Shown: in pieces, positions 1 to 64,000 of the stretch
Layout: every line of letters starts with the position of its first letter
How positions within the stretch are numbered: the stretch's first letter is position 1
Origin: Chitinivibrionales bacterium
GTDB taxonomy: Bacteria > Fibrobacterota > Chitinivibrionia > Chitinivibrionales > WJKA01
DNA length: 64,000 nt
Assembly: GCA_038247415.1 (NCBI GenBank)
Contig: JBBRUX010000008.1
Span: 30,602-94,601, forward strand
Direction of reading: 5' to 3'
The notes under the pieces: model-generated
The model's database searches: none
What the model saw: only the letters and a program-made list of their open reading frames with translations
What the model was told of the DNA's origin: nothing
Translations under genes and position numbers: made by a program

Positions 1-103
1 TAAGCCATACAAAGAAGATTTCAAAATACTTCTGGTGAATTGCGGATTCAATATATTTTATAGCTCTATTATACCGATACCTTCCTTAATGCTAGGAATT
101 CCC

Positions 104-1285
104 ATGAAACAAAAAAGCTCTTTTTCCTGTATTCGCCACGTGCGCGTTAGTGCTTTGATAGTAGCCCTTTGTGCTTTGGCAGCAGGGGCAAAGTCTCAAA
201 AAATGGTGATGCATTTTTTTGGTTCTCCAACCTGCGGAGAATGTCTTGAAATAAAGGAAACTCTTTTAAAGCCTTTAGCAAATGAACACGCTGACAAAAT
301 AGAATTGCGTATCTATGATATCGAAAGTGACACGGGTCTTACCAATGCAATACAATTCGAAAAGATGTATGGTGTCAAGAAAACATTGGCTCAGGAACTG
401 TTTTTTGCAGATACATTTTTAACAGGTTTCGCCGATATCATGCGCGTAGGCAAACCTCTTTTACTCGATCGCATGAATAACCCCACAACCTGGGATGCAG
501 TTACCGGAAACCCTGGGGCCAGAGCTCCAAAGAATGTGGAAAAAAAGGATGCTCTGCGACAGCGAATGTCCCAATTTACCTTTTTGGCAATAACCTTGGC
601 AGGAATTGCAGATGGTATCAATCCGTGTGCAATCGCCACTATGATTTTTCTTATATCCTTCCTCACGGTTCAAAAACGTAAACGCATCGAAATTCTTGTG
701 GTTGGTATGTCGTTTACCTTCTCGGTATTTGTCACGTACCTGCTTTTGGGTGTTGGTGCCTTTGAGGCCCTAACGTTTCTACAAAAATATCTGTGGATTT
801 CTAAGGCAATTAAATGGAGCGCGGTTGTTTTTGCAGGGGTCGTGGCGCTCTATTGTTTTTATGATGCCATAATTTTCAGTCGAACCAAAAATGTCAAGGA
901 AATGAAAAATCAGCTTTCTCCGGCAATTAAAAAACGCATTCATAAAGTGATAAGCGGAAATCTTACCAGTCGATCGCTGGTGCTTGGGTCGCTTGTTACG
1001 GGTTTTTTGGTAACGCTTTTAGAGGCTGTGTGTACCGGTCAAGTGTATTTGCCCACGATCATTCTCATGACTCGCGAGCATGGTTTGAAACTACAAGGTT
1101 GGCTCTATCTGCTGTTTTACAATTTCCTCTTTGTATTACCGCTGCTTTTGGTTATGATTGGGGCATATTTTGGGCTAACCTGGGAGCGCTTATCTAAGGT
1201 GACGCAAAAGCATCTGACAACTCTCAAAATTGTCCTTGGTATTGTTCTCACTGCTTTGGCCCTGTATCTTGCTTTGTCGCAATAA
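104..1285 (+). CDS. Thioredoxin-fold / CcdA(DsbD)-family membrane thiol-disulfide oxidoreductase fusion
   Basis: The track ORF is 35..1285 with a GTG start. I prefer the ATG at 104 (MKQKSSFSC..., signal-like ALIVALCALAAG). There is an N-terminal CxxC (FFGSPTCGECLEIK). It is followed by multiple hydrophobic helices carrying the Cys motifs GINPCAIATMIF and LLEAVCTGQVYLP, which are typical of CcdA/DsbD-type electron transporters. Confidence 0.7.
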   Translation: MKQKSSFSCIRHVRVSALIVALCALAAGAKSQKMVMHFFGSPTCGECLEIKETLLKPLANEHADKIELRIYDIESDTGLTNAIQFEKMYGVKKTLAQELFFADTFLTGFADIMRVGKPLLLDRMNNPTTWDAVTGNPGARAPKNVEKKDALRQRMSQFTFLAITLAGIADGINPCAIATMIFLISFLTVQKRKRIEILVVGMSFTFSVFVTYLLLGVGAFEALTFLQKYLWISKAIKWSAVVFAGVVALYCFYDAIIFSRTKNVKEMKNQLSPAIKKRIHKVISGNLTSRSLVLGSLVTGFLVTLLEAVCTGQVYLPTIILMTREHGLKLQGWLYLLFYNFLFVLPLLLVMIGAYFGLTWERLSKVTQKHLTTLKIVLGIVLTALALYLALSQ

Positions 1286-1310
1286 TACATTTACACCTAA
1301 GGAGAGATAG

Positions 1311-3143
1311 ATGGCAGATTCGGTAGGGAAAGCATCCAACATCAAGAAAGCAGAAGCGAGAGTTTCTTCTTCTAAGAAACACCCATTCTGGAAAACTCTC
1401 TTTGCATATGCACGTCCATTCCGCGCAAAATTAATTGTTGCTTCTCTGTTCTCATTCATTGTTGGCGGAGCTGTAGCTTTGCAGCCTATGGTTATCAAGT
1501 TTATTGTTGACGAAGGAATAAATAGGCCCCATGCCGATGCCGCGCTTAAATTTAAATGGACACTTATTTATATCGGCATTTTCACGCTCTTAAGCGGCGT
1601 GCGCATTGGATTATGGTCGATAGGATATCGGGGGCTTGTGGTAGCGGTTGAAGGATTTCTCTTTGGAATCAGGTCTCAGTTTTTTCGCCATATCCAGGGA
1701 CTCTGCTTCCGGTTTCATGATGAAGTTTCGAGTGGGGAACTTTACAATTACATTATGGGATCCCCCATACAGTCTATTAAAAATTTTCTTCAGCAGCTTA
1801 CCTTATATCTTCCTTTTCAGATTGTCTCGTGGGCTGTGGGATTTACAACGCTCATGTGGTTCGACTGGAAAATGACACTGCTTATTTTATTTGTGGCAGG
1901 TATTATTATCCTTATAAATCGTAATTCCTATAAACGAATCAAAGTGCTTACCGCCACTTTTATGGAGCAGGAATCTTCGGTTAGTAAATATGTGGCCGAC
2001 ATGTTGCGGGGATGCCGCGAAATTAAAATTCATGCAATCGGCGATCGCGTCTCCGATACCTTTGATACGCAAATAGATCGCATTCGATTTGGTTCTACAA
2101 ACCTTTCGGTTCAGCAACAACTCGAATATATCAAGCCTGAGGGTATTCAGTATCTTGGAACTGCGGTGATCTACGCGTATGGTGCGTATTCCTGCATTTA
2201 TGGTCATATGACGGTTGGGGAATTGTTTGCATTCATCAGCAGTATGGGGCTTCTTATGGGTCCTGTAATGATGCTCTTCCAGATGAATTTGACAAAAGCT
2301 AATGCTGAGGCTGGCCTGGAACGCATTATGCGCATCCTTGATACCGAAACTACCGTCACTGAGCCAGCTCTCGCAGATCGGCTCATGGTGACTGATAAAG
2401 AACCGGATCATGAAGCGGCAAAAGTACCGGCAATCCAGTTTGTCGATATTTCGTTTGGGTATAAAGATACTGTGGTACTGTCTCATGTCAATTGTACAAT
2501 TTCCAGGGGTACAACGGTGGCGCTTGTGGGCCCCAGCGGCTCGGGTAAGTCTACTTTTATTAGGCTTCTTTTGCGACTCTATGAAGTACAACAGGGAACT
2601 ATTTTTTTTAATGGGCTCGATATTACCCGGTATTCGCAGCAAAGCTTGCGGAGTCATTTTGGAGTAGTATCGCAGGATGTCTTTTTGTTTCAAACCACCA
2701 TTGCAGAAAATGTGCGTGTGGCTCGTCCGGATGCTTCCGCACTGGAAGTTCAGGCTGCAATGGACAAAGCATTTGTCAGCGAATTTGTAGCGAGTTTACC
2801 GCAAGGAGGCGATACTCCTGTTGGCGAAAATGGATATACCCTCTCTGGAGGGCAAAAGCAACGGATTGCTATTGCACGGGCAATTTTGGGAAATCCTCCG
2901 TTTTATATTTTCGATGAAGCAACCAGCGCCCTAGACAATCAATCTGAACGGCGCATTCAGGATGCTCTAAACGAACTTAAAAAGAGTCACACGGTTATCA
3001 TAATAGCGCATAGGTTATCGACCATTAAGCATGCAGATACCATTTTTGTTTTTGACAAAGGGTCACTGGTGCAGCGTGGAACCTATAGCGAACTTGCTTC
3101 ACAAGTCGGATTATTTGAAACGCTTTTAAAAAGCGCAGAATAG
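1311..3143 (+). CDS. ABC exporter, fused permease/ATPase (MsbA-like lipid/multidrug exporter family)
   Basis: A 610-aa ORF with RBS taaggagag upstream of the ATG. The N-terminal half is a six-helix-type hydrophobic domain. The C-terminal NBD has Walker A GPSGSGKST, signature LSGGQKQR, Walker B FYIFDEATSALD and H-loop IIIAHRLS. Confidence 0.85.
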   Translation: MADSVGKASNIKKAEARVSSSKKHPFWKTLFAYARPFRAKLIVASLFSFIVGGAVALQPMVIKFIVDEGINRPHADAALKFKWTLIYIGIFTLLSGVRIGLWSIGYRGLVVAVEGFLFGIRSQFFRHIQGLCFRFHDEVSSGELYNYIMGSPIQSIKNFLQQLTLYLPFQIVSWAVGFTTLMWFDWKMTLLILFVAGIIILINRNSYKRIKVLTATFMEQESSVSKYVADMLRGCREIKIHAIGDRVSDTFDTQIDRIRFGSTNLSVQQQLEYIKPEGIQYLGTAVIYAYGAYSCIYGHMTVGELFAFISSMGLLMGPVMMLFQMNLTKANAEAGLERIMRILDTETTVTEPALADRLMVTDKEPDHEAAKVPAIQFVDISFGYKDTVVLSHVNCTISRGTTVALVGPSGSGKSTFIRLLLRLYEVQQGTIFFNGLDITRYSQQSLRSHFGVVSQDVFLFQTTIAENVRVARPDASALEVQAAMDKAFVSEFVASLPQGGDTPVGENGYTLSGGQKQRIAIARAILGNPPFYIFDEATSALDNQSERRIQDALNELKKSHTVIIIAHRLSTIKHADTIFVFDKGSLVQRGTYSELASQVGLFETLLKSAE

Positions 3144-3151
3144 GGGATTGT

Positions 3152-4246
3152 ATGGGATTATCGGCAGGTATCGTAGGGTTACCAAACGTTGGCAAATCAA
3201 CCATTTTTAATGCGGTATCGTCGGGTAAAGCTGCAGCGGAAAACTATCCGTTTTGCACCATCGAGCCCAATCATGGTGTTGTAGCAGTGCCCGATGCACG
3301 CCTCGACGAAATAACGCGGCTTATTCCAACACAAAAGGTTATTCCGGCATTTTTGGATATCACCGACATCGCGGGGCTTGTTAAGGGTGCATCCAAAGGA
3401 GAAGGATTAGGAAATCAGTTTTTGGGGCATATAAAAAATGTCGATGCTATTGTCCATGTTGTCAGGTGTTTTGATAACCCGGATATTGTGCACGTAGAAG
3501 GGTCTATCGATCCGCTGCGCGATATTGGCATTATTGAGACCGAACTCATGTATACCGATTTCGATACAGTTACCCGTGCGCTCGAGCGCGCTGTCAAGGC
3601 TGCTAAAACAGGCGACAAAGACGCCAAGACAAAACTTGGTTCCTTAGAGGCTGCACATGCCGCACTCTCGGCTGGTTCACCTGTTAGGCTTATAGATCCT
3701 GAGCTTGCCGACCCAGCACATTTACGAGAACTCTTTTTGCTGTCTGCAAAGCCTGTGCTCTTTGTGGCCAATGTCGATGAAGGTGGCCTTACTCACGATA
3801 ACAAGTATGTAACTGCCTTGCGTGAATTTGCCACAAGCCGCAACGATAGTGTGGTTGTTTTGTGCGGTAAAGTTGAATCAGAAATTGCCCAGCTCGATGT
3901 AACCGAGAGAAAAGAATTTTTAGAGAGCTTGGGGCTTACCGAATCGGGTCTTGATCGGCTTGCAACGCGTGTGTACGATGTTTTGGGACTTGCAACGTTT
4001 TTTACCGCCGGCGCCGACGAAAATCGAGCCTGGACCATAAAAAAAGGCTTTACTGCTGCAAAGGCTGCCGGAACCATTCATACCGACTTCGAAAAGGGTT
4101 TTATTAAGGCAGAAGTGTATACGCTTACCGATTTGAAAACGTATAAAACAGAAGTCGCAATCCGTAATGCCGGAAAAACGCGCCAAGAAGGTCGTGAATA
4201 TGTTGTTGTTGATGGGGATATAATGTTTTTTAAGTTTAATGTGTAA
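3152..4246 (+). CDS. ychF: Redox-regulated ATPase YchF (Obg-family P-loop protein)
   Basis: N-terminus MGLSAGIVGLPNVGKSTIFNA (G1). Also present are DIAGLVKGASKGEGLGNQFL and the C-terminal TGS-like FIKAEV...GDIMFFKFNV. The 364-aa length is typical of YchF. Confidence 0.95.
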   Translation: MGLSAGIVGLPNVGKSTIFNAVSSGKAAAENYPFCTIEPNHGVVAVPDARLDEITRLIPTQKVIPAFLDITDIAGLVKGASKGEGLGNQFLGHIKNVDAIVHVVRCFDNPDIVHVEGSIDPLRDIGIIETELMYTDFDTVTRALERAVKAAKTGDKDAKTKLGSLEAAHAALSAGSPVRLIDPELADPAHLRELFLLSAKPVLFVANVDEGGLTHDNKYVTALREFATSRNDSVVVLCGKVESEIAQLDVTERKEFLESLGLTESGLDRLATRVYDVLGLATFFTAGADENRAWTIKKGFTAAKAAGTIHTDFEKGFIKAEVYTLTDLKTYKTEVAIRNAGKTRQEGREYVVVDGDIMFFKFNV

Positions 4247-4252
4247 AGTAGG

Positions 4253-5473
4253 ATGATCGTGGTAAAACTGTATCGCACTATCTATCGGTGGATTATCTGG
4301 AATTTGGTTTCCCGTACGTTTGTAGCGGTCATGCTATGGCCAAAATTCCGCTTTAAAAAAACTGCCGATAGTCAAAAACTTCCCAAGCCACCCTTTATTG
4401 TTGTAGCAAATCATGGAACATTTTTTGATCCATGGCTTGTGGGTGGCTATAGCAGATATCCGTTTGCCATTATGTGCAACGACGATGCCTTTACTAGTGG
4501 CGGTTTTTCGAAGTGGTATTTAACAAGCATTGGGGCTTTCCCCAAGAAAAAGGGGGCATCCGATTTTAAAGCCATGAAGCGAACGTTGCTAGAATTACAC
4601 AAAGGATACCCTGTTTGCATTTTTCCCGAAGGTCAAACAACATGGGAGGGACCTACCCAGCTCATGTATAAAGGTATCGAAAAAATCATCAAAAAATCGG
4701 GCGTGCCCCTTGTAATGGTGAGAATACGCGGAAATTTTCTTTGTAAACCATGGTGGGCTCACACGCAAAGGCGGGGTGGTGTTCGATTGACTTTTAGTGT
4801 AATGAAGCCTCATGAGCTTGCACAAATGTCGGATGATCAGTTGTTTGTCCATATGCGAGAAACCCTCACCCACAACGATATAACCGATCCTGTGGTTCGT
4901 GCGATTCCTTTTTCTGGCAAAGATATGGCTTTAGGAATAGAGCGGTGTGCCTGGGAGTGCATGTATTGCGGGGCATACGATATGCTCGAGACAATTGGGA
5001 ATACTATTTCCTGCATTAGTTGTGGTAAAAGTATTTCTCTGGATGCCTATTGCCATTTGTTTACCGCAGGTGGTACGAAAGCTGTGTACGAAAATCTTTC
5101 TGCATGGATGGCAGCGAGCAGAAACCATGTTCTAGAAAAAATAGCAGGTGCAGAATCACATACACTTTTGTGCTCATCGGAAAAAGTTTTATTACAGACA
5201 CCTTGTGGCCAGGGGATATTTGCCGATGCCGGTTATGGAACGCTTCAATTGACTAAAGAATCACTCATGTTTGACGATGGCATAAGCAAGCGCGAGATTC
5301 GCGTTGCAGAAATTCGCCATAGCGTAATTCAGAAAAAAGATATCGTCGAAATCGAGAGCACGCACGGAACCCTCAGATATCTATTCTCACATCAAAGTCC
5401 GCTTAAATGGGTATATTTTATCAGGTATCTTGGCGGGTACGAAACATTCGAAAAACAAGGGTTTATTGGCTAA
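4253..5473 (+). CDS. PlsC-family acyltransferase with C-terminal extension containing a CxxC...CxxC zinc-ribbon-like motif
   Basis: Contains the HX4D acyltransferase motif (VVANHGTFFDPW) and the FPEG block (CIFPEGQTTW). The C-terminal ~200 aa are of unrecognised family and include CMYCGAYDMLETIGNTISCISCG. Confidence 0.7.
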   Translation: MIVVKLYRTIYRWIIWNLVSRTFVAVMLWPKFRFKKTADSQKLPKPPFIVVANHGTFFDPWLVGGYSRYPFAIMCNDDAFTSGGFSKWYLTSIGAFPKKKGASDFKAMKRTLLELHKGYPVCIFPEGQTTWEGPTQLMYKGIEKIIKKSGVPLVMVRIRGNFLCKPWWAHTQRRGGVRLTFSVMKPHELAQMSDDQLFVHMRETLTHNDITDPVVRAIPFSGKDMALGIERCAWECMYCGAYDMLETIGNTISCISCGKSISLDAYCHLFTAGGTKAVYENLSAWMAASRNHVLEKIAGAESHTLLCSSEKVLLQTPCGQGIFADAGYGTLQLTKESLMFDDGISKREIRVAEIRHSVIQKKDIVEIESTHGTLRYLFSHQSPLKWVYFIRYLGGYETFEKQGFIG

Positions 5474-5532
5474 AGAATTGTTTTTGCCGCGTGTCGCGCA
5501 ACACTTGCAACGCAAGCCCTTGACAAGTATTA

Positions 5533-6264
5533 TTATCTGCCACGTTGCAGCCGCTCTGCCAGAAATGTTGGTAATCCGCACGAAATAATTTTTTGCTGCG
5601 TAAGGGTATAGTCGTAGCTTACTCTTACAATTTGGATTGTTTGCGCATCGGAATCGTAGATTGCGTATGCAGATCGAGGATCAAAATCGCGGGGTTGTCC
5701 AACGCTTCCTACATTTACTAAATAAAAAAATGCATTCTCGAGATTTATAATTGTATCGCCATGGGCAATGATTTTGTCGCCGTCTTGATAAATGATAGCA
5801 GGCCAATGCGTGTGGCCAATAAAATTAAGTCGGTAAATGATATGATGAAATGCGTTGTATACTTCGCTCTCCGAATCGGGAAATACGTAGCTCCAGTCGT
5901 CTTGGTCGGCGGGGGAGCTGTGGGCGCAGAAAATTTCTCCAATGCTAATGCGCAGCGGAAGTCTCGAAAGAAAATCGAGGGCATCTTCGGTTAAATGTTT
6001 TTTTGTCCATTCCATTGCGGTGAGTGCATAGTAGGTAAATGTTCTTATGTCAACTTTGCCAATTGCAGCATAATCGTGATTGCCCGCAATGCAGTGGGAC
6101 GTATGCGTGCGTACGAGGTCGATACATGCTTGCGGATCGGGATAATATCCCACTATGTCGCCAAGGCACAGGATAGAATCGATGTTTTTAGATTCGATAT
6201 CGCGCAGGACTGCAGTAAGTGCTTCGATGTTTCCGTGGATATCAGAGATGAAAGCCTGACGCAT
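5533..6264 (-). CDS. Metallophosphoesterase (calcineurin-like, YfcE/MPP family)
   Basis: Carries the ordered metallophosphatase motifs DIHGN, GDIVGY, GNHD and GHTH in a 243-aa ORF. Confidence 0.85.
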   Translation of the reverse strand: MRQAFISDIHGNIEALTAVLRDIESKNIDSILCLGDIVGYYPDPQACIDLVRTHTSHCIAGNHDYAAIGKVDIRTFTYYALTAMEWTKKHLTEDALDFLSRLPLRISIGEIFCAHSSPADQDDWSYVFPDSESEVYNAFHHIIYRLNFIGHTHWPAIIYQDGDKIIAHGDTIINLENAFFYLVNVGSVGQPRDFDPRSAYAIYDSDAQTIQIVRVSYDYTLTQQKIISCGLPTFLAERLQRGR

Positions 6265-6327
6265 GTTTGGTTCCCAGTGGTTGCATGTCTGTGTACTCTA
6301 CCAATCTTAAATTATATTATTTATATT

Positions 6328-7398
6328 ATGCCACAACAATTAGATTCGTCAGATCTTTTGCCCACTGCACCTGTCGACCCCATTCAAAGCTACCGCGCAA
6401 AAGTAGCCCAGCTTAAATCTCGCCTGTTACCAGCAAAGTCTGTGCTTATTGTTGCTCACGATTATCCCGATCCCGATTGCATAGCCGCGGCCTATGGCAC
6501 CATGGAACTTATGCGACATTGGGGCGTGGAGAATGCTGTGATTACCTTTGGAGGATTTGTTGGACGCGCGCAAAACAGGGCTATGATCCGTTTTTTAAAT
6601 ATCGAGAGTGTGCCATTTCCCCTCATTGAGCCTACCGATTTCGATCGAATAATCATGGTCGATTGTTTCCCAGGCAGGGGCAATGTTTCTATGAATGAGG
6701 ACATTGAGGTAGATGCAGTGCTCGATCATCATCTTGATTCGGCTCCCATCGATGCTCCTTTCTTTTCAGATATTCGCAAAGACCTTGGTGCCACATCCAC
6801 GCTTGTTACGCGCTACCTTATAGAATCTGGCGTGCCAATATCTCCGCGCTTGGCAACAGCGCTCTTTTATGGCATTAAAACCGATACCAGAGATTTAGGC
6901 CGTGACCATCTTACCGAAGATCTCGAATCGTACCGCATGCTCTTTAATCTCATGGATTATAAATTGCTCTCTGCAATAGAAAACCCCGATCGTGATATAG
7001 AATTTTTTCGACTTCTCCATAGCGCTGCAGAATCAGTAATCTGCTACGATACTATTGGGTATATTCACCTAGGAACTATCTCTTCTCCCGATTATGTTGC
7101 AGAAATGGCCGACTTTTTTCATAGGCTCGATCGTATTGAATACATGATCTGTTCTGCAAAGTTTAAAAAATCTATCTACTACTCTATACGTACTAAACAA
7201 GAGTTTACCGCAGGGCCGTCTGCAGAACAAATCGGGCGTATGCTTGGTGGAAGCGGTGGCGGCCACGGAAAAATTGGCGCAGGCCGTATTCCCTTAAATG
7301 CCCAAACTGCCGAAGAAGGGCTCGATAGTTTTATTGCCGCGTTTAAAGAAATTTTGTCGATTGGCGATATTGAACCAGAACATATTCTTACTCGATAA
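6328..7398 (+). CDS. DHH/DHHA1-family phosphoesterase (NrnA-like)
   Basis: The track ORF starts at 5995, but its first 111 codons overlap the metallophosphoesterase gene on the opposite strand. The ATG at 6328 (MPQQLDSS) is the first start outside that gene. Motifs present are VAHDYPDPDCIAAA, DHH (VLDHHLD) and the DHHA1 motif GGGH (GGSGGGHGKIGAG). Confidence 0.8.
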   Translation: MPQQLDSSDLLPTAPVDPIQSYRAKVAQLKSRLLPAKSVLIVAHDYPDPDCIAAAYGTMELMRHWGVENAVITFGGFVGRAQNRAMIRFLNIESVPFPLIEPTDFDRIIMVDCFPGRGNVSMNEDIEVDAVLDHHLDSAPIDAPFFSDIRKDLGATSTLVTRYLIESGVPISPRLATALFYGIKTDTRDLGRDHLTEDLESYRMLFNLMDYKLLSAIENPDRDIEFFRLLHSAAESVICYDTIGYIHLGTISSPDYVAEMADFFHRLDRIEYMICSAKFKKSIYYSIRTKQEFTAGPSAEQIGRMLGGSGGGHGKIGAGRIPLNAQTAEEGLDSFIAAFKEILSIGDIEPEHILTR

Positions 7399-7411
7399 AG
7401 AGGAGTTTTTT

Positions 7412-8257
7412 ATGTGGGATTATTCCGATAAAGTACGAGATCATTATATTAACCCTCGCAATGTAGGTGAAATAGATAAACCCGATGGCATTGGTGAAGT
7501 AGGCAATATCACCTGCGGCGATGCTCTGCGGTTTACTTTTAAGCTCGATGCTTCAAAAAAAGTTATACAAGATGCTAAATTTAAAACATTTGGCTGCGGC
7601 AGTGCAATTGCGGCTGCATCTATGCTTACCGAGCTTGTTATTGGAAAAACACTCGCCGAAGCTGCTGCCATAACAAACAAAGACATAGCCGATGCTTTGG
7701 GTGGTTTACCTAAAGAAAAAATGCATTGTTCAGTTATGGGGCAAGAGGCTTTGGAGGCATCGCTTAATTATTACAAAACAGGCGGTGTCTCAACCGCTCC
7801 CGTCGAGAAAAAAGAGGGTACTGTTGTGTGTACCTGTTTTGGCATTACCGATTTAGAAATCGAAAAAGCAATTCGCGAAAATAATCTTACAACCGTCGAC
7901 GATGTGACTCACTTTACAAAAGCTGGTGGCGGATGCGGTGGTTGTGTCCCCGAAATCGAAAGCATTCTTGCCAAAGTACTTGGCGCGGGAGGTGAGCCTG
8001 CCCTCGGAAAAATCGAACGTCTTACGTTTATCCAAAAGGTTGATAAAATAAGAACCGTTATCGAAACAAAAATAAATCCACTTCTTGCAACCGATGGTGG
8101 CGCATGCGAGCTTTTAGATCTTGAAGGCAATACTGCAATTATAAAGTTTGTTGGTCATTGTGCCGGATGCGCATTGTCGGGAAAAACGCTCATGACCGTT
8201 GTAGAAAAGCAGTTGCAGGATCATGTTTCGGTTGATATATCGGTACGGGAAGGTTGA
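7412..8257 (+). CDS. nifU: Three-domain NifU Fe-S cluster scaffold
   Basis: The ATG at 7412 (MWDYSDKVRDHYINPRNVGE) is preceded by aaagaggag. The protein has an IscU-like N-domain (CGDA...FGCGSAIA...MHCS), a central BFD-like [2Fe-2S] region (CTCF...GGGCGGC) and a C-terminal NifU domain (GHCAGCALS). The upstream part of the track ORF (7298..7411) overlaps the 3' end of the DHH gene. Confidence 0.9.
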   Translation: MWDYSDKVRDHYINPRNVGEIDKPDGIGEVGNITCGDALRFTFKLDASKKVIQDAKFKTFGCGSAIAAASMLTELVIGKTLAEAAAITNKDIADALGGLPKEKMHCSVMGQEALEASLNYYKTGGVSTAPVEKKEGTVVCTCFGITDLEIEKAIRENNLTTVDDVTHFTKAGGGCGGCVPEIESILAKVLGAGGEPALGKIERLTFIQKVDKIRTVIETKINPLLATDGGACELLDLEGNTAIIKFVGHCAGCALSGKTLMTVVEKQLQDHVSVDISVREG

Positions 8258-8328
8258 TTTTTCTGATGTCTGAGTTTAGTTCATTACTAGTATAGTGTAA
8301 ATAATATGAGGTGGTGTTTTTAGCACGA

Positions 8329-8366
8329 GGGGCTTTCTGGATAGTAATCCTGAAAGCCCCTTTTTT
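8329..8366. terminator. Rho-independent terminator between convergent nifU and the pseudopilin operon
   Basis: GGGGCTTTCTGGA / TCCTGAAAGCCCC forms a 13-bp stem with one mismatch and loop tagtaa. It is followed by TTTTTT on the + strand and lies between two convergent gene ends. Confidence 0.7.
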
Positions 8367-8389
8367 ATGCAGATTATCAGGTGCATCGG

Positions 8390-10420
8390 TTAATCGAGAA
8401 GCCCGTAATCGCGGCGCCAGGTGGAATGGGAGGTTGAATTACTAAAGAAATCCAGATCGGAAAAAAATTGAAATTCCACATCTCCCCCCCCCCCTCCTAA
8501 TACTGCCATAAACCAAGCTAAAGAGTATACCCCACCGTTAAACATATTTAATGTGGGAGCAATGCTGTCAAACCACACCGTATCTGGATATTCGCCCATT
8601 TTCTTTACTTCTACATTACCTAGATCGCTAACCAGAGAGTCATTGATAAAAAGCCAGCAATATGATGAAGACATTTCGGGAACATAAAATGCATTCTCAC
8701 CAGCATGATACGTAAAGAAGGTATGGATTTCCATTGCCCATGCATTGTTGTCGCTTGAAGGAGTTTTCTCCGACCCAAAATGGCCTTTCCTTGTACATCT
8801 ACTGGGTCCGGGAGAACACGCATGATCTACTTGGTAGTTCAAATGGGGTTTCTCGCCGTACCAGCCTCTATTCTTTAATGGATTGATGCTTAATGGTTCG
8901 AAGCCATATGCAGTTGCTTTCCCGCCTGGAAATGGCATATTGTTAACCATTACAGTTAGGGTTGTTAATTTTACACTATCGTAAACAATCATGTTTGCCA
9001 TGATATCATTTGAAAAATAAGGATTCGATTTCCATGCCTTGGGGCCTGCATCGTATGTTAACTCTGTACCATCCGTTTTTTTCCATCGCCATTTACTTTT
9101 GTTGGTAGAATCTTGCACCATGTGATAAGTTGTGTCTGGACCATTGTTGCCGCTCACCATGAACCATTCATTGAGCCGATTTATGCACCCTAACTTTTCA
9201 TAACTAATTCTGTCGCAAGAACGCTCGGGGTCATTTGTTCCATCAGTCCATCCCTTCGGTCCGGTCCAATTTGCCTCCCACCGTGGGACTCTGCAATCAG
9301 ATGAAACCGATTGATCTCTTTGAAGCAATGGTTTGCCGTTTGTGCCTAATTTTTTTTGCGTAACTCCCATTTTTACGGCTTCAATGTTGCAATTTTGGAA
9401 ATTAGGATTCGTTCCGTCACAATGATAATCATATATAATATAATGTAAATATCCCTCGGAAGGTCGTACCGGTGACGTTACATTAAGTGCAAAATGCTGC
9501 TTAAGTGGCATCGAATAGGTTAATTTTCCATCTGAATCATATTTTCTCGCATTTACAAGAAGATCATACCCTCCATCGCGCGATTGATCTATCGAATATG
9601 AAACAGTATCCCCCGGCCCTACCGCATATTTCCCTTTACCGGCACCACATTCCAAACTGTCAAAATCGGCTGTAATCGCGCTACCATTGCCTGAGCTCAT
9701 TGCAATTCCTGCAAAAACAGTATTCTGCATTGCAATGGTTTGACCATATATCGGAGATCCCCAATCTTTTCCATCTGCAGAAATATACGCAGAAAAGGTA
9801 TTTCCAAGCCTACGTAGCCGCAGCCAGCACGGGGCTATTGCATTTTTGGAACCAAAGATTTTTGCATTGTCCGAAGCAACTTTACGCGATTGATACTGTA
9901 CTTTGCTATCAGTAAGGCCTACAAATGCATATTGAGCATCTGCTGCTTTCCCATTGCGAATCATGAGCCCGATGCGCTGGTTGGTTTGGGGATTAGAAAT
10001 CTGTTTGACTTTGACTTTGAGATCGCATGGCCCGGTTATTTGAGTAAACGCTAAAAGGAAATTGTCGCTTGATTTATTCTCTAAGCTATTTCCTTTTGCG
10101 GCTATTTGATCGGAATATTGACCTGTATGAGAATTTGTGTATGAGAAAGTAGGGCTCCCAATTGCTACCGCTGAGTCCAGTCCCTGCATGAGAAGATATT
10201 TCGAAAAATTCCCATCTATCAGATCTTGCACGGTCATGGATACAACGCCATCTGCCGAGTAGAATGTTTTGGCGCGTGTTACGATATTCTTTTGGGCTGT
10301 TAAATTGCGTGATGTTGTGACAAGACCTGCAACAAGCAGTCCTCCTACAAGGAGGGATCCGATCATAGCCGAAAGGAGAACATAACCGTCTTTTTGAGCA
10401 AACACGTTTTTAATTTTCAT
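8390..10420 (-). CDS. Large PilX-like minor-pilin-associated surface protein with lectin-like and PA14/fibro-slime-like modules
   Basis: The N-terminus DGYVLLSAMIGSLLVGGLLVAGLV resembles the PilX-type N-terminal helix. A central ConA/LamG-like pattern is present (GLMIRNG...YAFVGL...WLRLRRLGNTFSAYISADGKDWG...ADFDS). The C-terminal block WAMEIHTFFTYHAGENAF...CWLFINDSLVSDLG resembles the fibro-slime/PA14 motif as I recall it (GDDDxWVFINxxLxxDLGG). RBS aagagg lies 6 nt before the ATG at 10420. It is the last gene of the pseudopilin operon. Confidence 0.6.
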   Translation of the reverse strand: MKIKNVFAQKDGYVLLSAMIGSLLVGGLLVAGLVTTSRNLTAQKNIVTRAKTFYSADGVVSMTVQDLIDGNFSKYLLMQGLDSAVAIGSPTFSYTNSHTGQYSDQIAAKGNSLENKSSDNFLLAFTQITGPCDLKVKVKQISNPQTNQRIGLMIRNGKAADAQYAFVGLTDSKVQYQSRKVASDNAKIFGSKNAIAPCWLRLRRLGNTFSAYISADGKDWGSPIYGQTIAMQNTVFAGIAMSSGNGSAITADFDSLECGAGKGKYAVGPGDTVSYSIDQSRDGGYDLLVNARKYDSDGKLTYSMPLKQHFALNVTSPVRPSEGYLHYIIYDYHCDGTNPNFQNCNIEAVKMGVTQKKLGTNGKPLLQRDQSVSSDCRVPRWEANWTGPKGWTDGTNDPERSCDRISYEKLGCINRLNEWFMVSGNNGPDTTYHMVQDSTNKSKWRWKKTDGTELTYDAGPKAWKSNPYFSNDIMANMIVYDSVKLTTLTVMVNNMPFPGGKATAYGFEPLSINPLKNRGWYGEKPHLNYQVDHACSPGPSRCTRKGHFGSEKTPSSDNNAWAMEIHTFFTYHAGENAFYVPEMSSSYCWLFINDSLVSDLGNVEVKKMGEYPDTVWFDSIAPTLNMFNGGVYSLAWFMAVLGGGGGDVEFQFFSDLDFFSNSTSHSTWRRDYGLLD
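8484..8494 (-). repeat. Homopolymeric tract, 11 x G on the coding strand (11 x C on +), inside the 676-aa surface protein gene
   Basis: Counted directly: tct-ccccccccccc-tcc at 8481..8497. The tract encodes the GGGGG of ...AVLGGGGGDVEF..., about 40 codons before the stop. Confidence 0.95.
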
Positions 10421-10453
10421 AGGGTGCCTCTTTTCTTTATAGACACAGTTTCA

Positions 10454-11221
10454 TTATCTGTTACGAAGTAAGATTTTTTTTGAGCTTGTTAACCTACGGA
10501 ATCCATCACCGGGTACGCCTTTTTCTTTGATAGCTGCAATGACGGTAACCGAAAGGCTGCATGATTGCATGACTGCCCAATTAGTAGTGGAAGCATTCGC
10601 AGCATCTCTAAAATCAACATAGAATGCGTCAACATTATTCGCGTAAATTAAGTCGGTGCTATTGAGTTTTTTGTGAATTGTTTTGGTCCCCGCATCAAAT
10701 GAGTAGGTAACGGTATCGTCTAGATATAAAACAGTCCCCGCAGGGAATTTTGTTTTTGCAGATAGTTTCAGTGAATCCTTTGCGGTGTCCAGGGCCAGCG
10801 GAACTAAGTAGCTAATAGATGAATCCGCCCACCGAATAGTTATTGTAGGCAATGGGGATGCAAGAAATGCATCTGCCCTGTCAACCCCAATTTGTTTGGT
10901 TGTCGAGGTTGAGCAGGCAGAGGCAAACATTTGGTATCCGCCCGTTATATTGGCAACAAGGCGAATGTTGGAGGTAGAAATAGGAGTAATAGAGATAATG
11001 TTAGAAGGTAGATCTGCGCCAGCTTGCATAAGATCATCGCCTATACGATCGATAAGTGCATTGGCCTGGGCATTCATACCAATAGTGTTTTCTGTTTTAG
11101 AAAAAGACCGAGCAGATGAAATCATAAGTGTTGCAATGCCAGAAAACACAATAAAAGCACTTACTATTGCGACAAGTAGTTCTACGAGTGTTAGTCCATT
11201 GTTTTGGCGTGCGCAAAGCAT
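10454..11221 (-). CDS. PilW/GspJ-like minor pilin (prepilin-type N-terminal methylation domain)
   Basis: The N-terminus ...QNNGLTLVELLVAIVSAFIVF matches the G/xTLxE prepilin cleavage-methylation motif with an invariant Glu at +5. The 255-aa length and its position in the operon fit PilW-type minor pilins. Confidence 0.65.
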   Translation of the reverse strand: MLCARQNNGLTLVELLVAIVSAFIVFSGIATLMISSARSFSKTENTIGMNAQANALIDRIGDDLMQAGADLPSNIISITPISTSNIRLVANITGGYQMFASACSTSTTKQIGVDRADAFLASPLPTITIRWADSSISYLVPLALDTAKDSLKLSAKTKFPAGTVLYLDDTVTYSFDAGTKTIHKKLNSTDLIYANNVDAFYVDFRDAANASTTNWAVMQSCSLSVTVIAAIKEKGVPGDGFRRLTSSKKILLRNR

Positions 11222-11235
11222 GGTGGTTCCTTGTA

Positions 11236-11637
11236 TTAGAAATCTTTAGTAATGAATGTTTGAATACGAATAGTATCTTTTGATTGAGGCCATGTTGCTG
11301 CAACGATATAGGTTCGAACATTTGTTAATAGAACGCCTTTAATATCATATGCCGATTTAACTGTGTCGTTTAATGTAATTCCCGAGATTGTTTGAGAGGT
11401 GGTTGTATTTGCATCGGGAAGAACTTTCGTGGCCCTGATCCCGATTCGCTTATCTTCTATCTGCTGCTCAATAAGCCGTATGGCCTGGGATGTTTTATTC
11501 CCTTTGCTCAAGATTCCAATGCGCTGTTTATCGGCCCAGAGAACCATGGTAACAATTATGCCTACAATTGCCATGGAAATTAGCACTTCCATAAGTGTAA
11601 AGCCCTGGGTGTTTTTGGTAATCTGTTTTTTTCTCAT
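11236..11637 (-). CDS. PilV/GspI-like minor pilin
   Basis: The N-terminus MRKKQITKNTQGFTLMEVLISMAIVGIIV is a canonical G/FTLxE prepilin motif. The ORF is 133 aa and overlaps the upstream gene by 4 nt. Confidence 0.7.
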   Translation of the reverse strand: MRKKQITKNTQGFTLMEVLISMAIVGIIVTMVLWADKQRIGILSKGNKTSQAIRLIEQQIEDKRIGIRATKVLPDANTTTSQTISGITLNDTVKSAYDIKGVLLTNVRTYIVAATWPQSKDTIRIQTFITKDF

Positions 11638-12173
11638 GGTGCTACCGTGACCTCTCCGGATTCTTTACTGATAGTGATTGTTTTAAGCGTTGTACCACTT
11701 GGAAGTTTTATTTGAAATGATCCGCCAAGTTTTGCAGATCCATCGCCTCTAAAGATTATGCAATTATTTGTAATGCCAGAAATAGTTCCAAAAAGCAGCG
11801 TTGGTGGCAACGCAATAAAAGCCTGATAAATTCTATCGGTGTTAGCAGTATAATTATTATCGGCGTTGTCGTCGTAAAAGAGGATAATCCCTTTTTTTGT
11901 GGTTTCGAGAAAAACTCCACAATGTATTGCTGGATTTGCCATGGCTCGTGTTCGTGCAACATACAGGGAACTTCGCACGATAGAAACTGCAGCTTTAAGA
12001 CGCGAATTATTAAGCATCCCTGCCACCGAAACTTGGCCAACAACAGCCATTATGCCCACGATTGCAATAACAATCATAAGCTCCATGAGAGTTACACCGG
12101 CAATGCTGCGAAACTTAGAAATTGGGGAGTATGAGTTCATGGTGAAAAGCCTGCGAAAATTATTTTTGTACAC
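11634..12173 (-). CDS. FimT/GspH-like minor pilin
   Basis: Carries the prepilin motif ...SIAGVTLMELMIVIAIVGIMAVV. A GspH-like body follows (AAVSIVRSSLYVARTRA...). The GTG at 12173 has RBS aaggaaa 8 nt upstream, and an alternative ATG lies at 12140. Confidence 0.7.
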   Translation of the reverse strand: MYKNNFRRLFTMNSYSPISKFRSIAGVTLMELMIVIAIVGIMAVVGQVSVAGMLNNSRLKAAVSIVRSSLYVARTRAMANPAIHCGVFLETTKKGIILFYDDNADNNYTANTDRIYQAFIALPPTLLFGTISGITNNCIIFRGDGSAKLGGSFQIKLPSGTTLKTITISKESGEVTVAP

Positions 12174-12197
12174 GGTATACTTTCCTTATACTATATA

Positions 12198-12226
12198 ATT
12201 ATACCGCTTTGCGTAGATTATTACAA
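12198..12226 (-). promoter_or_regulatory. Candidate sigma70-type promoter of the pseudopilin operon
   Basis: The minus strand reads TTGTAA-N17-TATAAT, ending about 25 nt upstream of the GTG start. This is pattern match only. Confidence 0.3.
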
Positions 12227-12341
12227 TCAATTAGAAAAAATTAATTTGCGCGAAAAGGGCTGCTGCAGCGTGCGCAAGGTATTTTTCGAAAAGAACTACG
12301 GCGGTTATTTTTTTAATTTTTTTTGCAGGATCTAGTTTGCT

Positions 12342-13109
12342 ATGGCGATTAAGGAAAGCATACATCCGTTTGAAGCTCTCACGTCGTTACAGGGAGTTGC
12401 GGATATTGTTTATTTCAAGGAGATCGATTCGACAAATACCTATGCGAAAAAATCGAAAATAACGCCTGTGACCGGTGTTGTTGTGATTGTTGCAAAAAGT
12501 CAATCTGCAGGACGCGGCCAGCGCTCTAACACGTTTTATTCTTCAGCTGTTGGGGGGCTTTGGGTTAGTTTTGTTATACGGCTTGATAGCATCGAGAATC
12601 ACTTTGTTGTCAATCGGGCGTTGTCACTGTCTATTGCCTCGGTTTTGAAAAGCCATATGCCATTAGCGCAGGTTTCTATAAAATGGCCCAACGATATTTA
12701 TTGCGGATCAAAAAAAATATGCGGCATATTGTTAGAATCGGTATCGATTGATCCCCCTGTGATTGTTGCAGGGTTTGGGTGCAATGTCAATAATGGAGGA
12801 TCATCGTTTCCCAAAGATTTACAGACTATTGTAACATCGATGGTTGACGAAACTAGTGTTGAATTTGATGTGCCGACGCTTTTATCGGAAATCCTGCAAG
12901 ATTTTATCAGGATACGTGATGATGACCAAGTTCAAGTGCATAGCCGCTATAAGAGCCTGCTTTACGGAATGTCTCGTGAGATTGAGATTAATGACTTACA
13001 AGGCGTATTTGATGGGGTAGAGGCTGATGGCCGGTTGAGGTTGATGCAAGGTGAAAACGTGCACTTGATTTCATCGGGATCGATGCGGTTTACGGGATCT
13101 GCTGCTTAA
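12342..13109 (+). CDS. birA: Biotin--[acetyl-CoA-carboxylase] ligase (class I, no HTH domain)
   Basis: Has the glycine-rich biotin loop QSAGRGQRSNTFYS, the KWPNDIY block and a C-terminal SH3-like tail. Length is 255 aa. Confidence 0.85.
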   Translation: MAIKESIHPFEALTSLQGVADIVYFKEIDSTNTYAKKSKITPVTGVVVIVAKSQSAGRGQRSNTFYSSAVGGLWVSFVIRLDSIENHFVVNRALSLSIASVLKSHMPLAQVSIKWPNDIYCGSKKICGILLESVSIDPPVIVAGFGCNVNNGGSSFPKDLQTIVTSMVDETSVEFDVPTLLSEILQDFIRIRDDDQVQVHSRYKSLLYGMSREIEINDLQGVFDGVEADGRLRLMQGENVHLISSGSMRFTGSAA

Positions 13110-13134
13110 AAGTTGTCAAATAGAGATATGTGCT

Positions 13135-13887
13135 ATGAAACAAAATGTATTAGCGATTAATAGTGGCAATACTCATACCGATATTGGCATTGTCGATTGC
13201 GATCAGCGTATAGCACGTGTACAGCAAAAAATTGCAACCTGCGATCTTGCTCTACTGCTTGACAAGTATCTCGATCAGTTAGCGTTGAAGGGCCCTCTTC
13301 CCGTGCACGCTTCTCTTGCTTCGGTGGTACCGGAAAATAATGAGTTTGTGTGCAGGGTTCTTGATAGTAGGGGAATAAAGATAACTCTTGTGCAGGGAGA
13401 TTTATCTCTGCCTTTTTCTAATTCTTATGACAATCCGAAAGCTTTGGGCCCCGATAGAATTGCAGATTTGCTGTATGTATATGCAGTATGCGCAAAAAAA
13501 ACTTCTCTTGTGATTGATGCAGGAACTGCAATTACCATTGACCTGCTCAAAGATGGCACCGTTTTTTTGGGTGGTATTATTATGCCAGGATTATCGCTTC
13601 AAAGCAAAGCGCTGCATTCGTATACCGCAAAGCTCCCGCTTATAGATCACACCGGCTTTAAGGGAGATTTTCCCGGACTTTCTACGCAAGCCTGCATTGG
13701 AGCTGGTGTGGTTTATGGAGTTGCTGGAGCGCTTGGGCATATCGTTTCAAAAATGACAGAAGGTAAACCAGTTCAGATTTTTGCAACGGGGGGTGCTTGG
13801 CCGTTTATTTCTGGGTATACCACGCTTGACGCAGTATATATTCCAGATATGACGCTTATTGGTACTGCGTTAGCCCATAGAGACTGA
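13135..13887 (+). CDS. coaX: Type III pantothenate kinase
   Basis: Contains the ASKHA-fold motifs LAINSGNTHTDIG, GPDRIAD, IDAGTAITID and ATGG. It lies directly downstream of birA, matching the Baf-type association. Confidence 0.85.
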   Translation: MKQNVLAINSGNTHTDIGIVDCDQRIARVQQKIATCDLALLLDKYLDQLALKGPLPVHASLASVVPENNEFVCRVLDSRGIKITLVQGDLSLPFSNSYDNPKALGPDRIADLLYVYAVCAKKTSLVIDAGTAITIDLLKDGTVFLGGIIMPGLSLQSKALHSYTAKLPLIDHTGFKGDFPGLSTQACIGAGVVYGVAGALGHIVSKMTEGKPVQIFATGGAWPFISGYTTLDAVYIPDMTLIGTALAHRD

Positions 13888-13965
13888 TGAAGACGTTAGG
13901 TCGATTACGCTTGTGCACACGGTGGTGCGAATAGTAATCCCCGCTTCTGCAAAATCCCTGAGATT

Positions 13966-14892
13966 TTATTTTTTACTATCTTTCTCGTATCCTGCTTCTC
14001 GTAAAAACCCGCCATTGTTACGCCAATCTGGTGTAATCTTAATATGCGTTTTAATGGTCACAGGAACTCCGGCAAGGCGTTTCATTTCTCCTTGTGCGCG
14101 TCTGCGCACTTTCTCAATTATTTCTCCACCTTTGCCAACAATAATACCGCGCTGCCCAACAGTTTCCACATGGATATATGCTTCTATTTCATGATGATCG
14201 GGGAATTCCTGGTACCCAAAAATTTCAACAAAAACAGAATGGGGAACTTCTTCGCGCGTGTTAAGAATAATATGTTTACGAATTGCTTCGGAAGCGAAAT
14301 GGCGCATGCTGGCATCGGTTAGTTCTTCTGCATCGTAGTGGGCAGGGCCAATTGGTAAAAGCGGCCATAGCGCAGAAAGAAATCCATCTTTGAAGGTTTT
14401 GTCGATTGCCGAAATAATAAGAGAAGGTTTGTCTTTGAGGCATGGGAATCGGGTAAAAAATTCTTGTTGAACCTTTTGTGTGTTTTCTACTTTGTCGCAT
14501 TTGTTAAAAACAAGAAGAAACGGGAGGTTGCTCGATTGCACAAGATTTGCGGCACGATCCTCTTCTGCGCCAAAAGGACGCGTGAGATCTATCAGGTAGC
14601 AAATGCAGTCGGCATTTTGATTTTTAAATGACGATGCAGCTTCAGTTATCATGCGTTCATTGAGTTCGTGGCTACCCTCATGGATGCCGGGAGTATCGAT
14701 AAATATGATTTGCTGCTTTGCATCGGTATAAATGCCTTTAAGGTTTTTCCTGGTTGTTTGCGGCAGGGGAGTTGCCAAGGCCAGTTCTTCTCCGATAAGC
14801 AAATTTAAAAGTGTAGATTTTCCTGCGTTGGGTCGCCCTATAAGGGCAATAAATCCGCAGCGAAATTCGGGATTAAGAGGAGGTGTATTCAT
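13966..14892 (-). CDS. era: GTPase Era
   Basis: Carries G1 GRPNAGKST, G3 DTPG and G4 NKCD. A C-terminal KH domain is present (VEIFGYQE...VGQRGIIVGKGGEII). Confidence 0.95.
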   Translation of the reverse strand: MNTPPLNPEFRCGFIALIGRPNAGKSTLLNLLIGEELALATPLPQTTRKNLKGIYTDAKQQIIFIDTPGIHEGSHELNERMITEAASSFKNQNADCICYLIDLTRPFGAEEDRAANLVQSSNLPFLLVFNKCDKVENTQKVQQEFFTRFPCLKDKPSLIISAIDKTFKDGFLSALWPLLPIGPAHYDAEELTDASMRHFASEAIRKHIILNTREEVPHSVFVEIFGYQEFPDHHEIEAYIHVETVGQRGIIVGKGGEIIEKVRRRAQGEMKRLAGVPVTIKTHIKITPDWRNNGGFLREAGYEKDSKK

Positions 14893-14895
14893 GGG

Positions 14896-16320
14896 TTATC
14901 CGTTCGGTTTTGGTTTTTGATTTTGTAAAGAAGTTGCTTGAAGTGCTAATGCCTCGTTGGCACATTGAATGGTACGAATTCTACGATTAATAAGTTCTGC
15001 AGCAAGATAGCTAGAATGAACGGTCCAGTAAGCGCCATGCACCGTTACGATGCCTACTGCAATGCGTTGCTTCGGATCGGTGGGGTGGGCTGCATAACCG
15101 ATAAACCAATCTATTTTTCCCAGTTTTTCTTCATCTACAGATCCTGTTTTTCCGCCGTATTCAAAATCGTTGAAACGAAATGAATTTTTAACCAGGCGAA
15201 ACGCTTTGTGAGCCGTTCCTGTTTGTACTACTTCGCTCATAAGTTTGCCAAGTTTTTTTGCTGTTTGAGGCTTAATGGGTGTAAGCCAGGTAGATTGTGT
15301 GCTTGTGTAAATGGATGCGCCGGTTGCAATATCGGTAATACTATCAACGAGAAAAGGTACCGGTATTTTTCCATTTTCTGCAATAGCCGAAGCAATAAGC
15401 GATCCCATAAGGGGAGAAATGGTCGTTTCACGATTAAATCCACAGGCAAGTTCGCCAATTGCATACGATGAGTCACATGCTTTTATGCGCGATGTGTCAA
15501 CGGGAAGTTCGAAGGGAATTGCCGTGGAAAATCCAAACTTGTGGGCATATTCAGAGAGGCCAGAGTATCCAACCATATACATACCGATACGTGCAAAAAT
15601 AGGGTTCATCGATTGTGCAAATGCTTTGCTAAAAGGAACTTCGTCGCCACCATTAATAATGGGCTGCAATTGGAATCGGTAAAGGGTATAGCGGTTGCCA
15701 ACTAGTTTAAGCGTGCTCTCTGGATTAAGCAGGCCCCGTTCCAGAACTGCTGCTGCGGTAATTGTTTTAAAGACAGATGCAGCGGGGAAGAGGGCTCTGC
15801 AATAAAGATTCGAGCCTAAGGGGGGCTCTTCTGGGTTTGTATACGAAACAAGAGAAAGAATACGGCCCGTAGAAGGCTCGATGGCCACGATTGCCCCGTA
15901 TTTTGGGTGGTACTGTTTTAAGAGGTCTTTGCCAAGCTTTTGTAGCGATGTATCGATGGTGTAATGAAGCAGGACACGATGGTTTTGCTGCATTACCGTG
16001 TCTACGGTTTTTGCGAAATCGGGCGGCACTTTAGAAAGAAAAGAGGCGATATCCTCGCGGGTGAGGGTACGTGAAAACATGCGTGACGGGAGGGACGCCG
16101 CATTTGATTGACGTTGTGCTATTTCTTCTGAATGCTTATTGTTTACGGAGCTTTTGGCAAAAAAGACGGCAGAATAGAGTTTAGCGCCTACAAAACGGAA
16201 GAAAAAAAAGAGAATAATGATAAAAAAAACAACCCGGATTCTCCCTTTTTTGGGTATCCGGATTGTGTGGCCACCTAGCCTGACCGTTGAATATCCTGGT
16301 GCGGTTTTTTTAGCATGCAT
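14896..16320 (-). CDS. Penicillin-binding protein, transpeptidase domain (membrane-anchored)
   Basis: Has an N-terminal TM helix (VVFFIIILFFFF). The catalytic motifs are SxxK (SVFK in AASVFKTITAAA), SxN (SMN) and KTG (GGKTGSVD). Confidence 0.8.
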   Translation of the reverse strand: MHAKKTAPGYSTVRLGGHTIRIPKKGRIRVVFFIIILFFFFRFVGAKLYSAVFFAKSSVNNKHSEEIAQRQSNAASLPSRMFSRTLTREDIASFLSKVPPDFAKTVDTVMQQNHRVLLHYTIDTSLQKLGKDLLKQYHPKYGAIVAIEPSTGRILSLVSYTNPEEPPLGSNLYCRALFPAASVFKTITAAAVLERGLLNPESTLKLVGNRYTLYRFQLQPIINGGDEVPFSKAFAQSMNPIFARIGMYMVGYSGLSEYAHKFGFSTAIPFELPVDTSRIKACDSSYAIGELACGFNRETTISPLMGSLIASAIAENGKIPVPFLVDSITDIATGASIYTSTQSTWLTPIKPQTAKKLGKLMSEVVQTGTAHKAFRLVKNSFRFNDFEYGGKTGSVDEEKLGKIDWFIGYAAHPTDPKQRIAVGIVTVHGAYWTVHSSYLAAELINRRIRTIQCANEALALQATSLQNQKPKPNG

Positions 16321-16349
16321 TGGTTAGGCGAAAGGATCCTTTACCTATC

Positions 16350-18671
16350 TTAAAAGGTTATTGCAGTACATATTGATACGTTATTGTTAGCTATTAATGT
16401 GCTATTACTATTATAGCGGTAACCAAATCGTGAATCCCAAATAAGCGTAGCACCTGGTGTCATTTCTACTCCAAGCCGGTAACCATAATACATCGTGGGC
16501 GTAGGATCTAACAATTTATCTGTTGCCCCTGTAAGTGGATCGATTGATCGCCAAATATTTGTTTTAGAAAAATAGCCTTCAAGTGTTTTAACTTTTGGAA
16601 TTTTACTCAAGATTATTTGGCCTATTCCAAGTTTTGCTTCTGCACGATGATCGAGCTTGTTGTTATCGCCAACTAAATATTGATAACTCCCATCGAGTGT
16701 GAGCACACTGGCGATATTGGCTGTGAGCGACCCATAAATACCATTGAGATTAACACTATCGAGCGTTGATTGCTTAGACAGAGGTGTAGGGTATCGTTGA
16801 ACGCGTTCGTCGAAATAATAGGTGCCAAAATAGCCGGGCATAAATCGCCCAACGATATGCCGGTATTCGACCGATGCAGTAACAGGGCCAACGCGCAGTG
16901 CTACGCCGGGAGCACCAAATCCCCAACCGCTCGATATATCTTTGGTGCGGGGTTCGTTGTCATACGACATTCCGGCTTGTCCATAAATGTCAAGCCCAAT
17001 CTTTTCTGCTTTAATAATTGGAATGCCTGCATCTATACCGATAATCGCAAATGCATCAACTGTGTCGCGGTAGGTTGTATCTATGGTGGAATACCGTGTC
17101 CCCAGGGAGTCGAAGATGGCATTTTCGGCGGAAATCGTTGGGGAACTTAATTTTATGATTGTTGCAGAATCTGTTGATCGAAGGGCAAAATCCCAGTCGA
17201 TAGGGCCATTCCCGTTTTTATCGCGTAAATTTCCATTGTAGCGCCATTTTTTTGCTGGTGTAAATTGATTAATATCTGTTGCATAAGTTGCCCCAATGCA
17301 TAATTTATTAAGGAGTGGGGCGCTGGTTGCTTTAAGCGGGGTGAGTGCAAAACGAGCGGCAACAATTCCACCTTTGTCTTTAAACTCGCTAATGTCTGCT
17401 ATCATGGTTTGCAACGTTAACCCCAGAGGTGTTAGGTCGTTTAAATACACCTGCAGACCGGGAAGTTTCTGATCGGGATAGTGGAGCATATTGGTAAAGC
17501 GATCAACAACAAATCCATATCCGAGAGATACATTAGATAACCCGCCAAATTTTACAAACAGAGGATCCTGTTCATGGCCAAATCGGATATAGCGGATTTT
17601 GCGAAAAACACCTTCCTGCCAGTTGTCTTTGTCAAAGCGCCATCCTTTGTCCGAGAACTTCCCGTCGGGGGTTATGAAAAGTTCTGCATCAACAAAAACA
17701 CCAAATTTCCAAAGAGGAATGTCAACGCCAAAGGCAATACGTGTCCACTGTTTATCGGCTACTGTTACGCTGCTCACACCAAATTCGTAGCTGGGCTTTT
17801 CTCCTTTAGGCTTTTGTGCATCCTTGTGAGCTTTTTGTGCTGAGGTATCCTTGGCTGCCGAAGCGGGTTGATTGGGTTGTGCAGGTGATGCTGGCACCGG
17901 CGCGATCTGGTTTGGTTGCTCTGGTGTCAATGGCGCTGCAAACGAATCTTTTGGAGCTGCCGATGCTGCTGGGATTGTGTCGGTTACGGCACCAACGGGA
18001 GTTTGTAAAGGTGAAACGTACGCAGGTGTTGAAGATACAGGTACCCCAGGAGAAGCAAGGGCTGGTGCCACGGTTTCGGGCTTGGGTGCGTTTGCCCACT
18101 CTGAAAGGGATGCGATAGCTTTTTCCGAAAGCGGCCCTTGCTTGACAGTTGCTGACATGGGATCGAATGATGCAAAGGTACCCGATGCCACGGTAAAAAA
18201 TTCTCCGCGAGGAGATTCAAGCCGCATCGAACCTTCTATGACTGCAACGCTAACCTCGTTAGATTTTGAGTAACGAATAGCAGCAGTGGTGCCCATGGGG
18301 CTAAAGGCGCAGCCTCCTGCAATAATAATCGTTTCGATAGAATCGTGAGGCTGGATTCGTTTAAGAAGTATTTGACCAGATATAAGTGAAATGGTTGCGG
18401 CTTTGGTGGCCGATTGAAGAATAACGACCTGCGTAGAGGCTTTAAGCAGTAGTGTTGTTGAAATTCCGATGCGAACAGTGCCGTTACCGGTGCTGTCTGT
18501 TGAGAGCGTGTCACCGGCAATAATGCTTGCAGAATCTTTGATGGATTGCCAGCCTTGCGTATCGCTAAAGTATTTACACCCGCTCCCAGAAAGCATGATT
18601 GGTGCAGTTTGTGAAACAACAACACTAACAAGTGATATTCCAATAAGGATTGCACGCATAACCAGGACCAT
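16350..18671 (-). CDS. Secreted FecR-domain protein with Pro/Ala-rich linker and C-terminal outer-membrane beta-barrel-like region
   Basis: A signal-like N-terminus is followed by a FecR-like block (GDTLSTDSTGNGTVRIGISTTLLLKASTQVVIL...GSMRLESP). A low-complexity segment of roughly 100 aa is rich in P, A and Q. The C-terminal ~480 aa show alternating hydrophobicity and end in ...ICTAITF, with a terminal aromatic residue. Confidence 0.5.
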   Translation of the reverse strand: MVLVMRAILIGISLVSVVVSQTAPIMLSGSGCKYFSDTQGWQSIKDSASIIAGDTLSTDSTGNGTVRIGISTTLLLKASTQVVILQSATKAATISLISGQILLKRIQPHDSIETIIIAGGCAFSPMGTTAAIRYSKSNEVSVAVIEGSMRLESPRGEFFTVASGTFASFDPMSATVKQGPLSEKAIASLSEWANAPKPETVAPALASPGVPVSSTPAYVSPLQTPVGAVTDTIPAASAAPKDSFAAPLTPEQPNQIAPVPASPAQPNQPASAAKDTSAQKAHKDAQKPKGEKPSYEFGVSSVTVADKQWTRIAFGVDIPLWKFGVFVDAELFITPDGKFSDKGWRFDKDNWQEGVFRKIRYIRFGHEQDPLFVKFGGLSNVSLGYGFVVDRFTNMLHYPDQKLPGLQVYLNDLTPLGLTLQTMIADISEFKDKGGIVAARFALTPLKATSAPLLNKLCIGATYATDINQFTPAKKWRYNGNLRDKNGNGPIDWDFALRSTDSATIIKLSSPTISAENAIFDSLGTRYSTIDTTYRDTVDAFAIIGIDAGIPIIKAEKIGLDIYGQAGMSYDNEPRTKDISSGWGFGAPGVALRVGPVTASVEYRHIVGRFMPGYFGTYYFDERVQRYPTPLSKQSTLDSVNLNGIYGSLTANIASVLTLDGSYQYLVGDNNKLDHRAEAKLGIGQIILSKIPKVKTLEGYFSKTNIWRSIDPLTGATDKLLDPTPTMYYGYRLGVEMTPGATLIWDSRFGYRYNSNSTLIANNNVSICTAITF

Positions 18672-18826
18672 AGATTCTCCTTTGAATCAGGGATGTCAAT
18701 GTATGTAATTGATTGAAATCAGGATACTCGGCGTGCATTTCGGTTTGAAATGCATACTATAAATGGTACGATTAAAAATCGTATCTACCAATCAAAAAAT
18801 CATTACTTTTTTTCATCGTGTGTATG

Positions 18827-20017
18827 CTAGCCTTGGGTTGATTGGGCTATTTGTGTACTGCTATATACATTGTTTACAGATTGAACAATTCTATCCCATG
18901 AGAAATAATCGTGTGCGTGAGCAAATCCGGCCTCTGCTAACGATTGTGCCTCCAGTGGAGCATTAAATGTCGTGCATATCGCCAATGCAAGCGCCACCGG
19001 ATCTTTTTGAGGGATCAAAAGCCCTGTTTTATTATGGGTGATAACATCAGGAATCCCGCCAACATTGGTTCCAATCACGGGCTTCTTATACGACAATGCC
19101 TCCAAAAGAACAACGCCCAACCCCTCTGTGTCGCCTTTGTGATCGATAATTGCCGGGAGTACAAAAACTTCGCATCGTGCAAAGAGATCTCTGAGTGTTT
19201 CGTCTGGAATTTTGCCAGGCAGGAAAACACTTCTACTTAAAGAAAGTTTTTCGGCCAAAGATTTGAGCTCTGGAACAAGCGGTCCGCCACCAGCAATGGT
19301 GAGGGTTGCATCGGGATACTCTGCCAGAACAGTAGGCATACAAGCAATAAGATATTCGAAACCCTTACGTTCAACAACACGTCCAACACTCAGAATTGCA
19401 TGGGGCGTGGTGGGTCTGGTTTCTGGATTGGGGGGTATGGTAGAACCATAGGGAATAATGGTAATTGTTCTTTCGTATAAGGCCCGTACTTTACTACCAG
19501 TAAATTCTGATATTGCTATAACACCATTGGCATTTTTAATAAACTGCTTTAAAAACAATGCAACAAACGGAAACTTGTTGACAAGAAGAAGCTCTGCGCC
19601 ATAAAACGTGAGAACAACTTTTGTAGGCGCGCAGTGGCGCGCAACTTCCGAAAAAATGCCATGCGGAAACGACCAGTGTACATGGAGAATATCGAATCGC
19701 TTGCGCAGATGCAACCACGATAGCCCCATGGTTCCGGCGGCAATATAAAAGAGCGTAATGATTTTATAATGCAGTTTATGAATCTTGTTGGGGGCCCCTT
19801 CGTCGTGGGTTAATGTTTCCCAGGGGGCTAAAAAATACCTAAATCGTTGTACTGGTATCCCATCGATGGCATGCGTTGCAAGTCCTCGAAAAGAAGGGAC
19901 AAAAAGGGTAATGTCGTGGCCGCTTGCAGCCAGTTTATTGACAAGAATGCGTAACCAAGGAACTTCGTAGTCTTTGTGGTTGCGTGCGTAAACAGATCCG
20001 ATAAAGCAAATTTTCAT
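18827..20017 (-). CDS. Glycosyltransferase family 4 (GT-B)
   Basis: Contains the C-terminal E-x7-E region EGLGVVLLEALSYKKPVIGTNVGGIPDVI. Length is 396 aa. Confidence 0.85.
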   Translation of the reverse strand: MKICFIGSVYARNHKDYEVPWLRILVNKLAASGHDITLFVPSFRGLATHAIDGIPVQRFRYFLAPWETLTHDEGAPNKIHKLHYKIITLFYIAAGTMGLSWLHLRKRFDILHVHWSFPHGIFSEVARHCAPTKVVLTFYGAELLLVNKFPFVALFLKQFIKNANGVIAISEFTGSKVRALYERTITIIPYGSTIPPNPETRPTTPHAILSVGRVVERKGFEYLIACMPTVLAEYPDATLTIAGGGPLVPELKSLAEKLSLSRSVFLPGKIPDETLRDLFARCEVFVLPAIIDHKGDTEGLGVVLLEALSYKKPVIGTNVGGIPDVITHNKTGLLIPQKDPVALALAICTTFNAPLEAQSLAEAGFAHAHDYFSWDRIVQSVNNVYSSTQIAQSTQG

Positions 20018-20029
20018 GGCGTAGGGTAA

Positions 20030-20956
20030 CTAGTCTATGGTTTCACGGATAGTATACGTTTTTTTAGGAGATGAATGTGTGATCATTTCTCCAACAAGCC
20101 CTATTGATATAAACTGTATGCCCATTATGATAGATCCCATGGATAAAAGTACCAGCGGACGAATATGCATACTGCCACTTCTGATCCAGTCTATGCCGAA
20201 ATAGGACAAAACCGCACACCCTAAAAAGCCAAAGAGAAGCCCAATCGTTCCAAAAAAATGGAGCGGGTTCTTCATGTATTTACGCAAGAAGACGATCGTG
20301 AGTAAATCGAATGGTCCATTGAGAAAACGATTAAGCCCAAATTTTGTTACCCCATATTTGCGCTGGTGATGCGTTACAACAATTTCCGTTACCCGATAGC
20401 CATTCCAGTGGGCAAGAGCTGGCAAGTAGCGATGGCGTTCGCCATAAATCTCCAGCGATTTAGCAGCCTCTGCGCGGTACATTTTAAAACCACAGTTGAA
20501 ATCGTGAAGCTTGACACCAGAGATCATGGAGGTGAACCAATTAAAAAATTTGGAAGGGATGTTTTTAGAAAAGACAGGATCGAAGCGTTTCTTTTTCCAG
20601 CCCGATACTACATCATAGCTTTCTTCGATTTTTTTAAGCATATCGGGTATGGCTGTAGGATCGTCTTGTAAATCGGAGTCCATCGTGACAATGATATCAC
20701 CCGTGGCTGCATCGATACCTGCAGCGAGCGCAGCAGATTTTCCGAAGTTGCGGCTGAATCTGATTGCTTTGACATGGGTGGGAGCGTCTTTAGCAAGCAT
20801 CTTGATTTGATCGTATGATCCATCGGTTGAGCCATCATCAATAAATATAACCTCGTAGGTTAAGTCTCTGGTGTCAAGAACAGCCGCAATGCCGCGAAGA
20901 AGCTCGGCCAGACTTTCACGCTCGTTATACAAGGGAATGACAAGGGATATTTTCAT
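20030..20956 (-). CDS. Glycosyltransferase family 2, polyprenyl-phosphate sugar transferase type (ArnC/GtrB/DPM1-like)
   Basis: Motifs present are VIPLYNERESL, DDGSTDGS and the DxD motif (DSDLQDDP). Two C-terminal TM helices are present. Confidence 0.9.
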   Translation of the reverse strand: MKISLVIPLYNERESLAELLRGIAAVLDTRDLTYEVIFIDDGSTDGSYDQIKMLAKDAPTHVKAIRFSRNFGKSAALAAGIDAATGDIIVTMDSDLQDDPTAIPDMLKKIEESYDVVSGWKKKRFDPVFSKNIPSKFFNWFTSMISGVKLHDFNCGFKMYRAEAAKSLEIYGERHRYLPALAHWNGYRVTEIVVTHHQRKYGVTKFGLNRFLNGPFDLLTIVFLRKYMKNPLHFFGTIGLLFGFLGCAVLSYFGIDWIRSGSMHIRPLVLLSMGSIIMGIQFISIGLVGEMITHSSPKKTYTIRETID

Positions 20957-21957
20957 GGATTATGCGCTTTCGTTACGATATCGGGTGAAAGAGGATTCTG
21001 TGATTTTATTTTTCCTGTAATAAAAAATACCCCACCTGCAAGGCTTGCAATAATGCCAACCAGCGACGCGAGAAATTCCATAACTATTGCCCCGTGCGGA
21101 GTAAATCCTGCAAGTGCAAAAAGTCCTCCCCCGAGAGCTTCGCGAACACCAAAGGGTAACGGTACAATCATTAAAATAGCGAGTATTGGAACAAAAATAA
21201 AGAAATATTGAAAATTATGCATCCCCACCAGACCAAGCGACATCCCGCAGAGTATATGTACACCAATTCGTTGGACTTGCACAATGGTTGAAATAAGGCC
21301 AACCAGAACGATAAGACGTAGATTCGTTTTTTCTAGAAGTGCCTGATGCACAATCGCCTTGATTTGCTTATGTCCAGGAAAAGGAATGCTATGGAGGATG
21401 GGTAAAAAGATCTTTTGCAGCCGTGTTGAAACAAGAAAAAGAAGGAGCCCGGTAAATGCAATAAACGTTACAATAAGCGCTATAATTGCCGTGGTGAGTG
21501 CGCGTCCGTCAACCATGCCTTTGGCGAGCAGCACGCATGAACCAGCCACTGCAAAACCCATCATGGCCCACAGGCCAGCAAACCGATCGAGAAACGTTGC
21601 GGCGATGCTTTTAGTTCCGCTGTGGTTATTCATTTTAATGTAAGCGATCCGAACAGCATCTCCGGCTACAAGTCCCAGCATAAAATTATTAAAGAAGGTT
21701 CCTATAAAATAAAGAGAAACAGTTCTACCCCATGGTAAAGTAATGCCCCTGCTAGACAAGAGTATATGCCATTGGATGGCGCCAAGGCCAATGCTTACTA
21801 CAAATAAGCCTATCGCACACCAAATCCAGAAAGGGTTGGCAGCCATAATTGCATGTGAAATGGTAGCAAACCCTAGTCGCTGGACAATAAGCAGGAGAAC
21901 CCCAAGGGTAATGAGGATTTTTAATGATGTTGAAAGTGCTTTGGGCAGTGCCTTCAT
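20953..21957 (-). CDS. UPF0104 / lysylphosphatidylglycerol-synthase-TM-region-like (flippase-like) membrane protein
   Basis: A polytopic 334-aa membrane protein. Its ends overlap both neighbouring genes by 4 nt. The family assignment rests on topology and context only. Confidence 0.6.
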   Translation of the reverse strand: MKALPKALSTSLKILITLGVLLLIVQRLGFATISHAIMAANPFWIWCAIGLFVVSIGLGAIQWHILLSSRGITLPWGRTVSLYFIGTFFNNFMLGLVAGDAVRIAYIKMNNHSGTKSIAATFLDRFAGLWAMMGFAVAGSCVLLAKGMVDGRALTTAIIALIVTFIAFTGLLLFLVSTRLQKIFLPILHSIPFPGHKQIKAIVHQALLEKTNLRLIVLVGLISTIVQVQRIGVHILCGMSLGLVGMHNFQYFFIFVPILAILMIVPLPFGVREALGGGLFALAGFTPHGAIVMEFLASLVGIIASLAGGVFFITGKIKSQNPLSPDIVTKAHNP

Positions 21958-23099
21958 GGGGTAGTAATTCCTGGTGCACTGTGTGCGGGGAGTGATTGTG
22001 GTGAAAATGCCAGGTTAATTGCTTGGCGCATTTTTTGTGCCGTGGAATCCCATAAAAAGGTAGAACTGTGCGCTTGCGCTTGGCGCTCCATAGTATGTCT
22101 CTGATTTTCGTTTGCCAAGAGAGCAAGAACTGTTTCAACAAAACGTGGCCCATTGTTGCTTGGGTAAAGCATTCCTGTTGTGGTGTCGATAACCGAATCG
22201 CGAAGCCCTGCAACATTTGCAGAAACAGAAATGGTGCCACACATGTTAGCTTCTATATTGGTAATTCCCCAGCCTTCTTTAAGTGAAGGGTTGAGAAAAA
22301 GAGTTGCGCGGCTGTAAAGATTTCTTTTTTCTTCTTCGGTAACAAAACCGGCAAAAGAAACCGAATCGGTTAATGTAAGGCTGCACACAAGGCTTTGTAG
22401 GGTTTCTTTGTAGGGGCCATTTCCTGCAATTATAAGTTTTGCGTCTGGATGTACTGCAAGAATAGGCTTAAAATTGCTAATAAGAAACTGGACGTTTTTG
22501 TATTTCTGTAAACGAGTGATGCAAAAAAGCAAAGGTGTAGGATCTTTAGGGCAGAAAGGTTTAAAAAACTCTCCATCGATCCCGGGTTCAACGGTAATGG
22601 TTTTAATGGGACCTTTTGCAAAACGATTGATCTCGCTTGTTGTACTGTTGGAAATTCCCAGAAAATATTCTCTTTTATAAACAAAGCGGACAAGAGATTC
22701 GAGAATAAATACATAGAGCGCCATTGGAAAGAATGCTTCTTGGAAAATTGCCGTTCCAAAAAAATGCATTACCATGTGCATGCGAGGCTTCTTACTATAC
22801 AGTGGCGTAAAGAAGGGAAGCTTGTTGATGTCTTCGATAATAAGGTCGTATTCGGATTGATGCTTTAAAAGATATCCGATTACCGAATAATTGAAGAGAA
22901 ACTCATTGCCAATGCGAATGGTTACAATGTCATCGGAAATTTCGTGCGGGGAACAGCCCTTAAATGCATGCGAGAGCACGGTTACTGCATAGGTTTTCGA
23001 TTGAGCGAGGCGTTTAAAGATTTCGTAATAATACACCTCTGCTCCCCCTGCTCGAGGGTTTTTTATATCACGCCAATTAATAATAATAATTTTTTTCAT
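21954..23099 (-). CDS. Glycosyltransferase family 4 (GT-B)
   Basis: Contains the C-terminal block EGWGITNIEANMCGTISVSANVAGLRDSV. Length is 381 aa. Confidence 0.8.
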   Translation of the reverse strand: MKKIIIINWRDIKNPRAGGAEVYYYEIFKRLAQSKTYAVTVLSHAFKGCSPHEISDDIVTIRIGNEFLFNYSVIGYLLKHQSEYDLIIEDINKLPFFTPLYSKKPRMHMVMHFFGTAIFQEAFFPMALYVFILESLVRFVYKREYFLGISNSTTSEINRFAKGPIKTITVEPGIDGEFFKPFCPKDPTPLLFCITRLQKYKNVQFLISNFKPILAVHPDAKLIIAGNGPYKETLQSLVCSLTLTDSVSFAGFVTEEEKRNLYSRATLFLNPSLKEGWGITNIEANMCGTISVSANVAGLRDSVIDTTTGMLYPSNNGPRFVETVLALLANENQRHTMERQAQAHSSTFLWDSTAQKMRQAINLAFSPQSLPAHSAPGITTP

Positions 23100-23156
23100 G
23101 ATGCTTTTTTAAGGTGCGTTTATGAAGAACCTGCGCCACAGGTACATATTCTTTAA

Positions 23157-23882
23157 CTAAAAAGGTTGCCCGCTTCTTCTTCTAATGTAAATTTCATCAA
23201 TTGATGCATGGTCAGACAGTGAAAGCAAATACGTTACGGTTTGAGCAATATCCTCTGGCTTAAGTAAAATCGATCGGTCGAGATCGGGTCGTGCTGATGC
23301 TACCATATCGGTATCAACGCCGCCGGGCAGAATTGCTGAAACACGAATGCCACAAGGTGCAGCTTCCACGGCAAGGGATTTTGTTAACCCCATGACACCA
23401 TGTTTACTTGCGGTATATGCTGCCTGATTTGGATATCCTTTAATGCCTACCACACTTGCAATATTTATAATATATCCAGATTTTGCAAGGGTCATAATTT
23501 TTAACGCTTCGCGACAACAGAGAAATGTTCCGCGAAGATTGGTGTTAACTACGGTATCAAAATCCGATGATGCAAAAGTTTGAAGCGGGCCATAAACACC
23601 AACTCCGGCATTATTGATACACACATCGAGCCGCCCATGATACTTTGCAATATGTGCAAAGAGGGCAATGATAGAATCTTCTTTTTGAATATCTGCGGCA
23701 AAAGCTGTAGCTTCGAGTTCATTTTCGTGCAAGGTTTCTATAAGTTTGGCGAGTGCTGGTTTGCTGCGCCCCGTGCAGATAACATGCATCCCAGAAGCTG
23801 CAAGTGCGTATGCAATGGCTTTACCAATACCACGCGTTGCGCCGGTTACGAGTGCGACTTTTTGTGGGACATTTTTTTTCAT
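23157..23882 (-). CDS. Short-chain dehydrogenase/reductase (classical SDR)
   Basis: Carries TGATRGIGKAIA (TGxxxGxG), NNAG and YTASK (YxxxK). Confidence 0.9.
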   Translation of the reverse strand: MKKNVPQKVALVTGATRGIGKAIAYALAASGMHVICTGRSKPALAKLIETLHENELEATAFAADIQKEDSIIALFAHIAKYHGRLDVCINNAGVGVYGPLQTFASSDFDTVVNTNLRGTFLCCREALKIMTLAKSGYIINIASVVGIKGYPNQAAYTASKHGVMGLTKSLAVEAAPCGIRVSAILPGGVDTDMVASARPDLDRSILLKPEDIAQTVTYLLSLSDHASIDEIYIRRRSGQPF

Positions 23883-23901
23883 GGTAAACCTCTATCAAAA
23901 G

Positions 23902-25563
23902 TTATTTTTTGAGTAATTCGGTAGCATGTTTTCGTGCCGTGAGAGAATCTCCGCCCAGCATACGGCTTATTTCATCGATGCGACCCTGGTGATTAAGCTC
24001 CACAACGCGCGTTACGGTACGTTTGTCGAGGGTTTCTTTGTAAACAGTATAATGAGTGTCTGCAACGCTTGCAATCTGATGTAAATGAGAAATGCAAAGG
24101 ACCTGATGCGAAATAGAAAGCTCTTTCATAGCCACAGCTACTTCATGGGCTATGAGCCCGCCTATACCTGTGTCAATTTCATCAAAAATCATGATATGCA
24201 CAGGATTACTGCCTTTGAGAGCAGTTTTTATGGCGAGCATAATGCGCGATATTTCCCCACCCGATGCAGTTTTAACCAGAGGAAGAAATTCTTCGCCTGC
24301 GTTTGTTCGAACCAGAAAGGAGCACTCATCGAGCCCTGTTGGCGAAATATTCGCATAGGGCGTAAAGAGAGTCTTGAGTGCACCGGCAGTAAAACCAAGG
24401 CGATTCATCTCTGTTGTTACTGCACTATCAAATCCCTGTGCTGCTTTAGCCCGTGCAACGCGTAGTTTTTCTCCGTGTTTTAAGCAGTCTGCATGCATCC
24501 GTTCAAACTTTTTTTCGAGTTCTGCTTTGTCGGACTCGGTGTTTTCTAAGAGAGAAAGTTCCTGTATGCGATCTTTGCAAAGGGCAATAAGACCTTCCTC
24601 GGAGGTTTGGTACTTTTTCTTGAACCGCTGGATTTTTGCAAGACGGCTATTAATAGTTTCGATACGTGTTGGGTCTGCGTCGGCGGCAATAGTATCGAGA
24701 TAGGAGCCACAAAAAGTTTCCAGCTCGTCGATGGTTGTAATCGCTATTTCTAGTTCGCTTATCCAAGAGGTTAGGGTCGTATCGTGACGCGAAAGGAGCT
24801 CGATCTTTTTGCGAATTTTTACAAGTGTTTCTGATATCGGGAGAGAATCGTCGCTCAGAATGGTGCTTATCGCGCTCACCGCTTCTATTCGTTCGGTTGA
24901 TGCAGTAACTTTGTTGAGCTCGGCTAAGAGGCGTTCTTCTTCGCCGAGTGTAACATGCAGAGCCTCGAGTTCCTGTTTCTGAAAAGTAAGTATGTCTTTA
25001 CGTGATGCAATATCTAAAGCCTGTGCATTGAATGCGGCAAGATCGGTTTGTGCTGCATGATACGCTGCAAAGGCTTCATCAAAAATTGTTTTGACAGAAG
25101 CTACACTTTCGAGCGAGTCGATGGTGTGTTGGGCTGTTTCGGGTAATAAAAGCGATTGATGTTCGTGTTGCCCATGAAAATCTATGAGAAGATCGCCTAT
25201 TTTTTTGAGTGCGGCTAGCGGAAGCGGAACTTGGTTGACTAAAATCCGATTTTTCCCATTGAGTGCTAAAATGCGCCGAATAATGAGGGTGTCGTCTTCG
25301 CAGGAAATGCCTTGTTCTAAAAGTTGGTCGACCAATGATTGTGGCCCGTTATTAATAGAAAAAACGCCATTGACTTCTGCCTCGTTGCAACCCGACCGAA
25401 TCATTTCGTTGCTTGCGCGTTCACCAAGCAGTAAACCGATTGCCCCAATGAGAATAGACTTTCCGCTTCCCGTTTCGCCGGTGAAGACCGAAAATCCACG
25501 ATGAATAGTAAGAGAACAATCATCGATGAGAGCTAGGTTTTTAATACGAAGTTCACGAATCAT
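23902..25563 (-). CDS. recN: DNA repair protein RecN
   Basis: Starts MIRELRIKNLALID and has Walker A GETGSGKS. A long coiled-coil middle is followed by the C-terminal ASGGEISR and Walker B IMIFDEIDTGIGG. Confidence 0.95.
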   Translation of the reverse strand: MIRELRIKNLALIDDCSLTIHRGFSVFTGETGSGKSILIGAIGLLLGERASNEMIRSGCNEAEVNGVFSINNGPQSLVDQLLEQGISCEDDTLIIRRILALNGKNRILVNQVPLPLAALKKIGDLLIDFHGQHEHQSLLLPETAQHTIDSLESVASVKTIFDEAFAAYHAAQTDLAAFNAQALDIASRKDILTFQKQELEALHVTLGEEERLLAELNKVTASTERIEAVSAISTILSDDSLPISETLVKIRKKIELLSRHDTTLTSWISELEIAITTIDELETFCGSYLDTIAADADPTRIETINSRLAKIQRFKKKYQTSEEGLIALCKDRIQELSLLENTESDKAELEKKFERMHADCLKHGEKLRVARAKAAQGFDSAVTTEMNRLGFTAGALKTLFTPYANISPTGLDECSFLVRTNAGEEFLPLVKTASGGEISRIMLAIKTALKGSNPVHIMIFDEIDTGIGGLIAHEVAVAMKELSISHQVLCISHLHQIASVADTHYTVYKETLDKRTVTRVVELNHQGRIDEISRMLGGDSLTARKHATELLKK

Positions 25564-26470
25564 GGTTTACCGTCGAATGTTTTTTGTAGTTTTGTCCCCA
25601 TTGTAATTTACTGCGCAGTAAATCGAAGTAGGTTCGGCCCGATAACGCAATCGTACGCGTAGTTTTTTTTGCCCTGGTAATACTAATTTCGTCGCCAGCT
25701 AAAAGCTGTAACGATACAAGTCCATCTGCCGAAAAGAGCATGGTACTATCGGTTGGATTTGCGACAAGGGTGAGCGTATGGTGTGCCGATACTACCATGG
25801 GCCGTTGCGTGAGAGAATGGGGGCACAAGGGTGTTATCAGAAATGCATTGACATCGGGATGAATAAGCGGTCCACCCGCAGCAAGTGAATACGCCGTAGA
25901 CCCACATGGCGTTGCTACAATAACCCCGTCGCCAACAAAATCGGTAATGAGCTGATTGTTGCTAAAAGCTCCAATGGAAATAAGCTTAGGTTTATCAAAA
26001 CGATTGATGTACACATCGTTAAATGCAGTAAAGCTTCCGAGTGTTATTGAATTCCTACGCAGGGTAGCACACAGCGCCATCCCATTTACAATGGTTAATG
26101 GGCTAGAAACAAGGGTAGTAAGCGAAGCTTCGAGGTCATTGGCCCCTATATCGGTGAGATACCCCAATCCACCTAGGTTAATGCCAATAACCGGAATACT
26201 GCGTGCATATGCAATATGTAAAGCAGATAGAAAAGTTCCATCTCCCCCAAGGGAAATAAGAATATCGATGTTTTTTGTAAATTCTTTTTCGGAAGGTGCT
26301 ATGGAAATGGCGGAGCGTTTTGAGATGCTTGGCGCTAAAAGCGGATGTGCAATAATAGCATTATAGTGATTCTTTTTCTTCCAGACTGCAATACGCTCTA
26401 GTACCGCAACAGCATCAGCTGAGTGCTTAAAGGCAACAATTCCAAGAGTGGGGGATTGTACCGAATTCAT
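25553..26470 (-). CDS. nadK: NAD+ kinase
   Basis: Contains the GGDGT motif (LISLGGDGTFL) and the NE/D region (TPCGSTAYSLAAGGP). It overlaps the recN start by 11 nt. Confidence 0.9.
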   Translation of the reverse strand: MNSVQSPTLGIVAFKHSADAVAVLERIAVWKKKNHYNAIIAHPLLAPSISKRSAISIAPSEKEFTKNIDILISLGGDGTFLSALHIAYARSIPVIGINLGGLGYLTDIGANDLEASLTTLVSSPLTIVNGMALCATLRRNSITLGSFTAFNDVYINRFDKPKLISIGAFSNNQLITDFVGDGVIVATPCGSTAYSLAAGGPLIHPDVNAFLITPLCPHSLTQRPMVVSAHHTLTLVANPTDSTMLFSADGLVSLQLLAGDEISITRAKKTTRTIALSGRTYFDLLRSKLQWGQNYKKHSTVNHDS

Positions 26471-26520
26471 AAAAAATACACGTTCGTTATTGTTAGTAAA
26501 GGGCCATATTCGTTATTGTG

Positions 26521-27900
26521 CTACAAAAGCTGTTGTTGATTATTTTTAACATTGCGATATTCACACAGTGCAAAAAGCGTATCGAAAAACCCTGGATACC
26601 GTGCCTGTATCGAAGTCCCTTCGCATTTGGTTTTTCCCAGGCATTTCATGCCTCCCAATGCGCATGCTGCATTAATACCGGCTCCATAATCGGGCGCAAT
26701 ATCGTAGCCATCGTATTGACGGCTGCCTTCAAGCACAATCCCATCGGGCATTTCGCCATGATGCGTTTCGATTTCTTGAAGGCATGCAACAAGAGCCGAA
26801 AGGCGATCGGGGGTTTCGGTGCGAAAAAGAGAGCATTCACGAAAAACACTTTGCCCTTGTGAAAAGGCAGCGATAATGGTCATTGCAGGCAATTGCGATT
26901 TGAAATGTAAAAGCGGCGAACATGACGTCTTACGTCCCGTAAGAGTAAACGATTGCATTTGCACCATGCCACAGGATCCAAATGACGTTGCATGAGTTTC
27001 TTGCAATCCTGGTCTGCAGCCCATTTTTCTTACAAAGTCGAGGGTTGCCATAAGGTTCGATTCAAGCGGTGCATTGTTTATGACAAGACTTCCTCGGGGA
27101 ATGAGCGATTTAGCGCATACGAGCAGGGATAATAAAACTTCATCTCCAGGAATTGTTAGTGCTGCTGGAGCACGCGGAATTAATGGCTGCGAAAAATCTC
27201 CGTTTACAAGAAATGAGGGGCCATCGGAAATCTTTTTCTTTTTTTGCATAAGCCGAATGCGCCGCTCGAGAGGGTCGTTGATTTCTGGTTTGTTAAGACT
27301 TTTTACACTAAAGGGATAGGAGAATGCCTCAAAGAGCGAACGGATTGGTGTTACAAAGGAAAAATCGATGGTAGAAGAAATAATTTTTTGTAATCCAAAG
27401 CTTAAGGCAAGGCAATGCGGAAGTGTTTCGGGTGTACAGTCTTCTTGAGGAAATGTAAAGCCATCAGATGCATCGAGTCTGATGGTAGTAGCATTATTGG
27501 ATGAAGAAAAAGTGAGCGTACAGGCAACGAGTGCTGCAATCGATTGCAAAAAAACTTGCTTTGGAGCACTAAGCTCGCGCGTTGTGACGCGTAAATGTGC
27601 GCCAACACACATGAGAATCATTAGGTCATGATACGCATTCTCGGTATCGGTAAGGAGTATATCCTGATCCTGTGTCGTGTGCGGTCGAACAACACAGAGC
27701 GCTTCTGCAGATTCGTAGGTAGCGTTAGGTGCGGTATCGGAAAAAAATTTACTCATGACATCTGAATGTGGAATTGGTCCAATTGACCCAGTGCGACCTG
27801 ATGCAATAAGTGCCGTTGCAGAAAGCAAAAACAGGTCGGTGGAAGGAGGAAGCTCGAAGGTTCCCTGAATGTCTACTACTGCGTGCGTTTCCAAAACCAT
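26521..27900 (-). CDS. EPSP synthase (AroA)-fold protein with degenerate active site
   Basis: Collinear by eye with E. coli AroA from GTFELPPSTDLFLLSATALIASGRT to the C-terminal ARYPGFFDTLFAL. Most substrate ligands are substituted; see the finding for details. Its ATG shares one base with the tyrA stop (TAATG). Confidence 0.6.
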   Translation of the reverse strand: MVLETHAVVDIQGTFELPPSTDLFLLSATALIASGRTGSIGPIPHSDVMSKFFSDTAPNATYESAEALCVVRPHTTQDQDILLTDTENAYHDLMILMCVGAHLRVTTRELSAPKQVFLQSIAALVACTLTFSSSNNATTIRLDASDGFTFPQEDCTPETLPHCLALSFGLQKIISSTIDFSFVTPIRSLFEAFSYPFSVKSLNKPEINDPLERRIRLMQKKKKISDGPSFLVNGDFSQPLIPRAPAALTIPGDEVLLSLLVCAKSLIPRGSLVINNAPLESNLMATLDFVRKMGCRPGLQETHATSFGSCGMVQMQSFTLTGRKTSCSPLLHFKSQLPAMTIIAAFSQGQSVFRECSLFRTETPDRLSALVACLQEIETHHGEMPDGIVLEGSRQYDGYDIAPDYGAGINAACALGGMKCLGKTKCEGTSIQARYPGFFDTLFALCEYRNVKNNQQQLL

Positions 27901-29009
27901 TATTCGCGCTCCCGTGCTTTAAATCCATGTGTTTCAAGAATGCCGATAGCAGCCAGAGCAGCTTCGTGAGAGGAAAACCCGAGGCGTATCGTTCCGCCTT
28001 CACCTTCTCGAACTTTCATAATTTCGATATCGTTAATATTAATGCTTGCTTGAGCGCAGAGCGTTGTTATGGTGGCTAATACGCCAACATGATCTTTAGC
28101 AAGGCAGACAATTTCGTGAAGGGGCGCTAAAAATCCTTTGCCACCGGGCTTAATTGAGCTGCGTGTTTCTTGTGCCGCTTCAAACGGTGCTTGCAGCGTG
28201 CTTTTGATAAGACTGTTTTTAAGTTCGAGCACATCGCTGCAATAGGTATCCAAAACCTCAATGATAGGGCCTTTGTTAGATTCGAGAATGTCGTGCCACA
28301 TTGGATAGGGTGCAGCCGCAATGCGCGTCATATCACGAAATCCCCCGGCAGCAAGCGATAATGTTTTGCCATTGCGCGCATCGTATGCCTGGGCAAGATT
28401 GACTAACGCTACTGCGAGCAGATGGGGAACATGACTTATGGTAGCGGCAATAGTGTCGTGCGTGTGTGCATCTATAAAGAGTGTTCGACAGCCGAGGTGT
28501 TTTTTAAGAAATGCAGCGCATGCTTCTTCAAGTTCTGATGCTTTTGAATACGCCGACACAAGCGCATACAGGGCATTTTGAAAAAGGTACGGATCGGCAG
28601 CATTGGCTCCCGATTTTTCGGAGCCAGCCATGGGGTGCCCGCCGATAAAATGAACATGGCTCGGAAGGAATTCTTTGGCTGCATCACAAATTTCTTTTTT
28701 AGTGGAGCCTATATCGGTTATAACAAGGCCAGCAGGCAGCGTAAGCGTTCCAAGTGTGCGCAATTGCTTGATAATTGCGGAAATGGGCGAGCAAAGAATA
28801 AGTAGATCTGCGGTTGCAATTGTTTCCTGCAATGCAACGTAAGGGCGTGCTTCATCGACGCAGCCGAGCGCAAGAGCATCGCAACGATTGCGCTCAGATG
28901 AGAGGCCTATGATACGGCCTGTAAATTCGCTGGTTTTAAGAGCCATGCCTAGGGATCCACCTAAAAGGCCAACGCTGTAGAGAACGATAGTGCGCGGTTG
29001 CCACATCAT
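27900..29009 (-). CDS. tyrA: Prephenate dehydrogenase with C-terminal ACT-like domain
   Basis: Has the Rossmann loop VGLLGGSLGMAL and the GGHPMAGSEKSG block. The C-terminal ~70 aa are an ACT-like segment (VLATITTLCAQASININDIEI). Confidence 0.85.
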   Translation of the reverse strand: MMWQPRTIVLYSVGLLGGSLGMALKTSEFTGRIIGLSSERNRCDALALGCVDEARPYVALQETIATADLLILCSPISAIIKQLRTLGTLTLPAGLVITDIGSTKKEICDAAKEFLPSHVHFIGGHPMAGSEKSGANAADPYLFQNALYALVSAYSKASELEEACAAFLKKHLGCRTLFIDAHTHDTIAATISHVPHLLAVALVNLAQAYDARNGKTLSLAAGGFRDMTRIAAAPYPMWHDILESNKGPIIEVLDTYCSDVLELKNSLIKSTLQAPFEAAQETRSSIKPGGKGFLAPLHEIVCLAKDHVGVLATITTLCAQASININDIEIMKVREGEGGTIRLGFSSHEAALAAIGILETHGFKARERE

Positions 29010-29012
29010 GGT

Positions 29013-29759
29013 TTATAAACTGCCCTTTCTGCGCGCCATCAAATAACGAATTTCGCCTTTTTTAGTAAGCGGAATAATTACCGTGCGGTAAAAATCAACC
29101 AGAAGCTCAGGAGAAATCTGAATACGGAGATCGGTTCGTATTGTTGCCTGAATAGATTGTGCTTTATTGCGAATGCGAACAAGGATCGCTTCTTCGACAT
29201 CGGCGCGTGTCAGCTTGTGCCACAATGCAGATTCGTCGTTCGCTTTGATAAGCGTTTGGTATTTCGCAGGATCTTTTTGATATTTACTTTCGGCAACATA
29301 CAGCGAACCGTAATGAATGCGTCGTGCAATTGCTTGAATAGCGTACACATCATGCTCAACACTGGAGCCGTACTGTTTGTCGTCTCCAGCGCCACACAAT
29401 GATGGGAGAAATGATGTGTAATCGTGGAGTAAAATATGATTTACATTAATAGCATTCATGTCGTCAAGATGCAAGCCCGTGTCGGGAAGTATCCCTGTGC
29501 GCATGGGAGCTGGTAGTCCTAATGAAAACGGGCGTTCTTCGGGCACCATAAAACGTCCAAAGAGAGCATCCATGCGTTCCTGATGTGTCATGCGAAGCGA
29601 GAAGAGGCTCTCGCTCGTCGAGGGTACAAAACCACTTTCGCCAGAACGATAGATACACGCATTAAGCGCAAATTGCGCGCGGTCGATGAGTTTGAAAATG
29701 ATTGTTTCTTCGAGGCTTTCGAGCGTGGCTGCTATCGTGGTAAGGTCGAGTGTATGCAT
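29013..29759 (-). CDS. Chorismate mutase, eukaryotic (yeast/plant Aro7-like) type
   Basis: The 248-aa protein is collinear by eye with S. cerevisiae Aro7. Matching blocks are LEETIIFKLIDRAQFA vs MEDSIIFKFIERSHFA, AIARRIHYGSLYVAESKYQ vs SLSRRIHFGKFVAEAKFQ, and ISPELLVDFYRTVIIPLTKKGEIRYLMARR vs ITPEYLVKIYKEIVIPITKEVEVEYLLRR. Confidence 0.75.
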   Translation of the reverse strand: MHTLDLTTIAATLESLEETIIFKLIDRAQFALNACIYRSGESGFVPSTSESLFSLRMTHQERMDALFGRFMVPEERPFSLGLPAPMRTGILPDTGLHLDDMNAINVNHILLHDYTSFLPSLCGAGDDKQYGSSVEHDVYAIQAIARRIHYGSLYVAESKYQKDPAKYQTLIKANDESALWHKLTRADVEEAILVRIRNKAQSIQATIRTDLRIQISPELLVDFYRTVIIPLTKKGEIRYLMARRKGSL

Positions 29760-29773
29760 GGAAATTCTTTAAA

Positions 29774-30580
29774 TCATCGAGTCCGGGTGGCACGAGAAAA
29801 TCCTGAAACTGCATCGCCTAATTGCGCAAGCATAGTACTAACCGAACTTAAGTTTTCTTCTATTATGGATACAAGCGCGCTTCCAACTATAGCCCCGTCT
29901 GCACCGGCATGAGTTAAAGAGACTATTTGGCTAGGACGTGAAATGCCAAAACCCACGCATAAAGGATGATTGGTTACATGATGCAGTCGCGCAAGTGTTT
30001 GCTTGATAGAATCGTTGATGCCAGCGCTGGTACCGGTTGGCCCAAGTCTACTCACAACGTATACAAAGGAATCGATGGAATCGCAAATTTCCTGCATGCG
30101 AGGCGTTGGCGTAAGCTCCGAAACAATATGCACCATGCCAAGGCCATTGCTGCTCATGGCTGCTGCTAAAACCTTCGATTCTTCGGGTGGCATATCTGCA
30201 ACCAAAAGACTATCGACACCGGCTTTGGATGCACGTTTACAAAAGACATCGTAACCTATGTGGTGCACGGTGTTGCCATACAAAAGAAGCCCAATAGGAA
30301 TATCTGAGTATTTACGAATTTTTTCGATGAGCGAGAAAAAAGTTGTTGGCGTGAGACCTGCTTCAATAGCTCGTTGGGCAGCACGTTGATTAACAGGGCC
30401 ATCGGCAACTGGATCAGAAAAAGGGTAACCAATTTCCAATATGTCTGCGCCGTTATCGATATAGGCTTTCAGTATAGCTTCACTGGTTGCAATGTCGGGA
30501 TCACCAGCAACGGCAAATGGAATAAATGCCATTCTCTTTTGTTGTTTACAGAGGGCAAATGCGGTATGGTAACGGCTCAT
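29774..30580 (-). CDS. trpA: Tryptophan synthase alpha chain
   Basis: Contains [19 protein letters not shown] and GFGISRPSQ. It overlaps trpB by 4 nt. Confidence 0.95.
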
Positions 30581-31785
30581 AATGACATCCCCAGATAATC
30601 TGCTGCATGAAAAATATCTTTGTCACCCCTGCCCGATATGTTAACAATCATGGTGTCTGAAACAGACATGGAGGGGGCTGTTTTAATTGCATAAGCAACT
30701 GCATGAGAAGATTCGAGCGCAGGGATGATCCCTTCTTCGAGGCAGAGCATACGAAACGCTGCCATAGCTTCCTTGTCGGTTGCATAGGTATAATCGACGC
30801 GGCCTATAGAGCGCAAATAGGCATGTTCCGGGCCAACACCCGAATAATCCAGACCTGCAGAAACTGAATGGGTGTTGCCTATCTGGCCATGCTCATCTTG
30901 TAAAACGTAGGTATACATGCCATGAAAAATACCCGTACGCGCCGATTTGCTTTGTGTTAAGCGTGCAGCATGTTTTTGTCCTTTGATGCCAAGGCCGCCG
31001 GCCTCTACACCAACAAGCTTTACAGACGCATCTTTAAGGAATGCACTAAAAATACCAATTGCATTTGAGCCGCCGCCAACACAGGCAACAATCATGGTAG
31101 GAAGCTTGTTTGTTGCAGCTTTACATTGAGTTTTTGTTTCTTTGCCAATAATAGATTGAAAATCTGCAACCATCATAGGGAATGGATGCGGGCCCAATGC
31201 CGAACCAAAAACGTAGTGGGTCGTGCGAACGCTGCCAGACCAATCGCGGTACGCTTCGTTAACAGCATCTTTAAGTGTTTTGCTTCCGCTGTTGACTGCA
31301 ATAACTTTGGATCCCAAAAGGTTCATGCGAAAAACATTAGGACTCTGACGGGCCATGTCAACGGTTCCCATGTAGATATCGCATTCTAGTCCAAGGAGCG
31401 CTGCAACAGTTGCCGTGGCAACGCCGTGTTGCCCTGCACCAGTCTCTGCAATAATTCTTTTTTTGCCCATGAATTTTGCAAGGAGTCCTTGGCCTAAAGA
31501 ATTGGTGATTTTATGGGCACCGGTATGATTAAGATCTTCGCGTTTGAGATATATTTGCGCTCCACCCAAAGCCTTGGAGAGTTTTTTAGCGTGATACAGA
31601 GATGTTGGTCTGCCACAATAGTTGCGCAAAAGATCGGCATACTCTTGCATGCATTCTTTATTCTCTTTGAATTCTGCAAAAGCTTTTTCAACTTCGGCAA
31701 GGGCTGGAATAAGCACTTCTGGGGCAAATGCTCCGCCAAATTCTCCAAAGTATCCTCGTTTGTCGACACCAAATCGCAATGCCAT
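30577..31785 (-). CDS. trpB: Tryptophan synthase beta chain
   Basis: Contains the PLP-Lys region [17 protein letters not shown] and GGGSNAIG. Length is 402 aa. Confidence 0.95.
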
Positions 31786-31802
31786 TGTGCAAACCCTGTT
31801 TG

Positions 31803-32753
31803 TTATCGAATGAATCGAAGCAGTCGGTTAAAGCGTATTCCTGCAATCCCCTTTTTTTGTGGACTATGCGACCAGAGTACGCAAACAACCTGCCCCGAAA
31901 TAGATGAAACTTTTGCTGGACCAGTGTAGCGGGAATCATAACCATTACACCAATCATCTGCTAACAGAAAAATATATGATTCTTTGAGGTGGTAGCGGAA
32001 CAATTTCGTTTTACCCTCGAAAAGTGAAAAAATGACAGTTACTGTTTTATCGTTATACACCGACGATAAATAAGCTTTCATCCGATCCCAAAAGAAATAA
32101 TTAAACGCCAGAGAGTCGGGTACGTCTTTAATGGGTTTTGGAAAAAGTGAAAAATCAGCGAGTGGAGGATTCATAAGCGGCGTACCATTAATGAATACTT
32201 CGGGTACGATTGTATAAGCATTGTGCGAGTTTTCGGCACGTATCATGGCTACAGAAAAGAAAAAATCACGCAGCGACAAGGTATCCAGTTCGAGGTACTC
32301 GCCTTTACGGGGAATGCAATATGCTTCCATGGTGTCTCGTGGAGAATAGCTGGGTGGCAAAGCTTGCATACCATACGGAATGTGGTGCATCGAATCGATT
32401 CGTGGGCGACGGGTTTTGAGCATCCCATTGGATATCGCAACCGTATCACCCGCAACGGCAACAATTCTCTGGCAGGTATGGCGCTTGTTGATAGCGTCTT
32501 TAATTACCACCACGGTGTTGGGATGCGGCTTGAATAAATGGGGCCACGATGGTGCAAAAGGCAACTTCCACAAAAGAACCTGATCTCCCGGGGAAATGGT
32601 AGGCTGCATTTGATCGGTTGCTATATGAATAGTATCAATGACGAAAATTTTAACAATAAAGAGAATTAAAAAAAGCAGTACGCCACGCTTTACCTGACGA
32701 TAGATCCAGATTCTCCGGTCGATTGGAGCAGTGGTAAGAGGGGTGGCTGCCAT
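31803..32753 (-). CDS. Signal peptidase I (LepB)-fold protein lacking the Ser/Lys dyad
   Basis: Has an N-terminal TM anchor. SPase-I boxes are recognisable but altered: box B reads [11 protein letters not shown] (expected SMxPT), box D reads [12 protein letters not shown] (expected KRvxGxPGD), and box E reads [14 protein letters not shown]. It lies immediately downstream of lepA, the classical lepA-lepB arrangement. Confidence 0.7.
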
Positions 32754-32755
32754 GA

Positions 32756-34561
32756 TTATTCCCTTTTGAGAACAGCTAAAAAGGCTTCTTGTGGAATTTC
32801 CACATTGCCAACTTGCTTCATTCGCTTTTTACCTTCTTTTTGTTTTTCGAGAAGCTTGCGTTTTCGGGAAATGTCGCCACCGTAGCATTTTGAGGTAACG
32901 TCTTTTCTAAATGCCTTGACAGTCGTTCGTGCGATAATGCGGGAGCCAATGGCTGCCTGGATTGCCACTTCGTACATTTGCCGTGGAATAAGCTCTTTTA
33001 GCTTTGAGGTGAATTCCTGACCGTAGGTATAACTTTTGTCTTTATGAATAATGGTTGAAAAGGCGTCTACCTGATCTCCATTGATCATGACGTCAAGCTT
33101 TACAAGATCGTCATTTTGATATTCTGCAAGCTCGTAGTCCATAGAGGCATACCCCCGCGACACGCTTTTAAGCTTATCAAAAAAATCGATGATAACCTCT
33201 GAGAGTGGAATGCGATAATGTAGACATACGCGGGTTGTCTGGAGGTATTCCATAGTAACTAGTTTGCCGCGTTTGTCGTCGCAGAGTTTCATGATTGAAC
33301 CGGTATAATCGGTAGGGGTAACTATTTGTACCTTGGCAATGGGTTCGCCAATTGAGGTTATCTGCTGGATGGGGGGCAAATGCGCTACGCTGTCGATAAA
33401 GATAGTGTCGCCATTGGTAAGAATAATCCGGTACTTTACGTTAGGAAATGTCGTAATGATATTGACATTGTATTCGCGAAAGAGCCTCTCCTGTACTACT
33501 TCCATATGAAGCAAACCAGAAAATCCTGCGCGAAAACCAAAACCTAATGCGGTAGAGGTTTCTGTTTCGTAGCTAATAGATCCATCGTTAAGCTGGAGTT
33601 TTTCGAGTGCGGTTTTTAAATCTTCGTAATCTTCTTTGTCTACAGGATAAATTCCTGAGAAAACCATGGGTTTAATTTCTTTGTAGCCCGGAAGAGGCGT
33701 TTGACTTCCATTACGGAGCGTGGTGATCGTATCACCGATTTTAATATCGGAGATTGTCTTGATATTTGCAACAACATAGCCTACTTCGCCAACACTCAGC
33801 TCTTCTTTGGCAATACGATTTGGTTTAAAGTGGCCAAGTTCTGTTGCTTCCCGATCGGTAAGGTTGGAGAGAAACCGAATAGGCGATCCAAGTTTGAGAC
33901 TACCCTCAAAAACACGGATGTATGCAACTGCACCACGAAAGGGGTCGTAGATAGAATTAAATACAAGCGCTTGTAAAGGATTGGCTGCACTTCCTTTAGG
34001 GGCTGGTACATCATCGATGACCCGATGGAGAATTTCTCGCACGCCTAAACCAGACTTTGCAGAACAAGAAAGGATGGTTTCGGGATCGATGCCCAAAAGA
34101 TCGGAAATTGCCCTGCGGGTAGATTCTACATCGGCCGAGGGAAGATCGATTTTGTTCATTACAGGAATGATGGTAAGGTCGAGTTCCATGGCAAGATAGA
34201 TATTCGTGAGCGTTTGTGCTTCTATTCCCTGTGTTGCGTCAACAACAAGAATTGCGCCTTCGCATGCAGCAAGCGATTTAGAAACCTCGTAGGTAAAATC
34301 GACATGGCCTGGAGTATCGATAAGATTAAGACAATAGAATATGCCGTTATCGCGTTTATATTCCATGCGGATTGGATGCGATTTGATAGTAATACCGCGT
34401 TCCCGCTCAAGATCCATATCATCGAGCACCTGCTCCTGCATCTTGTTTTTTTCGATGGTAGAAGTAATTTCCAGGAGCCGGTCGGCTAACGTCGATTTGC
34501 CATGATCAATGTGGGCAATAATACAAAAGTTACGAATATTCTCAACAGGGATCAATGCCAT
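32756..34561 (-). CDS. lepA: Elongation factor 4
   Basis: Contains IIAHIDHGKST, DTPGHVDF and NKIDL. The characteristic LepA C-terminal domain is present (...KCYGGDISRKRKLLEKQKEGKKRMK). Confidence 0.97.
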   Translation of the reverse strand: MALIPVENIRNFCIIAHIDHGKSTLADRLLEITSTIEKNKMQEQVLDDMDLERERGITIKSHPIRMEYKRDNGIFYCLNLIDTPGHVDFTYEVSKSLAACEGAILVVDATQGIEAQTLTNIYLAMELDLTIIPVMNKIDLPSADVESTRRAISDLLGIDPETILSCSAKSGLGVREILHRVIDDVPAPKGSAANPLQALVFNSIYDPFRGAVAYIRVFEGSLKLGSPIRFLSNLTDREATELGHFKPNRIAKEELSVGEVGYVVANIKTISDIKIGDTITTLRNGSQTPLPGYKEIKPMVFSGIYPVDKEDYEDLKTALEKLQLNDGSISYETETSTALGFGFRAGFSGLLHMEVVQERLFREYNVNIITTFPNVKYRIILTNGDTIFIDSVAHLPPIQQITSIGEPIAKVQIVTPTDYTGSIMKLCDDKRGKLVTMEYLQTTRVCLHYRIPLSEVIIDFFDKLKSVSRGYASMDYELAEYQNDDLVKLDVMINGDQVDAFSTIIHKDKSYTYGQEFTSKLKELIPRQMYEVAIQAAIGSRIIARTTVKAFRKDVTSKCYGGDISRKRKLLEKQKEGKKRMKQVGNVEIPQEAFLAVLKRE

Positions 34562-34720
34562 TACAGTGTCCTCAAAAAGTTAAAAAATACGAGCTCATTC
34601 CAAAGCAAGCAGATGCAAATTCTGGCGCGCAGTCTGCAAAATATGAGAATGCACGGTATATAGGATTATAATAAGTCCCTAAATATACAAAATGACGGGG
34701 TCAGCAAATTCCCCTTGTTA

Positions 34721-35296
34721 TTACAAGCGTGTTTTTTTTGGTGATTTCATTACTGCTAATGTAACAAAGGTTGTTATGCCACTGGATACACCAACCCCGA
34801 TAACGAGCCCAAGCCGACCTTGGTAGGCGATGTGTTCGATAATGTGAGTGCGATCGTAGATGAGTGCTAAAAAAAGTCCCGATGAAATGTAGGCAACAAC
34901 AATAGAAACAACCCATAAGACAAATTCAAGCGTAATGGTAAATGAACCCGTTATGAATTGCCGGAGGTGTTTTCCACCAAAAAGTGAGAGCGCAATGCAT
35001 CCGCCAAAAATAAGGTCTCGCACGATGGTCGTTGCTATACCGCGCGAAAGTGAATTGGTAGCAAACGGGATAAGAAGCATAATAGTTAATGATGTATACA
35101 GGTAAATTCGCGAGGGATAGATTTTGGCACACGCAATAAGCACAGAGAGGAAAAAGCCCAAAAGAATAAATTGAAATCCTTGGTTTTTATAGTTGAGCAT
35201 CGATTGCCCTGCTACCATAAATCCGATAAGAACAGATCCAAATGTGCCAGAAAGTACCATGATAAGGGGATCGTATTTTTGAGCAGTTGAATCCAT
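34721..35296 (-). CDS. Polytopic membrane protein, unknown family
   Basis: A 191-aa ORF with about 5-6 hydrophobic helices. No motif was recognised. Confidence 0.5.
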   Translation of the reverse strand: MDSTAQKYDPLIMVLSGTFGSVLIGFMVAGQSMLNYKNQGFQFILLGFFLSVLIACAKIYPSRIYLYTSLTIMLLIPFATNSLSRGIATTIVRDLIFGGCIALSLFGGKHLRQFITGSFTITLEFVLWVVSIVVAYISSGLFLALIYDRTHIIEHIAYQGRLGLVIGVGVSSGITTFVTLAVMKSPKKTRL

Positions 35297-35319
35297 GAAA
35301 TCTCCAGTATGTGAAACGG

Positions 35320-36216
35320 TTAAGGTGCAGAATCTTTGACACGAGGTGAAACAAAAATATGCTTTTCTCGTTGTATAAATTCTTTGAGGCTCGTTGGTTT
35401 TTTGCCGGTGAGGTCTTCGTAGAAGCGAGAAATTGCAGGAGCTTTCTGGAATCGTGGCAAGAAATGCAACAAGATCATGACAATAATCAAACCGATGGCA
35501 ACGCCTTCTTTCTTTTTAAGGAAAAAATACGAGATCGGATTAGTATTACGATAAGTAAATGTCTCTCCCACGATGGTGGTTAAGAGCGCTGCAACTTTGG
35601 CAAACGGTTCGTTTTCGTAACCAGTAATTTCGATTGCCCGATTTTTATACTTCTCAAAATTGCACAGCAGCACAGCACTTGTTTCGCCAATATTGGAAAT
35701 GTCTACCCAGTTAAATACCGCTCTCCCTGCAGGAAGACAAATGCGGCGATGTGCTATAATATCAGGCAAAAGTGTGGTGGTTAGATTTTGCATAAAATAG
35801 CTCGGTCGTAAAAAAATATACTTAAAATCATGTTCTCTAATAAGGTGCTCGATTTTATTATGGGGAATAACGCGGCTTGTTTCTACGCCTTGAACCGACA
35901 AAAAGAGAATGTTAGAAATGCCGGCTGTTTTAGTCGCTTGTATAAGGGGTTTAAAAAACAAGTCTACATTAGAAATATGCGGTGGACGCAAGAGAAAAAC
36001 GGTGTCTATGCCAGTAAGTGCTTGGGCAAAGGTGTTTGAATTTTCAAAATCGAAGAGTACATACTGGAGTGTTGGGAAGTGGGCAAAATTTTTTTGCGCC
36101 CGAGAAATATCGCGCACCCCGGCAACAATACTGTTTTGGGACGAAGAGCTCAACAGAGAGCGAATTACTTCTTGGCCAATATTGCCGGTAGCACCGGTGA
36201 TGAGGATTTTTGCCAT
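35320..36216 (-). CDS. NAD(P)H-binding NmrA-like/atypical SDR protein
   Basis: The start is taken at the ATG at 36216 (MAKILITGATGNIGQEV), which places the Rossmann GxxGxxG loop at the N-terminus. The track start at 36288 would add 24 unmatched residues. Confidence 0.75.
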   Translation of the reverse strand: MAKILITGATGNIGQEVIRSLLSSSSQNSIVAGVRDISRAQKNFAHFPTLQYVLFDFENSNTFAQALTGIDTVFLLRPPHISNVDLFFKPLIQATKTAGISNILFLSVQGVETSRVIPHNKIEHLIREHDFKYIFLRPSYFMQNLTTTLLPDIIAHRRICLPAGRAVFNWVDISNIGETSAVLLCNFEKYKNRAIEITGYENEPFAKVAALLTTIVGETFTYRNTNPISYFFLKKKEGVAIGLIIVMILLHFLPRFQKAPAISRFYEDLTGKKPTSLKEFIQREKHIFVSPRVKDSAP

Positions 36217-36312
36217 GGTTTGTTGTCTCCTAGTTTTTAAAAATGAGAGTCTGCTTGTAAATATACCATAGAGCGATTCATTGGCCAAGCACTATGTGAG
36301 AATTAAAAGGGG

Positions 36313-37011
36313 TTAGAAACACTCTTTATAGCAGAAGGCTGGTTTTGTGGATGTATTGTCCCATATATGAATTGAGCTTCCCTTGCACGATTTCAGATCG
36401 GTGCAAGTTCCACATGAGGTCGTATCGATCCACGATCTATGTCGAAACTTTTTAAATTCGTGTTCCCAGAGGTAGGCAAGATTGTGGGTGGCGATGTTAC
36501 CTTCTGTAAAACAGTCGGCATTATTTGAGCACCCGGTAATTCTCCCATCTGCAAGAATGGATGTAATGTTGACACCTGCTCTGCAGAAAAAAGGTTGAGT
36601 GCGGATTTTTTTGTCGATATACAGAGGCAAATACCCCTCACAACTAAAGGATACATCAAGGCCCTTTTTACGAAGGGCTTTTTTGTGAGATGCAATCCAG
36701 TCAATCATGTGCCGTGTTTGGACCGGATCAAGAAGTAATTCGGAATTGTTTTTAGCTCGGCCTATGGGAAAAATGCGAAACAGTCTCCATGATGGAACTT
36801 TGTACTCAATAAGAATCTCTGATAGGGCGTCGAGTTCATTAAGATTTCGAGGGTTGACACAAGTTACTACATCACGGTGCGAAATAGGCAAGGCAGAAAG
36901 AATTGAGAGCGCAGTAAGAACCCGATCATATGACTTCTCGTTGCCACGCAGCCACGAGTGCGATTCTTTGAGTCCGTCAAGACTTACGGTACTGCTATAG
37001 CATGAGCCCAT
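36313..37011 (-). CDS. N-terminally truncated radical SAM/SPASM paralog (no Cx3Cx2C; functional status uncertain, possible pseudogene)
   Basis: From MGSCYSSTVSLDGLKESHSW onward it aligns with residues ~135-356 of the enzyme at 37627..38697. I estimate about 40 percent identity by eye. The SPASM cysteines are kept (CRAG, GC, CGTCTDLKSC). The whole track ORF (36313..37206) contains no CxxxCxxC motif. Its part upstream of 37011 overlaps ORF 37040..37327, whose frame carries the real homology. Confidence 0.55.
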   Translation of the reverse strand: MGSCYSSTVSLDGLKESHSWLRGNEKSYDRVLTALSILSALPISHRDVVTCVNPRNLNELDALSEILIEYKVPSWRLFRIFPIGRAKNNSELLLDPVQTRHMIDWIASHKKALRKKGLDVSFSCEGYLPLYIDKKIRTQPFFCRAGVNITSILADGRITGCSNNADCFTEGNIATHNLAYLWEHEFKKFRHRSWIDTTSCGTCTDLKSCKGSSIHIWDNTSTKPAFCYKECF

Positions 37012-37039
37012 TCCTGTATTCTGGAAAGGAGCATGGTTA

Positions 37040-37327
37040 CTACTTGGATCGCATGGTGACAATCGTGTCTTCGCCCGGGCGAGTGTAGGCGATGGTCGTA
37101 TCGAAAAATGCTCCACCATTTTCGGAACTATCCGTATCCTGAAGAATAGCCAGTACTCTATTTCCGGATCTGGCTGCCTGATTGACATCTGTATAGCCGT
37201 ATGCAAGGCCTTCCGGATTCGTGAATTCTGTTCCTAGGGTATCGGGAATGCTTTTCCCATTTTGTAGCGAGAGGAAGGTAATTTTTAAATAAAGAAGAAA
37301 ATTCCAGTATTTCGTGATCAAGTTCAT
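37040..37327 (-). CDS. Short paralog of the rSAM-associated secreted protein
   Basis: Its start context GGTATTTTATG is identical to that of 38702..39184. Shared blocks are AYG...SG..V and DTDSSENGGAFFDTTIAY vs DVDGASNGSFSPKDTIVS. It is 95 aa versus 160 aa for the other copy. Confidence 0.4.
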   Translation of the reverse strand: MNLITKYWNFLLYLKITFLSLQNGKSIPDTLGTEFTNPEGLAYGYTDVNQAARSGNRVLAILQDTDSSENGGAFFDTTIAYTRPGEDTIVTMRSK

Positions 37328-37487
37328 AAAATACCTTTATTAGTAGGGTAAATATAATTCCGGTTAATGGTGGTTGGGGAAAAAAAATAAGATTCTTTGA
37401 AAGATAAGAATGTCTGGACCACAAATTTACATAATAAATATAATAAAAATAATTTTAAAAACACCTTCATATATTAAATATTTTCAC

Positions 37488-37522
37488 GATAATCAATGCA
37501 ATCAAATTAATCACAAGAATCA
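37488..37522 (-). promoter_or_regulatory. Conserved upstream element, copy B: TGATT x4 at 9-nt phasing
   Basis: The minus strand reads TGATTCTTG TGATTAATT TGATTGCAT TGATTATC. It matches 39365..39399 at 34 of 35 positions. It lies about 160-195 nt upstream of the ATG at 37327. Confidence 0.6.
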
Positions 37523-37626
37523 GTGGTGCTGACAAGGGTTTGTGTCGCTCGTAGTGTGCAAGGTGTAGTGTCAAGTATCGTGCAATGAAGATTTGGTATG
37601 CCACCTCTCGTGAGCTTCAACGCAAC

Positions 37627-38697
37627 CTATTTAATCTTCTCATAATGACAAACCAGCAGCTCATGCCCCGGGCCTTCTCGCAGATGAAGCCCATTGCCTT
37701 CGCAGTATTTGAACTGTTTGCAGGTTGCGCAGTCTCCGGTTTTTGCCCACGATCGGTTACGCATCGACTCGTAGCGGTTGTTCCAGCAGTCTAAAAAGTT
37801 GTCTTTGTAAATATTCCCCTGAATAAAATCTCCTCTTAGGCTTGGGCATGCAGAAATGCTGCCGTCGGCGAGAACTGATCCGACCGTAATGCCGGCTCTA
37901 CAGAAGAAAAAGCCGTCGCGAGCTTTGCCCTCAAATTTGCCAAGAAATCCTTCGCATCCGTAGGTGGCATCTATTTCTTGCTTGTCGCGGGTAGCGGTAA
38001 TAAAGTGCATGAGCGTAGTAAATTCCGAATCTGCAAGCAGGAGATCTTCGGTTTCTTTGGCGCGGCCTTTGGGGAAAATGGTAAATAAGCGCCATTTTTT
38101 GACATTATTATCGGTAAGAAGCTTGCGGATTTCGTCGAGCTCACCCAGGTTGCGTTTGTTAACACAGGTTACAACATCAAAAATAAGGTCTTTTTGTTGG
38201 GAACAGAATTTGATTGCATTAAGGGCTTTTTTGAAAGAATCGGATTTCCCGCGCATCCAATTATGAGAATCTTGTAAACCATCTAAGCTAATGGTAATGG
38301 ATCGCAAACCAGAATCGCACAGTGATTGAAGTCTTTTTTCGGTAAGTAAATAGCCATTAGTAACCATTCCCCAGGGGTACCCTTTGGCAAAGATTTGCTT
38401 TCCACAAGCATCCAGATCTTGTCTAACCAGAGGCTCCCCGCCTGTTATTGCAACTATTGTTTTATGCGGATCATACTGGGTTGCTACCTGATCGAGAACA
38501 TTGGCAAAATCGGCAAAAGGCATATCGGGTGTGGTTGTATCTTTGGTGCAATCGGATCCACAGTGAATGCAATTGAGGTTGCACCGAAGAGTGCACTCCC
38601 AAAAGAGATAATTGAGCTCGTGAAGTTGCTTTTGAACCGAGCGATAGGCGCGATGAATTTCGAGGCTAATGGTGGTTTTTAATGACACATCACGCAT
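37627..38697 (-). CDS. Radical SAM enzyme with C-terminal SPASM domain
   Basis: Has the CxxxCxxC motif (CNLNCIHC), the GGEP motif (ITGGEPLV) and TNG. C-terminal auxiliary-cluster cysteines are present (CRAG...AC...CATCKQFKYCEG...C). It starts 4 nt after the stop of the upstream small gene. Confidence 0.9.
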   Translation of the reverse strand: MRDVSLKTTISLEIHRAYRSVQKQLHELNYLFWECTLRCNLNCIHCGSDCTKDTTTPDMPFADFANVLDQVATQYDPHKTIVAITGGEPLVRQDLDACGKQIFAKGYPWGMVTNGYLLTEKRLQSLCDSGLRSITISLDGLQDSHNWMRGKSDSFKKALNAIKFCSQQKDLIFDVVTCVNKRNLGELDEIRKLLTDNNVKKWRLFTIFPKGRAKETEDLLLADSEFTTLMHFITATRDKQEIDATYGCEGFLGKFEGKARDGFFFCRAGITVGSVLADGSISACPSLRGDFIQGNIYKDNFLDCWNNRYESMRNRSWAKTGDCATCKQFKYCEGNGLHLREGPGHELLVCHYEKIK

Positions 38698-38701
38698 TGT
38701 G

Positions 38702-39184
38702 TTAATTTGTAGGATCTACTTTAATGTCAACGGTCTTTTCTGCATGGCCCTTGTCCCAGGTTCCATTTGGATCTTTTAGATCGGTGCTGGGAATAGAAAC
38801 AATAGTATCTTTAGGGCTAAATGATCCATTTGAAGCACCATCAACATCCGTTATGGTAACTTTTATTGGATTATTCTCATCGGGATAAGATGAAAATTCC
38901 AGCGAATAGGCACCATTTGAATCTGTGATGGACGTATCCCGCGTATATGAAGAGGGGAGTGTATCGGCTGCAAAGACATTTAGTCCTTTAACAGGCAATT
39001 GTGTTGCAGAGCTTTTCACGGTTCCGCTTATTTTGTAGTCTGCCATAGGCATTCCGTATGCAGGAGCTGGGCCATACATGACTCCGTCACAATTGCAGAA
39101 AATTCCCAAGACTCCTGTTATTGCCAAGCTTGCTAGCTTGAGGATACGAAACATTGCTTTTTTGTAGCCGTTAGAGAGTGCCAT
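38702..39184 (-). CDS. Secreted (possibly lipo-)protein associated with the radical SAM/SPASM enzyme
   Basis: A signal-like N-terminus (KKAMFRILKLASLAITGVLGIF) is followed by CNCDG. Then come MYGPAPAYGMP and a CarboxypepD_reg-like beta-sandwich pattern (YKISGTVKS...VKGLNV...TDSNGAYSLEF). Confidence 0.7.
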   Translation of the reverse strand: MALSNGYKKAMFRILKLASLAITGVLGIFCNCDGVMYGPAPAYGMPMADYKISGTVKSSATQLPVKGLNVFAADTLPSSYTRDTSITDSNGAYSLEFSSYPDENNPIKVTITDVDGASNGSFSPKDTIVSIPSTDLKDPNGTWDKGHAEKTVDIKVDPTN

Positions 39185-39229
39185 AAAATACCCTGTATGT
39201 TAATGGGTGTAGATATACATTTATTAACT

Positions 39230-39257
39230 AATATACAATGAGATATTGCAAAGTCAA
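39230..39257 (-). promoter_or_regulatory. Candidate sigma70-type promoter for cassette A
   Basis: The minus strand reads TTGACT-N16-TATATT about 45 nt upstream of the ATG at 39184. This is pattern match only, and the -35 is not conserved in cassette B. Confidence 0.3.
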
Positions 39258-39364
39258 TACGAGGGTAGTGGGGGAGCGTGCAAAAAAAATGTCTGGACCG
39301 CTGATTTATATGATTAGTATGATGGAGATGATTTTCAAACAGCATACACTCTGCAAGGTTTCAA

Positions 39365-39399
39365 GATAATCAAAGCAATCAAATTAATCACAAGAATCA
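39365..39399 (-). promoter_or_regulatory. Conserved upstream element, copy A: TGATT x4 at 9-nt phasing
   Basis: The minus strand reads TGATTCTTG TGATTAATT TGATTGCTT TGATTATC. On the + strand, AATC falls at 39368, 39377, 39386 and 39395. It matches 37488..37522 at 34 of 35 positions. Confidence 0.6.
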
Positions 39400-39443
39400 A
39401 GGGCATTACACGAACTTTTTTGCCTTAAAAAACCACCCGTGCC

Positions 39444-41216
39444 TTACAGAACTTCCATTTCAAGCCTTTTCATAATATCAAGTGCCTCAGCATTATCCGG
39501 ATGCATTGTCACAATTTTCTTTACATACCGCTTGGCTTTTTTGACATCACTTGCATCCAGTGCTGCTGATGCTGCTTTCCAGAATACCGATTCTGATGCT
39601 CTAAGCTTTTTTTCACAGAGTGCTCGTTCGTAAGCTTGCAATGCAGACCGGGGGTCTTCTACCGCACGGTGAATGTCGCCAATAAGGACATATGTTTCAG
39701 CGGTAGCTGAATCGGTTGCTATTGCATCGTGCAAAAGCTCCACTGCCTTTATTGGGTCTCCTTGTATTAAAAATATCTTGGCAAGAGAGAGATATCCAAC
39801 AGGATTCTGACGCGGTGCCATAAGAATAGATTTAATAAAATACGGAGCTGATTCTATATACTGACCCTCTTGGAGCATTGCAGTTCCCATGTGGGAATAA
39901 TACTCTACAACAGAAGGGTAATGGCAAATTGCTTGCTGCGATAGATCGATGGCTTCTTTATATTTTTTCGTTTCGAGTAGAATTTCGGTAGCATAGTAGT
40001 ATGCATTCATTCTAACTGCATGGGGATCGAGAGCTGTCGATCGCACCGGCGGAAATTCTGAGATCGCGGCTACAAAGAAGTATAATGCCTTTTTGAGGTT
40101 TTGGGTATGATGAAAAATAAGCCCTAAAAGGTGGGCCGCTTCTATGCGCGTTTTGTCGATGTAAAGACAACGAAATAATAGCCGCTTTGCTTTTGCATAT
40201 TCACCAAGGCCATAAAAGAGCCACCCGCTCGTGTACAGTGCTTGTGTGTAAAGGTCCGGGCGTTGGTCATAGGTTTCTTGGGTTATAAGAGACGCATACG
40301 TTTCGATAGCAAGAAGCGAATCTCCTTTTATCGCGTGCGCATCGCCAAGGCTATACAGCAGTGCAGGATCGTTTGGGCGTTCTTGCAATTCGAGCGCTAA
40401 AAGTTTTATATTGCGATCTGCTTTGACCATTTGTAGAGCATGATCCTGATATCCCGTATGATATATCGTAATATCTGGCATTGATACTACGGGCCATTGC
40501 TGTGCAGTTTCCTGGGTAAGGATCTGTTCGTGAATTCTTCCGGTAAACCGAAGCGAAGCTGAATTTGGGAAAAGTCGAGCTTGCATAAACCCGGGGCCAT
40601 GTCCATGATACTGAGAATTGACAACGCGAAATAGATGGATAGAATCGACAGGGTTTTCTAGGCAGGCGCGAATGGATGCGCATGAATTTTCGCACACACG
40701 ATCGTCGGCATCTATCCATAAAATGTATCGTCCATGAGCCTGTTCCAATGCGCTGTTTCTAGCATCGGAAAAATTATCGTTCCAGGGCCGGCTCAGGATG
40801 GTTGCACCAAATTCAGCTGCAATATCCTTTGTCGCATCGGTGGAACCGGTGTCAATAACAATAATTTCATCTGCTATGGTATCAATTGAATTGAGGGCAT
40901 CCCGCACAATTTTTGCTTCGTTGCGAACAATGAGCGTCACTGTCAAAGTGCAGGCACGCGCAGTAATTTCGTTTTCGTAACGGGTAAGCAATTCTTGGGT
41001 TTGAGGCTCTTTTTGATTTTGGGAAGCGTGGGATTTGGTAAGCAGTGCCTGTGCGCGCAACGGCATCTTTTGTACACTATACCATTTGGATGCTTCGGTA
41101 TAATACTGCTGTAGTGTAATTTCACGTGTGTAAACACGATTGCGGAGCGCAGTTGCCGATTGTTGGGGCTGCACACCTGTTTTTTGAGTTTGACTATCCA
41201 TGACAAAAACTCCCAT
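39444..41216 (-). CDS. GT2 glycosyltransferase fused to C-terminal TPR repeats (GmaR-like architecture)
   Basis: The N-terminal GT-A domain has LTVTLIVRNEAKIV, IVIDTGSTDAT and WIDADD (DxD). The C-terminal ~300 aa are TPR-like repeats (repeated A..Y...G/A...A pattern). An alternative start lies at the ATG at 41201. Confidence 0.85.
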   Translation of the reverse strand: MGVFVMDSQTQKTGVQPQQSATALRNRVYTREITLQQYYTEASKWYSVQKMPLRAQALLTKSHASQNQKEPQTQELLTRYENEITARACTLTVTLIVRNEAKIVRDALNSIDTIADEIIVIDTGSTDATKDIAAEFGATILSRPWNDNFSDARNSALEQAHGRYILWIDADDRVCENSCASIRACLENPVDSIHLFRVVNSQYHGHGPGFMQARLFPNSASLRFTGRIHEQILTQETAQQWPVVSMPDITIYHTGYQDHALQMVKADRNIKLLALELQERPNDPALLYSLGDAHAIKGDSLLAIETYASLITQETYDQRPDLYTQALYTSGWLFYGLGEYAKAKRLLFRCLYIDKTRIEAAHLLGLIFHHTQNLKKALYFFVAAISEFPPVRSTALDPHAVRMNAYYYATEILLETKKYKEAIDLSQQAICHYPSVVEYYSHMGTAMLQEGQYIESAPYFIKSILMAPRQNPVGYLSLAKIFLIQGDPIKAVELLHDAIATDSATAETYVLIGDIHRAVEDPRSALQAYERALCEKKLRASESVFWKAASAALDASDVKKAKRYVKKIVTMHPDNAEALDIMKRLEMEVL

Positions 41217-41242
41217 CCATTGGAATTGAGTTTACATACAAC

Positions 41243-41554
41243 TTATGCAACATAATGTGCGCTGGTTGTATCATTGTTTACATTTTCAAAAAGTGGCTTG
41301 TATACCGCATTGCTCATGAGTCTTCGGGCTCCAGCAATGGTAAATCGCTCGGTATATAATAGTTTTTTAATTTCTAGCAGAATGCTGATATCTCTCTCGA
41401 TAAAGCGTCGTTGTTTTCCTTCGGTACGATGCGGTGACAAAAAACCGTCAAATTCACGTTCCCAAAAACGAATTGTGTGTCGCGGCACATCGCACAGTTT
41501 AGATGTATCTCCTATTGTAAATCCTTCGACGCCCTGCTTACTCGTGTTTGTCAT
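41243..41554 (-). CDS. MerR-family HTH transcriptional regulator (short)
   Basis: FTIGDTSKLCDVPRHTIRFWEREFDGFLSPHRTEGKQRRF matches the MerR N-terminal winged HTH, and a short coiled helix follows. Length is 103 aa. Confidence 0.8.
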   Translation of the reverse strand: MTNTSKQGVEGFTIGDTSKLCDVPRHTIRFWEREFDGFLSPHRTEGKQRRFIERDISILLEIKKLLYTERFTIAGARRLMSNAVYKPLFENVNNDTTSAHYVA

Positions 41555-41914
41555 ACAATGCTCCTGGTGTACCTAGTGTACTAGCGTGATGCGTGTGTAG
41601 TTGTTATTAAAAGGTATCGTCAAACATTGCGTAAAAGATTAACGATTGCTTTAATTACTAATGTATAATAAGCAAGGGGTATGCCAAAGAACGTCTTTGG
41701 TGCAATGTTAAAGCATTGGTTGCGTGCCTCTTTATAATATCGTTATTATAAATGAGTTACAATAAAAAAATGATAGAGGGTCGGGCGCTTGGAAATCTGG
41801 GAATAAGGAGAGAGCTACACTACAGTAGGTTTTAGTGGGCAAAAGACGACGCTATGAGGAGTTTTATGCCGCGTTGCGCGAAACCGTATGAGCTACGGCT
41901 TCACTACGAGGGCA

Positions 41915-42154
41915 TCAAGGTTTTTTAGGTGTTCGGAATGCTTGAGCAAAATCGGAGAGGTTGATAGAAGGAGATTGGGCCGCAGCTTTGTTCTCATTCT
42001 GGATACGTTCGTAGATTTCTTCGCGGTTGACAGCGATATTTTTTGGGGCTTCTATGCCAATTTTAACATGGCGTCCATCGAGATCAACAACTTTGATAAC
42101 AATGTTGTCGCCGATGCGGATAGATTCTCCGAGTTTTCGAGTGAGGACCAGCAT
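41915..42154 (-). CDS. csrA: Carbon storage regulator CsrA (FliW-partnered type with C-terminal extension)
   Basis: The start is set at [51 protein letters not shown]. The track ORF start at 42286 overlaps fliW. The gene begins 4 nt after the fliW stop. Confidence 0.95.
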
Positions 42155-42158
42155 TGTA

Positions 42159-42578
42159 TTACTTCCTTCCCAGAATTGGTTCCTGGGTTGTATACCGGTC
42201 ATCATCAACGATAATCTGTTTGCCAAGACGAGCAGATTTATTGATAAGGATCGGGCCTGCCAGATTTGCGGTAGAATCGGCTGCATTCACGCGAATGGTA
42301 ATGATCGCGTAGAGAAGAATATCTTCGGGCTTGCCTATTTTGAGGTCATCGAGCTGCTCTTTTGTCATTTTTGGCGAATAGTCGGGCAAAAAGAGCAACG
42401 GATTGACAATCGCAAATCTCAAACGAGCCCCATCGATACACACGAGCCATTCAAAGGGAGCATATTCGGCAAGATTCACTAAAACAAAATCTTTGTTTTC
42501 TTCAAAGCCGGGAATTCCGTTAGGAAAATGAAGCACATCTTCCGAAGCGTATACAAGGTCGTTAAAGAAGTCGGACAT
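42159..42578 (-). CDS. fliW: Flagellar assembly factor FliW
   Basis: The ATG at 42578 gives [26 protein letters not shown], matching the FliW N-terminal F.xGxPGFE signature. The gene sits between the flagellin gene and csrA. Confidence 0.9.
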
Positions 42579-42711
42579 GGTTTTGCCTGGGGGATCAGGT
42601 GAAGAGCAATCATCAAAACTTAAGAAAAAATGCTTTCTTGTAGAATACAAGTCAAGCAAGATCGCCACTAATATGTGCGAGGCGCCCTGCTCGACTTATT
42701 CTATAAATCTA

Positions 42712-43560
42712 TTAACCCTTAAGAAGCGATAGAACACTCTGAGGTGCTTGGTTCGCTTGTGAGAGCATCGCCGTTGACGACTGCTGAAGAATTTGGTTAC
42801 GCGTGAACTGTGTTGTTTCATACGCAAAATCGGCATCACGGATAACTGATTCGGCTGCTGCCATATTAGTTTCCTGATTTTCTTGATTGGCAAGTGCATG
42901 TTCTAATCTATTGGTCTTGGCTCCAAGATCTGCGCGAAGAGTATTCACCATATTAAGCGCCGAATCGAGACTTGAAATTGCAGAAGTTGCCATGGCCTGA
43001 GTGGTTACCCAAACGTTCTGCGTGACGCTGATACCCATTGCTGTGCAGTCGACACCCGAAATAGTGATAAGAACAATGTCGGAGCCTGTCGTGTTATCGT
43101 TAGGGCCTACATGAATTACACCACCGGTTCCCCACGGTGCTGTACCATTAAGAAGTTTTTGACTATTATATTGTGTTCCGTTTACAATACGGTCGACTTC
43201 GGTTCGAAGCTGGTCAAATTCCACCTGAATAAAACCGCGTTCTTTAGATGTCAAGGTGTCATTGGCTGCCTGGATGCATAGTTCGCGCATACGTTGAAGC
43301 ATTGATTCAGTTTCAACTAAGGCGCCTTCTGCTATATTAAGGAGGGACATTCCATCCTGCGCATTGCGCGTGCCCATGGCAAGTCCGCGTACTTGGGTAC
43401 GAAGCTGTTCGGATACGCTTAAGCCGGCAGCATCATCGGCCGCGCGGTTGATGCGAAGACCCGTTGACAATTTCTCTAACGATTTACTGATATCCCGCTC
43501 TACACTGCGAATCGAATTGCCGGTGATCATCGCCGGCACATTGTGATTGATACGTGGCAT
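42712..43560 (-). CDS. fliC: Flagellin
   Basis: Has the N-terminal D0/D1 region MPRINHNVPAMITGNSIRSVERDISKSLEKLSTGLRINRAADDAAGLSVSE and the C-terminal ...TTQFTRNQILQQSSTAMLSQANQAPQSVLSLLKG. SD AAGGAGG lies upstream. Confidence 0.95.
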   Translation of the reverse strand: MPRINHNVPAMITGNSIRSVERDISKSLEKLSTGLRINRAADDAAGLSVSEQLRTQVRGLAMGTRNAQDGMSLLNIAEGALVETESMLQRMRELCIQAANDTLTSKERGFIQVEFDQLRTEVDRIVNGTQYNSQKLLNGTAPWGTGGVIHVGPNDNTTGSDIVLITISGVDCTAMGISVTQNVWVTTQAMATSAISSLDSALNMVNTLRADLGAKTNRLEHALANQENQETNMAAAESVIRDADFAYETTQFTRNQILQQSSTAMLSQANQAPQSVLSLLKG

Positions 43561-43563
43561 AGT

Positions 43564-43655
43564 CCCCTCCTTACACTAAGTGTGCGTCCCTGCAGTCGGC
43601 ATTATTACCTGACTGCCATCGTAGTCGTCCTGACTATACCTGCTTCCATGCAATC
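43564..43655 (-). promoter_or_regulatory. Flagellin 5' leader with four GGA motifs (candidate CsrA binding sites)
   Basis: The minus strand carries CATGGAAGC and the hairpin TAGTC-AGGAC-GACTA (43622..43636) with GGA in its loop. It also carries the hairpin GCAGTC...GACTGC (43592..43616), followed by GCAGGGACG. The SD TAAGGAGGGG lies at 43564..43573. Confidence 0.45.
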
Positions 43656-43664
43656 AACTTAATT

Positions 43665-43680
43665 AGCAAAGGCTGTGCCA
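43665..43680 (-). promoter_or_regulatory. Sigma54 (-24/-12) promoter upstream of the flagellin gene
   Basis: The minus strand reads TGGCAC-AGCCT-TTGCT, an exact fit to TGGCAC-N5-TTGCW. It lies about 105 nt upstream of the flagellin ATG. Confidence 0.6.
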
Positions 43681-43762
43681 TAACGTAAGGTGTTGAATTT
43701 ATTAGAGTTAATTTTCGGCACTGCGTAATGAGCTGCTATACATAGGAAAAAAATGTCACCTA

Positions 43763-44989
43763 CTATAAATAATTGACCAGGGATGGCTGAATAATGGTAG
43801 CTGCTGCTTTGAGGGCAGCTTGATATGCCGTTTGCGCAAGCGAAAATTTTCCTATGGTATCTGCATATTCTGCGTCTTCGAGATCCGATTGGAGGCGTGA
43901 TGTTTCTGTGTACTGGGATTCATTGCGATCGAGCGTTGTTTCGAATCGGTTGATGCGGGCTCCGTTTTTGCTTTGCGCCGAAAGAAGCACCTTAAAGGAA
44001 GAATCTATTGTGCCAATGGATGATTCGATGCCTGCCCGATTATTATGGAGTAAATCTGAACCAAGGCCAATTGCTACATCGAGCAAGTGCTGTCCATTGG
44101 TTGAATCTCGCATGAGCTCGTCGGCAGTTATATTGATGGGCGTTATGATAGTATCTTCGATTTCCCGAAAGACATCTCCTGAAGCAACAACCTTGTCGCC
44201 ATAAATATCTCGGCCTTGTGAGATGTAATCGAACGAAACCTGAAAACCAGCAAGCGTATAGCGCCCTAAGGGCCCTGCAGCAAAGGTGCCACCCTCCGAT
44301 ACGTCAACTGCTAAAGCTGCATTGATGGGCGTTATGGTACCGGAAACATAATTGACGGTGTAATCGCGGCCTTCTACATAGGCAGTATTGCCAATTTTAA
44401 GCTGGAATGATCCCGGAATGATACGGGTGATTGGATCCAGAGTATCTGCTTGTCGCAGTTGCGCTGCCACACCAACACCGCCGGAGCCATCAAAAAATGC
44501 CATTTCTTTTGAGGAATAGTTGAGTGCATTACCGCTTTGTGAAGTTACAAGAGGCAAGGGAGGAATTTTAGTTTGTGTGCCACCAAAAATGTAGTCGCCT
44601 TTGTAGGTAGAATTACCAAGAGACACAAATTGTCGTAAGAGCTGTTCCTGCTCCTTTTGAATGTAAAGGCGCTCGTTTGACGAAAGAACATCATTAGAAC
44701 CCTGGATAGCAAGCTCTCGCATGCGCTGCATGAGCGTATTCATAGAAAGCATTGCGGTATCGGAAACTGTCATAAAACTCATACCATCATTGATGTTCGA
44801 TTTGAATTGGCTTATCTGCTGCTGTTTAGAAATCAATTTTAAATCATTGGCAACATCAACGGGGCTATCCGATGGTTTCATAAGACGTTTACCGGTAGAG
44901 AGCATCTCTTCCAGATGACCCAGATCGGAATATCGCCGGTTGAGCGTTGTTTGTGTTTGTCGATTAAGTTCTCTAAAGGTAACGCGCAT
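43763..44989 (-). CDS. flgL: Flagellar hook-associated protein 3
   Basis: Has a flagellin-like N-terminus (MRVTFRELNRQTQTTLNRRYSDL...SDSPVDVAN...MQRMRELAIQGSND) and C-terminus (...QTAYQAALKAAATIIQPSLVNYL). It follows flgK. Confidence 0.9.
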   Translation of the reverse strand: MRVTFRELNRQTQTTLNRRYSDLGHLEEMLSTGKRLMKPSDSPVDVANDLKLISKQQQISQFKSNINDGMSFMTVSDTAMLSMNTLMQRMRELAIQGSNDVLSSNERLYIQKEQEQLLRQFVSLGNSTYKGDYIFGGTQTKIPPLPLVTSQSGNALNYSSKEMAFFDGSGGVGVAAQLRQADTLDPITRIIPGSFQLKIGNTAYVEGRDYTVNYVSGTITPINAALAVDVSEGGTFAAGPLGRYTLAGFQVSFDYISQGRDIYGDKVVASGDVFREIEDTIITPINITADELMRDSTNGQHLLDVAIGLGSDLLHNNRAGIESSIGTIDSSFKVLLSAQSKNGARINRFETTLDRNESQYTETSRLQSDLEDAEYADTIGKFSLAQTAYQAALKAAATIIQPSLVNYL

Positions 44990-45001
44990 AGGAAGTCCTT
45001 T

Positions 45002-46711
45002 TTATGAAGCCATGTTCAAGAGGTAGTCAAGCATCTGGCTGGCTGTACTTATAACACGCGCAGCAGCTTGATACGAATGCTGAAACTTGATAATGTCAGC
45101 CATTTCTTCATCGATGGAAACGCCTGAGATGGAATCCTGATGCTTTTCGTATTGATTGACAAGAAAGGTTCGAGTTTCAAGATTGGAGGTTGCTTCTTGA
45201 CGTGCAAGACCGAGATGGCCAATAAATGCGCTATAGTATTGTACATAGGTGTTTGTGGGGTTGCCAAGTGCATCGGGTTGCATGGTGAGCCCCTGGCGAA
45301 GTTGTGCTATGGCAACGGCATTAGTATTATCTCCGGGACCCTTGAATCCGCCCGAGCGATATTGAAAATCGACATTCATCTGCCATCCATCGTATCCGGC
45401 ATGGAGCATTTGCACAGTTCCATGTGCATAATCGATGCGATAGTCAACGTTTTCTACGAGGGTTGCAGTTAAGCCTGTGAGGGGCTGGGTTCCTACCATG
45501 CGCACCGAGTTTTTAATAACATTGCGCGCTACATCGGCACCTGCTGCTGGCAAAACATTTGTTTTTGACAAGAACGTAGGCGCTACACCAAAGTTGAGCG
45601 CACCCGCACCAAAAACATTGGCAGGTGCAGCATAAGCTTGATTGCCTGTGGCAGCCGAAATGTTTTGTACATCTGAGCTGATCGATTCCGAAAGCGCTAT
45701 ATCGGATGCCCCTGTGGCATTGGGGTTAAAAAAATCTAGTCCTGTGTATCCCATTAAATTATAGCCGCGTTGGTGAAGATTATTGACAGAAGTCATAAGA
45801 GCTTTTGCAATGGTGTTAAGTTTTTCTTCGTATTCGGGAATAATGGTATCTCTACAGCCAAAAAGACCGTTGATGGCGCCACTTGTTGGGTTATAATTTT
45901 TTTGTGAGTCTTTAAAGCGTAAACCGATATTGCTTGCCTGAGTTCCATCGGGCATGGTGAATGTCGTGGTGGTGATTTCTATATCGCGTGAACCAACCGG
46001 AGAAACCAGAAGGTTTCCATTGCTTGTTACACTAATTTGCCCTTGTGAATTTTCTTGAGTATCGATATCAACAAGTGAGGAGAGTTCTTTTAAAAGGCCA
46101 TCCCGTTTGTCACGACTATCGTTTGCCTTTTGATTATTAATTTCTACCGAACCTATTTCAATGTTGAGGTTGAATATTTCCTTGGTGAGTTCGTTGACGC
46201 TATCGGCATTTGCACGCAATTTTTCGTTTGTTGCAGCTTTGAGATTGCTGAGTTCTCCACTGAGATTATGAAACACATCTACCATGATATCGGCACTGGT
46301 TTTTACCATGGTGCGCGCCGAAATATCGGCAGGATTATTTGCAAGGTTTTGCCACGAATCGAAAAACTTATCGACAAATGAAGCGAGCCCTGTGGACCCA
46401 GGCTCGTTAAAAATATTCTCTATTTGTTGCAGGGTGTAGTCGTACTCTTGATAGCTGCCCACCTGCTGGTTTTGTCGTTGAATTTGTTGGTCGATCATTT
46501 TATCGCGCATGCGGTCGATATTAATTACGTCAACGCCAAATCCCATTTGTCCATATTGACCGTCGGCACGATAATCGGCAGTCATATTCAGCCGTTTACG
46601 GGAATATCCTGCAACATCGGCGTTTGATACGTTTTGTCCTGCGACATCCATACCAAGCTGCGCAGCAAATAAACCGCGGGTACCAATGCTTAAGGTAGAA
46701 AAAAGTCCCAT
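45002..46711 (-). CDS. flgK: Flagellar hook-associated protein 1
   Basis: The N-terminus is MGLFSTLSIGTRGLFAAQLGMDVAGQNVSNADVAGYSRKR. The C-terminal FlgK block is SGVSIDEEMADIIKFQHSYQAAARVIS. Confidence 0.95.
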   Translation of the reverse strand: MGLFSTLSIGTRGLFAAQLGMDVAGQNVSNADVAGYSRKRLNMTADYRADGQYGQMGFGVDVINIDRMRDKMIDQQIQRQNQQVGSYQEYDYTLQQIENIFNEPGSTGLASFVDKFFDSWQNLANNPADISARTMVKTSADIMVDVFHNLSGELSNLKAATNEKLRANADSVNELTKEIFNLNIEIGSVEINNQKANDSRDKRDGLLKELSSLVDIDTQENSQGQISVTSNGNLLVSPVGSRDIEITTTTFTMPDGTQASNIGLRFKDSQKNYNPTSGAINGLFGCRDTIIPEYEEKLNTIAKALMTSVNNLHQRGYNLMGYTGLDFFNPNATGASDIALSESISSDVQNISAATGNQAYAAPANVFGAGALNFGVAPTFLSKTNVLPAAGADVARNVIKNSVRMVGTQPLTGLTATLVENVDYRIDYAHGTVQMLHAGYDGWQMNVDFQYRSGGFKGPGDNTNAVAIAQLRQGLTMQPDALGNPTNTYVQYYSAFIGHLGLARQEATSNLETRTFLVNQYEKHQDSISGVSIDEEMADIIKFQHSYQAAARVISTASQMLDYLLNMAS

Positions 46712-46721
46712 AATTTCCTCA

Positions 46722-47222
46722 TTAGGCTATTTGGTTAAAGAGTCGACGCCGGATTGTTTCTGGCTCTTTGTGCCCGGGGGCATTGTAGCCTATTGGAGCG
46801 CTTGTGTTACGCGTAAAGATTTCCATGGTCTGTCCAAAAACTGATAATGATTCTGCAAGAAGGACCTGATTTGAAGCGTTGATTTCTGAAAATCTCTTAA
46901 TGGTTGCTTTGAGCTTTTGTTGAATATCGGCAAAAAGTGTTTTTTGTTCGGTTCCTGCGCATTCGATAATGTTTGACAATGAGGAGTGTCGTGTCTGGAT
47001 AACGCCCGGGAGTGAAATTGTATCACAAAGCTCTAGCCGTTGTTCTTCGAGATCTTCTATCTGACATGCGAGTTCGTCGTAGGCGATTGTGGTTGTCCTA
47101 ACGCCCACAACATCCTGATTTCGTAAGCAGGTGTTCATGCGGATTGCGGTTTCGACAAGTTGCTGATGACACCGCAAAAGCGATGCTAAAAGCGCATGGA
47201 GTTCTGCAAGTTTCTCGTCCAT
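46722..47222 (-). CDS. flgN: FlgN-like flagellar export chaperone
   Basis: A 166-aa helical protein immediately upstream of flgK. Its N-terminal pattern L..LL..L...Q.L is FlgN-like. The assignment rests mainly on position. Confidence 0.6.
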   Translation of the reverse strand: MDEKLAELHALLASLLRCHQQLVETAIRMNTCLRNQDVVGVRTTTIAYDELACQIEDLEEQRLELCDTISLPGVIQTRHSSLSNIIECAGTEQKTLFADIQQKLKATIKRFSEINASNQVLLAESLSVFGQTMEIFTRNTSAPIGYNAPGHKEPETIRRRLFNQIA

Positions 47223-47233
47223 AAGAAATATCC

Positions 47234-48037
47234 TTAGTCTTTAAGTTTATTGGTATCGGTAAGATTAGCGTGCATCAAACGAATTTTCGCAACATACTCT
47301 TGGGTTTCTTTGTAAGGTGGTATGCCGTTATGCTTATCGACTGCACTGGGTCCTGCGTTATAGGCTGCAAGTGCCATATCAACATTGCCATCGTATTTGT
47401 CTAGCATTGCTTTAAGGTATCGTGTTCCGCCCCTAATATTATCAGCCGGATCAAACACTCTTCTTACACCCATATCGCGCGCAGTTGAATCCATAAGCTG
47501 CATTAACCCTTTGGCACCAACACGGGAGATTGCATAAGGATTTCCTGCAGATTCCGCAGATATTACCGATGTTATAAGATTGGGATCTACATTAAATTCC
47601 TCTGCAGCCTGGGAAATTTCGTGCATATAATTTTGAGCGTTCTTCTTGAGTTGGGCATGCGATGAGCTCGCTTGATAAGCATTGGCAGAAGTGTTGAGCG
47701 TTGCTGCTGTTTGTGCGTTTTTCAGGTTTTTAAGGGCTGCTAGCGCTGCTTGCGCATCTGCTCCGCCGTTACGAGAAATGTTTTCGAGAATCTGTTGCGC
47801 AAGGCCAAGGTTTGCAGTACGCGAGGTAAGCCCTGCATATTCGGTATCGAGCATGTCGGTATACATTTTTTCGGCAGTTGACGAAAGAGGGTTGTCACCA
47901 ATTGTTGCGCGCATCGATTTAAACATCATCGATACAAACAACGATTCAAATTGTTGTGCAACCTGTTTTGCTCGAGCAACAGATTTGGAGTTTTCCGGCG
48001 CCGTCGAAGTGGCGTATGATGGTGATGGAACTTTCAT
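47234..48037 (-). CDS. flgJ: FlgJ-type rod-binding domain fused to an SLT lytic transglycosylase domain
   Basis: The ATG at 48037 has RBS gaaagga upstream; the track start at 48067 is TTG. The rod-binding motif is QQFESLFVSMMFKSMR. The C-terminal SLT motif is ISAESAGNPYAISRVGAKGLMQLM...AYNAG. Confidence 0.8.
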   Translation of the reverse strand: MKVPSPSYATSTAPENSKSVARAKQVAQQFESLFVSMMFKSMRATIGDNPLSSTAEKMYTDMLDTEYAGLTSRTANLGLAQQILENISRNGGADAQAALAALKNLKNAQTAATLNTSANAYQASSSHAQLKKNAQNYMHEISQAAEEFNVDPNLITSVISAESAGNPYAISRVGAKGLMQLMDSTARDMGVRRVFDPADNIRGGTRYLKAMLDKYDGNVDMALAAYNAGPSAVDKHNGIPPYKETQEYVAKIRLMHANLTDTNKLKD

Positions 48038-48062
48038 GGTGAATCCTTTCACAGTGGTGATT

Positions 48063-48078
48063 AGCAATTGGTATGCCG
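48063..48078 (-). promoter_or_regulatory. Sigma54-like promoter candidate for the flgJ-flgN-flgK-flgL unit
   Basis: The minus strand reads CGGCAT-ACCAA-TTGCT, with the GG and GC dinucleotides correctly spaced. It lies about 25 nt upstream of the ATG at 48037 and is a weaker match than the flagellin promoter. Confidence 0.3.
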
Positions 48079-48293
48079 AAGTATTTCTTGTGTAAAATCA
48101 ATAGGTTAAAAGGTTTCTAACACAGAGCATGGGGAACAATTCGTAATGAACCCGGCTAAAAATTCCCTAGGTGCCTCGTGGGTGTTCAGTTCGATTTCTC
48201 CGATTTGACTAATCCGTGGGTGGTTGATCGCATTATATATTTAGATGCATGCCACTTGGATTTTGAATATCACAAACGAGAGTAGGAAAACGC

Positions 48294-49757
48294 ATGGGGT
48301 TACGACAATCGCTTAAGAAGCCTTCGGTGTGGGTTTTCACAACGTACTTTGCAGAAGGCTTTCCCTACATGGTTGTGAGGGTTATGACAAGTGTGTTTTT
48401 TACTGATATCGGCATGTCGGAACGGTTTTTGGGCTATTTGAATTATTTGGGATTTCCTTGGAATCTTAAATTTTTATGGGCCCCCTTTGTTGATATTTTT
48501 GGATCTCGCCGTGGCTGGATGAAAGTTGTGCAGTCGATTCTTACGCTGCTCATGGCTTCTGTTGCACTATGGTGCTTTTGGAATGCTCATCATCCGGGTG
48601 CGTTGCCGATATGGCTGATTATTGCGATTTTTGGCGCGATGGCATTTGTAGCAGCTACTAATGATATTGCAATTGATGGCTATTATATGGAAGGGATCAC
48701 CGATCCAAAAACCCAGGCTGCTCTTACTGGGTATAGGGTTATGGCGTATCGGTTGTCGATGGTTGCGGCAAAATTTGGTGTTATCTTGGCTGTAGGAGCA
48801 CTCACTAAAAGTGTTGCCGGAGGAAATTCTTATTTAGCATGGAGCTATGGATTTGGGGCATCTGCTGTTACTATGGCAATTCTCTCTGCATACCACCTGA
48901 TTGCGCTGCCTCGTATGTCTAAAGCAGATCCTTTAGGCGCACCTCGTAAAAAGGTGTGGCACGAATTTCTTATTTCATTTGCCTCATTTCTCGAGATCAC
49001 TCCCTCGCGTGCTACTATTGCGCTTATTACTTCCTTGTCTGGAGGGATTGCTCTTTCAGGAATATTGACACTATGCGGTTTGCCAGTCCCCCAGATTGCG
49101 TCGTATAGCGTTCTTTCGTTTTTGCTTATTCTATTGTTGCAGGCTCGCGGCCCCATTATTCTTGCTCTCTTATTTATAATTTTTTACAAAATTGGAGATG
49201 AAGTAATATTTTCGATGGGAACGCCCTTTCTTAAGCGCTATTTACTGGTTACCAATGTGCAGCTTGCCTGGATGACTGGTTTAGTGGGGCTTTTGGGTGC
49301 AATTGCAGGGACAACGCTTGGGGGGCTTTGGATTAAAGCCACGGGGCTTAAAAAAGCAATCTGGCCTCTTACGCTTATCATGAATGTCAATATTCTGGCA
49401 TACGTATGGCTGGCTTACCATAAGCCTCTGGCCACCTCAATGTCGGGCTTGCTTATAATTGGCGCGGTGTATTGCTACGAACAGATTGCAGCCGGGCTTG
49501 GCAATGCCGTCATTATTGTCTTTATTTTGCGCACCTGTAAACCAGATTTTAAAGCAGGGCACTATGCAATAGGATCTGCATTTATGTCGGTCTTCTCCAC
49601 CGTATTTGGCGGGATGGGTGGCGTTATAGTAGAAAATATCGGCTATCGTGGGCTTTTCCTAACAGGCTTTTTGGTATCGATTCCTTCTATGGCGCTTATC
49701 TTTTTTGTTAAGATGCAGGATGAAGATGAAATTGCTGCAGTTGTGAAAAAAGAATAA
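48294..49757 (+). CDS. MFS transporter, AmpG-like (muropeptide/acetyl-CoA transporter family)
   Basis: Has about 12-14 TM helices. The N-terminal FAEGFPYMVVRVMTSVFF and LKFLWAPFVD blocks resemble AmpG. Confidence 0.7.
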   Translation: MGLRQSLKKPSVWVFTTYFAEGFPYMVVRVMTSVFFTDIGMSERFLGYLNYLGFPWNLKFLWAPFVDIFGSRRGWMKVVQSILTLLMASVALWCFWNAHHPGALPIWLIIAIFGAMAFVAATNDIAIDGYYMEGITDPKTQAALTGYRVMAYRLSMVAAKFGVILAVGALTKSVAGGNSYLAWSYGFGASAVTMAILSAYHLIALPRMSKADPLGAPRKKVWHEFLISFASFLEITPSRATIALITSLSGGIALSGILTLCGLPVPQIASYSVLSFLLILLLQARGPIILALLFIIFYKIGDEVIFSMGTPFLKRYLLVTNVQLAWMTGLVGLLGAIAGTTLGGLWIKATGLKKAIWPLTLIMNVNILAYVWLAYHKPLATSMSGLLIIGAVYCYEQIAAGLGNAVIIVFILRTCKPDFKAGHYAIGSAFMSVFSTVFGGMGGVIVENIGYRGLFLTGFLVSIPSMALIFFVKMQDEDEIAAVVKKE

Positions 49758-49983
49758 TTTATTCCCGAGTTGGTTTTAGGTGGCACATGTCCCTAATGTT
49801 AAGGCTTGCAAAAACACTACGTTTTTTTTGCTTCTGTTTAAATATGTTTTTTAAACACGAGGCACCTTTTAAAGAGAGCCTATTTTCGCTATTCTTGATC
49901 TACATCAATAAATCTACCGCGTTTTCTGTCTATATTTCTTAACAACAGACCATACTTTTCTTTGTGTTGAAGGAGGATATACT

Positions 49984-50751
49984 ATGATAGAGCATTTGAA
50001 TAGTTCAATAAAAGATATTATCGAACGATTCCCAGCACTCCAGAACGTTCTTGCCAGCTTTAATATTGGTTGCACTACCTGCGCTGTTGGCACCTGCAAA
50101 GTAGTGGATATTGTTGAAATTCATAACCTTTCTGAATTGGATCAGGAGAAACTTTTTAGGGCGATGGCAGAAATTATTGAGCCAGGAAAGCCGCTGGTAA
50201 TGCCGCCCATTAAGCCTCCCCAGCCACAATCATTGGGGCGTGCTATGCTTTCTCCGCCAATTCGGACTCTCATGAAAGAACATGAACATATTTTACGCGT
50301 AATTGCAGCGATACCCTCATTAATTGACATGCATGGAATAAATCCAACCAAGGGAGAATCTGCTATTAGGCACGCTATTGATTTTATCAGAACCTATGCC
50401 GACAAATTGCATCATGCCAAAGAGGAAGACATCCTCTTTGGGTACTTTGACCAATCATCTGATATCATTCAATCGATGTATGCAGATCATGTTCAAGGGC
50501 GCTTATATATTGCTTCGCTGTGCACTGCGCTGGATACCGTAGATCGTAGTGGAGTAGAAAAAAATCTCACGGCGTATGCAGCATTATTGACAGAGCATAT
50601 CCGTAAAGAGGATGAAGTTTTGTATCCATGGATGGATCGAAAATTGACAGACTCTCAAATAGGGCAATTGTATTCTAGGTTTGCAGAAGCAGATACTGCA
50701 GCTGGCGCAGCACTCGTAAAATATGTTGCATTTTCTCAATCATTTTTGTAA
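49984..50751 (+). CDS. DUF1858-like redox-disulfide domain + hemerythrin-like metal-binding domain protein
   Basis: The N-terminus has FNIGCTTCAVGTC. The C-terminal part has hemerythrin-type His/Glu motifs (MKEHEHIL, HHAKEEDILF, HIRKEDEVLYP). RBS ggagg is present. Confidence 0.65.
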   Translation: MIEHLNSSIKDIIERFPALQNVLASFNIGCTTCAVGTCKVVDIVEIHNLSELDQEKLFRAMAEIIEPGKPLVMPPIKPPQPQSLGRAMLSPPIRTLMKEHEHILRVIAAIPSLIDMHGINPTKGESAIRHAIDFIRTYADKLHHAKEEDILFGYFDQSSDIIQSMYADHVQGRLYIASLCTALDTVDRSGVEKNLTAYAALLTEHIRKEDEVLYPWMDRKLTDSQIGQLYSRFAEADTAAGAALVKYVAFSQSFL

Positions 50752-50784
50752 ACTATTTATTCATTATAACAAGGAGAATGTACA

Positions 50785-51579
50785 ATGTACGCAGAAACGA
50801 TAGGCCTGTTTGCCAAAAGTGCACGCGATAAGGCTGTGTTTGCTAAAAAATCACCGGTTCACTATCTCTTTGCGGCCCTCTTGGCTGGAATGTTTGTTGG
50901 TGTTGGTATTGTTCTTATTTTTTCGATTGGTGCACCCTTTGCCGATATTTCTTCTCCTGCTGTTAAGATATTAATGGGCGTATCCTTTGGCATAGCTCTT
51001 ACGCTTGTAATTATTGCGGGGAGCGAACTGTTTACCGGACTTGCGATGTCGATGATTATTGGGATCTTAAAAAAGACCGTAACGCTCTGGGATCTTGTTG
51101 TTGTGTGGGTGGTGAGCTATATTGGTAACTTATTAGGATCGTTGCTCCTTTCATATTTGGTATTTAAAGCAGGGCTAACGCATAATCCGATTTTTTTAAA
51201 ATTCATAACACAAGTTGCATCAGCCAAGATGCATGCTCCGCTTGGAGATTTGTTTTTTAAGGGCATTTTGTGCAATATGTTAGTCTGTTTAGCGGTATGG
51301 ATGAGCATGCGTCTTAAAAGTGAAGCTGCTAAAATGATTGCAATTTTCTGGTGTCTCTTTGCATTTATTGCCTGTGGTTTTGAGCATAGCATTGCCAATA
51401 TGACACTTTTGTCGGTTCCGCTTTTTGCGGCCCACGACCCCACAATTATTTCGTGGGTTGGCTTTGCGCGGAACTTATGGGTTGTTACTGCAGGAAATAT
51501 TGTTGGCGGTGGAATTTTGATCGGCGCGGTGTATACCTTTATTTCATCACGAAGTATTCCGGTTTCTCAAGCACAATAA
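50785..51579 (+). CDS. Formate/nitrite transporter family channel (candidate hydrosulfide/nitrite channel)
   Basis: Carries the FNT signatures AGSELFTG, CNMLVCLAVW and GFEHSIANM. RBS aaggaga is present. It lies directly upstream of asrABC. Confidence 0.9.
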   Translation: MYAETIGLFAKSARDKAVFAKKSPVHYLFAALLAGMFVGVGIVLIFSIGAPFADISSPAVKILMGVSFGIALTLVIIAGSELFTGLAMSMIIGILKKTVTLWDLVVVWVVSYIGNLLGSLLLSYLVFKAGLTHNPIFLKFITQVASAKMHAPLGDLFFKGILCNMLVCLAVWMSMRLKSEAAKMIAIFWCLFAFIACGFEHSIANMTLLSVPLFAAHDPTIISWVGFARNLWVVTAGNIVGGGILIGAVYTFISSRSIPVSQAQ

Positions 51580-51592
51580 TGAGGTGACTTTT

Positions 51593-52600
51593 ATGGGCGT
51601 GCAGTTTACGAATAAGCAATTTGATAATCTCCTTACTAATCTCGCGAAATCGTTTAGGGTATATGGCCCTAAACGGGTTGCTAAAAAAGCAGAATGTTCC
51701 GACGCCGATTATATTGGATACGGAAGCATTCTTACTGCTGCAGACCTTATTACGGAGAGTAAATCATACTTTTCACCAAAAGAATTCGTTTTCCCTCCCC
51801 GAGAAACACTCTTTGAATTTGAGGGGGGAGCCGAGTCGGTTCCACTCTGCGATGAGACCCCGATAATCGTATTTGTCCGTGCCTGCGATATTCATGGCAT
51901 CGATCGGCTCGATCGACTTTTTTTAGGAAATGGCACTACACCCGATTTTTATTACCAACGGCGCCGCAAGCTCCTTCATTTTTTTCTTATCGAGTGCACT
52001 TCGAGTTTTGATTCGTGTTTTTGTGGATCCATGGGAACTAATAGTGCAGATGAGTTTGCGGTTGCCTTGCAGTTTACTGGGGATAATATAGTTCTAACAG
52101 TCAAGGATCCAACGTTTGTGGCGTATGTGGACGGTGCTGGGGTCGAGAGTACCTATGTACCTATTGTTACAACGAGCGATCAGATATCTGTTACTATTCC
52201 CGCTCCCGAAAATTTGACCCTGGAGATTTTTGATCACGACCTTTGGCAAGAATATACCCGTAGGTGTATTGCCTGCGGTCGCTGCAATACTTCGTGTCCG
52301 ACCTGTAGCTGCTTTACTATGCAAGATGTTCCGGCGGAGGGTTCAATCAGGGCCAAACGTCGTCGTAGGTGGGCAGGTTGTCATGTTGGGGGTTTTCCCG
52401 ATATGGCGGGCGGGCATAGTTTTCGCAAGAAAAATGGTGAGCGTATGCGCTATAAAACATTGCATAAAATTTCCGATTTTAAACAACGATTTGGTGTACA
52501 TCAATGCGTTGGCTGCGGACGGTGTACCGATGTATGTCCCGAACTAATATCGTTTTCTCATTGTATCAATAAACTATCATCGATTGCAAAGATGCCATGA
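51593..52600 (+). CDS. asrA: Anaerobic sulfite reductase subunit A
   Basis: The ATG at 51593 has GAGG 8 nt upstream; the track GTG is at 51584. Ferredoxin-type clusters CIACGRCNTSCPTCSC and CVGCGRCTDVCPE are present. It is first in the asrABC order. Confidence 0.85.
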   Translation: MGVQFTNKQFDNLLTNLAKSFRVYGPKRVAKKAECSDADYIGYGSILTAADLITESKSYFSPKEFVFPPRETLFEFEGGAESVPLCDETPIIVFVRACDIHGIDRLDRLFLGNGTTPDFYYQRRRKLLHFFLIECTSSFDSCFCGSMGTNSADEFAVALQFTGDNIVLTVKDPTFVAYVDGAGVESTYVPIVTTSDQISVTIPAPENLTLEIFDHDLWQEYTRRCIACGRCNTSCPTCSCFTMQDVPAEGSIRAKRRRRWAGCHVGGFPDMAGGHSFRKKNGERMRYKTLHKISDFKQRFGVHQCVGCGRCTDVCPELISFSHCINKLSSIAKMP

Positions 52601-53391
52601 CCACAAATCAATATCAATCCAGAGAAGGTCGAATTGTTTCGATCGTACAAGAAACTGCGCTCGATTGGACCTTTGGGGTTGCTCTGGAACTCACGGCTGT
52701 GGGCGGGCAATTTGTTATGGTTTCGTTACCCGGAGTTGGTGAGGCGCCCATATCAATTAGTCAAGCAAATAAGGGATTCTTGTATCTCACCATTCGCAAT
52801 GTGGGGCGTGTAACTTCAAAAATATTTGAGCTTGCTATTGGGGATCTTCTTTTTATTCGGGGCCCATATGGCAATGGATTTGTTGTAGATCGGTTTGCTA
52901 ATGCTAATCTTATTGTTGTTGCAGGTGGAACAGGGCTTGCTCCGGTGCGGGGATTTATTAATGCATGTATACAATCCAAAAAAAACAACACCGAACTTCG
53001 CGTAATTGCTGGGTTTAAAAGTCCGGCAGATATTCTTTTTAAAGAAGATCTGGCTGTGTGGCAAACATCTGCACAAACCACTATTACAGTTGATAAGCCT
53101 GTTGACGGTTGGCAAGGCGAAACGGGCCTTGTGACAGAACATATTAAAAAGATTCACCCAGAAATAATTAAAAGCTCTTTGGCCATAGTTGTAGGACCTC
53201 CATTAATGATGAAGTTTGCTACCCTTATGCTTGTGGAGCAAGGTATGTCGCCAGACGCTCTTACGGTATCGTTTGAACGGAACATGAGCTGTGGTATTGG
53301 TAAATGTGGTCATTGTAAAATTGATAGCACGTACGTCTGCCTCGATGGCCCAGTTTTTTCGTATGTAACTGCACGTCATCTTATCGATTGA
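52597..53391 (+). CDS. asrB: Anaerobic sulfite reductase subunit B (FAD/NAD-binding, [2Fe-2S])
   Basis: Has a ferredoxin-reductase-type fold (RGPYGNGF, VAGGTGLAPV). A C-terminal CGIGKCGHCKI...C cluster is present. It overlaps asrA by 4 nt. Confidence 0.9.
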   Translation: MTTNQYQSREGRIVSIVQETALDWTFGVALELTAVGGQFVMVSLPGVGEAPISISQANKGFLYLTIRNVGRVTSKIFELAIGDLLFIRGPYGNGFVVDRFANANLIVVAGGTGLAPVRGFINACIQSKKNNTELRVIAGFKSPADILFKEDLAVWQTSAQTTITVDKPVDGWQGETGLVTEHIKKIHPEIIKSSLAIVVGPPLMMKFATLMLVEQGMSPDALTVSFERNMSCGIGKCGHCKIDSTYVCLDGPVFSYVTARHLID

Positions 53392-53402
53392 GAGTATTAC
53401 CT

Positions 53403-54389
53403 ATGATACATGATATTGATCGCAAGCCAACAATAAAAAATGCCTGGAGAATTACGCGCGATAGAGACAAAACTTGTTTGCGCATTCGTGTTCCCGGTGG
53501 CCATCTTAAAACACGCTATCTGGCACTTATTCAAACAATTGCAGACACATATGGCAATGGGACTCTGCATTTGACAACCCGTCAAGGATTTGAAATCCCG
53601 GGCATTAAATGGGAACATCGCGAGGCAATTAATGCACTTCTAAAGCCTCTGGTTACCGAACTTGCCGGCAGCGATATCGCTTTGCAGGGTGGGTATCCTG
53701 CAGCAGGAACGCGCAATATATCTGCATGTATTGGTAGCAGAGTATGCCCTTTTGCAAATGATGATACAACCCGCATTGCACTGGAAATAGAGCATGCGAT
53801 ATATCCGCATGATTTTCATTTTAAAGTTGCTGTTACGGGGTGCCCTAACGATTGTATCAAGGCTCATATGCAAGATTTTGGTATTATCTGCATGACCCTT
53901 CCGCAGTATAATCAGGAGCGTTGTATAAGTTGCAGCGCCTGCGTGGATGTATGCAAAAAAAAGGTTACTAATGCATTGTCAATAGAAAATTTTGATGTTG
54001 TGCGCAATCCAGCCCGATGTATAGGCTGTGGCGAATGCGTTCTTGTGTGTCCGAGCAGAGCCATGACGCGTCATGAAACTCATTTTTATCGATTAGTTAT
54101 TATGGGCAGAACCGGCAAAAAAAATCCTCGAATTGCCGCCACGTTTCTTAAATGGGCAACACTCGATGTTGTTACATCCGTTATTAAAAATACGTATGAA
54201 TTTGTCGATAGATACATCGACAGAACGATTGCGAAAGAACATATTGGTTATATTGTCGATCGTCAGGGATTTTCTGTTTTTATGGAAGAGGTTTTGCGCA
54301 ATGTAAATCTTAATTCCGACATTAAAATCGCTTCTGACTTGACCTGGTCGGGGTATCGGTATGCAGATGATGAAACTCTTTTAGTATAG
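53403..54389 (+). CDS. asrC: Anaerobic sulfite reductase subunit C (siroheme/[4Fe-4S] catalytic subunit)
   Basis: The ATG at 53403 gives MIHDIDRKPTIKNAWRITRDRDKTCLRIRVPGGHL...GNGTLHLTTRQ, collinear with Salmonella AsrC as I recall it. Two ferredoxin motifs, CISCSACVDVC and CIGCGECVLVCP, are inserted. Confidence 0.9.
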   Translation: MIHDIDRKPTIKNAWRITRDRDKTCLRIRVPGGHLKTRYLALIQTIADTYGNGTLHLTTRQGFEIPGIKWEHREAINALLKPLVTELAGSDIALQGGYPAAGTRNISACIGSRVCPFANDDTTRIALEIEHAIYPHDFHFKVAVTGCPNDCIKAHMQDFGIICMTLPQYNQERCISCSACVDVCKKKVTNALSIENFDVVRNPARCIGCGECVLVCPSRAMTRHETHFYRLVIMGRTGKKNPRIAATFLKWATLDVVTSVIKNTYEFVDRYIDRTIAKEHIGYIVDRQGFSVFMEEVLRNVNLNSDIKIASDLTWSGYRYADDETLLV

Positions 54390-54404
54390 TGTTGGGAGGC
54401 TTTT

Positions 54405-54863
54405 GTGCAGGAAATATTTGGTCTTGATGATTTATTGCATACTCTTGTTTCGCTTGAGGAATTGGGCAACAAACTGTACATTGCCTTGGCAGAAAAAACA
54501 TCCGATGCAAAGGCAAAAAGCTTATTTAGTTTTCTTTCAGAACAAGAAAACATGCACCGCGAGCGCTATAGCGCTATGCTTGATAAACACGAAATGACTC
54601 TACCCGATGATTCCGATTATTCGAGCTATATAAAGGTACTTGTCGAGTCTACCTTCAGTTTGCTCCAGGTAACCCCGGGTGAAAAAACAGTTGCCGAAGC
54701 TTTGTCTATTGGTATGCAACTCGAAAAAGAAACGATACTTTTTTTAAGCGAGATTTGTGCAATGGTTGGTGCAATACAATCAAAGCCTTTACAAGATATT
54801 ATCCTTCAAGAGCGGGGGCATTTGAGGATTCTTGTTGAATTTAGCCAGAAACATAAAATGTAA
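54405..54863 (+). CDS. Ferritin-like/rubrerythrin-like four-helix protein
   Basis: A GTG start is preceded by gggagg. Helical Glu-rich pairs are present (LEELGNKLY...EQENMHRE and LEKETILFL...ERGHL). The assignment is weak. Confidence 0.45.
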   Translation: MQEIFGLDDLLHTLVSLEELGNKLYIALAEKTSDAKAKSLFSFLSEQENMHRERYSAMLDKHEMTLPDDSDYSSYIKVLVESTFSLLQVTPGEKTVAEALSIGMQLEKETILFLSEICAMVGAIQSKPLQDIILQERGHLRILVEFSQKHKM

Positions 54864-55139
54864 GACAAGGTTTTTTTTGATCAAGCTTTAAATGATTCGC
54901 TTGGGAGTCCTTATAATAGAGCTCTTATAAATCTTGAATTTGGGCAACCTTATACTATATCTCTTGTAAATTCAGAATCTGGGCGCCACGGTTGCCACCC
55001 TTCCTTATGGCGCCCGAAGGTGTGAGGCCTGACAGCGAAGCTGGGACGCCCAAAATCTTACTGAGTAATTCTTGGAAAAACCAATAAAAGTCCCCCTATT
55101 TTTGAACTTATCCCCCTCCATACTGTATATTTGAACAGT

Positions 55140-57224
55140 ATGCAAGAATATCTAAAAACCCTCAATCCAGAGCAATTAGACGCGGTCACGTATGGTGTGA
55201 CGGCTGATTCGATTATTGGGGGACCGTTGCTTATTATAGCGGGGGCGGGGAGTGGGAAAACCAATACGCTCGCATATCGAGTTGCGCATCTGATTAATTC
55301 TGGTGCCGATCCGCAAAAAATAGCACTCCTTACATTTACCCGCAGAGCCGCCGAAGAAATGACGCGGAGGGCAACAAAAATTCTTGTGCTTGCTCAAAAA
55401 GCCGCCGAGAATTCCGACAAACCTAAGCCGTCAATAACCGCAACGCTTTCTTGGGCTGGAACCTTTCACTCGATTGCAAATCGGCTTTTGCGTATGTATG
55501 CCGATCAGATCGGTTTGGATCAATCGTTTACTGTTTTGGATAGATCCGATGCGGGCGATCTTATGAATAAGCTTCGTCATGACCTGGGGTTTGCAAAAAC
55601 GAATGCCCGATTTCCCAAAAAAGATACCTGCTTAGACATTTACTCGTATAGTGTAAATGCTCAGTGCACACTCGATAACGCTTTAAAAGATGTGTATCCG
55701 TGGTGCTATGCTTGGGAGAAAGAACTGAAGGTTCTTTTTAAGAAATATGCCGATACCAAAAAAGCAATGAATATCATGGATTACGACGATCTTTTGCTGT
55801 ATTGGTATTTTATGATGCAGCAGCCTTCTATTGCTATCTCTGTAGGTAAACGATTTGATCATATTCTTATAGACGAATATCAGGATACGAATACCTTGCA
55901 AGCTGGCATAGTAAAGGGAATCAAGCCCGATGGTATGGGGGTTACGGTGGTTGGCGATGATGCGCAATCTATTTATTCGTTTAGGTCGGCATCGGTAAAA
56001 AACATTCTGGAATTTGATACTCACTATTCTCCTCATGCGCATCGAGTAACGCTCGAAAAAAATTATCGGTCAACCGTGCCCATCCTCGATGCTTCCAATG
56101 CTGTGATGGGTGCTGCAAAGCATCGGTTTACTAAGAATCTTTTTTCCGAAAAGCAATCGTTTGAAAAGCCCTATCTTACCACAACAGAAGATGAGTCGTT
56201 TCAGGCAGAGCATGTTGCCATAAAGATTTTAGAATACCGCGAAACGGGGATACCTCTCAAAGACCAGGCCGTATTATTTCGATCGTCGCATCATAGTGCG
56301 CTGCTCGAAGTTGAACTTGGCAAAAGGAATATTCCTTTTATTAAATTTGGGGGGCTAAAATTTTTAGAATCGGCCCATATAAAAGATGTGGTATCTGCAC
56401 TGCGATGGGCAGAAAACCCTAAAGATGCAATCGCCTCATTTCGTGTTTTACAAATTCTAGAAGGCATTGGACCTGCGGCTGCCATGAAGATCCTTTCGTT
56501 TTTAGAGTCGCATAGTTTTGATGTTGCAATGCTTATTACTCTTGTTCCGCCATCTGCTACTCAAAACAGTTGGCCTGCGCTGTGTAAACTTCTTGCATTG
56601 TTGCGAAATGCGGCCACGCCCTGGATAGGACAGGTTGAGCTTGTTAGGCAGTGGTATGCACCGCATTTAGAGAGGATTCATGGGGCGAATCCTTCTCGTT
56701 TAAAAGATCTCGACCAACTCGTTGCAATTTCGGCAACATTTCCGACCCGGGAAAAATTTCTTTCTGAGTTGTCGCTTAATCCACCCGATGTGACAAGCGA
56801 TGAAGCCGACGACCCACTTTTGGACGAAGATTATTTGATATTGTCAACAATCCATTCTGCAAAAGGTCAGGAGTGGAAAACGGTGTTTATACTTAACGTG
56901 TGCGATGGGATGATTCCCTCGGATATGGCCACAAAAAACGAGGAACAGATAGAAGAAGAACGAAGGCTTTTGTATGTGGCAATGACCCGTGCCAAAGACC
57001 ATCTTCACTTAAGTTATCCATCGCGATTTTATAGCTATGGATTTAAACATGTGCGTGCAGATAGAAATGCCTATGCTATAAGGTCAAGATTTATCACGAA
57101 CGAAATGCTCCCGTTTTTTAATCAAGATTCGTATGGCAGAGAGGTAAACCAAGATATTCAAGACGCACAGGGTGGGAAATCGAGCGTGGATATTTCGGCT
57201 TTGGTGAGTGGAATGTGGGATTAG
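55140..57224 (+). CDS. UvrD/PcrA/Rep-family ATP-dependent DNA helicase
   Basis: The start is set at the ATG at 55140; the track TTG is at 55131. Motifs present are LNPEQLDAV, Walker A AGAGSGKTN, DEYQDTN, VGDDAQSIYSFR, NYRS and TIHSAKGQEW. Confidence 0.9.
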   Translation: MQEYLKTLNPEQLDAVTYGVTADSIIGGPLLIIAGAGSGKTNTLAYRVAHLINSGADPQKIALLTFTRRAAEEMTRRATKILVLAQKAAENSDKPKPSITATLSWAGTFHSIANRLLRMYADQIGLDQSFTVLDRSDAGDLMNKLRHDLGFAKTNARFPKKDTCLDIYSYSVNAQCTLDNALKDVYPWCYAWEKELKVLFKKYADTKKAMNIMDYDDLLLYWYFMMQQPSIAISVGKRFDHILIDEYQDTNTLQAGIVKGIKPDGMGVTVVGDDAQSIYSFRSASVKNILEFDTHYSPHAHRVTLEKNYRSTVPILDASNAVMGAAKHRFTKNLFSEKQSFEKPYLTTTEDESFQAEHVAIKILEYRETGIPLKDQAVLFRSSHHSALLEVELGKRNIPFIKFGGLKFLESAHIKDVVSALRWAENPKDAIASFRVLQILEGIGPAAAMKILSFLESHSFDVAMLITLVPPSATQNSWPALCKLLALLRNAATPWIGQVELVRQWYAPHLERIHGANPSRLKDLDQLVAISATFPTREKFLSELSLNPPDVTSDEADDPLLDEDYLILSTIHSAKGQEWKTVFILNVCDGMIPSDMATKNEEQIEEERRLLYVAMTRAKDHLHLSYPSRFYSYGFKHVRADRNAYAIRSRFITNEMLPFFNQDSYGREVNQDIQDAQGGKSSVDISALVSGMWD

Positions 57225-57229
57225 GGTAA

Positions 57230-59423
<2,194 letters not shown>

Positions 59424-59432
59424 GGACGTGAC

Positions 59433-59840
59433 ATGGGTGGAATTGATGAAATTCTTGAGCATCTCAATAAGCATGGAACCATTTCCAAAGATGCACAAGG
59501 TGAGGGCCGCGCAAAAAAACAGTCCAAACCTCTCACGCGCAATCGCGCTTCTACGCGCCAAACTATCGATCTCCATGGATTGACAGAAGATAAAGCAATC
59601 GTGCAACTTCGCAATGCAGTGCATGCGGCTTCCCGAAACGGTGTTTCGGAGCTTTTGGTTATTCATGGGTATGGTTTACATTCCGATCCTGTGAATGGGC
59701 CCGTTCTAAAAAGAATGGTAGGAATAATGCTTGAAAATGAACTGGCACACCATGTGAAAGAATATATTCCAGCACCTGCCCGCGATGGGGGAATGGGTGC
59801 AACACTTGTACGCATAAAACATCGTGCACACTGTCACTAG
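59433..59840 (+). CDS. Smr (MutS2 C-terminal-like) domain protein
   Basis: Contains IDLHGLTEDKAIVQLRNAV...ELLVIHGYG, which matches the Smr LDLHG and HG motifs. Confidence 0.8.
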   Translation: MGGIDEILEHLNKHGTISKDAQGEGRAKKQSKPLTRNRASTRQTIDLHGLTEDKAIVQLRNAVHAASRNGVSELLVIHGYGLHSDPVNGPVLKRMVGIMLENELAHHVKEYIPAPARDGGMGATLVRIKHRAHCH

Positions 59841-59849
59841 AAAATCATT

Positions 59850-60848
59850 ATGCAGGTATTATTAATTCGTTTTTCTTCGATGGGGGATGTTGTATTAGCG
59901 TCCGCGGTAGTATCATGGTTTTCGAGGCACCAGCCCGATGCAGACATTACTCTTTGCACGCGCAAAGATTATATCCTTTTTTTTGAAAACGACGCGCGCA
60001 TTCGCACGGTTGTTGCCTACGAAGAAATACTGCTCTCCGAAAACACAGCGAAGCTACGCGATATTGCCTGGGATCAGATTATAGATCTCCAAAATAATCA
60101 TGCGTCAAACCGATTATGCAAAACCCTCACCTGTACCGGGCACATCTCCCGCTTTGATAAGCTTCATTGGCTTCGCTTTTGTTTACTATATGTGCGGCTC
60201 GATTTTTATAAAAGCGCTCCCAATGTTTTGCAGCGGTATGGTGCTGCCGCGAATATCCCCACCCAAGCAGTGCTACAACCAACTATCTACCTCGACACAT
60301 CTGAGCATTTGCCGGGAATATTTACTCATTGGCATGTTGCATCAAATCCGCTTCTGGTTCTTATTCCTTTTACTGCATGGAAGAATAAGGAATGGCCTCT
60401 GGAATATTTTGCAAGCGTTGGTAAAACGTTTGCCGACAAAGGATACCAGATTGCTCTTCTTGGGAGTAAATGTGAACAGGATAAAGCACTTCAGCTTGCC
60501 CGACTTATTGGATCTGCATGCAAATCATTTGCCGGTGAACTATCTCTCATGCAATGCGCCAAACTTATGGCGACTGCAACTATTGGCCTTGGCGGGGATA
60601 CCGGTCTTGTGCATTTAGGCAGGGCTGTAGGTTTACGATGCGGAGTAGTTTACGGATCTACAACCCGGCACTTCGGCTTTTTCCCAACAGGCCTTCCAGA
60701 AGGCGCTATTTTTGAAACCCCTCTAATCTGCCGGCCTTGTCATCCGCACGGCGGGGATTTCTGTATTCGACTCAAACGGCCATGCCTTGGCAAAATTTCC
60801 CCTCAAATCGTTACTGAAGGACTTGTTGCTCTTGCTGCCTTGAGGTAA
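59850..60848 (+). CDS. Glycosyltransferase family 9 (LPS heptosyltransferase-like)
   Basis: Has the N-terminus MQVLLIRFSSMGDVVLAS and the C-terminal GGDTGLVHLG block. Length is 332 aa. Confidence 0.85.
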   Translation: MQVLLIRFSSMGDVVLASAVVSWFSRHQPDADITLCTRKDYILFFENDARIRTVVAYEEILLSENTAKLRDIAWDQIIDLQNNHASNRLCKTLTCTGHISRFDKLHWLRFCLLYVRLDFYKSAPNVLQRYGAAANIPTQAVLQPTIYLDTSEHLPGIFTHWHVASNPLLVLIPFTAWKNKEWPLEYFASVGKTFADKGYQIALLGSKCEQDKALQLARLIGSACKSFAGELSLMQCAKLMATATIGLGGDTGLVHLGRAVGLRCGVVYGSTTRHFGFFPTGLPEGAIFETPLICRPCHPHGGDFCIRLKRPCLGKISPQIVTEGLVALAALR

Positions 60849-61361
60849 AGCTATCCAGCCTATATCGTAGTATCTTTGTTTCAATCCAATCAAGATCGCT
60901 TTTTTTTCTGCCTATTGACATAAAATTGGGATGTGCTTCTTACTCAGGGAGGCAAGGTTTAATAAATTGTATACATGAGGATAATTGATGTAATTTACTT
61001 TTATGGATATAATTAGGTGACAGAGCATTGCGGTGCCAAAAATAGGATAAAAAGGGCAGTTGTTATAGCACACTGCTGGGCATTTGTATTAAATGGGGTA
61101 GGATATCAAGCGATGCGAACATTGTCTGAACACCCCGGTGGGCGCCCGAAGGAAGTACTCTTGGGGTATGTTCCGCTGCGTCGCACGATTTACTTGATTA
61201 CAGGATGGACACGATTAAGAGTATATCAATTTAAGTTCTAATCCTGTTAATCTAAAAATCCTGAAATCGTGTTTAGACAATGAGGTTATGCAGGAATATT
61301 CTTCCAGTCCTAGTATAGTCTTCAAAGTAGTTTCATTAGGATACAAAAAAAGGACAGCACA

Positions 61362-61703
61362 ATGGGATTAAAGGCATTAATTAGTGGAAAAGCCATTAAG
61401 GTATACATAAACGCCAAATATCTTAAAGGAATAGGCAAAATGTCAAGTATTGACATTGATAGCGTACAGAAGGTGATCCGATGTTCATTTGATCTTGAGG
61501 GAGAAAAAGAACCTATTGATGCAGAAATTGCGTATAGTTTAGACCGAACTGGTACAAAGGGTATTACGCTCAACATTGAACATATAAAAGCATCAAGGTT
61601 GTGGATTGAAGAATTGTTCAACAATTTTGTTCCCAAAAGCAAACGTATTATTCCATTGCTAGAGCCTCTCGCAACAGTCGTTAATGCTACTCATGTGCTC
61701 TGA
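61362..61703 (+). CDS. Hypothetical small protein
   Basis: A 113-aa ORF in a gene-poor patch with no recognised motif. An antisense ORF of similar length overlaps it, so coding status is uncertain. Confidence 0.3.
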   Translation: MGLKALISGKAIKVYINAKYLKGIGKMSSIDIDSVQKVIRCSFDLEGEKEPIDAEIAYSLDRTGTKGITLNIEHIKASRLWIEELFNNFVPKSKRIIPLLEPLATVVNATHVL

Positions 61704-61852
61704 TTTCTTGGTCTCTATTTTACAAATATGAAGCGATGTATCAGATACTCCACAAAAGCTATTGATTTTTCATACCCTAAAGTATAATGAATATGGAAAC
61801 GCTATCTTCATATTCGGTTCAAATTAGGAATTACCAACTCCATACATAGTGA

Positions 61853-62707
61853 TCTCTGCGCATAATTAAACGGTACTTTTCACAACCTGGCCTGAGTTTT
61901 TTCCTATTTGGCCCTCGCGGAACCGGGAAATCCACATGGTTACGGCACACCTATCCGAATGCGATGGCGATCAATTTATTGGAGGCTGATACGGTGCGGG
62001 AATATTCCGCGCGTCCCGAAAGGTTGGTTGCGGCAATTGGCGCACACCCCGAATCGCGGACTATTATTATTGATGAAATTCAAAGGGAGCCCAAACTTCT
62101 TTCCGTGGCTCATCAGCTGATCGAAGAACATCCTGGCACCCAGCTTATTCTTACTTGGTCAAGCGCCAGAAAACTCAAGCGCTCGGGTGTTGGCCTGCTT
62201 GCAGGACGCGCGCTCAACAAGTTTATGCATCCCTTTATGGCGTCTGAGCTTGGCGATGCGTTCGATTTGCAAGCGGCGCTTCTTCAGGGGCTGGTTCCTA
62301 TTGTTGTTGCTGCGCTAGATCAGGCGGAAGTGCTGAAAACCTATATTGATATTTACATAAAAGAAGAAGTGAAATCCGAAGGACTGGTAGCCCAACACCT
62401 TCGTGCATGGTTAGAGTATAGTGGAAACAACGCGACAATGCACTACTGGCGAACACCCGCGGGCAATGAAGTTAATTTTGTGATCTACGGAGAGGAATGT
62501 TTCTATGCGCTTGAAGTCAAAGCCTCTGACCGGATTAAACCGCAGGATATGAAAGCACTGCATGCTTTTAAAAATGATTATCCGCAGTGTACCCCCGTAC
62601 TGATTTACATGGGAAAAGAACGATTTCTTGTCAATGGGGTACTCTGTGTTCCCTGTAGAGACTTTCTGCTTTCGATTGTGCCGGGAAAAAAACTGGTACC
62701 AGTGTAG
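61853..62707 (+). pseudogene. Degenerate AAA ATPase (AAA_14/DUF4143-type) remnant
   Basis: The reading frame is open from 61853 and encodes Walker A FFLFGPRGTGKST, but no ATG, GTG or TTG precedes it. The first ATG, at 61964, is downstream of the P-loop. Walker B IIIDEIQ is present. The segment between EEVKSEGLV and HYWRTPAGNEVNFVI is far shorter than I expect for this family, which suggests an internal deletion of most of the DUF4143 core. Confidence 0.55.
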
Positions 62708-63059
62708 CCCTGTTAGTCAATGAACAATGAAATGATAGGTGCTGCTTCAAGTATTTCCCTTTAGCGAAGAGCCGTAAGGGAGTATCGCGAGATGCCCTTA
62801 TTGCAATACGCCCTTACAGGACACATCCGTCGGTGTGACACAAACCAAGCAAAATCCTTCTCAATCAGAGAATAAAATCTACTAATTGAGAAAAATCCAA
62901 CAATTAAAGTTGTAAATCCCCCTAAAACACTCGCATATCCCTTTAAAAAATGATAAATAGGTTTTGGAAACATTGGCACTCCCTTTGCAATAGTTACATG
63001 TATTGGAACTGATCTAACCGTAGATCTTGGTAATAGTGTTTTTTGCAAGGAGAATTTGT

Positions 63060-63632
63060 ATGGGTCATATACTGCCCGATTTACCGTATAGCAAGTCTGC
63101 GCTGGCTCCGTATATTTCGGAGGAAACAATCGAATTTCATTATGGTAAACATCATAATGCGTATGTCACAAACCTTAATAAGCTTATTGTGGGCACAGAG
63201 TTTGAAAATGCGAAGCTCGAGGATATCTGCGCAAAGGCAAAGGGTCCCATTTTTAACAATGCTGCGCAGCATTGGAATCATATCATGTATTGGAAGTGTA
63301 TGATCCCGGGAGGTAGTGGAGAACCATCGGGCAAAACAGGTGATTTGATTACCAAGAATTTTGGATCTTTTGCGCAATTTAAAGAGAAGTTTATTGCTAC
63401 AGCGCTAACCCATTTTGGATCGGGATGGGCTTGGCTTGTCAAGAAAGACGATGTGCTGACAATAGAAAATACGATTAATGCTGCGATGCCTTTTGAAGAT
63501 GGCAAAAAACCAATTTTAGCGTGTGATATCTGGGAGCACTCTTATTATATCGATTATCGGAATAATAGAGGCGCCTATCTTGAGTCGTTTTTGAAGGTTG
63601 TAAACTGGAATCATGTTGAGAGTCTTGTCTAA
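63060..63632 (+). CDS. sodB: Iron superoxide dismutase
   Basis: The ATG at 63060 has aaggaga upstream. The product MGHILPDLPYSKSALAPYISEETIEFHYGKHHNAYVTNLN...AAQHWNH...DIWEHSYYIDYRN is closely collinear with E. coli SodB. Confidence 0.95.
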   Translation: MGHILPDLPYSKSALAPYISEETIEFHYGKHHNAYVTNLNKLIVGTEFENAKLEDICAKAKGPIFNNAAQHWNHIMYWKCMIPGGSGEPSGKTGDLITKNFGSFAQFKEKFIATALTHFGSGWAWLVKKDDVLTIENTINAAMPFEDGKKPILACDIWEHSYYIDYRNNRGAYLESFLKVVNWNHVESLV

Positions 63633-63662
63633 TCAGAATATTGTTCTCTCTATTATTTCAAT

Positions 63663-63697
63663 GCCTGCGTAACAGCTCAGTTGCGTAGGCTTTTTTT
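63663..63697 (+). terminator. Rho-independent terminator of sodB
   Basis: GCCTGCGTAAC-agctca-GTTGCGTAGGC forms an 11-bp stem including two G-U pairs. TTTTTTT follows it. Confidence 0.7.
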
Positions 63698-63851
63698 ACA
63701 TGCCGGAAAGGGCGAGAACGGTAGAGTGGTTCCTTGTGCAGTGGATTGTGGAGTTTCTGCTAAAAAGGTATAGAGTCTTTTGGCAGGATCGGAAAATGTT
63801 GCGTCGGTGAAAGGATGTTTTTAAAAATGCTTTAAATGAGTATGCATACAA

Positions 63852-63888
63852 TGAAAAAGGCTCCCAAACAAATACGTTTGAGAGCCTT
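63852..63888 (-). terminator. Rho-independent terminator for a minus-strand gene entering from the right edge
   Basis: The minus strand reads AAGGCTCTCAAAC-gtattt-GTTTGGGAGCCTT, a 13-bp stem with one G-U pair, followed by TTTTTCAT. No complete upstream gene is visible in the window. Confidence 0.4.
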
Positions 63889-64000
63889 TGAATAAGCTGC
63901 TGAATACATCGAAAAATCAAACTTCCATTAGTTCCTTATGGATTACTTCCAGGTATTCTCATTACCAGTGCAGATGATACAGAACCATGGGAATCTATAA

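Follow-up and report, generated by a model that had tools for sequence, protein, structure and literature searches.

Results

Organisation of the locus

Within the window (the whole stretch of 64,000 nucleotides that was analysed) two pairs of genes follow each other on the minus strand, each composed of an ORF for a small protein and an ORF related to radical SAM/SPASM enzymes. They are designated here as cassettes A and B, and comprise the following features:

39359..39399, minus strand: block upstream of cassette A, TGATT repeated four times with 9-nt spacing, then TGAAA
39302..39333, plus strand: inverted pentamer array, four copies of TGATT/TGATG with 9-nt spacing, opposed to the first array
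38702..39184, minus strand: small partner of cassette A, TIGR04134, a putative lipoprotein of 160 aa
39047..39079, minus strand: two YG motifs of this protein, M-Y-G-P-A-P-A-Y-G-M-P, residues 36-46, proposed modification site
37627..38697, minus strand: enzyme of cassette A, TIGR04133, an intact radical SAM/SPASM protein of 356 aa with PF04055 and PF13186 matches
37482..37522, minus strand: 41-nt counterpart, in front of cassette B, of the TGATT block of cassette A
37040..37327, minus strand: remnant of the small partner in cassette B, an ORF of 95 aa whose homologues beside B-type enzymes have 137-139 aa
37277..37289, minus strand: in-frame deletion of this small gene, approximate position of its junction, flanked by L-x-I/V-T sites that resemble each other (alignment A4; exact breakpoint inferred)
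36984..37034, minus strand: stub of the native start of enzyme B, ATG, 16 codons MLLSRIQEWAHAIAVP, then TAA
36996..36999, minus strand: TATA, read from the sequence, at the inferred junction of an out-of-frame deletion of about 113 codons
36313..37011, minus strand: cassette B enzyme remnant, 232-aa ORF (233 codons with the stop), TIGR04133 positions 127-346

A preliminary description of this DNA had proposed the two-cassette layout, and all four minus-strand ORFs were confirmed. The same is true for the identical start context of the two small ORFs (38702-39184 and 37040-37327), which is GGTATTTTATG in both cases, and for the coordinates and motifs ascribed to the proteins of cassette A: CNCDG and MYGPAPAYGMP in the 160-aa protein, CNLNCIHC and CATCKQFKYC in the 356-aa enzyme. 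For the ORF at 36313..37011 the coordinates stood, but the 233 given as its length is the number of codons including the stop, and the protein has 232 aa.

The 41-nt TGATT blocks of the two cassettes coincide in 39 of 41 positions (95%), and because this block of cassette B looks regulatory and is so close to that of cassette A, cassette B may still be transcribed. At the site equivalent to the inverted array every C of AATCA is replaced in cassette B by T.

Cassette A as an rSAM/lipoprotein module

In an HMM search enzyme A scored 540.6 bits against the NCBIfam model TIGR04133 (rSAM_w_lipo; cutoff 425, model positions 2-349) and is a full member of this family. It carries Cx3Cx2C at residues 39-46 (CNLNCIHC), GGE at residues 86-88 and a complete set of SPASM cysteines, with CATCKQFKYC at the C-terminus. 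Its gene starts 4 nt past the stop of the gene for the 160-aa protein on the same strand. The latter scored 89 bits against TIGR04134 (lipo_with_rSAM; cutoff 39.8, model positions 2-149) and is by this profile a full member of TIGR04134 with putative lipidation; its close homologues are named in JGI “putative lipoprotein (rSAM/lipoprotein system)”. Thus, with both scores above the curated cutoffs and with the adjacency that defines the pair, cassette A is an intact two-gene TIGR04133/TIGR04134 module of the “rSAM/lipoprotein system”, to which the preliminary description had pointed as a TIGRFAMs definition. This pairing is widespread and already defined in NCBIfam as a “hypothetical equivalog”; no experimental paper on the TIGR04133/TIGR04134 family was found in a literature search.

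The 160-aa protein begins with a hydrophobic N-terminus, followed by FCNCDG, MYGPAPAYGMP and a beta-sandwich. Its AlphaFold model consists of a helix (residues 6-28), a low-confidence tether (26-46) and a beta-sandwich (49-156), so that Cys30 and Cys32 come behind the N-terminal hydrophobic helix and the YG motifs are predicted to sit in the disordered tether. The modelled sandwich resembles transthyretin-like, CarboxypepD_reg and CnaB domains by fold matching, in line with the CarboxypepD_reg-like pattern noticed before. In the closest homologues C30, A40, Y43, G44 and P46 are invariant (alignment A3), i.e. the Y43-G44-x-P46 segment remains unchanged. The lipobox (GIFC/CNC) is non-canonical; in partners from Bacteroidales it takes the canonical form LLGF[AS][ST]C.

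Deletions in both genes of cassette B

The 232-aa ORF scored 218.1 bits against TIGR04133, which is below the cutoff of 425 for full-length membership, and matched only the C-terminal 220 model positions. It corresponds to barrel strands 4-6 plus SPASM and is devoid of the GGE SAM-binding half, and a regular-expression search found no Cx3Cx2C either in it or in its longest reading of 297 aa. The SPASM cysteines are retained (PF13186, E 1.5e-5); this Pfam domain matches both enzymes, and neither of them has lost an invariant Cys column. The truncated enzyme had therefore been portrayed correctly, with SPASM cysteines, without Cx3Cx2C and with about 40% identity to residues ~135-356 of enzyme A only; the alignment obtained covers residues 133-353 at 39% identity (E 6e-58).

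No remnant of the N-terminal half of enzyme B was found in any frame. However, 5 nt past the stop of the small gene there is an ATG in a frame different from that of the 232-aa ORF, and the 16 codons opened by it (MLLSRIQEWAHAIAVP) resemble the N-termini of B-type enzymes, for instance MRLLPSPIQEYLHRLYK, with 39 of 2000 shuffles scoring equally well. At the inferred junction the TATA reads as ..GCT ATA in the N-terminal frame and as TAT AGC in the C-terminal one. As defined by alignment, an out-of-frame deletion of about 113 codons took barrel strands 1-3 from the enzyme, together with the loop of the Cx3Cx2C cluster and the GGE motif for SAM binding.

The small gene is damaged in another way. 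Compared with intact partners, the 95-aa ORF has a gap of 44 columns after residue 13 (alignment A4). This in-frame loss of about 44 residues covers the hydrophobic core of the signal peptide, the Cys of the lipobox and YGMP as well as the first strands; no Cys is left in the ORF. It had been regarded as a paralog of the 160-aa protein. The ORF itself is there at 37040-37327, but its direct similarity to the 160-aa protein is not significant (E 0.46), and no match to NCBIfam or Pfam was obtained, including TIGR04134 even at E<=10, so that of the TIGR04133/TIGR04134 pair the small component is unrecognised in cassette B. The ORF matches the partner from locus L001, which belongs to the closest full-length relative of enzyme B, with E 6e-15 (tblastn) and has the C-terminus in common with it; this partner in turn matches TIGR04134 with E 3e-6, under the family cutoff. 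Since the matches form a chain via the partners of L001 and L002, the 95-aa ORF can be considered homologous to TIGR04134 proteins, by transitivity only.

The source of the window is seemingly a draft or MAG contig of ~106 kb, which leaves room for assembly errors as the origin of the deletions. In independent assemblies of three separate sequencing runs (Logan, SRR19962012/13/14) the sequence of the window recurs with 100% identity. Two of their contigs (L003 and L004 from SRR19962013 and SRR19962014) span both deletion junctions, while that from SRR19962012 (L005) covers the small-protein junction only and ends before the enzyme junction. The deletions are not an assembly artefact, and an error of this kind is scarcely conceivable.

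Origin and fate of cassette B

The two cassettes had been presented as diverged tandem duplicates, but in the neighbour-joining tree enzymes A and B fall into separate TIGR04133 clades. Over the region matching residues 129-356 of the full-length 356-aa enzymes from L001 and L002, enzyme B is 57-60% identical to them versus 39% to enzyme A. Its closest relatives are all full length, relatives of the A type have a single cassette each, and in the double cassettes of L079 and L067 both copies are intact. Judging by this tree and these identities, cassette B is the remainder of a second module that belongs to another TIGR04133 clade, rather than a recent duplicate.

What is left of enzyme B looks well preserved. 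It keeps 34 of the 35 family columns conserved at the level of at least 98% and 54 of 57 conserved columns, both counts being inside the range of intact family members, and its root-to-tip distance (0.243) lies within the range of its clade (0.193-0.254), indicating no rate acceleration. The deletions may thus be considered recent, because the retained parts show no decay. Since two deletions gutted both genes and stranded the native start out of frame, cassette B most likely represents a recently inactivated pseudogene pair.

One could assume instead that cassette B is maintained, as the preliminary description did in suggesting a SPASM-only partner. The 232-aa half-barrel with SPASM would then be translated from the internal ATG at 37011 and serve as an auxiliary Fe-S/peptide-binding subunit for enzyme A. 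This is compatible with the open ORF, which NCBI annotation lists as a protein, with the preservation of all auxiliary-cluster cysteines and of 34 of the 35 near-invariant columns, with the unaccelerated rate and with the conserved element upstream of the cassette. However, open frame, kept residues and normal rate fit a recent deletion equally well, and the truncated form makes a cluster of one sequence, found in this genome only. The fragment sets in at strand 4, midway through the barrel, the native start lies in another frame, and in the adjoining partner gene a separate deletion took away the signal core together with Cys and the YG motif, which looks like joint decay. At the ATG in position 37011 AGGA directly abuts the start codon and a spaced ribosome-binding site is missing; this is weak evidence, because only 17 of 40 genes here have one. 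Altogether, maintenance of cassette B seems quite improbable.

Genuine SPASM-only relatives were not found among the look-alikes checked, and the idea of a conserved SPASM-only family was rejected, as these proved to be gene calls that were cut short or frameshifted. P0167 coincides at 100% identity with the corresponding segment of proteins 362 aa long, the genes of P0228 and P0257 contain a frameshift and still have the Cx3Cx2C half upstream, and P0114 is one other isolated truncation, without a partner gene. For a “radical-dead” SPASM protein the closest parallel is the pseudo-SAM/SPASM family TIGR04347, rSAM/SPASM homologues that have also lost Cx3Cx2C (enzyme A scores 110 bits against this model). 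Its members, however, are full length (390-position model) and form a conserved family, whereas enzyme B is a one-off truncation lacking half the barrel.

Discussion

The partner lipoprotein as the likely substrate

Neighbourhoods of TIGR04133 enzymes were surveyed in 82 loci. The lipoprotein turned out to be the sole conserved neighbour, present in 64-70 of them (64 in one blastp cluster, 6 more with the Fibrobacter variant), and the co-occurrence of enzyme and small protein was thereby borne out across genomes. Partner ORFs possess a YG motif in 73 of 82 cases, usually as [E/M/L/A]-Y-G-x-P and usually 7-12 residues past the lipobox Cys; P occupies position +2 in 77 of 114 YG motifs. Y-G itself is constant, and its surroundings vary: the preceding residue is E, M, L or A, the following one T, V, A, S, M, F, P, C or Q. 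A few partners (L026, L010) have no YG in the tether; this and the non-canonical lipobox of the 160-aa protein count against the mechanism proposed below. The bodies of the partners are diverse: some form a beta-sandwich, others are rich in Cys or in Ser, and a body can also be missing. Signal peptide and YG are the persistent elements and, in short partners, the only ones. In Fibrobacter 2-4 partners per locus combine varied bodies with near-identical signal peptides and YG motifs. These regularities strengthen the earlier supposition that the secreted protein is a substrate candidate, and the small lipoprotein is likely the substrate of the adjoining TIGR04133 enzyme.

Alternatively, the lipoprotein might not be the substrate but a functional partner, for instance in binding or delivery, of an enzyme that processes a small molecule or a cofactor. 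Beyond TIGR04133 the best NCBIfam models are indeed heme b synthase AhbD, NirJ and TIGR04053, and a cytoplasmic enzyme is combined here with an exported partner. We consider this unlikely in view of the tight adjacency (4 nt between partner stop and enzyme start in the window), the persistence of signal peptide and YG in spite of widely varying bodies, and several partner copies per enzyme in Fibrobacter, which follow the usual precursor logic.

If the lipoprotein is the substrate, the pre-lipoprotein would most likely be modified in the cytoplasm while still unfolded, since the enzyme depends on Fe-S clusters and SAM. The target would be the conserved YG motif of the flexible tether, with the clade-specific conserved signal peptide as a recognition “leader”. 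The position of YG shortly past the lipobox Cys, common to the partners, also suggests cytoplasmic modification before export. The general lipoprotein pathway would then take over export and lipidation of the modified protein, and this would account for a module that has neither protease nor transporter of its own. The overall picture of an intact module A, a decayed copy B from another clade and cytoplasmic YG modification of the pre-lipoprotein is, in our opinion, probably correct.

Possible chemistry of the YG modification

Scott et al. (Chem 2022) reportedly predicted 939 systems from YG-rich neighbours. TIGR04103, which we take to be the PlpX family, was the top-scoring peptide-maturase model for all 15 TIGR04133 members tested. 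Enzyme A, however, scores only 121 bits against it (cutoff 725), outside that family and no better than with AhbD or NirJ.

The PlpX family corresponds to IPR026482 (PMC11002830). Spliceases (PlpX, PcpX, RhaX, RcsX/RasX) belong to the rSAM/SPASM enzymes and cut tyramine out at XYG motifs; PLYGLP and AMYGVV are examples of native sites, and two-component systems without a separate RRE protein exist among them (PMC11414181, PMC10533398, PMC11626197). The modules discussed here share with them an rSAM/SPASM enzyme adjoining the substrate gene, XYG in the adjacent precursor (73 of 82 partners), invariant Y-G with variable X, and a resemblance of both native sites to [E/M/L/A]YG[T/V/M]P of TIGR04134 partners. 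They differ in substrates, which are 140-165-aa lipoproteins with Sec/lipoprotein signal peptides for TIGR04133 and bear Nif11 or nitrile-hydratase-type leader peptides for spliceases. By this analogy the chemistry is possibly like the splicease tyramine excision, and we propose, with considerable reserve, that TIGR04133 enzymes may be spliceases or other backbone- or Tyr-modifying rSAM proteins altering Y-G in the pre-lipoprotein tether, with the signal peptide as leader.

The same tether could also undergo another modification, for instance epimerisation, formation of a Tyr-based cross-link or cyclophane, or thioether formation with a Cys close by. rSAM/SPASM maturases are varied, the NCBIfam matches include cyclophane, sactipeptide and ranthipeptide maturases, and many partners have a second Cys directly ahead of the motif (CEYG, CAYG, CMYG). 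Yet this Cys is not universal, and Y-G stays invariant while the residues on either side of it (-1 and +1) change, a pattern that agrees more with the XYG rule for splicease sites than with a side-chain cross-link to one constant residue; such chemistry is conceivable, though less likely than not.

The proposed modification ahead of lipidation has a parallel in DAG-RiPPs (ChrH/DybH), whose precursors carry lipoprotein signal peptides and are modified in the cytoplasm before lipidation by Lgt/Lsp (PMC13056109). These are also minimal two-gene clusters of precursor and enzyme, common in Bacteroidota, but there the enzyme is a multinuclear non-heme iron oxidase (MNIO) instead of a radical SAM/SPASM protein, and the motif is a C-terminal CPxCGxG instead of YG just past the lipobox (PMC13056109). 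If the proposal for the TIGR04133 enzymes is true, hundreds of Bacteroidales, Fibrobacter and related anaerobes would export lipid-anchored proteins with a radical-SAM-installed backbone modification, and their modules would be the rSAM counterpart of DAG-RiPPs.

Organization of the locus

Four minus-strand open reading frames proposed in the preliminary description were all found where it had placed them, and the motifs quoted for their products (FCNCDG, MYGPAPAYGMP, CNLNCIHC, CATCKQFKYC and CGTCTDLKSC) are all present. They form two adjoining pairs. Cassette A encodes a putative lipoprotein and a radical SAM (rSAM)/SPASM enzyme (enzyme A), and cassette B encodes a shorter small protein and an ORF without the radical-SAM half (enzyme B).

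Features of the locus (window positions)
31803-32753: S26 signal peptidase
32756-34561: lepA
35320-36288: NmrA-like reductase
36313-37011, minus strand: 232-aa enzyme B ORF, confirmed
ATG at 37034, minus strand: native-start stub of enzyme B, 5 nt past the stop of the small gene; 16 codons, MLLSRIQEWAHAIAVP, then TAA
37040-37327, minus strand: 95-aa small ORF of cassette B, confirmed
37627-38697, minus strand: 356-aa enzyme A, beginning 4 nt past the stop of the 160-aa gene
38702-39184, minus strand: 160-aa protein of cassette A, ORF confirmed
39444-41216: GT2+TPR protein
41243-41554: MerR regulator
Within 39444-48067: csrA, fliW, two flagellin-family genes (Flagellin_N/C domains), flgK and flgN

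None of the neighbours at 31803-36288 and 39444-48067 is conserved with the module in other genomes. The cassette structure is not an assembly artefact, since the window is matched at 100% identity by Logan assemblies of three separate runs, two of which cover both junctions of cassette B.

Cassette A and the predicted fold of its small protein

Cassette A is a textbook member of the TIGR04133/TIGR04134 family. On TIGR04133 (cutoff 425) enzyme A reaches 540.6 bits, and on TIGR04134 (cutoff 39.8) the 160-aa protein reaches 89 bits, so that the 'rSAM/lipoprotein system' named in the preliminary description was the right one. Pfam assigns Radical_SAM and SPASM to the enzyme and only a sub-threshold CarboxypepD_reg match to its partner. 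Both TIGR models are graded 'hypothetical equivalogs' in NCBIfam, and full-text literature searches found no experimental work on the pair; the one paper matching the two models is unrelated, and a Bacteroides bacteriocin survey that came up as well concerns a different rSAM system.

An AlphaFold model of the 160-aa protein, built with eight homologues as input (mean pLDDT 71), consists of an N-terminal helix (residues 6-28), a low-confidence tether (26-46) carrying both YG motifs, and a confident beta-sandwich (49-156) that matches transthyretin-like, carboxypeptidase-D regulatory and CnaB domains. No solved structure of the partner was found. A loop D-x-D-[GS]-x-x-N-G, which resembles calcium-binding loops, is kept in nearly all beta-sandwich partners family-wide; it reads D-V-D-G-A-S-N-G at residues 113-120 of the 160-aa protein and DTDSSENGG in the remnant of cassette B.

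Origin and disruption of cassette B

Enzyme B is 39% identical to enzyme A over residues 133-353 of the latter (E 6e-58), against 57-60% identity to full-length proteins of 353-362 aa encoded elsewhere. Neighbour joining of 101 sequences places it in a clade with its full-length relatives L001 and L002 and the homologues P0003-P0029, apart from enzyme A, which groups with L086 and L088 (~70%). Because the two enzymes belong to separate clades and share so little identity, the cassettes did not arise by recent tandem duplication; of the tandem arrangement suggested initially, only the two-cassette layout stands. Cassette B represents another, older lineage of this module, and neither of its genes is intact.

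The damage to the small gene can be read from the nearest full-length relatives of enzyme B, each of which is immediately preceded by the gene for a partner of 137-139 aa. The 95-aa ORF is 41% identical to the last 80 residues of the L001 partner (E 6e-15) and the two proteins end alike (..TIVTMRSK vs ..TIVTMMNK), while the first 13 residues match the N-termini of the relatives' partners (MNLITKYWNFLLY vs MRIIRRFWKKLLY). Between these two stretches the alignment has a 44-column gap (FLITGSTSVFIAACYGMPANYPLRNPWILWTIKIQDQNNLPIRG). This in-frame deletion cost the protein its lipobox Cys and YGMP motif, along with the hydrophobic signal-peptide core and the first strands, and what is left contains no Cys at all.

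In the enzyme gene, the native-start stub resembles N-termini of B-type enzymes, for instance MRLLPSPIQEYLHRLYK, with 39 of 2000 shuffles scoring equally well, and is out of frame with the ORF downstream. The latter resumes at ..YSSTVSLDG, which corresponds to residue ~129 of full-length enzymes. Both frames share the TATA at 36999-36996, a putative microhomology junction. The ~113 missing codons comprise the Cx3Cx2C loop, the GGE SAM-binding motif and barrel strands 1-3, and no remnant of them was found in any frame. The longest reading of enzyme B starts with a TTG at 37206, gives 297 aa and overlaps, in a different frame, with the 95-aa ORF; as was noticed at the outset, Cx3Cx2C is missing, and this holds for both the 232-aa and the 297-aa readings.

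Is the truncated enzyme maintained?

The simplest reading of cassette B, which we consider quite likely, is a recent double inactivation, favoured because a 700-nt frame under no selection would soon be closed. The same open frame of 232 codons had led to the opposite suggestion, that the fragment keeps a function as a maintained SPASM-only protein. Enzyme B indeed retains 34 of the 35 columns conserved at ≥98% and 54 of 57 at ≥90%, ranking 14th-25th from worst among the 101 sequences, inside the range of intact members, and its root-to-tip distance (0.243) lies within that of its clade (0.193-0.254). Such lack of decay by conserved columns or relative rate is, however, uninformative for either view. 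Against a retained function, enzyme B is alone in its 90% cluster among ~15 billion proteins, the partner gene adjoining it was disabled independently, and relatives of cassette A have one cassette only. The two other double-cassette loci found are both intact (L079, a Fibrobacter succinogenes MAG with a pair 85% identical, and L067, 63%). A maintained SPASM-only protein therefore appears improbable.

An exhaustive HMMER search of representatives with the enzyme B ORF returned several ~230-aa proteins with an identical start, M-x-T-I-S-I-S-I-D-G. As a natural SPASM-only family they were rejected, being gene-calling and frameshift artefacts. P0167 is identical to the corresponding part of 362-aa proteins, and starts of this type are a conserved internal Met chosen on fragmentary contigs; in P0228 and P0257 a frameshift has split the gene, and the Cx3Cx2C half still stands just upstream. 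P0114 is a further genuine N-terminal truncation, which stands alone and has no partner gene. No conserved SPASM-only family was found in the searched data. With the truncation present in one genome, its look-alikes explained as artefacts and the adjoining partner gene disabled, the idea of a maintained enzyme is not supported, and recent inactivation is the more likely reading. Two further approaches contributed little: all other contigs matching the window were 100% identical in the strain comparison made for dN/dS, and lack of a ribosome-binding site at the internal ATG of enzyme B says little because a spaced Shine-Dalgarno core precedes only 17 of 40 window genes.

Some further homologues are unusual. 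In L212/L213 (2830-3612) an isolated, N-terminally truncated TIGR04133 homologue of 260 aa, beginning at model position ~103, stands without a partner gene beside a NACHT-like gene in at least two metagenome samples. L214 (3060-5314) and L215 (3130-4936) carry frameshift-split TIGR04133-like genes whose upstream partners are non-lipoproteins ending in ..ALYAPPSYFNS, which may be a Y-A-P-P variant of the YG motif; one of these enzymes has LYAPPSVLYAPPS at its C-terminus and the other a JAB/MPN-like HTHPN..S..D tail.

Upstream regions of the two cassettes

Non-coding DNA upstream of the small genes (39185-39400 for A and 37328-37524 for B, minus strand) is ~70% identical over ~200 nt, with an alignment score of 57.5 versus 5 ± 6 for shuffles. 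This homology ends at the start codons, and the coding parts share only 50% nucleotide identity (33% at third positions). The regions have in common a 41-nt block identical at 39 of 41 positions, in which TGATT is repeated four times at 9-nt spacing and followed by TGAAA, as well as GGTCCAGACATT and the GGTATTTTATG start context that had been correctly noted at both small genes. Ahead of cassette A an inverted TGATT array (39302-39333, plus strand) faces the first one ~25 nt downstream of the block. Its four AATCA units read AATTA or similar ahead of cassette B (37424-37455); with C replaced by T in all four, the change is systematic and unlike random decay. The window holds just two copies of the block. 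TGATT arrays are absent from the relatives' loci, a generic scan of metagenomes for the fourfold pattern gave unrelated tandem repeats only, and the conserved regions match no Rfam family. The block looks like a shared candidate protein-binding site or a product of promoter-region conversion.

Family distribution and the YG motif

A scan with one genome per species, in which the source genome did not figure (best match 60%), gave at least 592 TIGR04133/TIGR04134-type loci, mostly in Bacteroidales, Fibrobacter and Chitinivibrionales, with some in Spirochaetales. When all flanking ORFs of 82 loci were clustered, the only conserved neighbour of the enzyme was the small lipoprotein, which forms one cluster in 64 of the 82 loci and a Fibrobacter variant in 6 more; no conserved protease, transporter or RRE protein was present among these ORFs.

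The beta-sandwich is not common to all partners. Minimal ones, 55-80 aa overall (L027, L041 and L048, of 76-80 aa, and L045), lack it and consist of a signal peptide plus MYGVPP / KYGMPISKYGMPP, which argues that the enzyme requires the YG stretch and not the domain. In Fibrobacter MAGs (L059, L061, L068, L069, L073 and L079) each enzyme is accompanied by 2-4 tandem partner genes with near-identical signal peptides (MFYKHWKKI.L..T.FFW..C), CPEYGV/PLYGV/PAYGV motifs and very different bodies, Cys-rich, Ser-rich or up to 449 aa long. Of the 82 called partners, 73 carry the YG motif; the others are mostly miscalled or cut ORFs. The residue preceding Y is E (51), M (19), L (11) or A (9), P stands at +2 in 77 of 114 motifs, and the first YG lies mostly 7-12 residues past the lipobox Cys. 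Among the closest homologues of the 160-aa protein Y43-G44-x-P46 is invariant.

A 44% identical homologue of this protein with AYGIP kept is encoded in L090 (7001-7486) and L091 (2807-3292). It adjoins a PemK/RHH toxin-antitoxin pair, and the surrounding 7 kb contain no radical SAM gene; either this partner is an orphan or its enzyme is encoded at another place.

Proposed chemistry

The small secreted protein was from the beginning regarded as the obvious substrate candidate, and the comparative data (sole conserved neighbour, shared YG) support this idea well. Since Fe-S clusters and SAM are needed, the enzyme would have to act in the cytoplasm before Sec export of the partner, and the conserved signal peptide would be the obvious recognition element. 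We consider it fairly probable that the YG tether is what the enzyme modifies; that it does so by tyramine excision is a more tentative proposal made by analogy. TIGR04103, which we take to be the PlpX family, was the best-scoring peptide-maturase model for 15 of 15 tested family members, at scores far below its cutoff and no better than those of the heme enzymes AhbD/NirJ.

Spliceases, likewise of the rSAM/SPASM type, remove tyramine at XYG; PLYGLP, AMYGVV, MYG and LYG are native sites (PMC11414181, PMC10533398, PMC11626197). They follow the rule that Tyr-Gly is invariant and the residue before it variable, and TIGR04133 partners show this pattern as well. For spliceases the YG site is reported to lie adjacent to the SAM cluster (PMC11414181). 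Scott et al. (Chem 2022), according to PMC10849128, searched the neighbours of all rSAM/SPASM proteins for YG-rich ones; their study comprises 27 validated spliceases and 939 predicted systems, among which the present family may already be. Another parallel is given by DAG-RiPPs, whose precursors have lipoprotein signal peptides and are modified by an iron enzyme before lipidation (PMC13056109), as proposed here, although that enzyme is unrelated.

Implications

The locus is one more member of a known rSAM/lipoprotein system together with what is most likely a recent pseudogene pair. For the window the gain lies mainly in annotation, a working module beside one that broke recently, and in correcting the SPASM-only idea; it is the family-level YG hypothesis, rather than cassette B, that gives the locus its interest. 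At least 592 species-level genomes carry the module, among them those of gut Bacteroidales and of rumen Fibrobacter, and the hypothesis can be checked by mass spectrometry, with the YG tether as the site, the signal peptide as the leader and a 135-Da loss as the sign of splicing. If it is true, post-translational backbone chemistry would reach beyond small peptides to exported lipoproteins.
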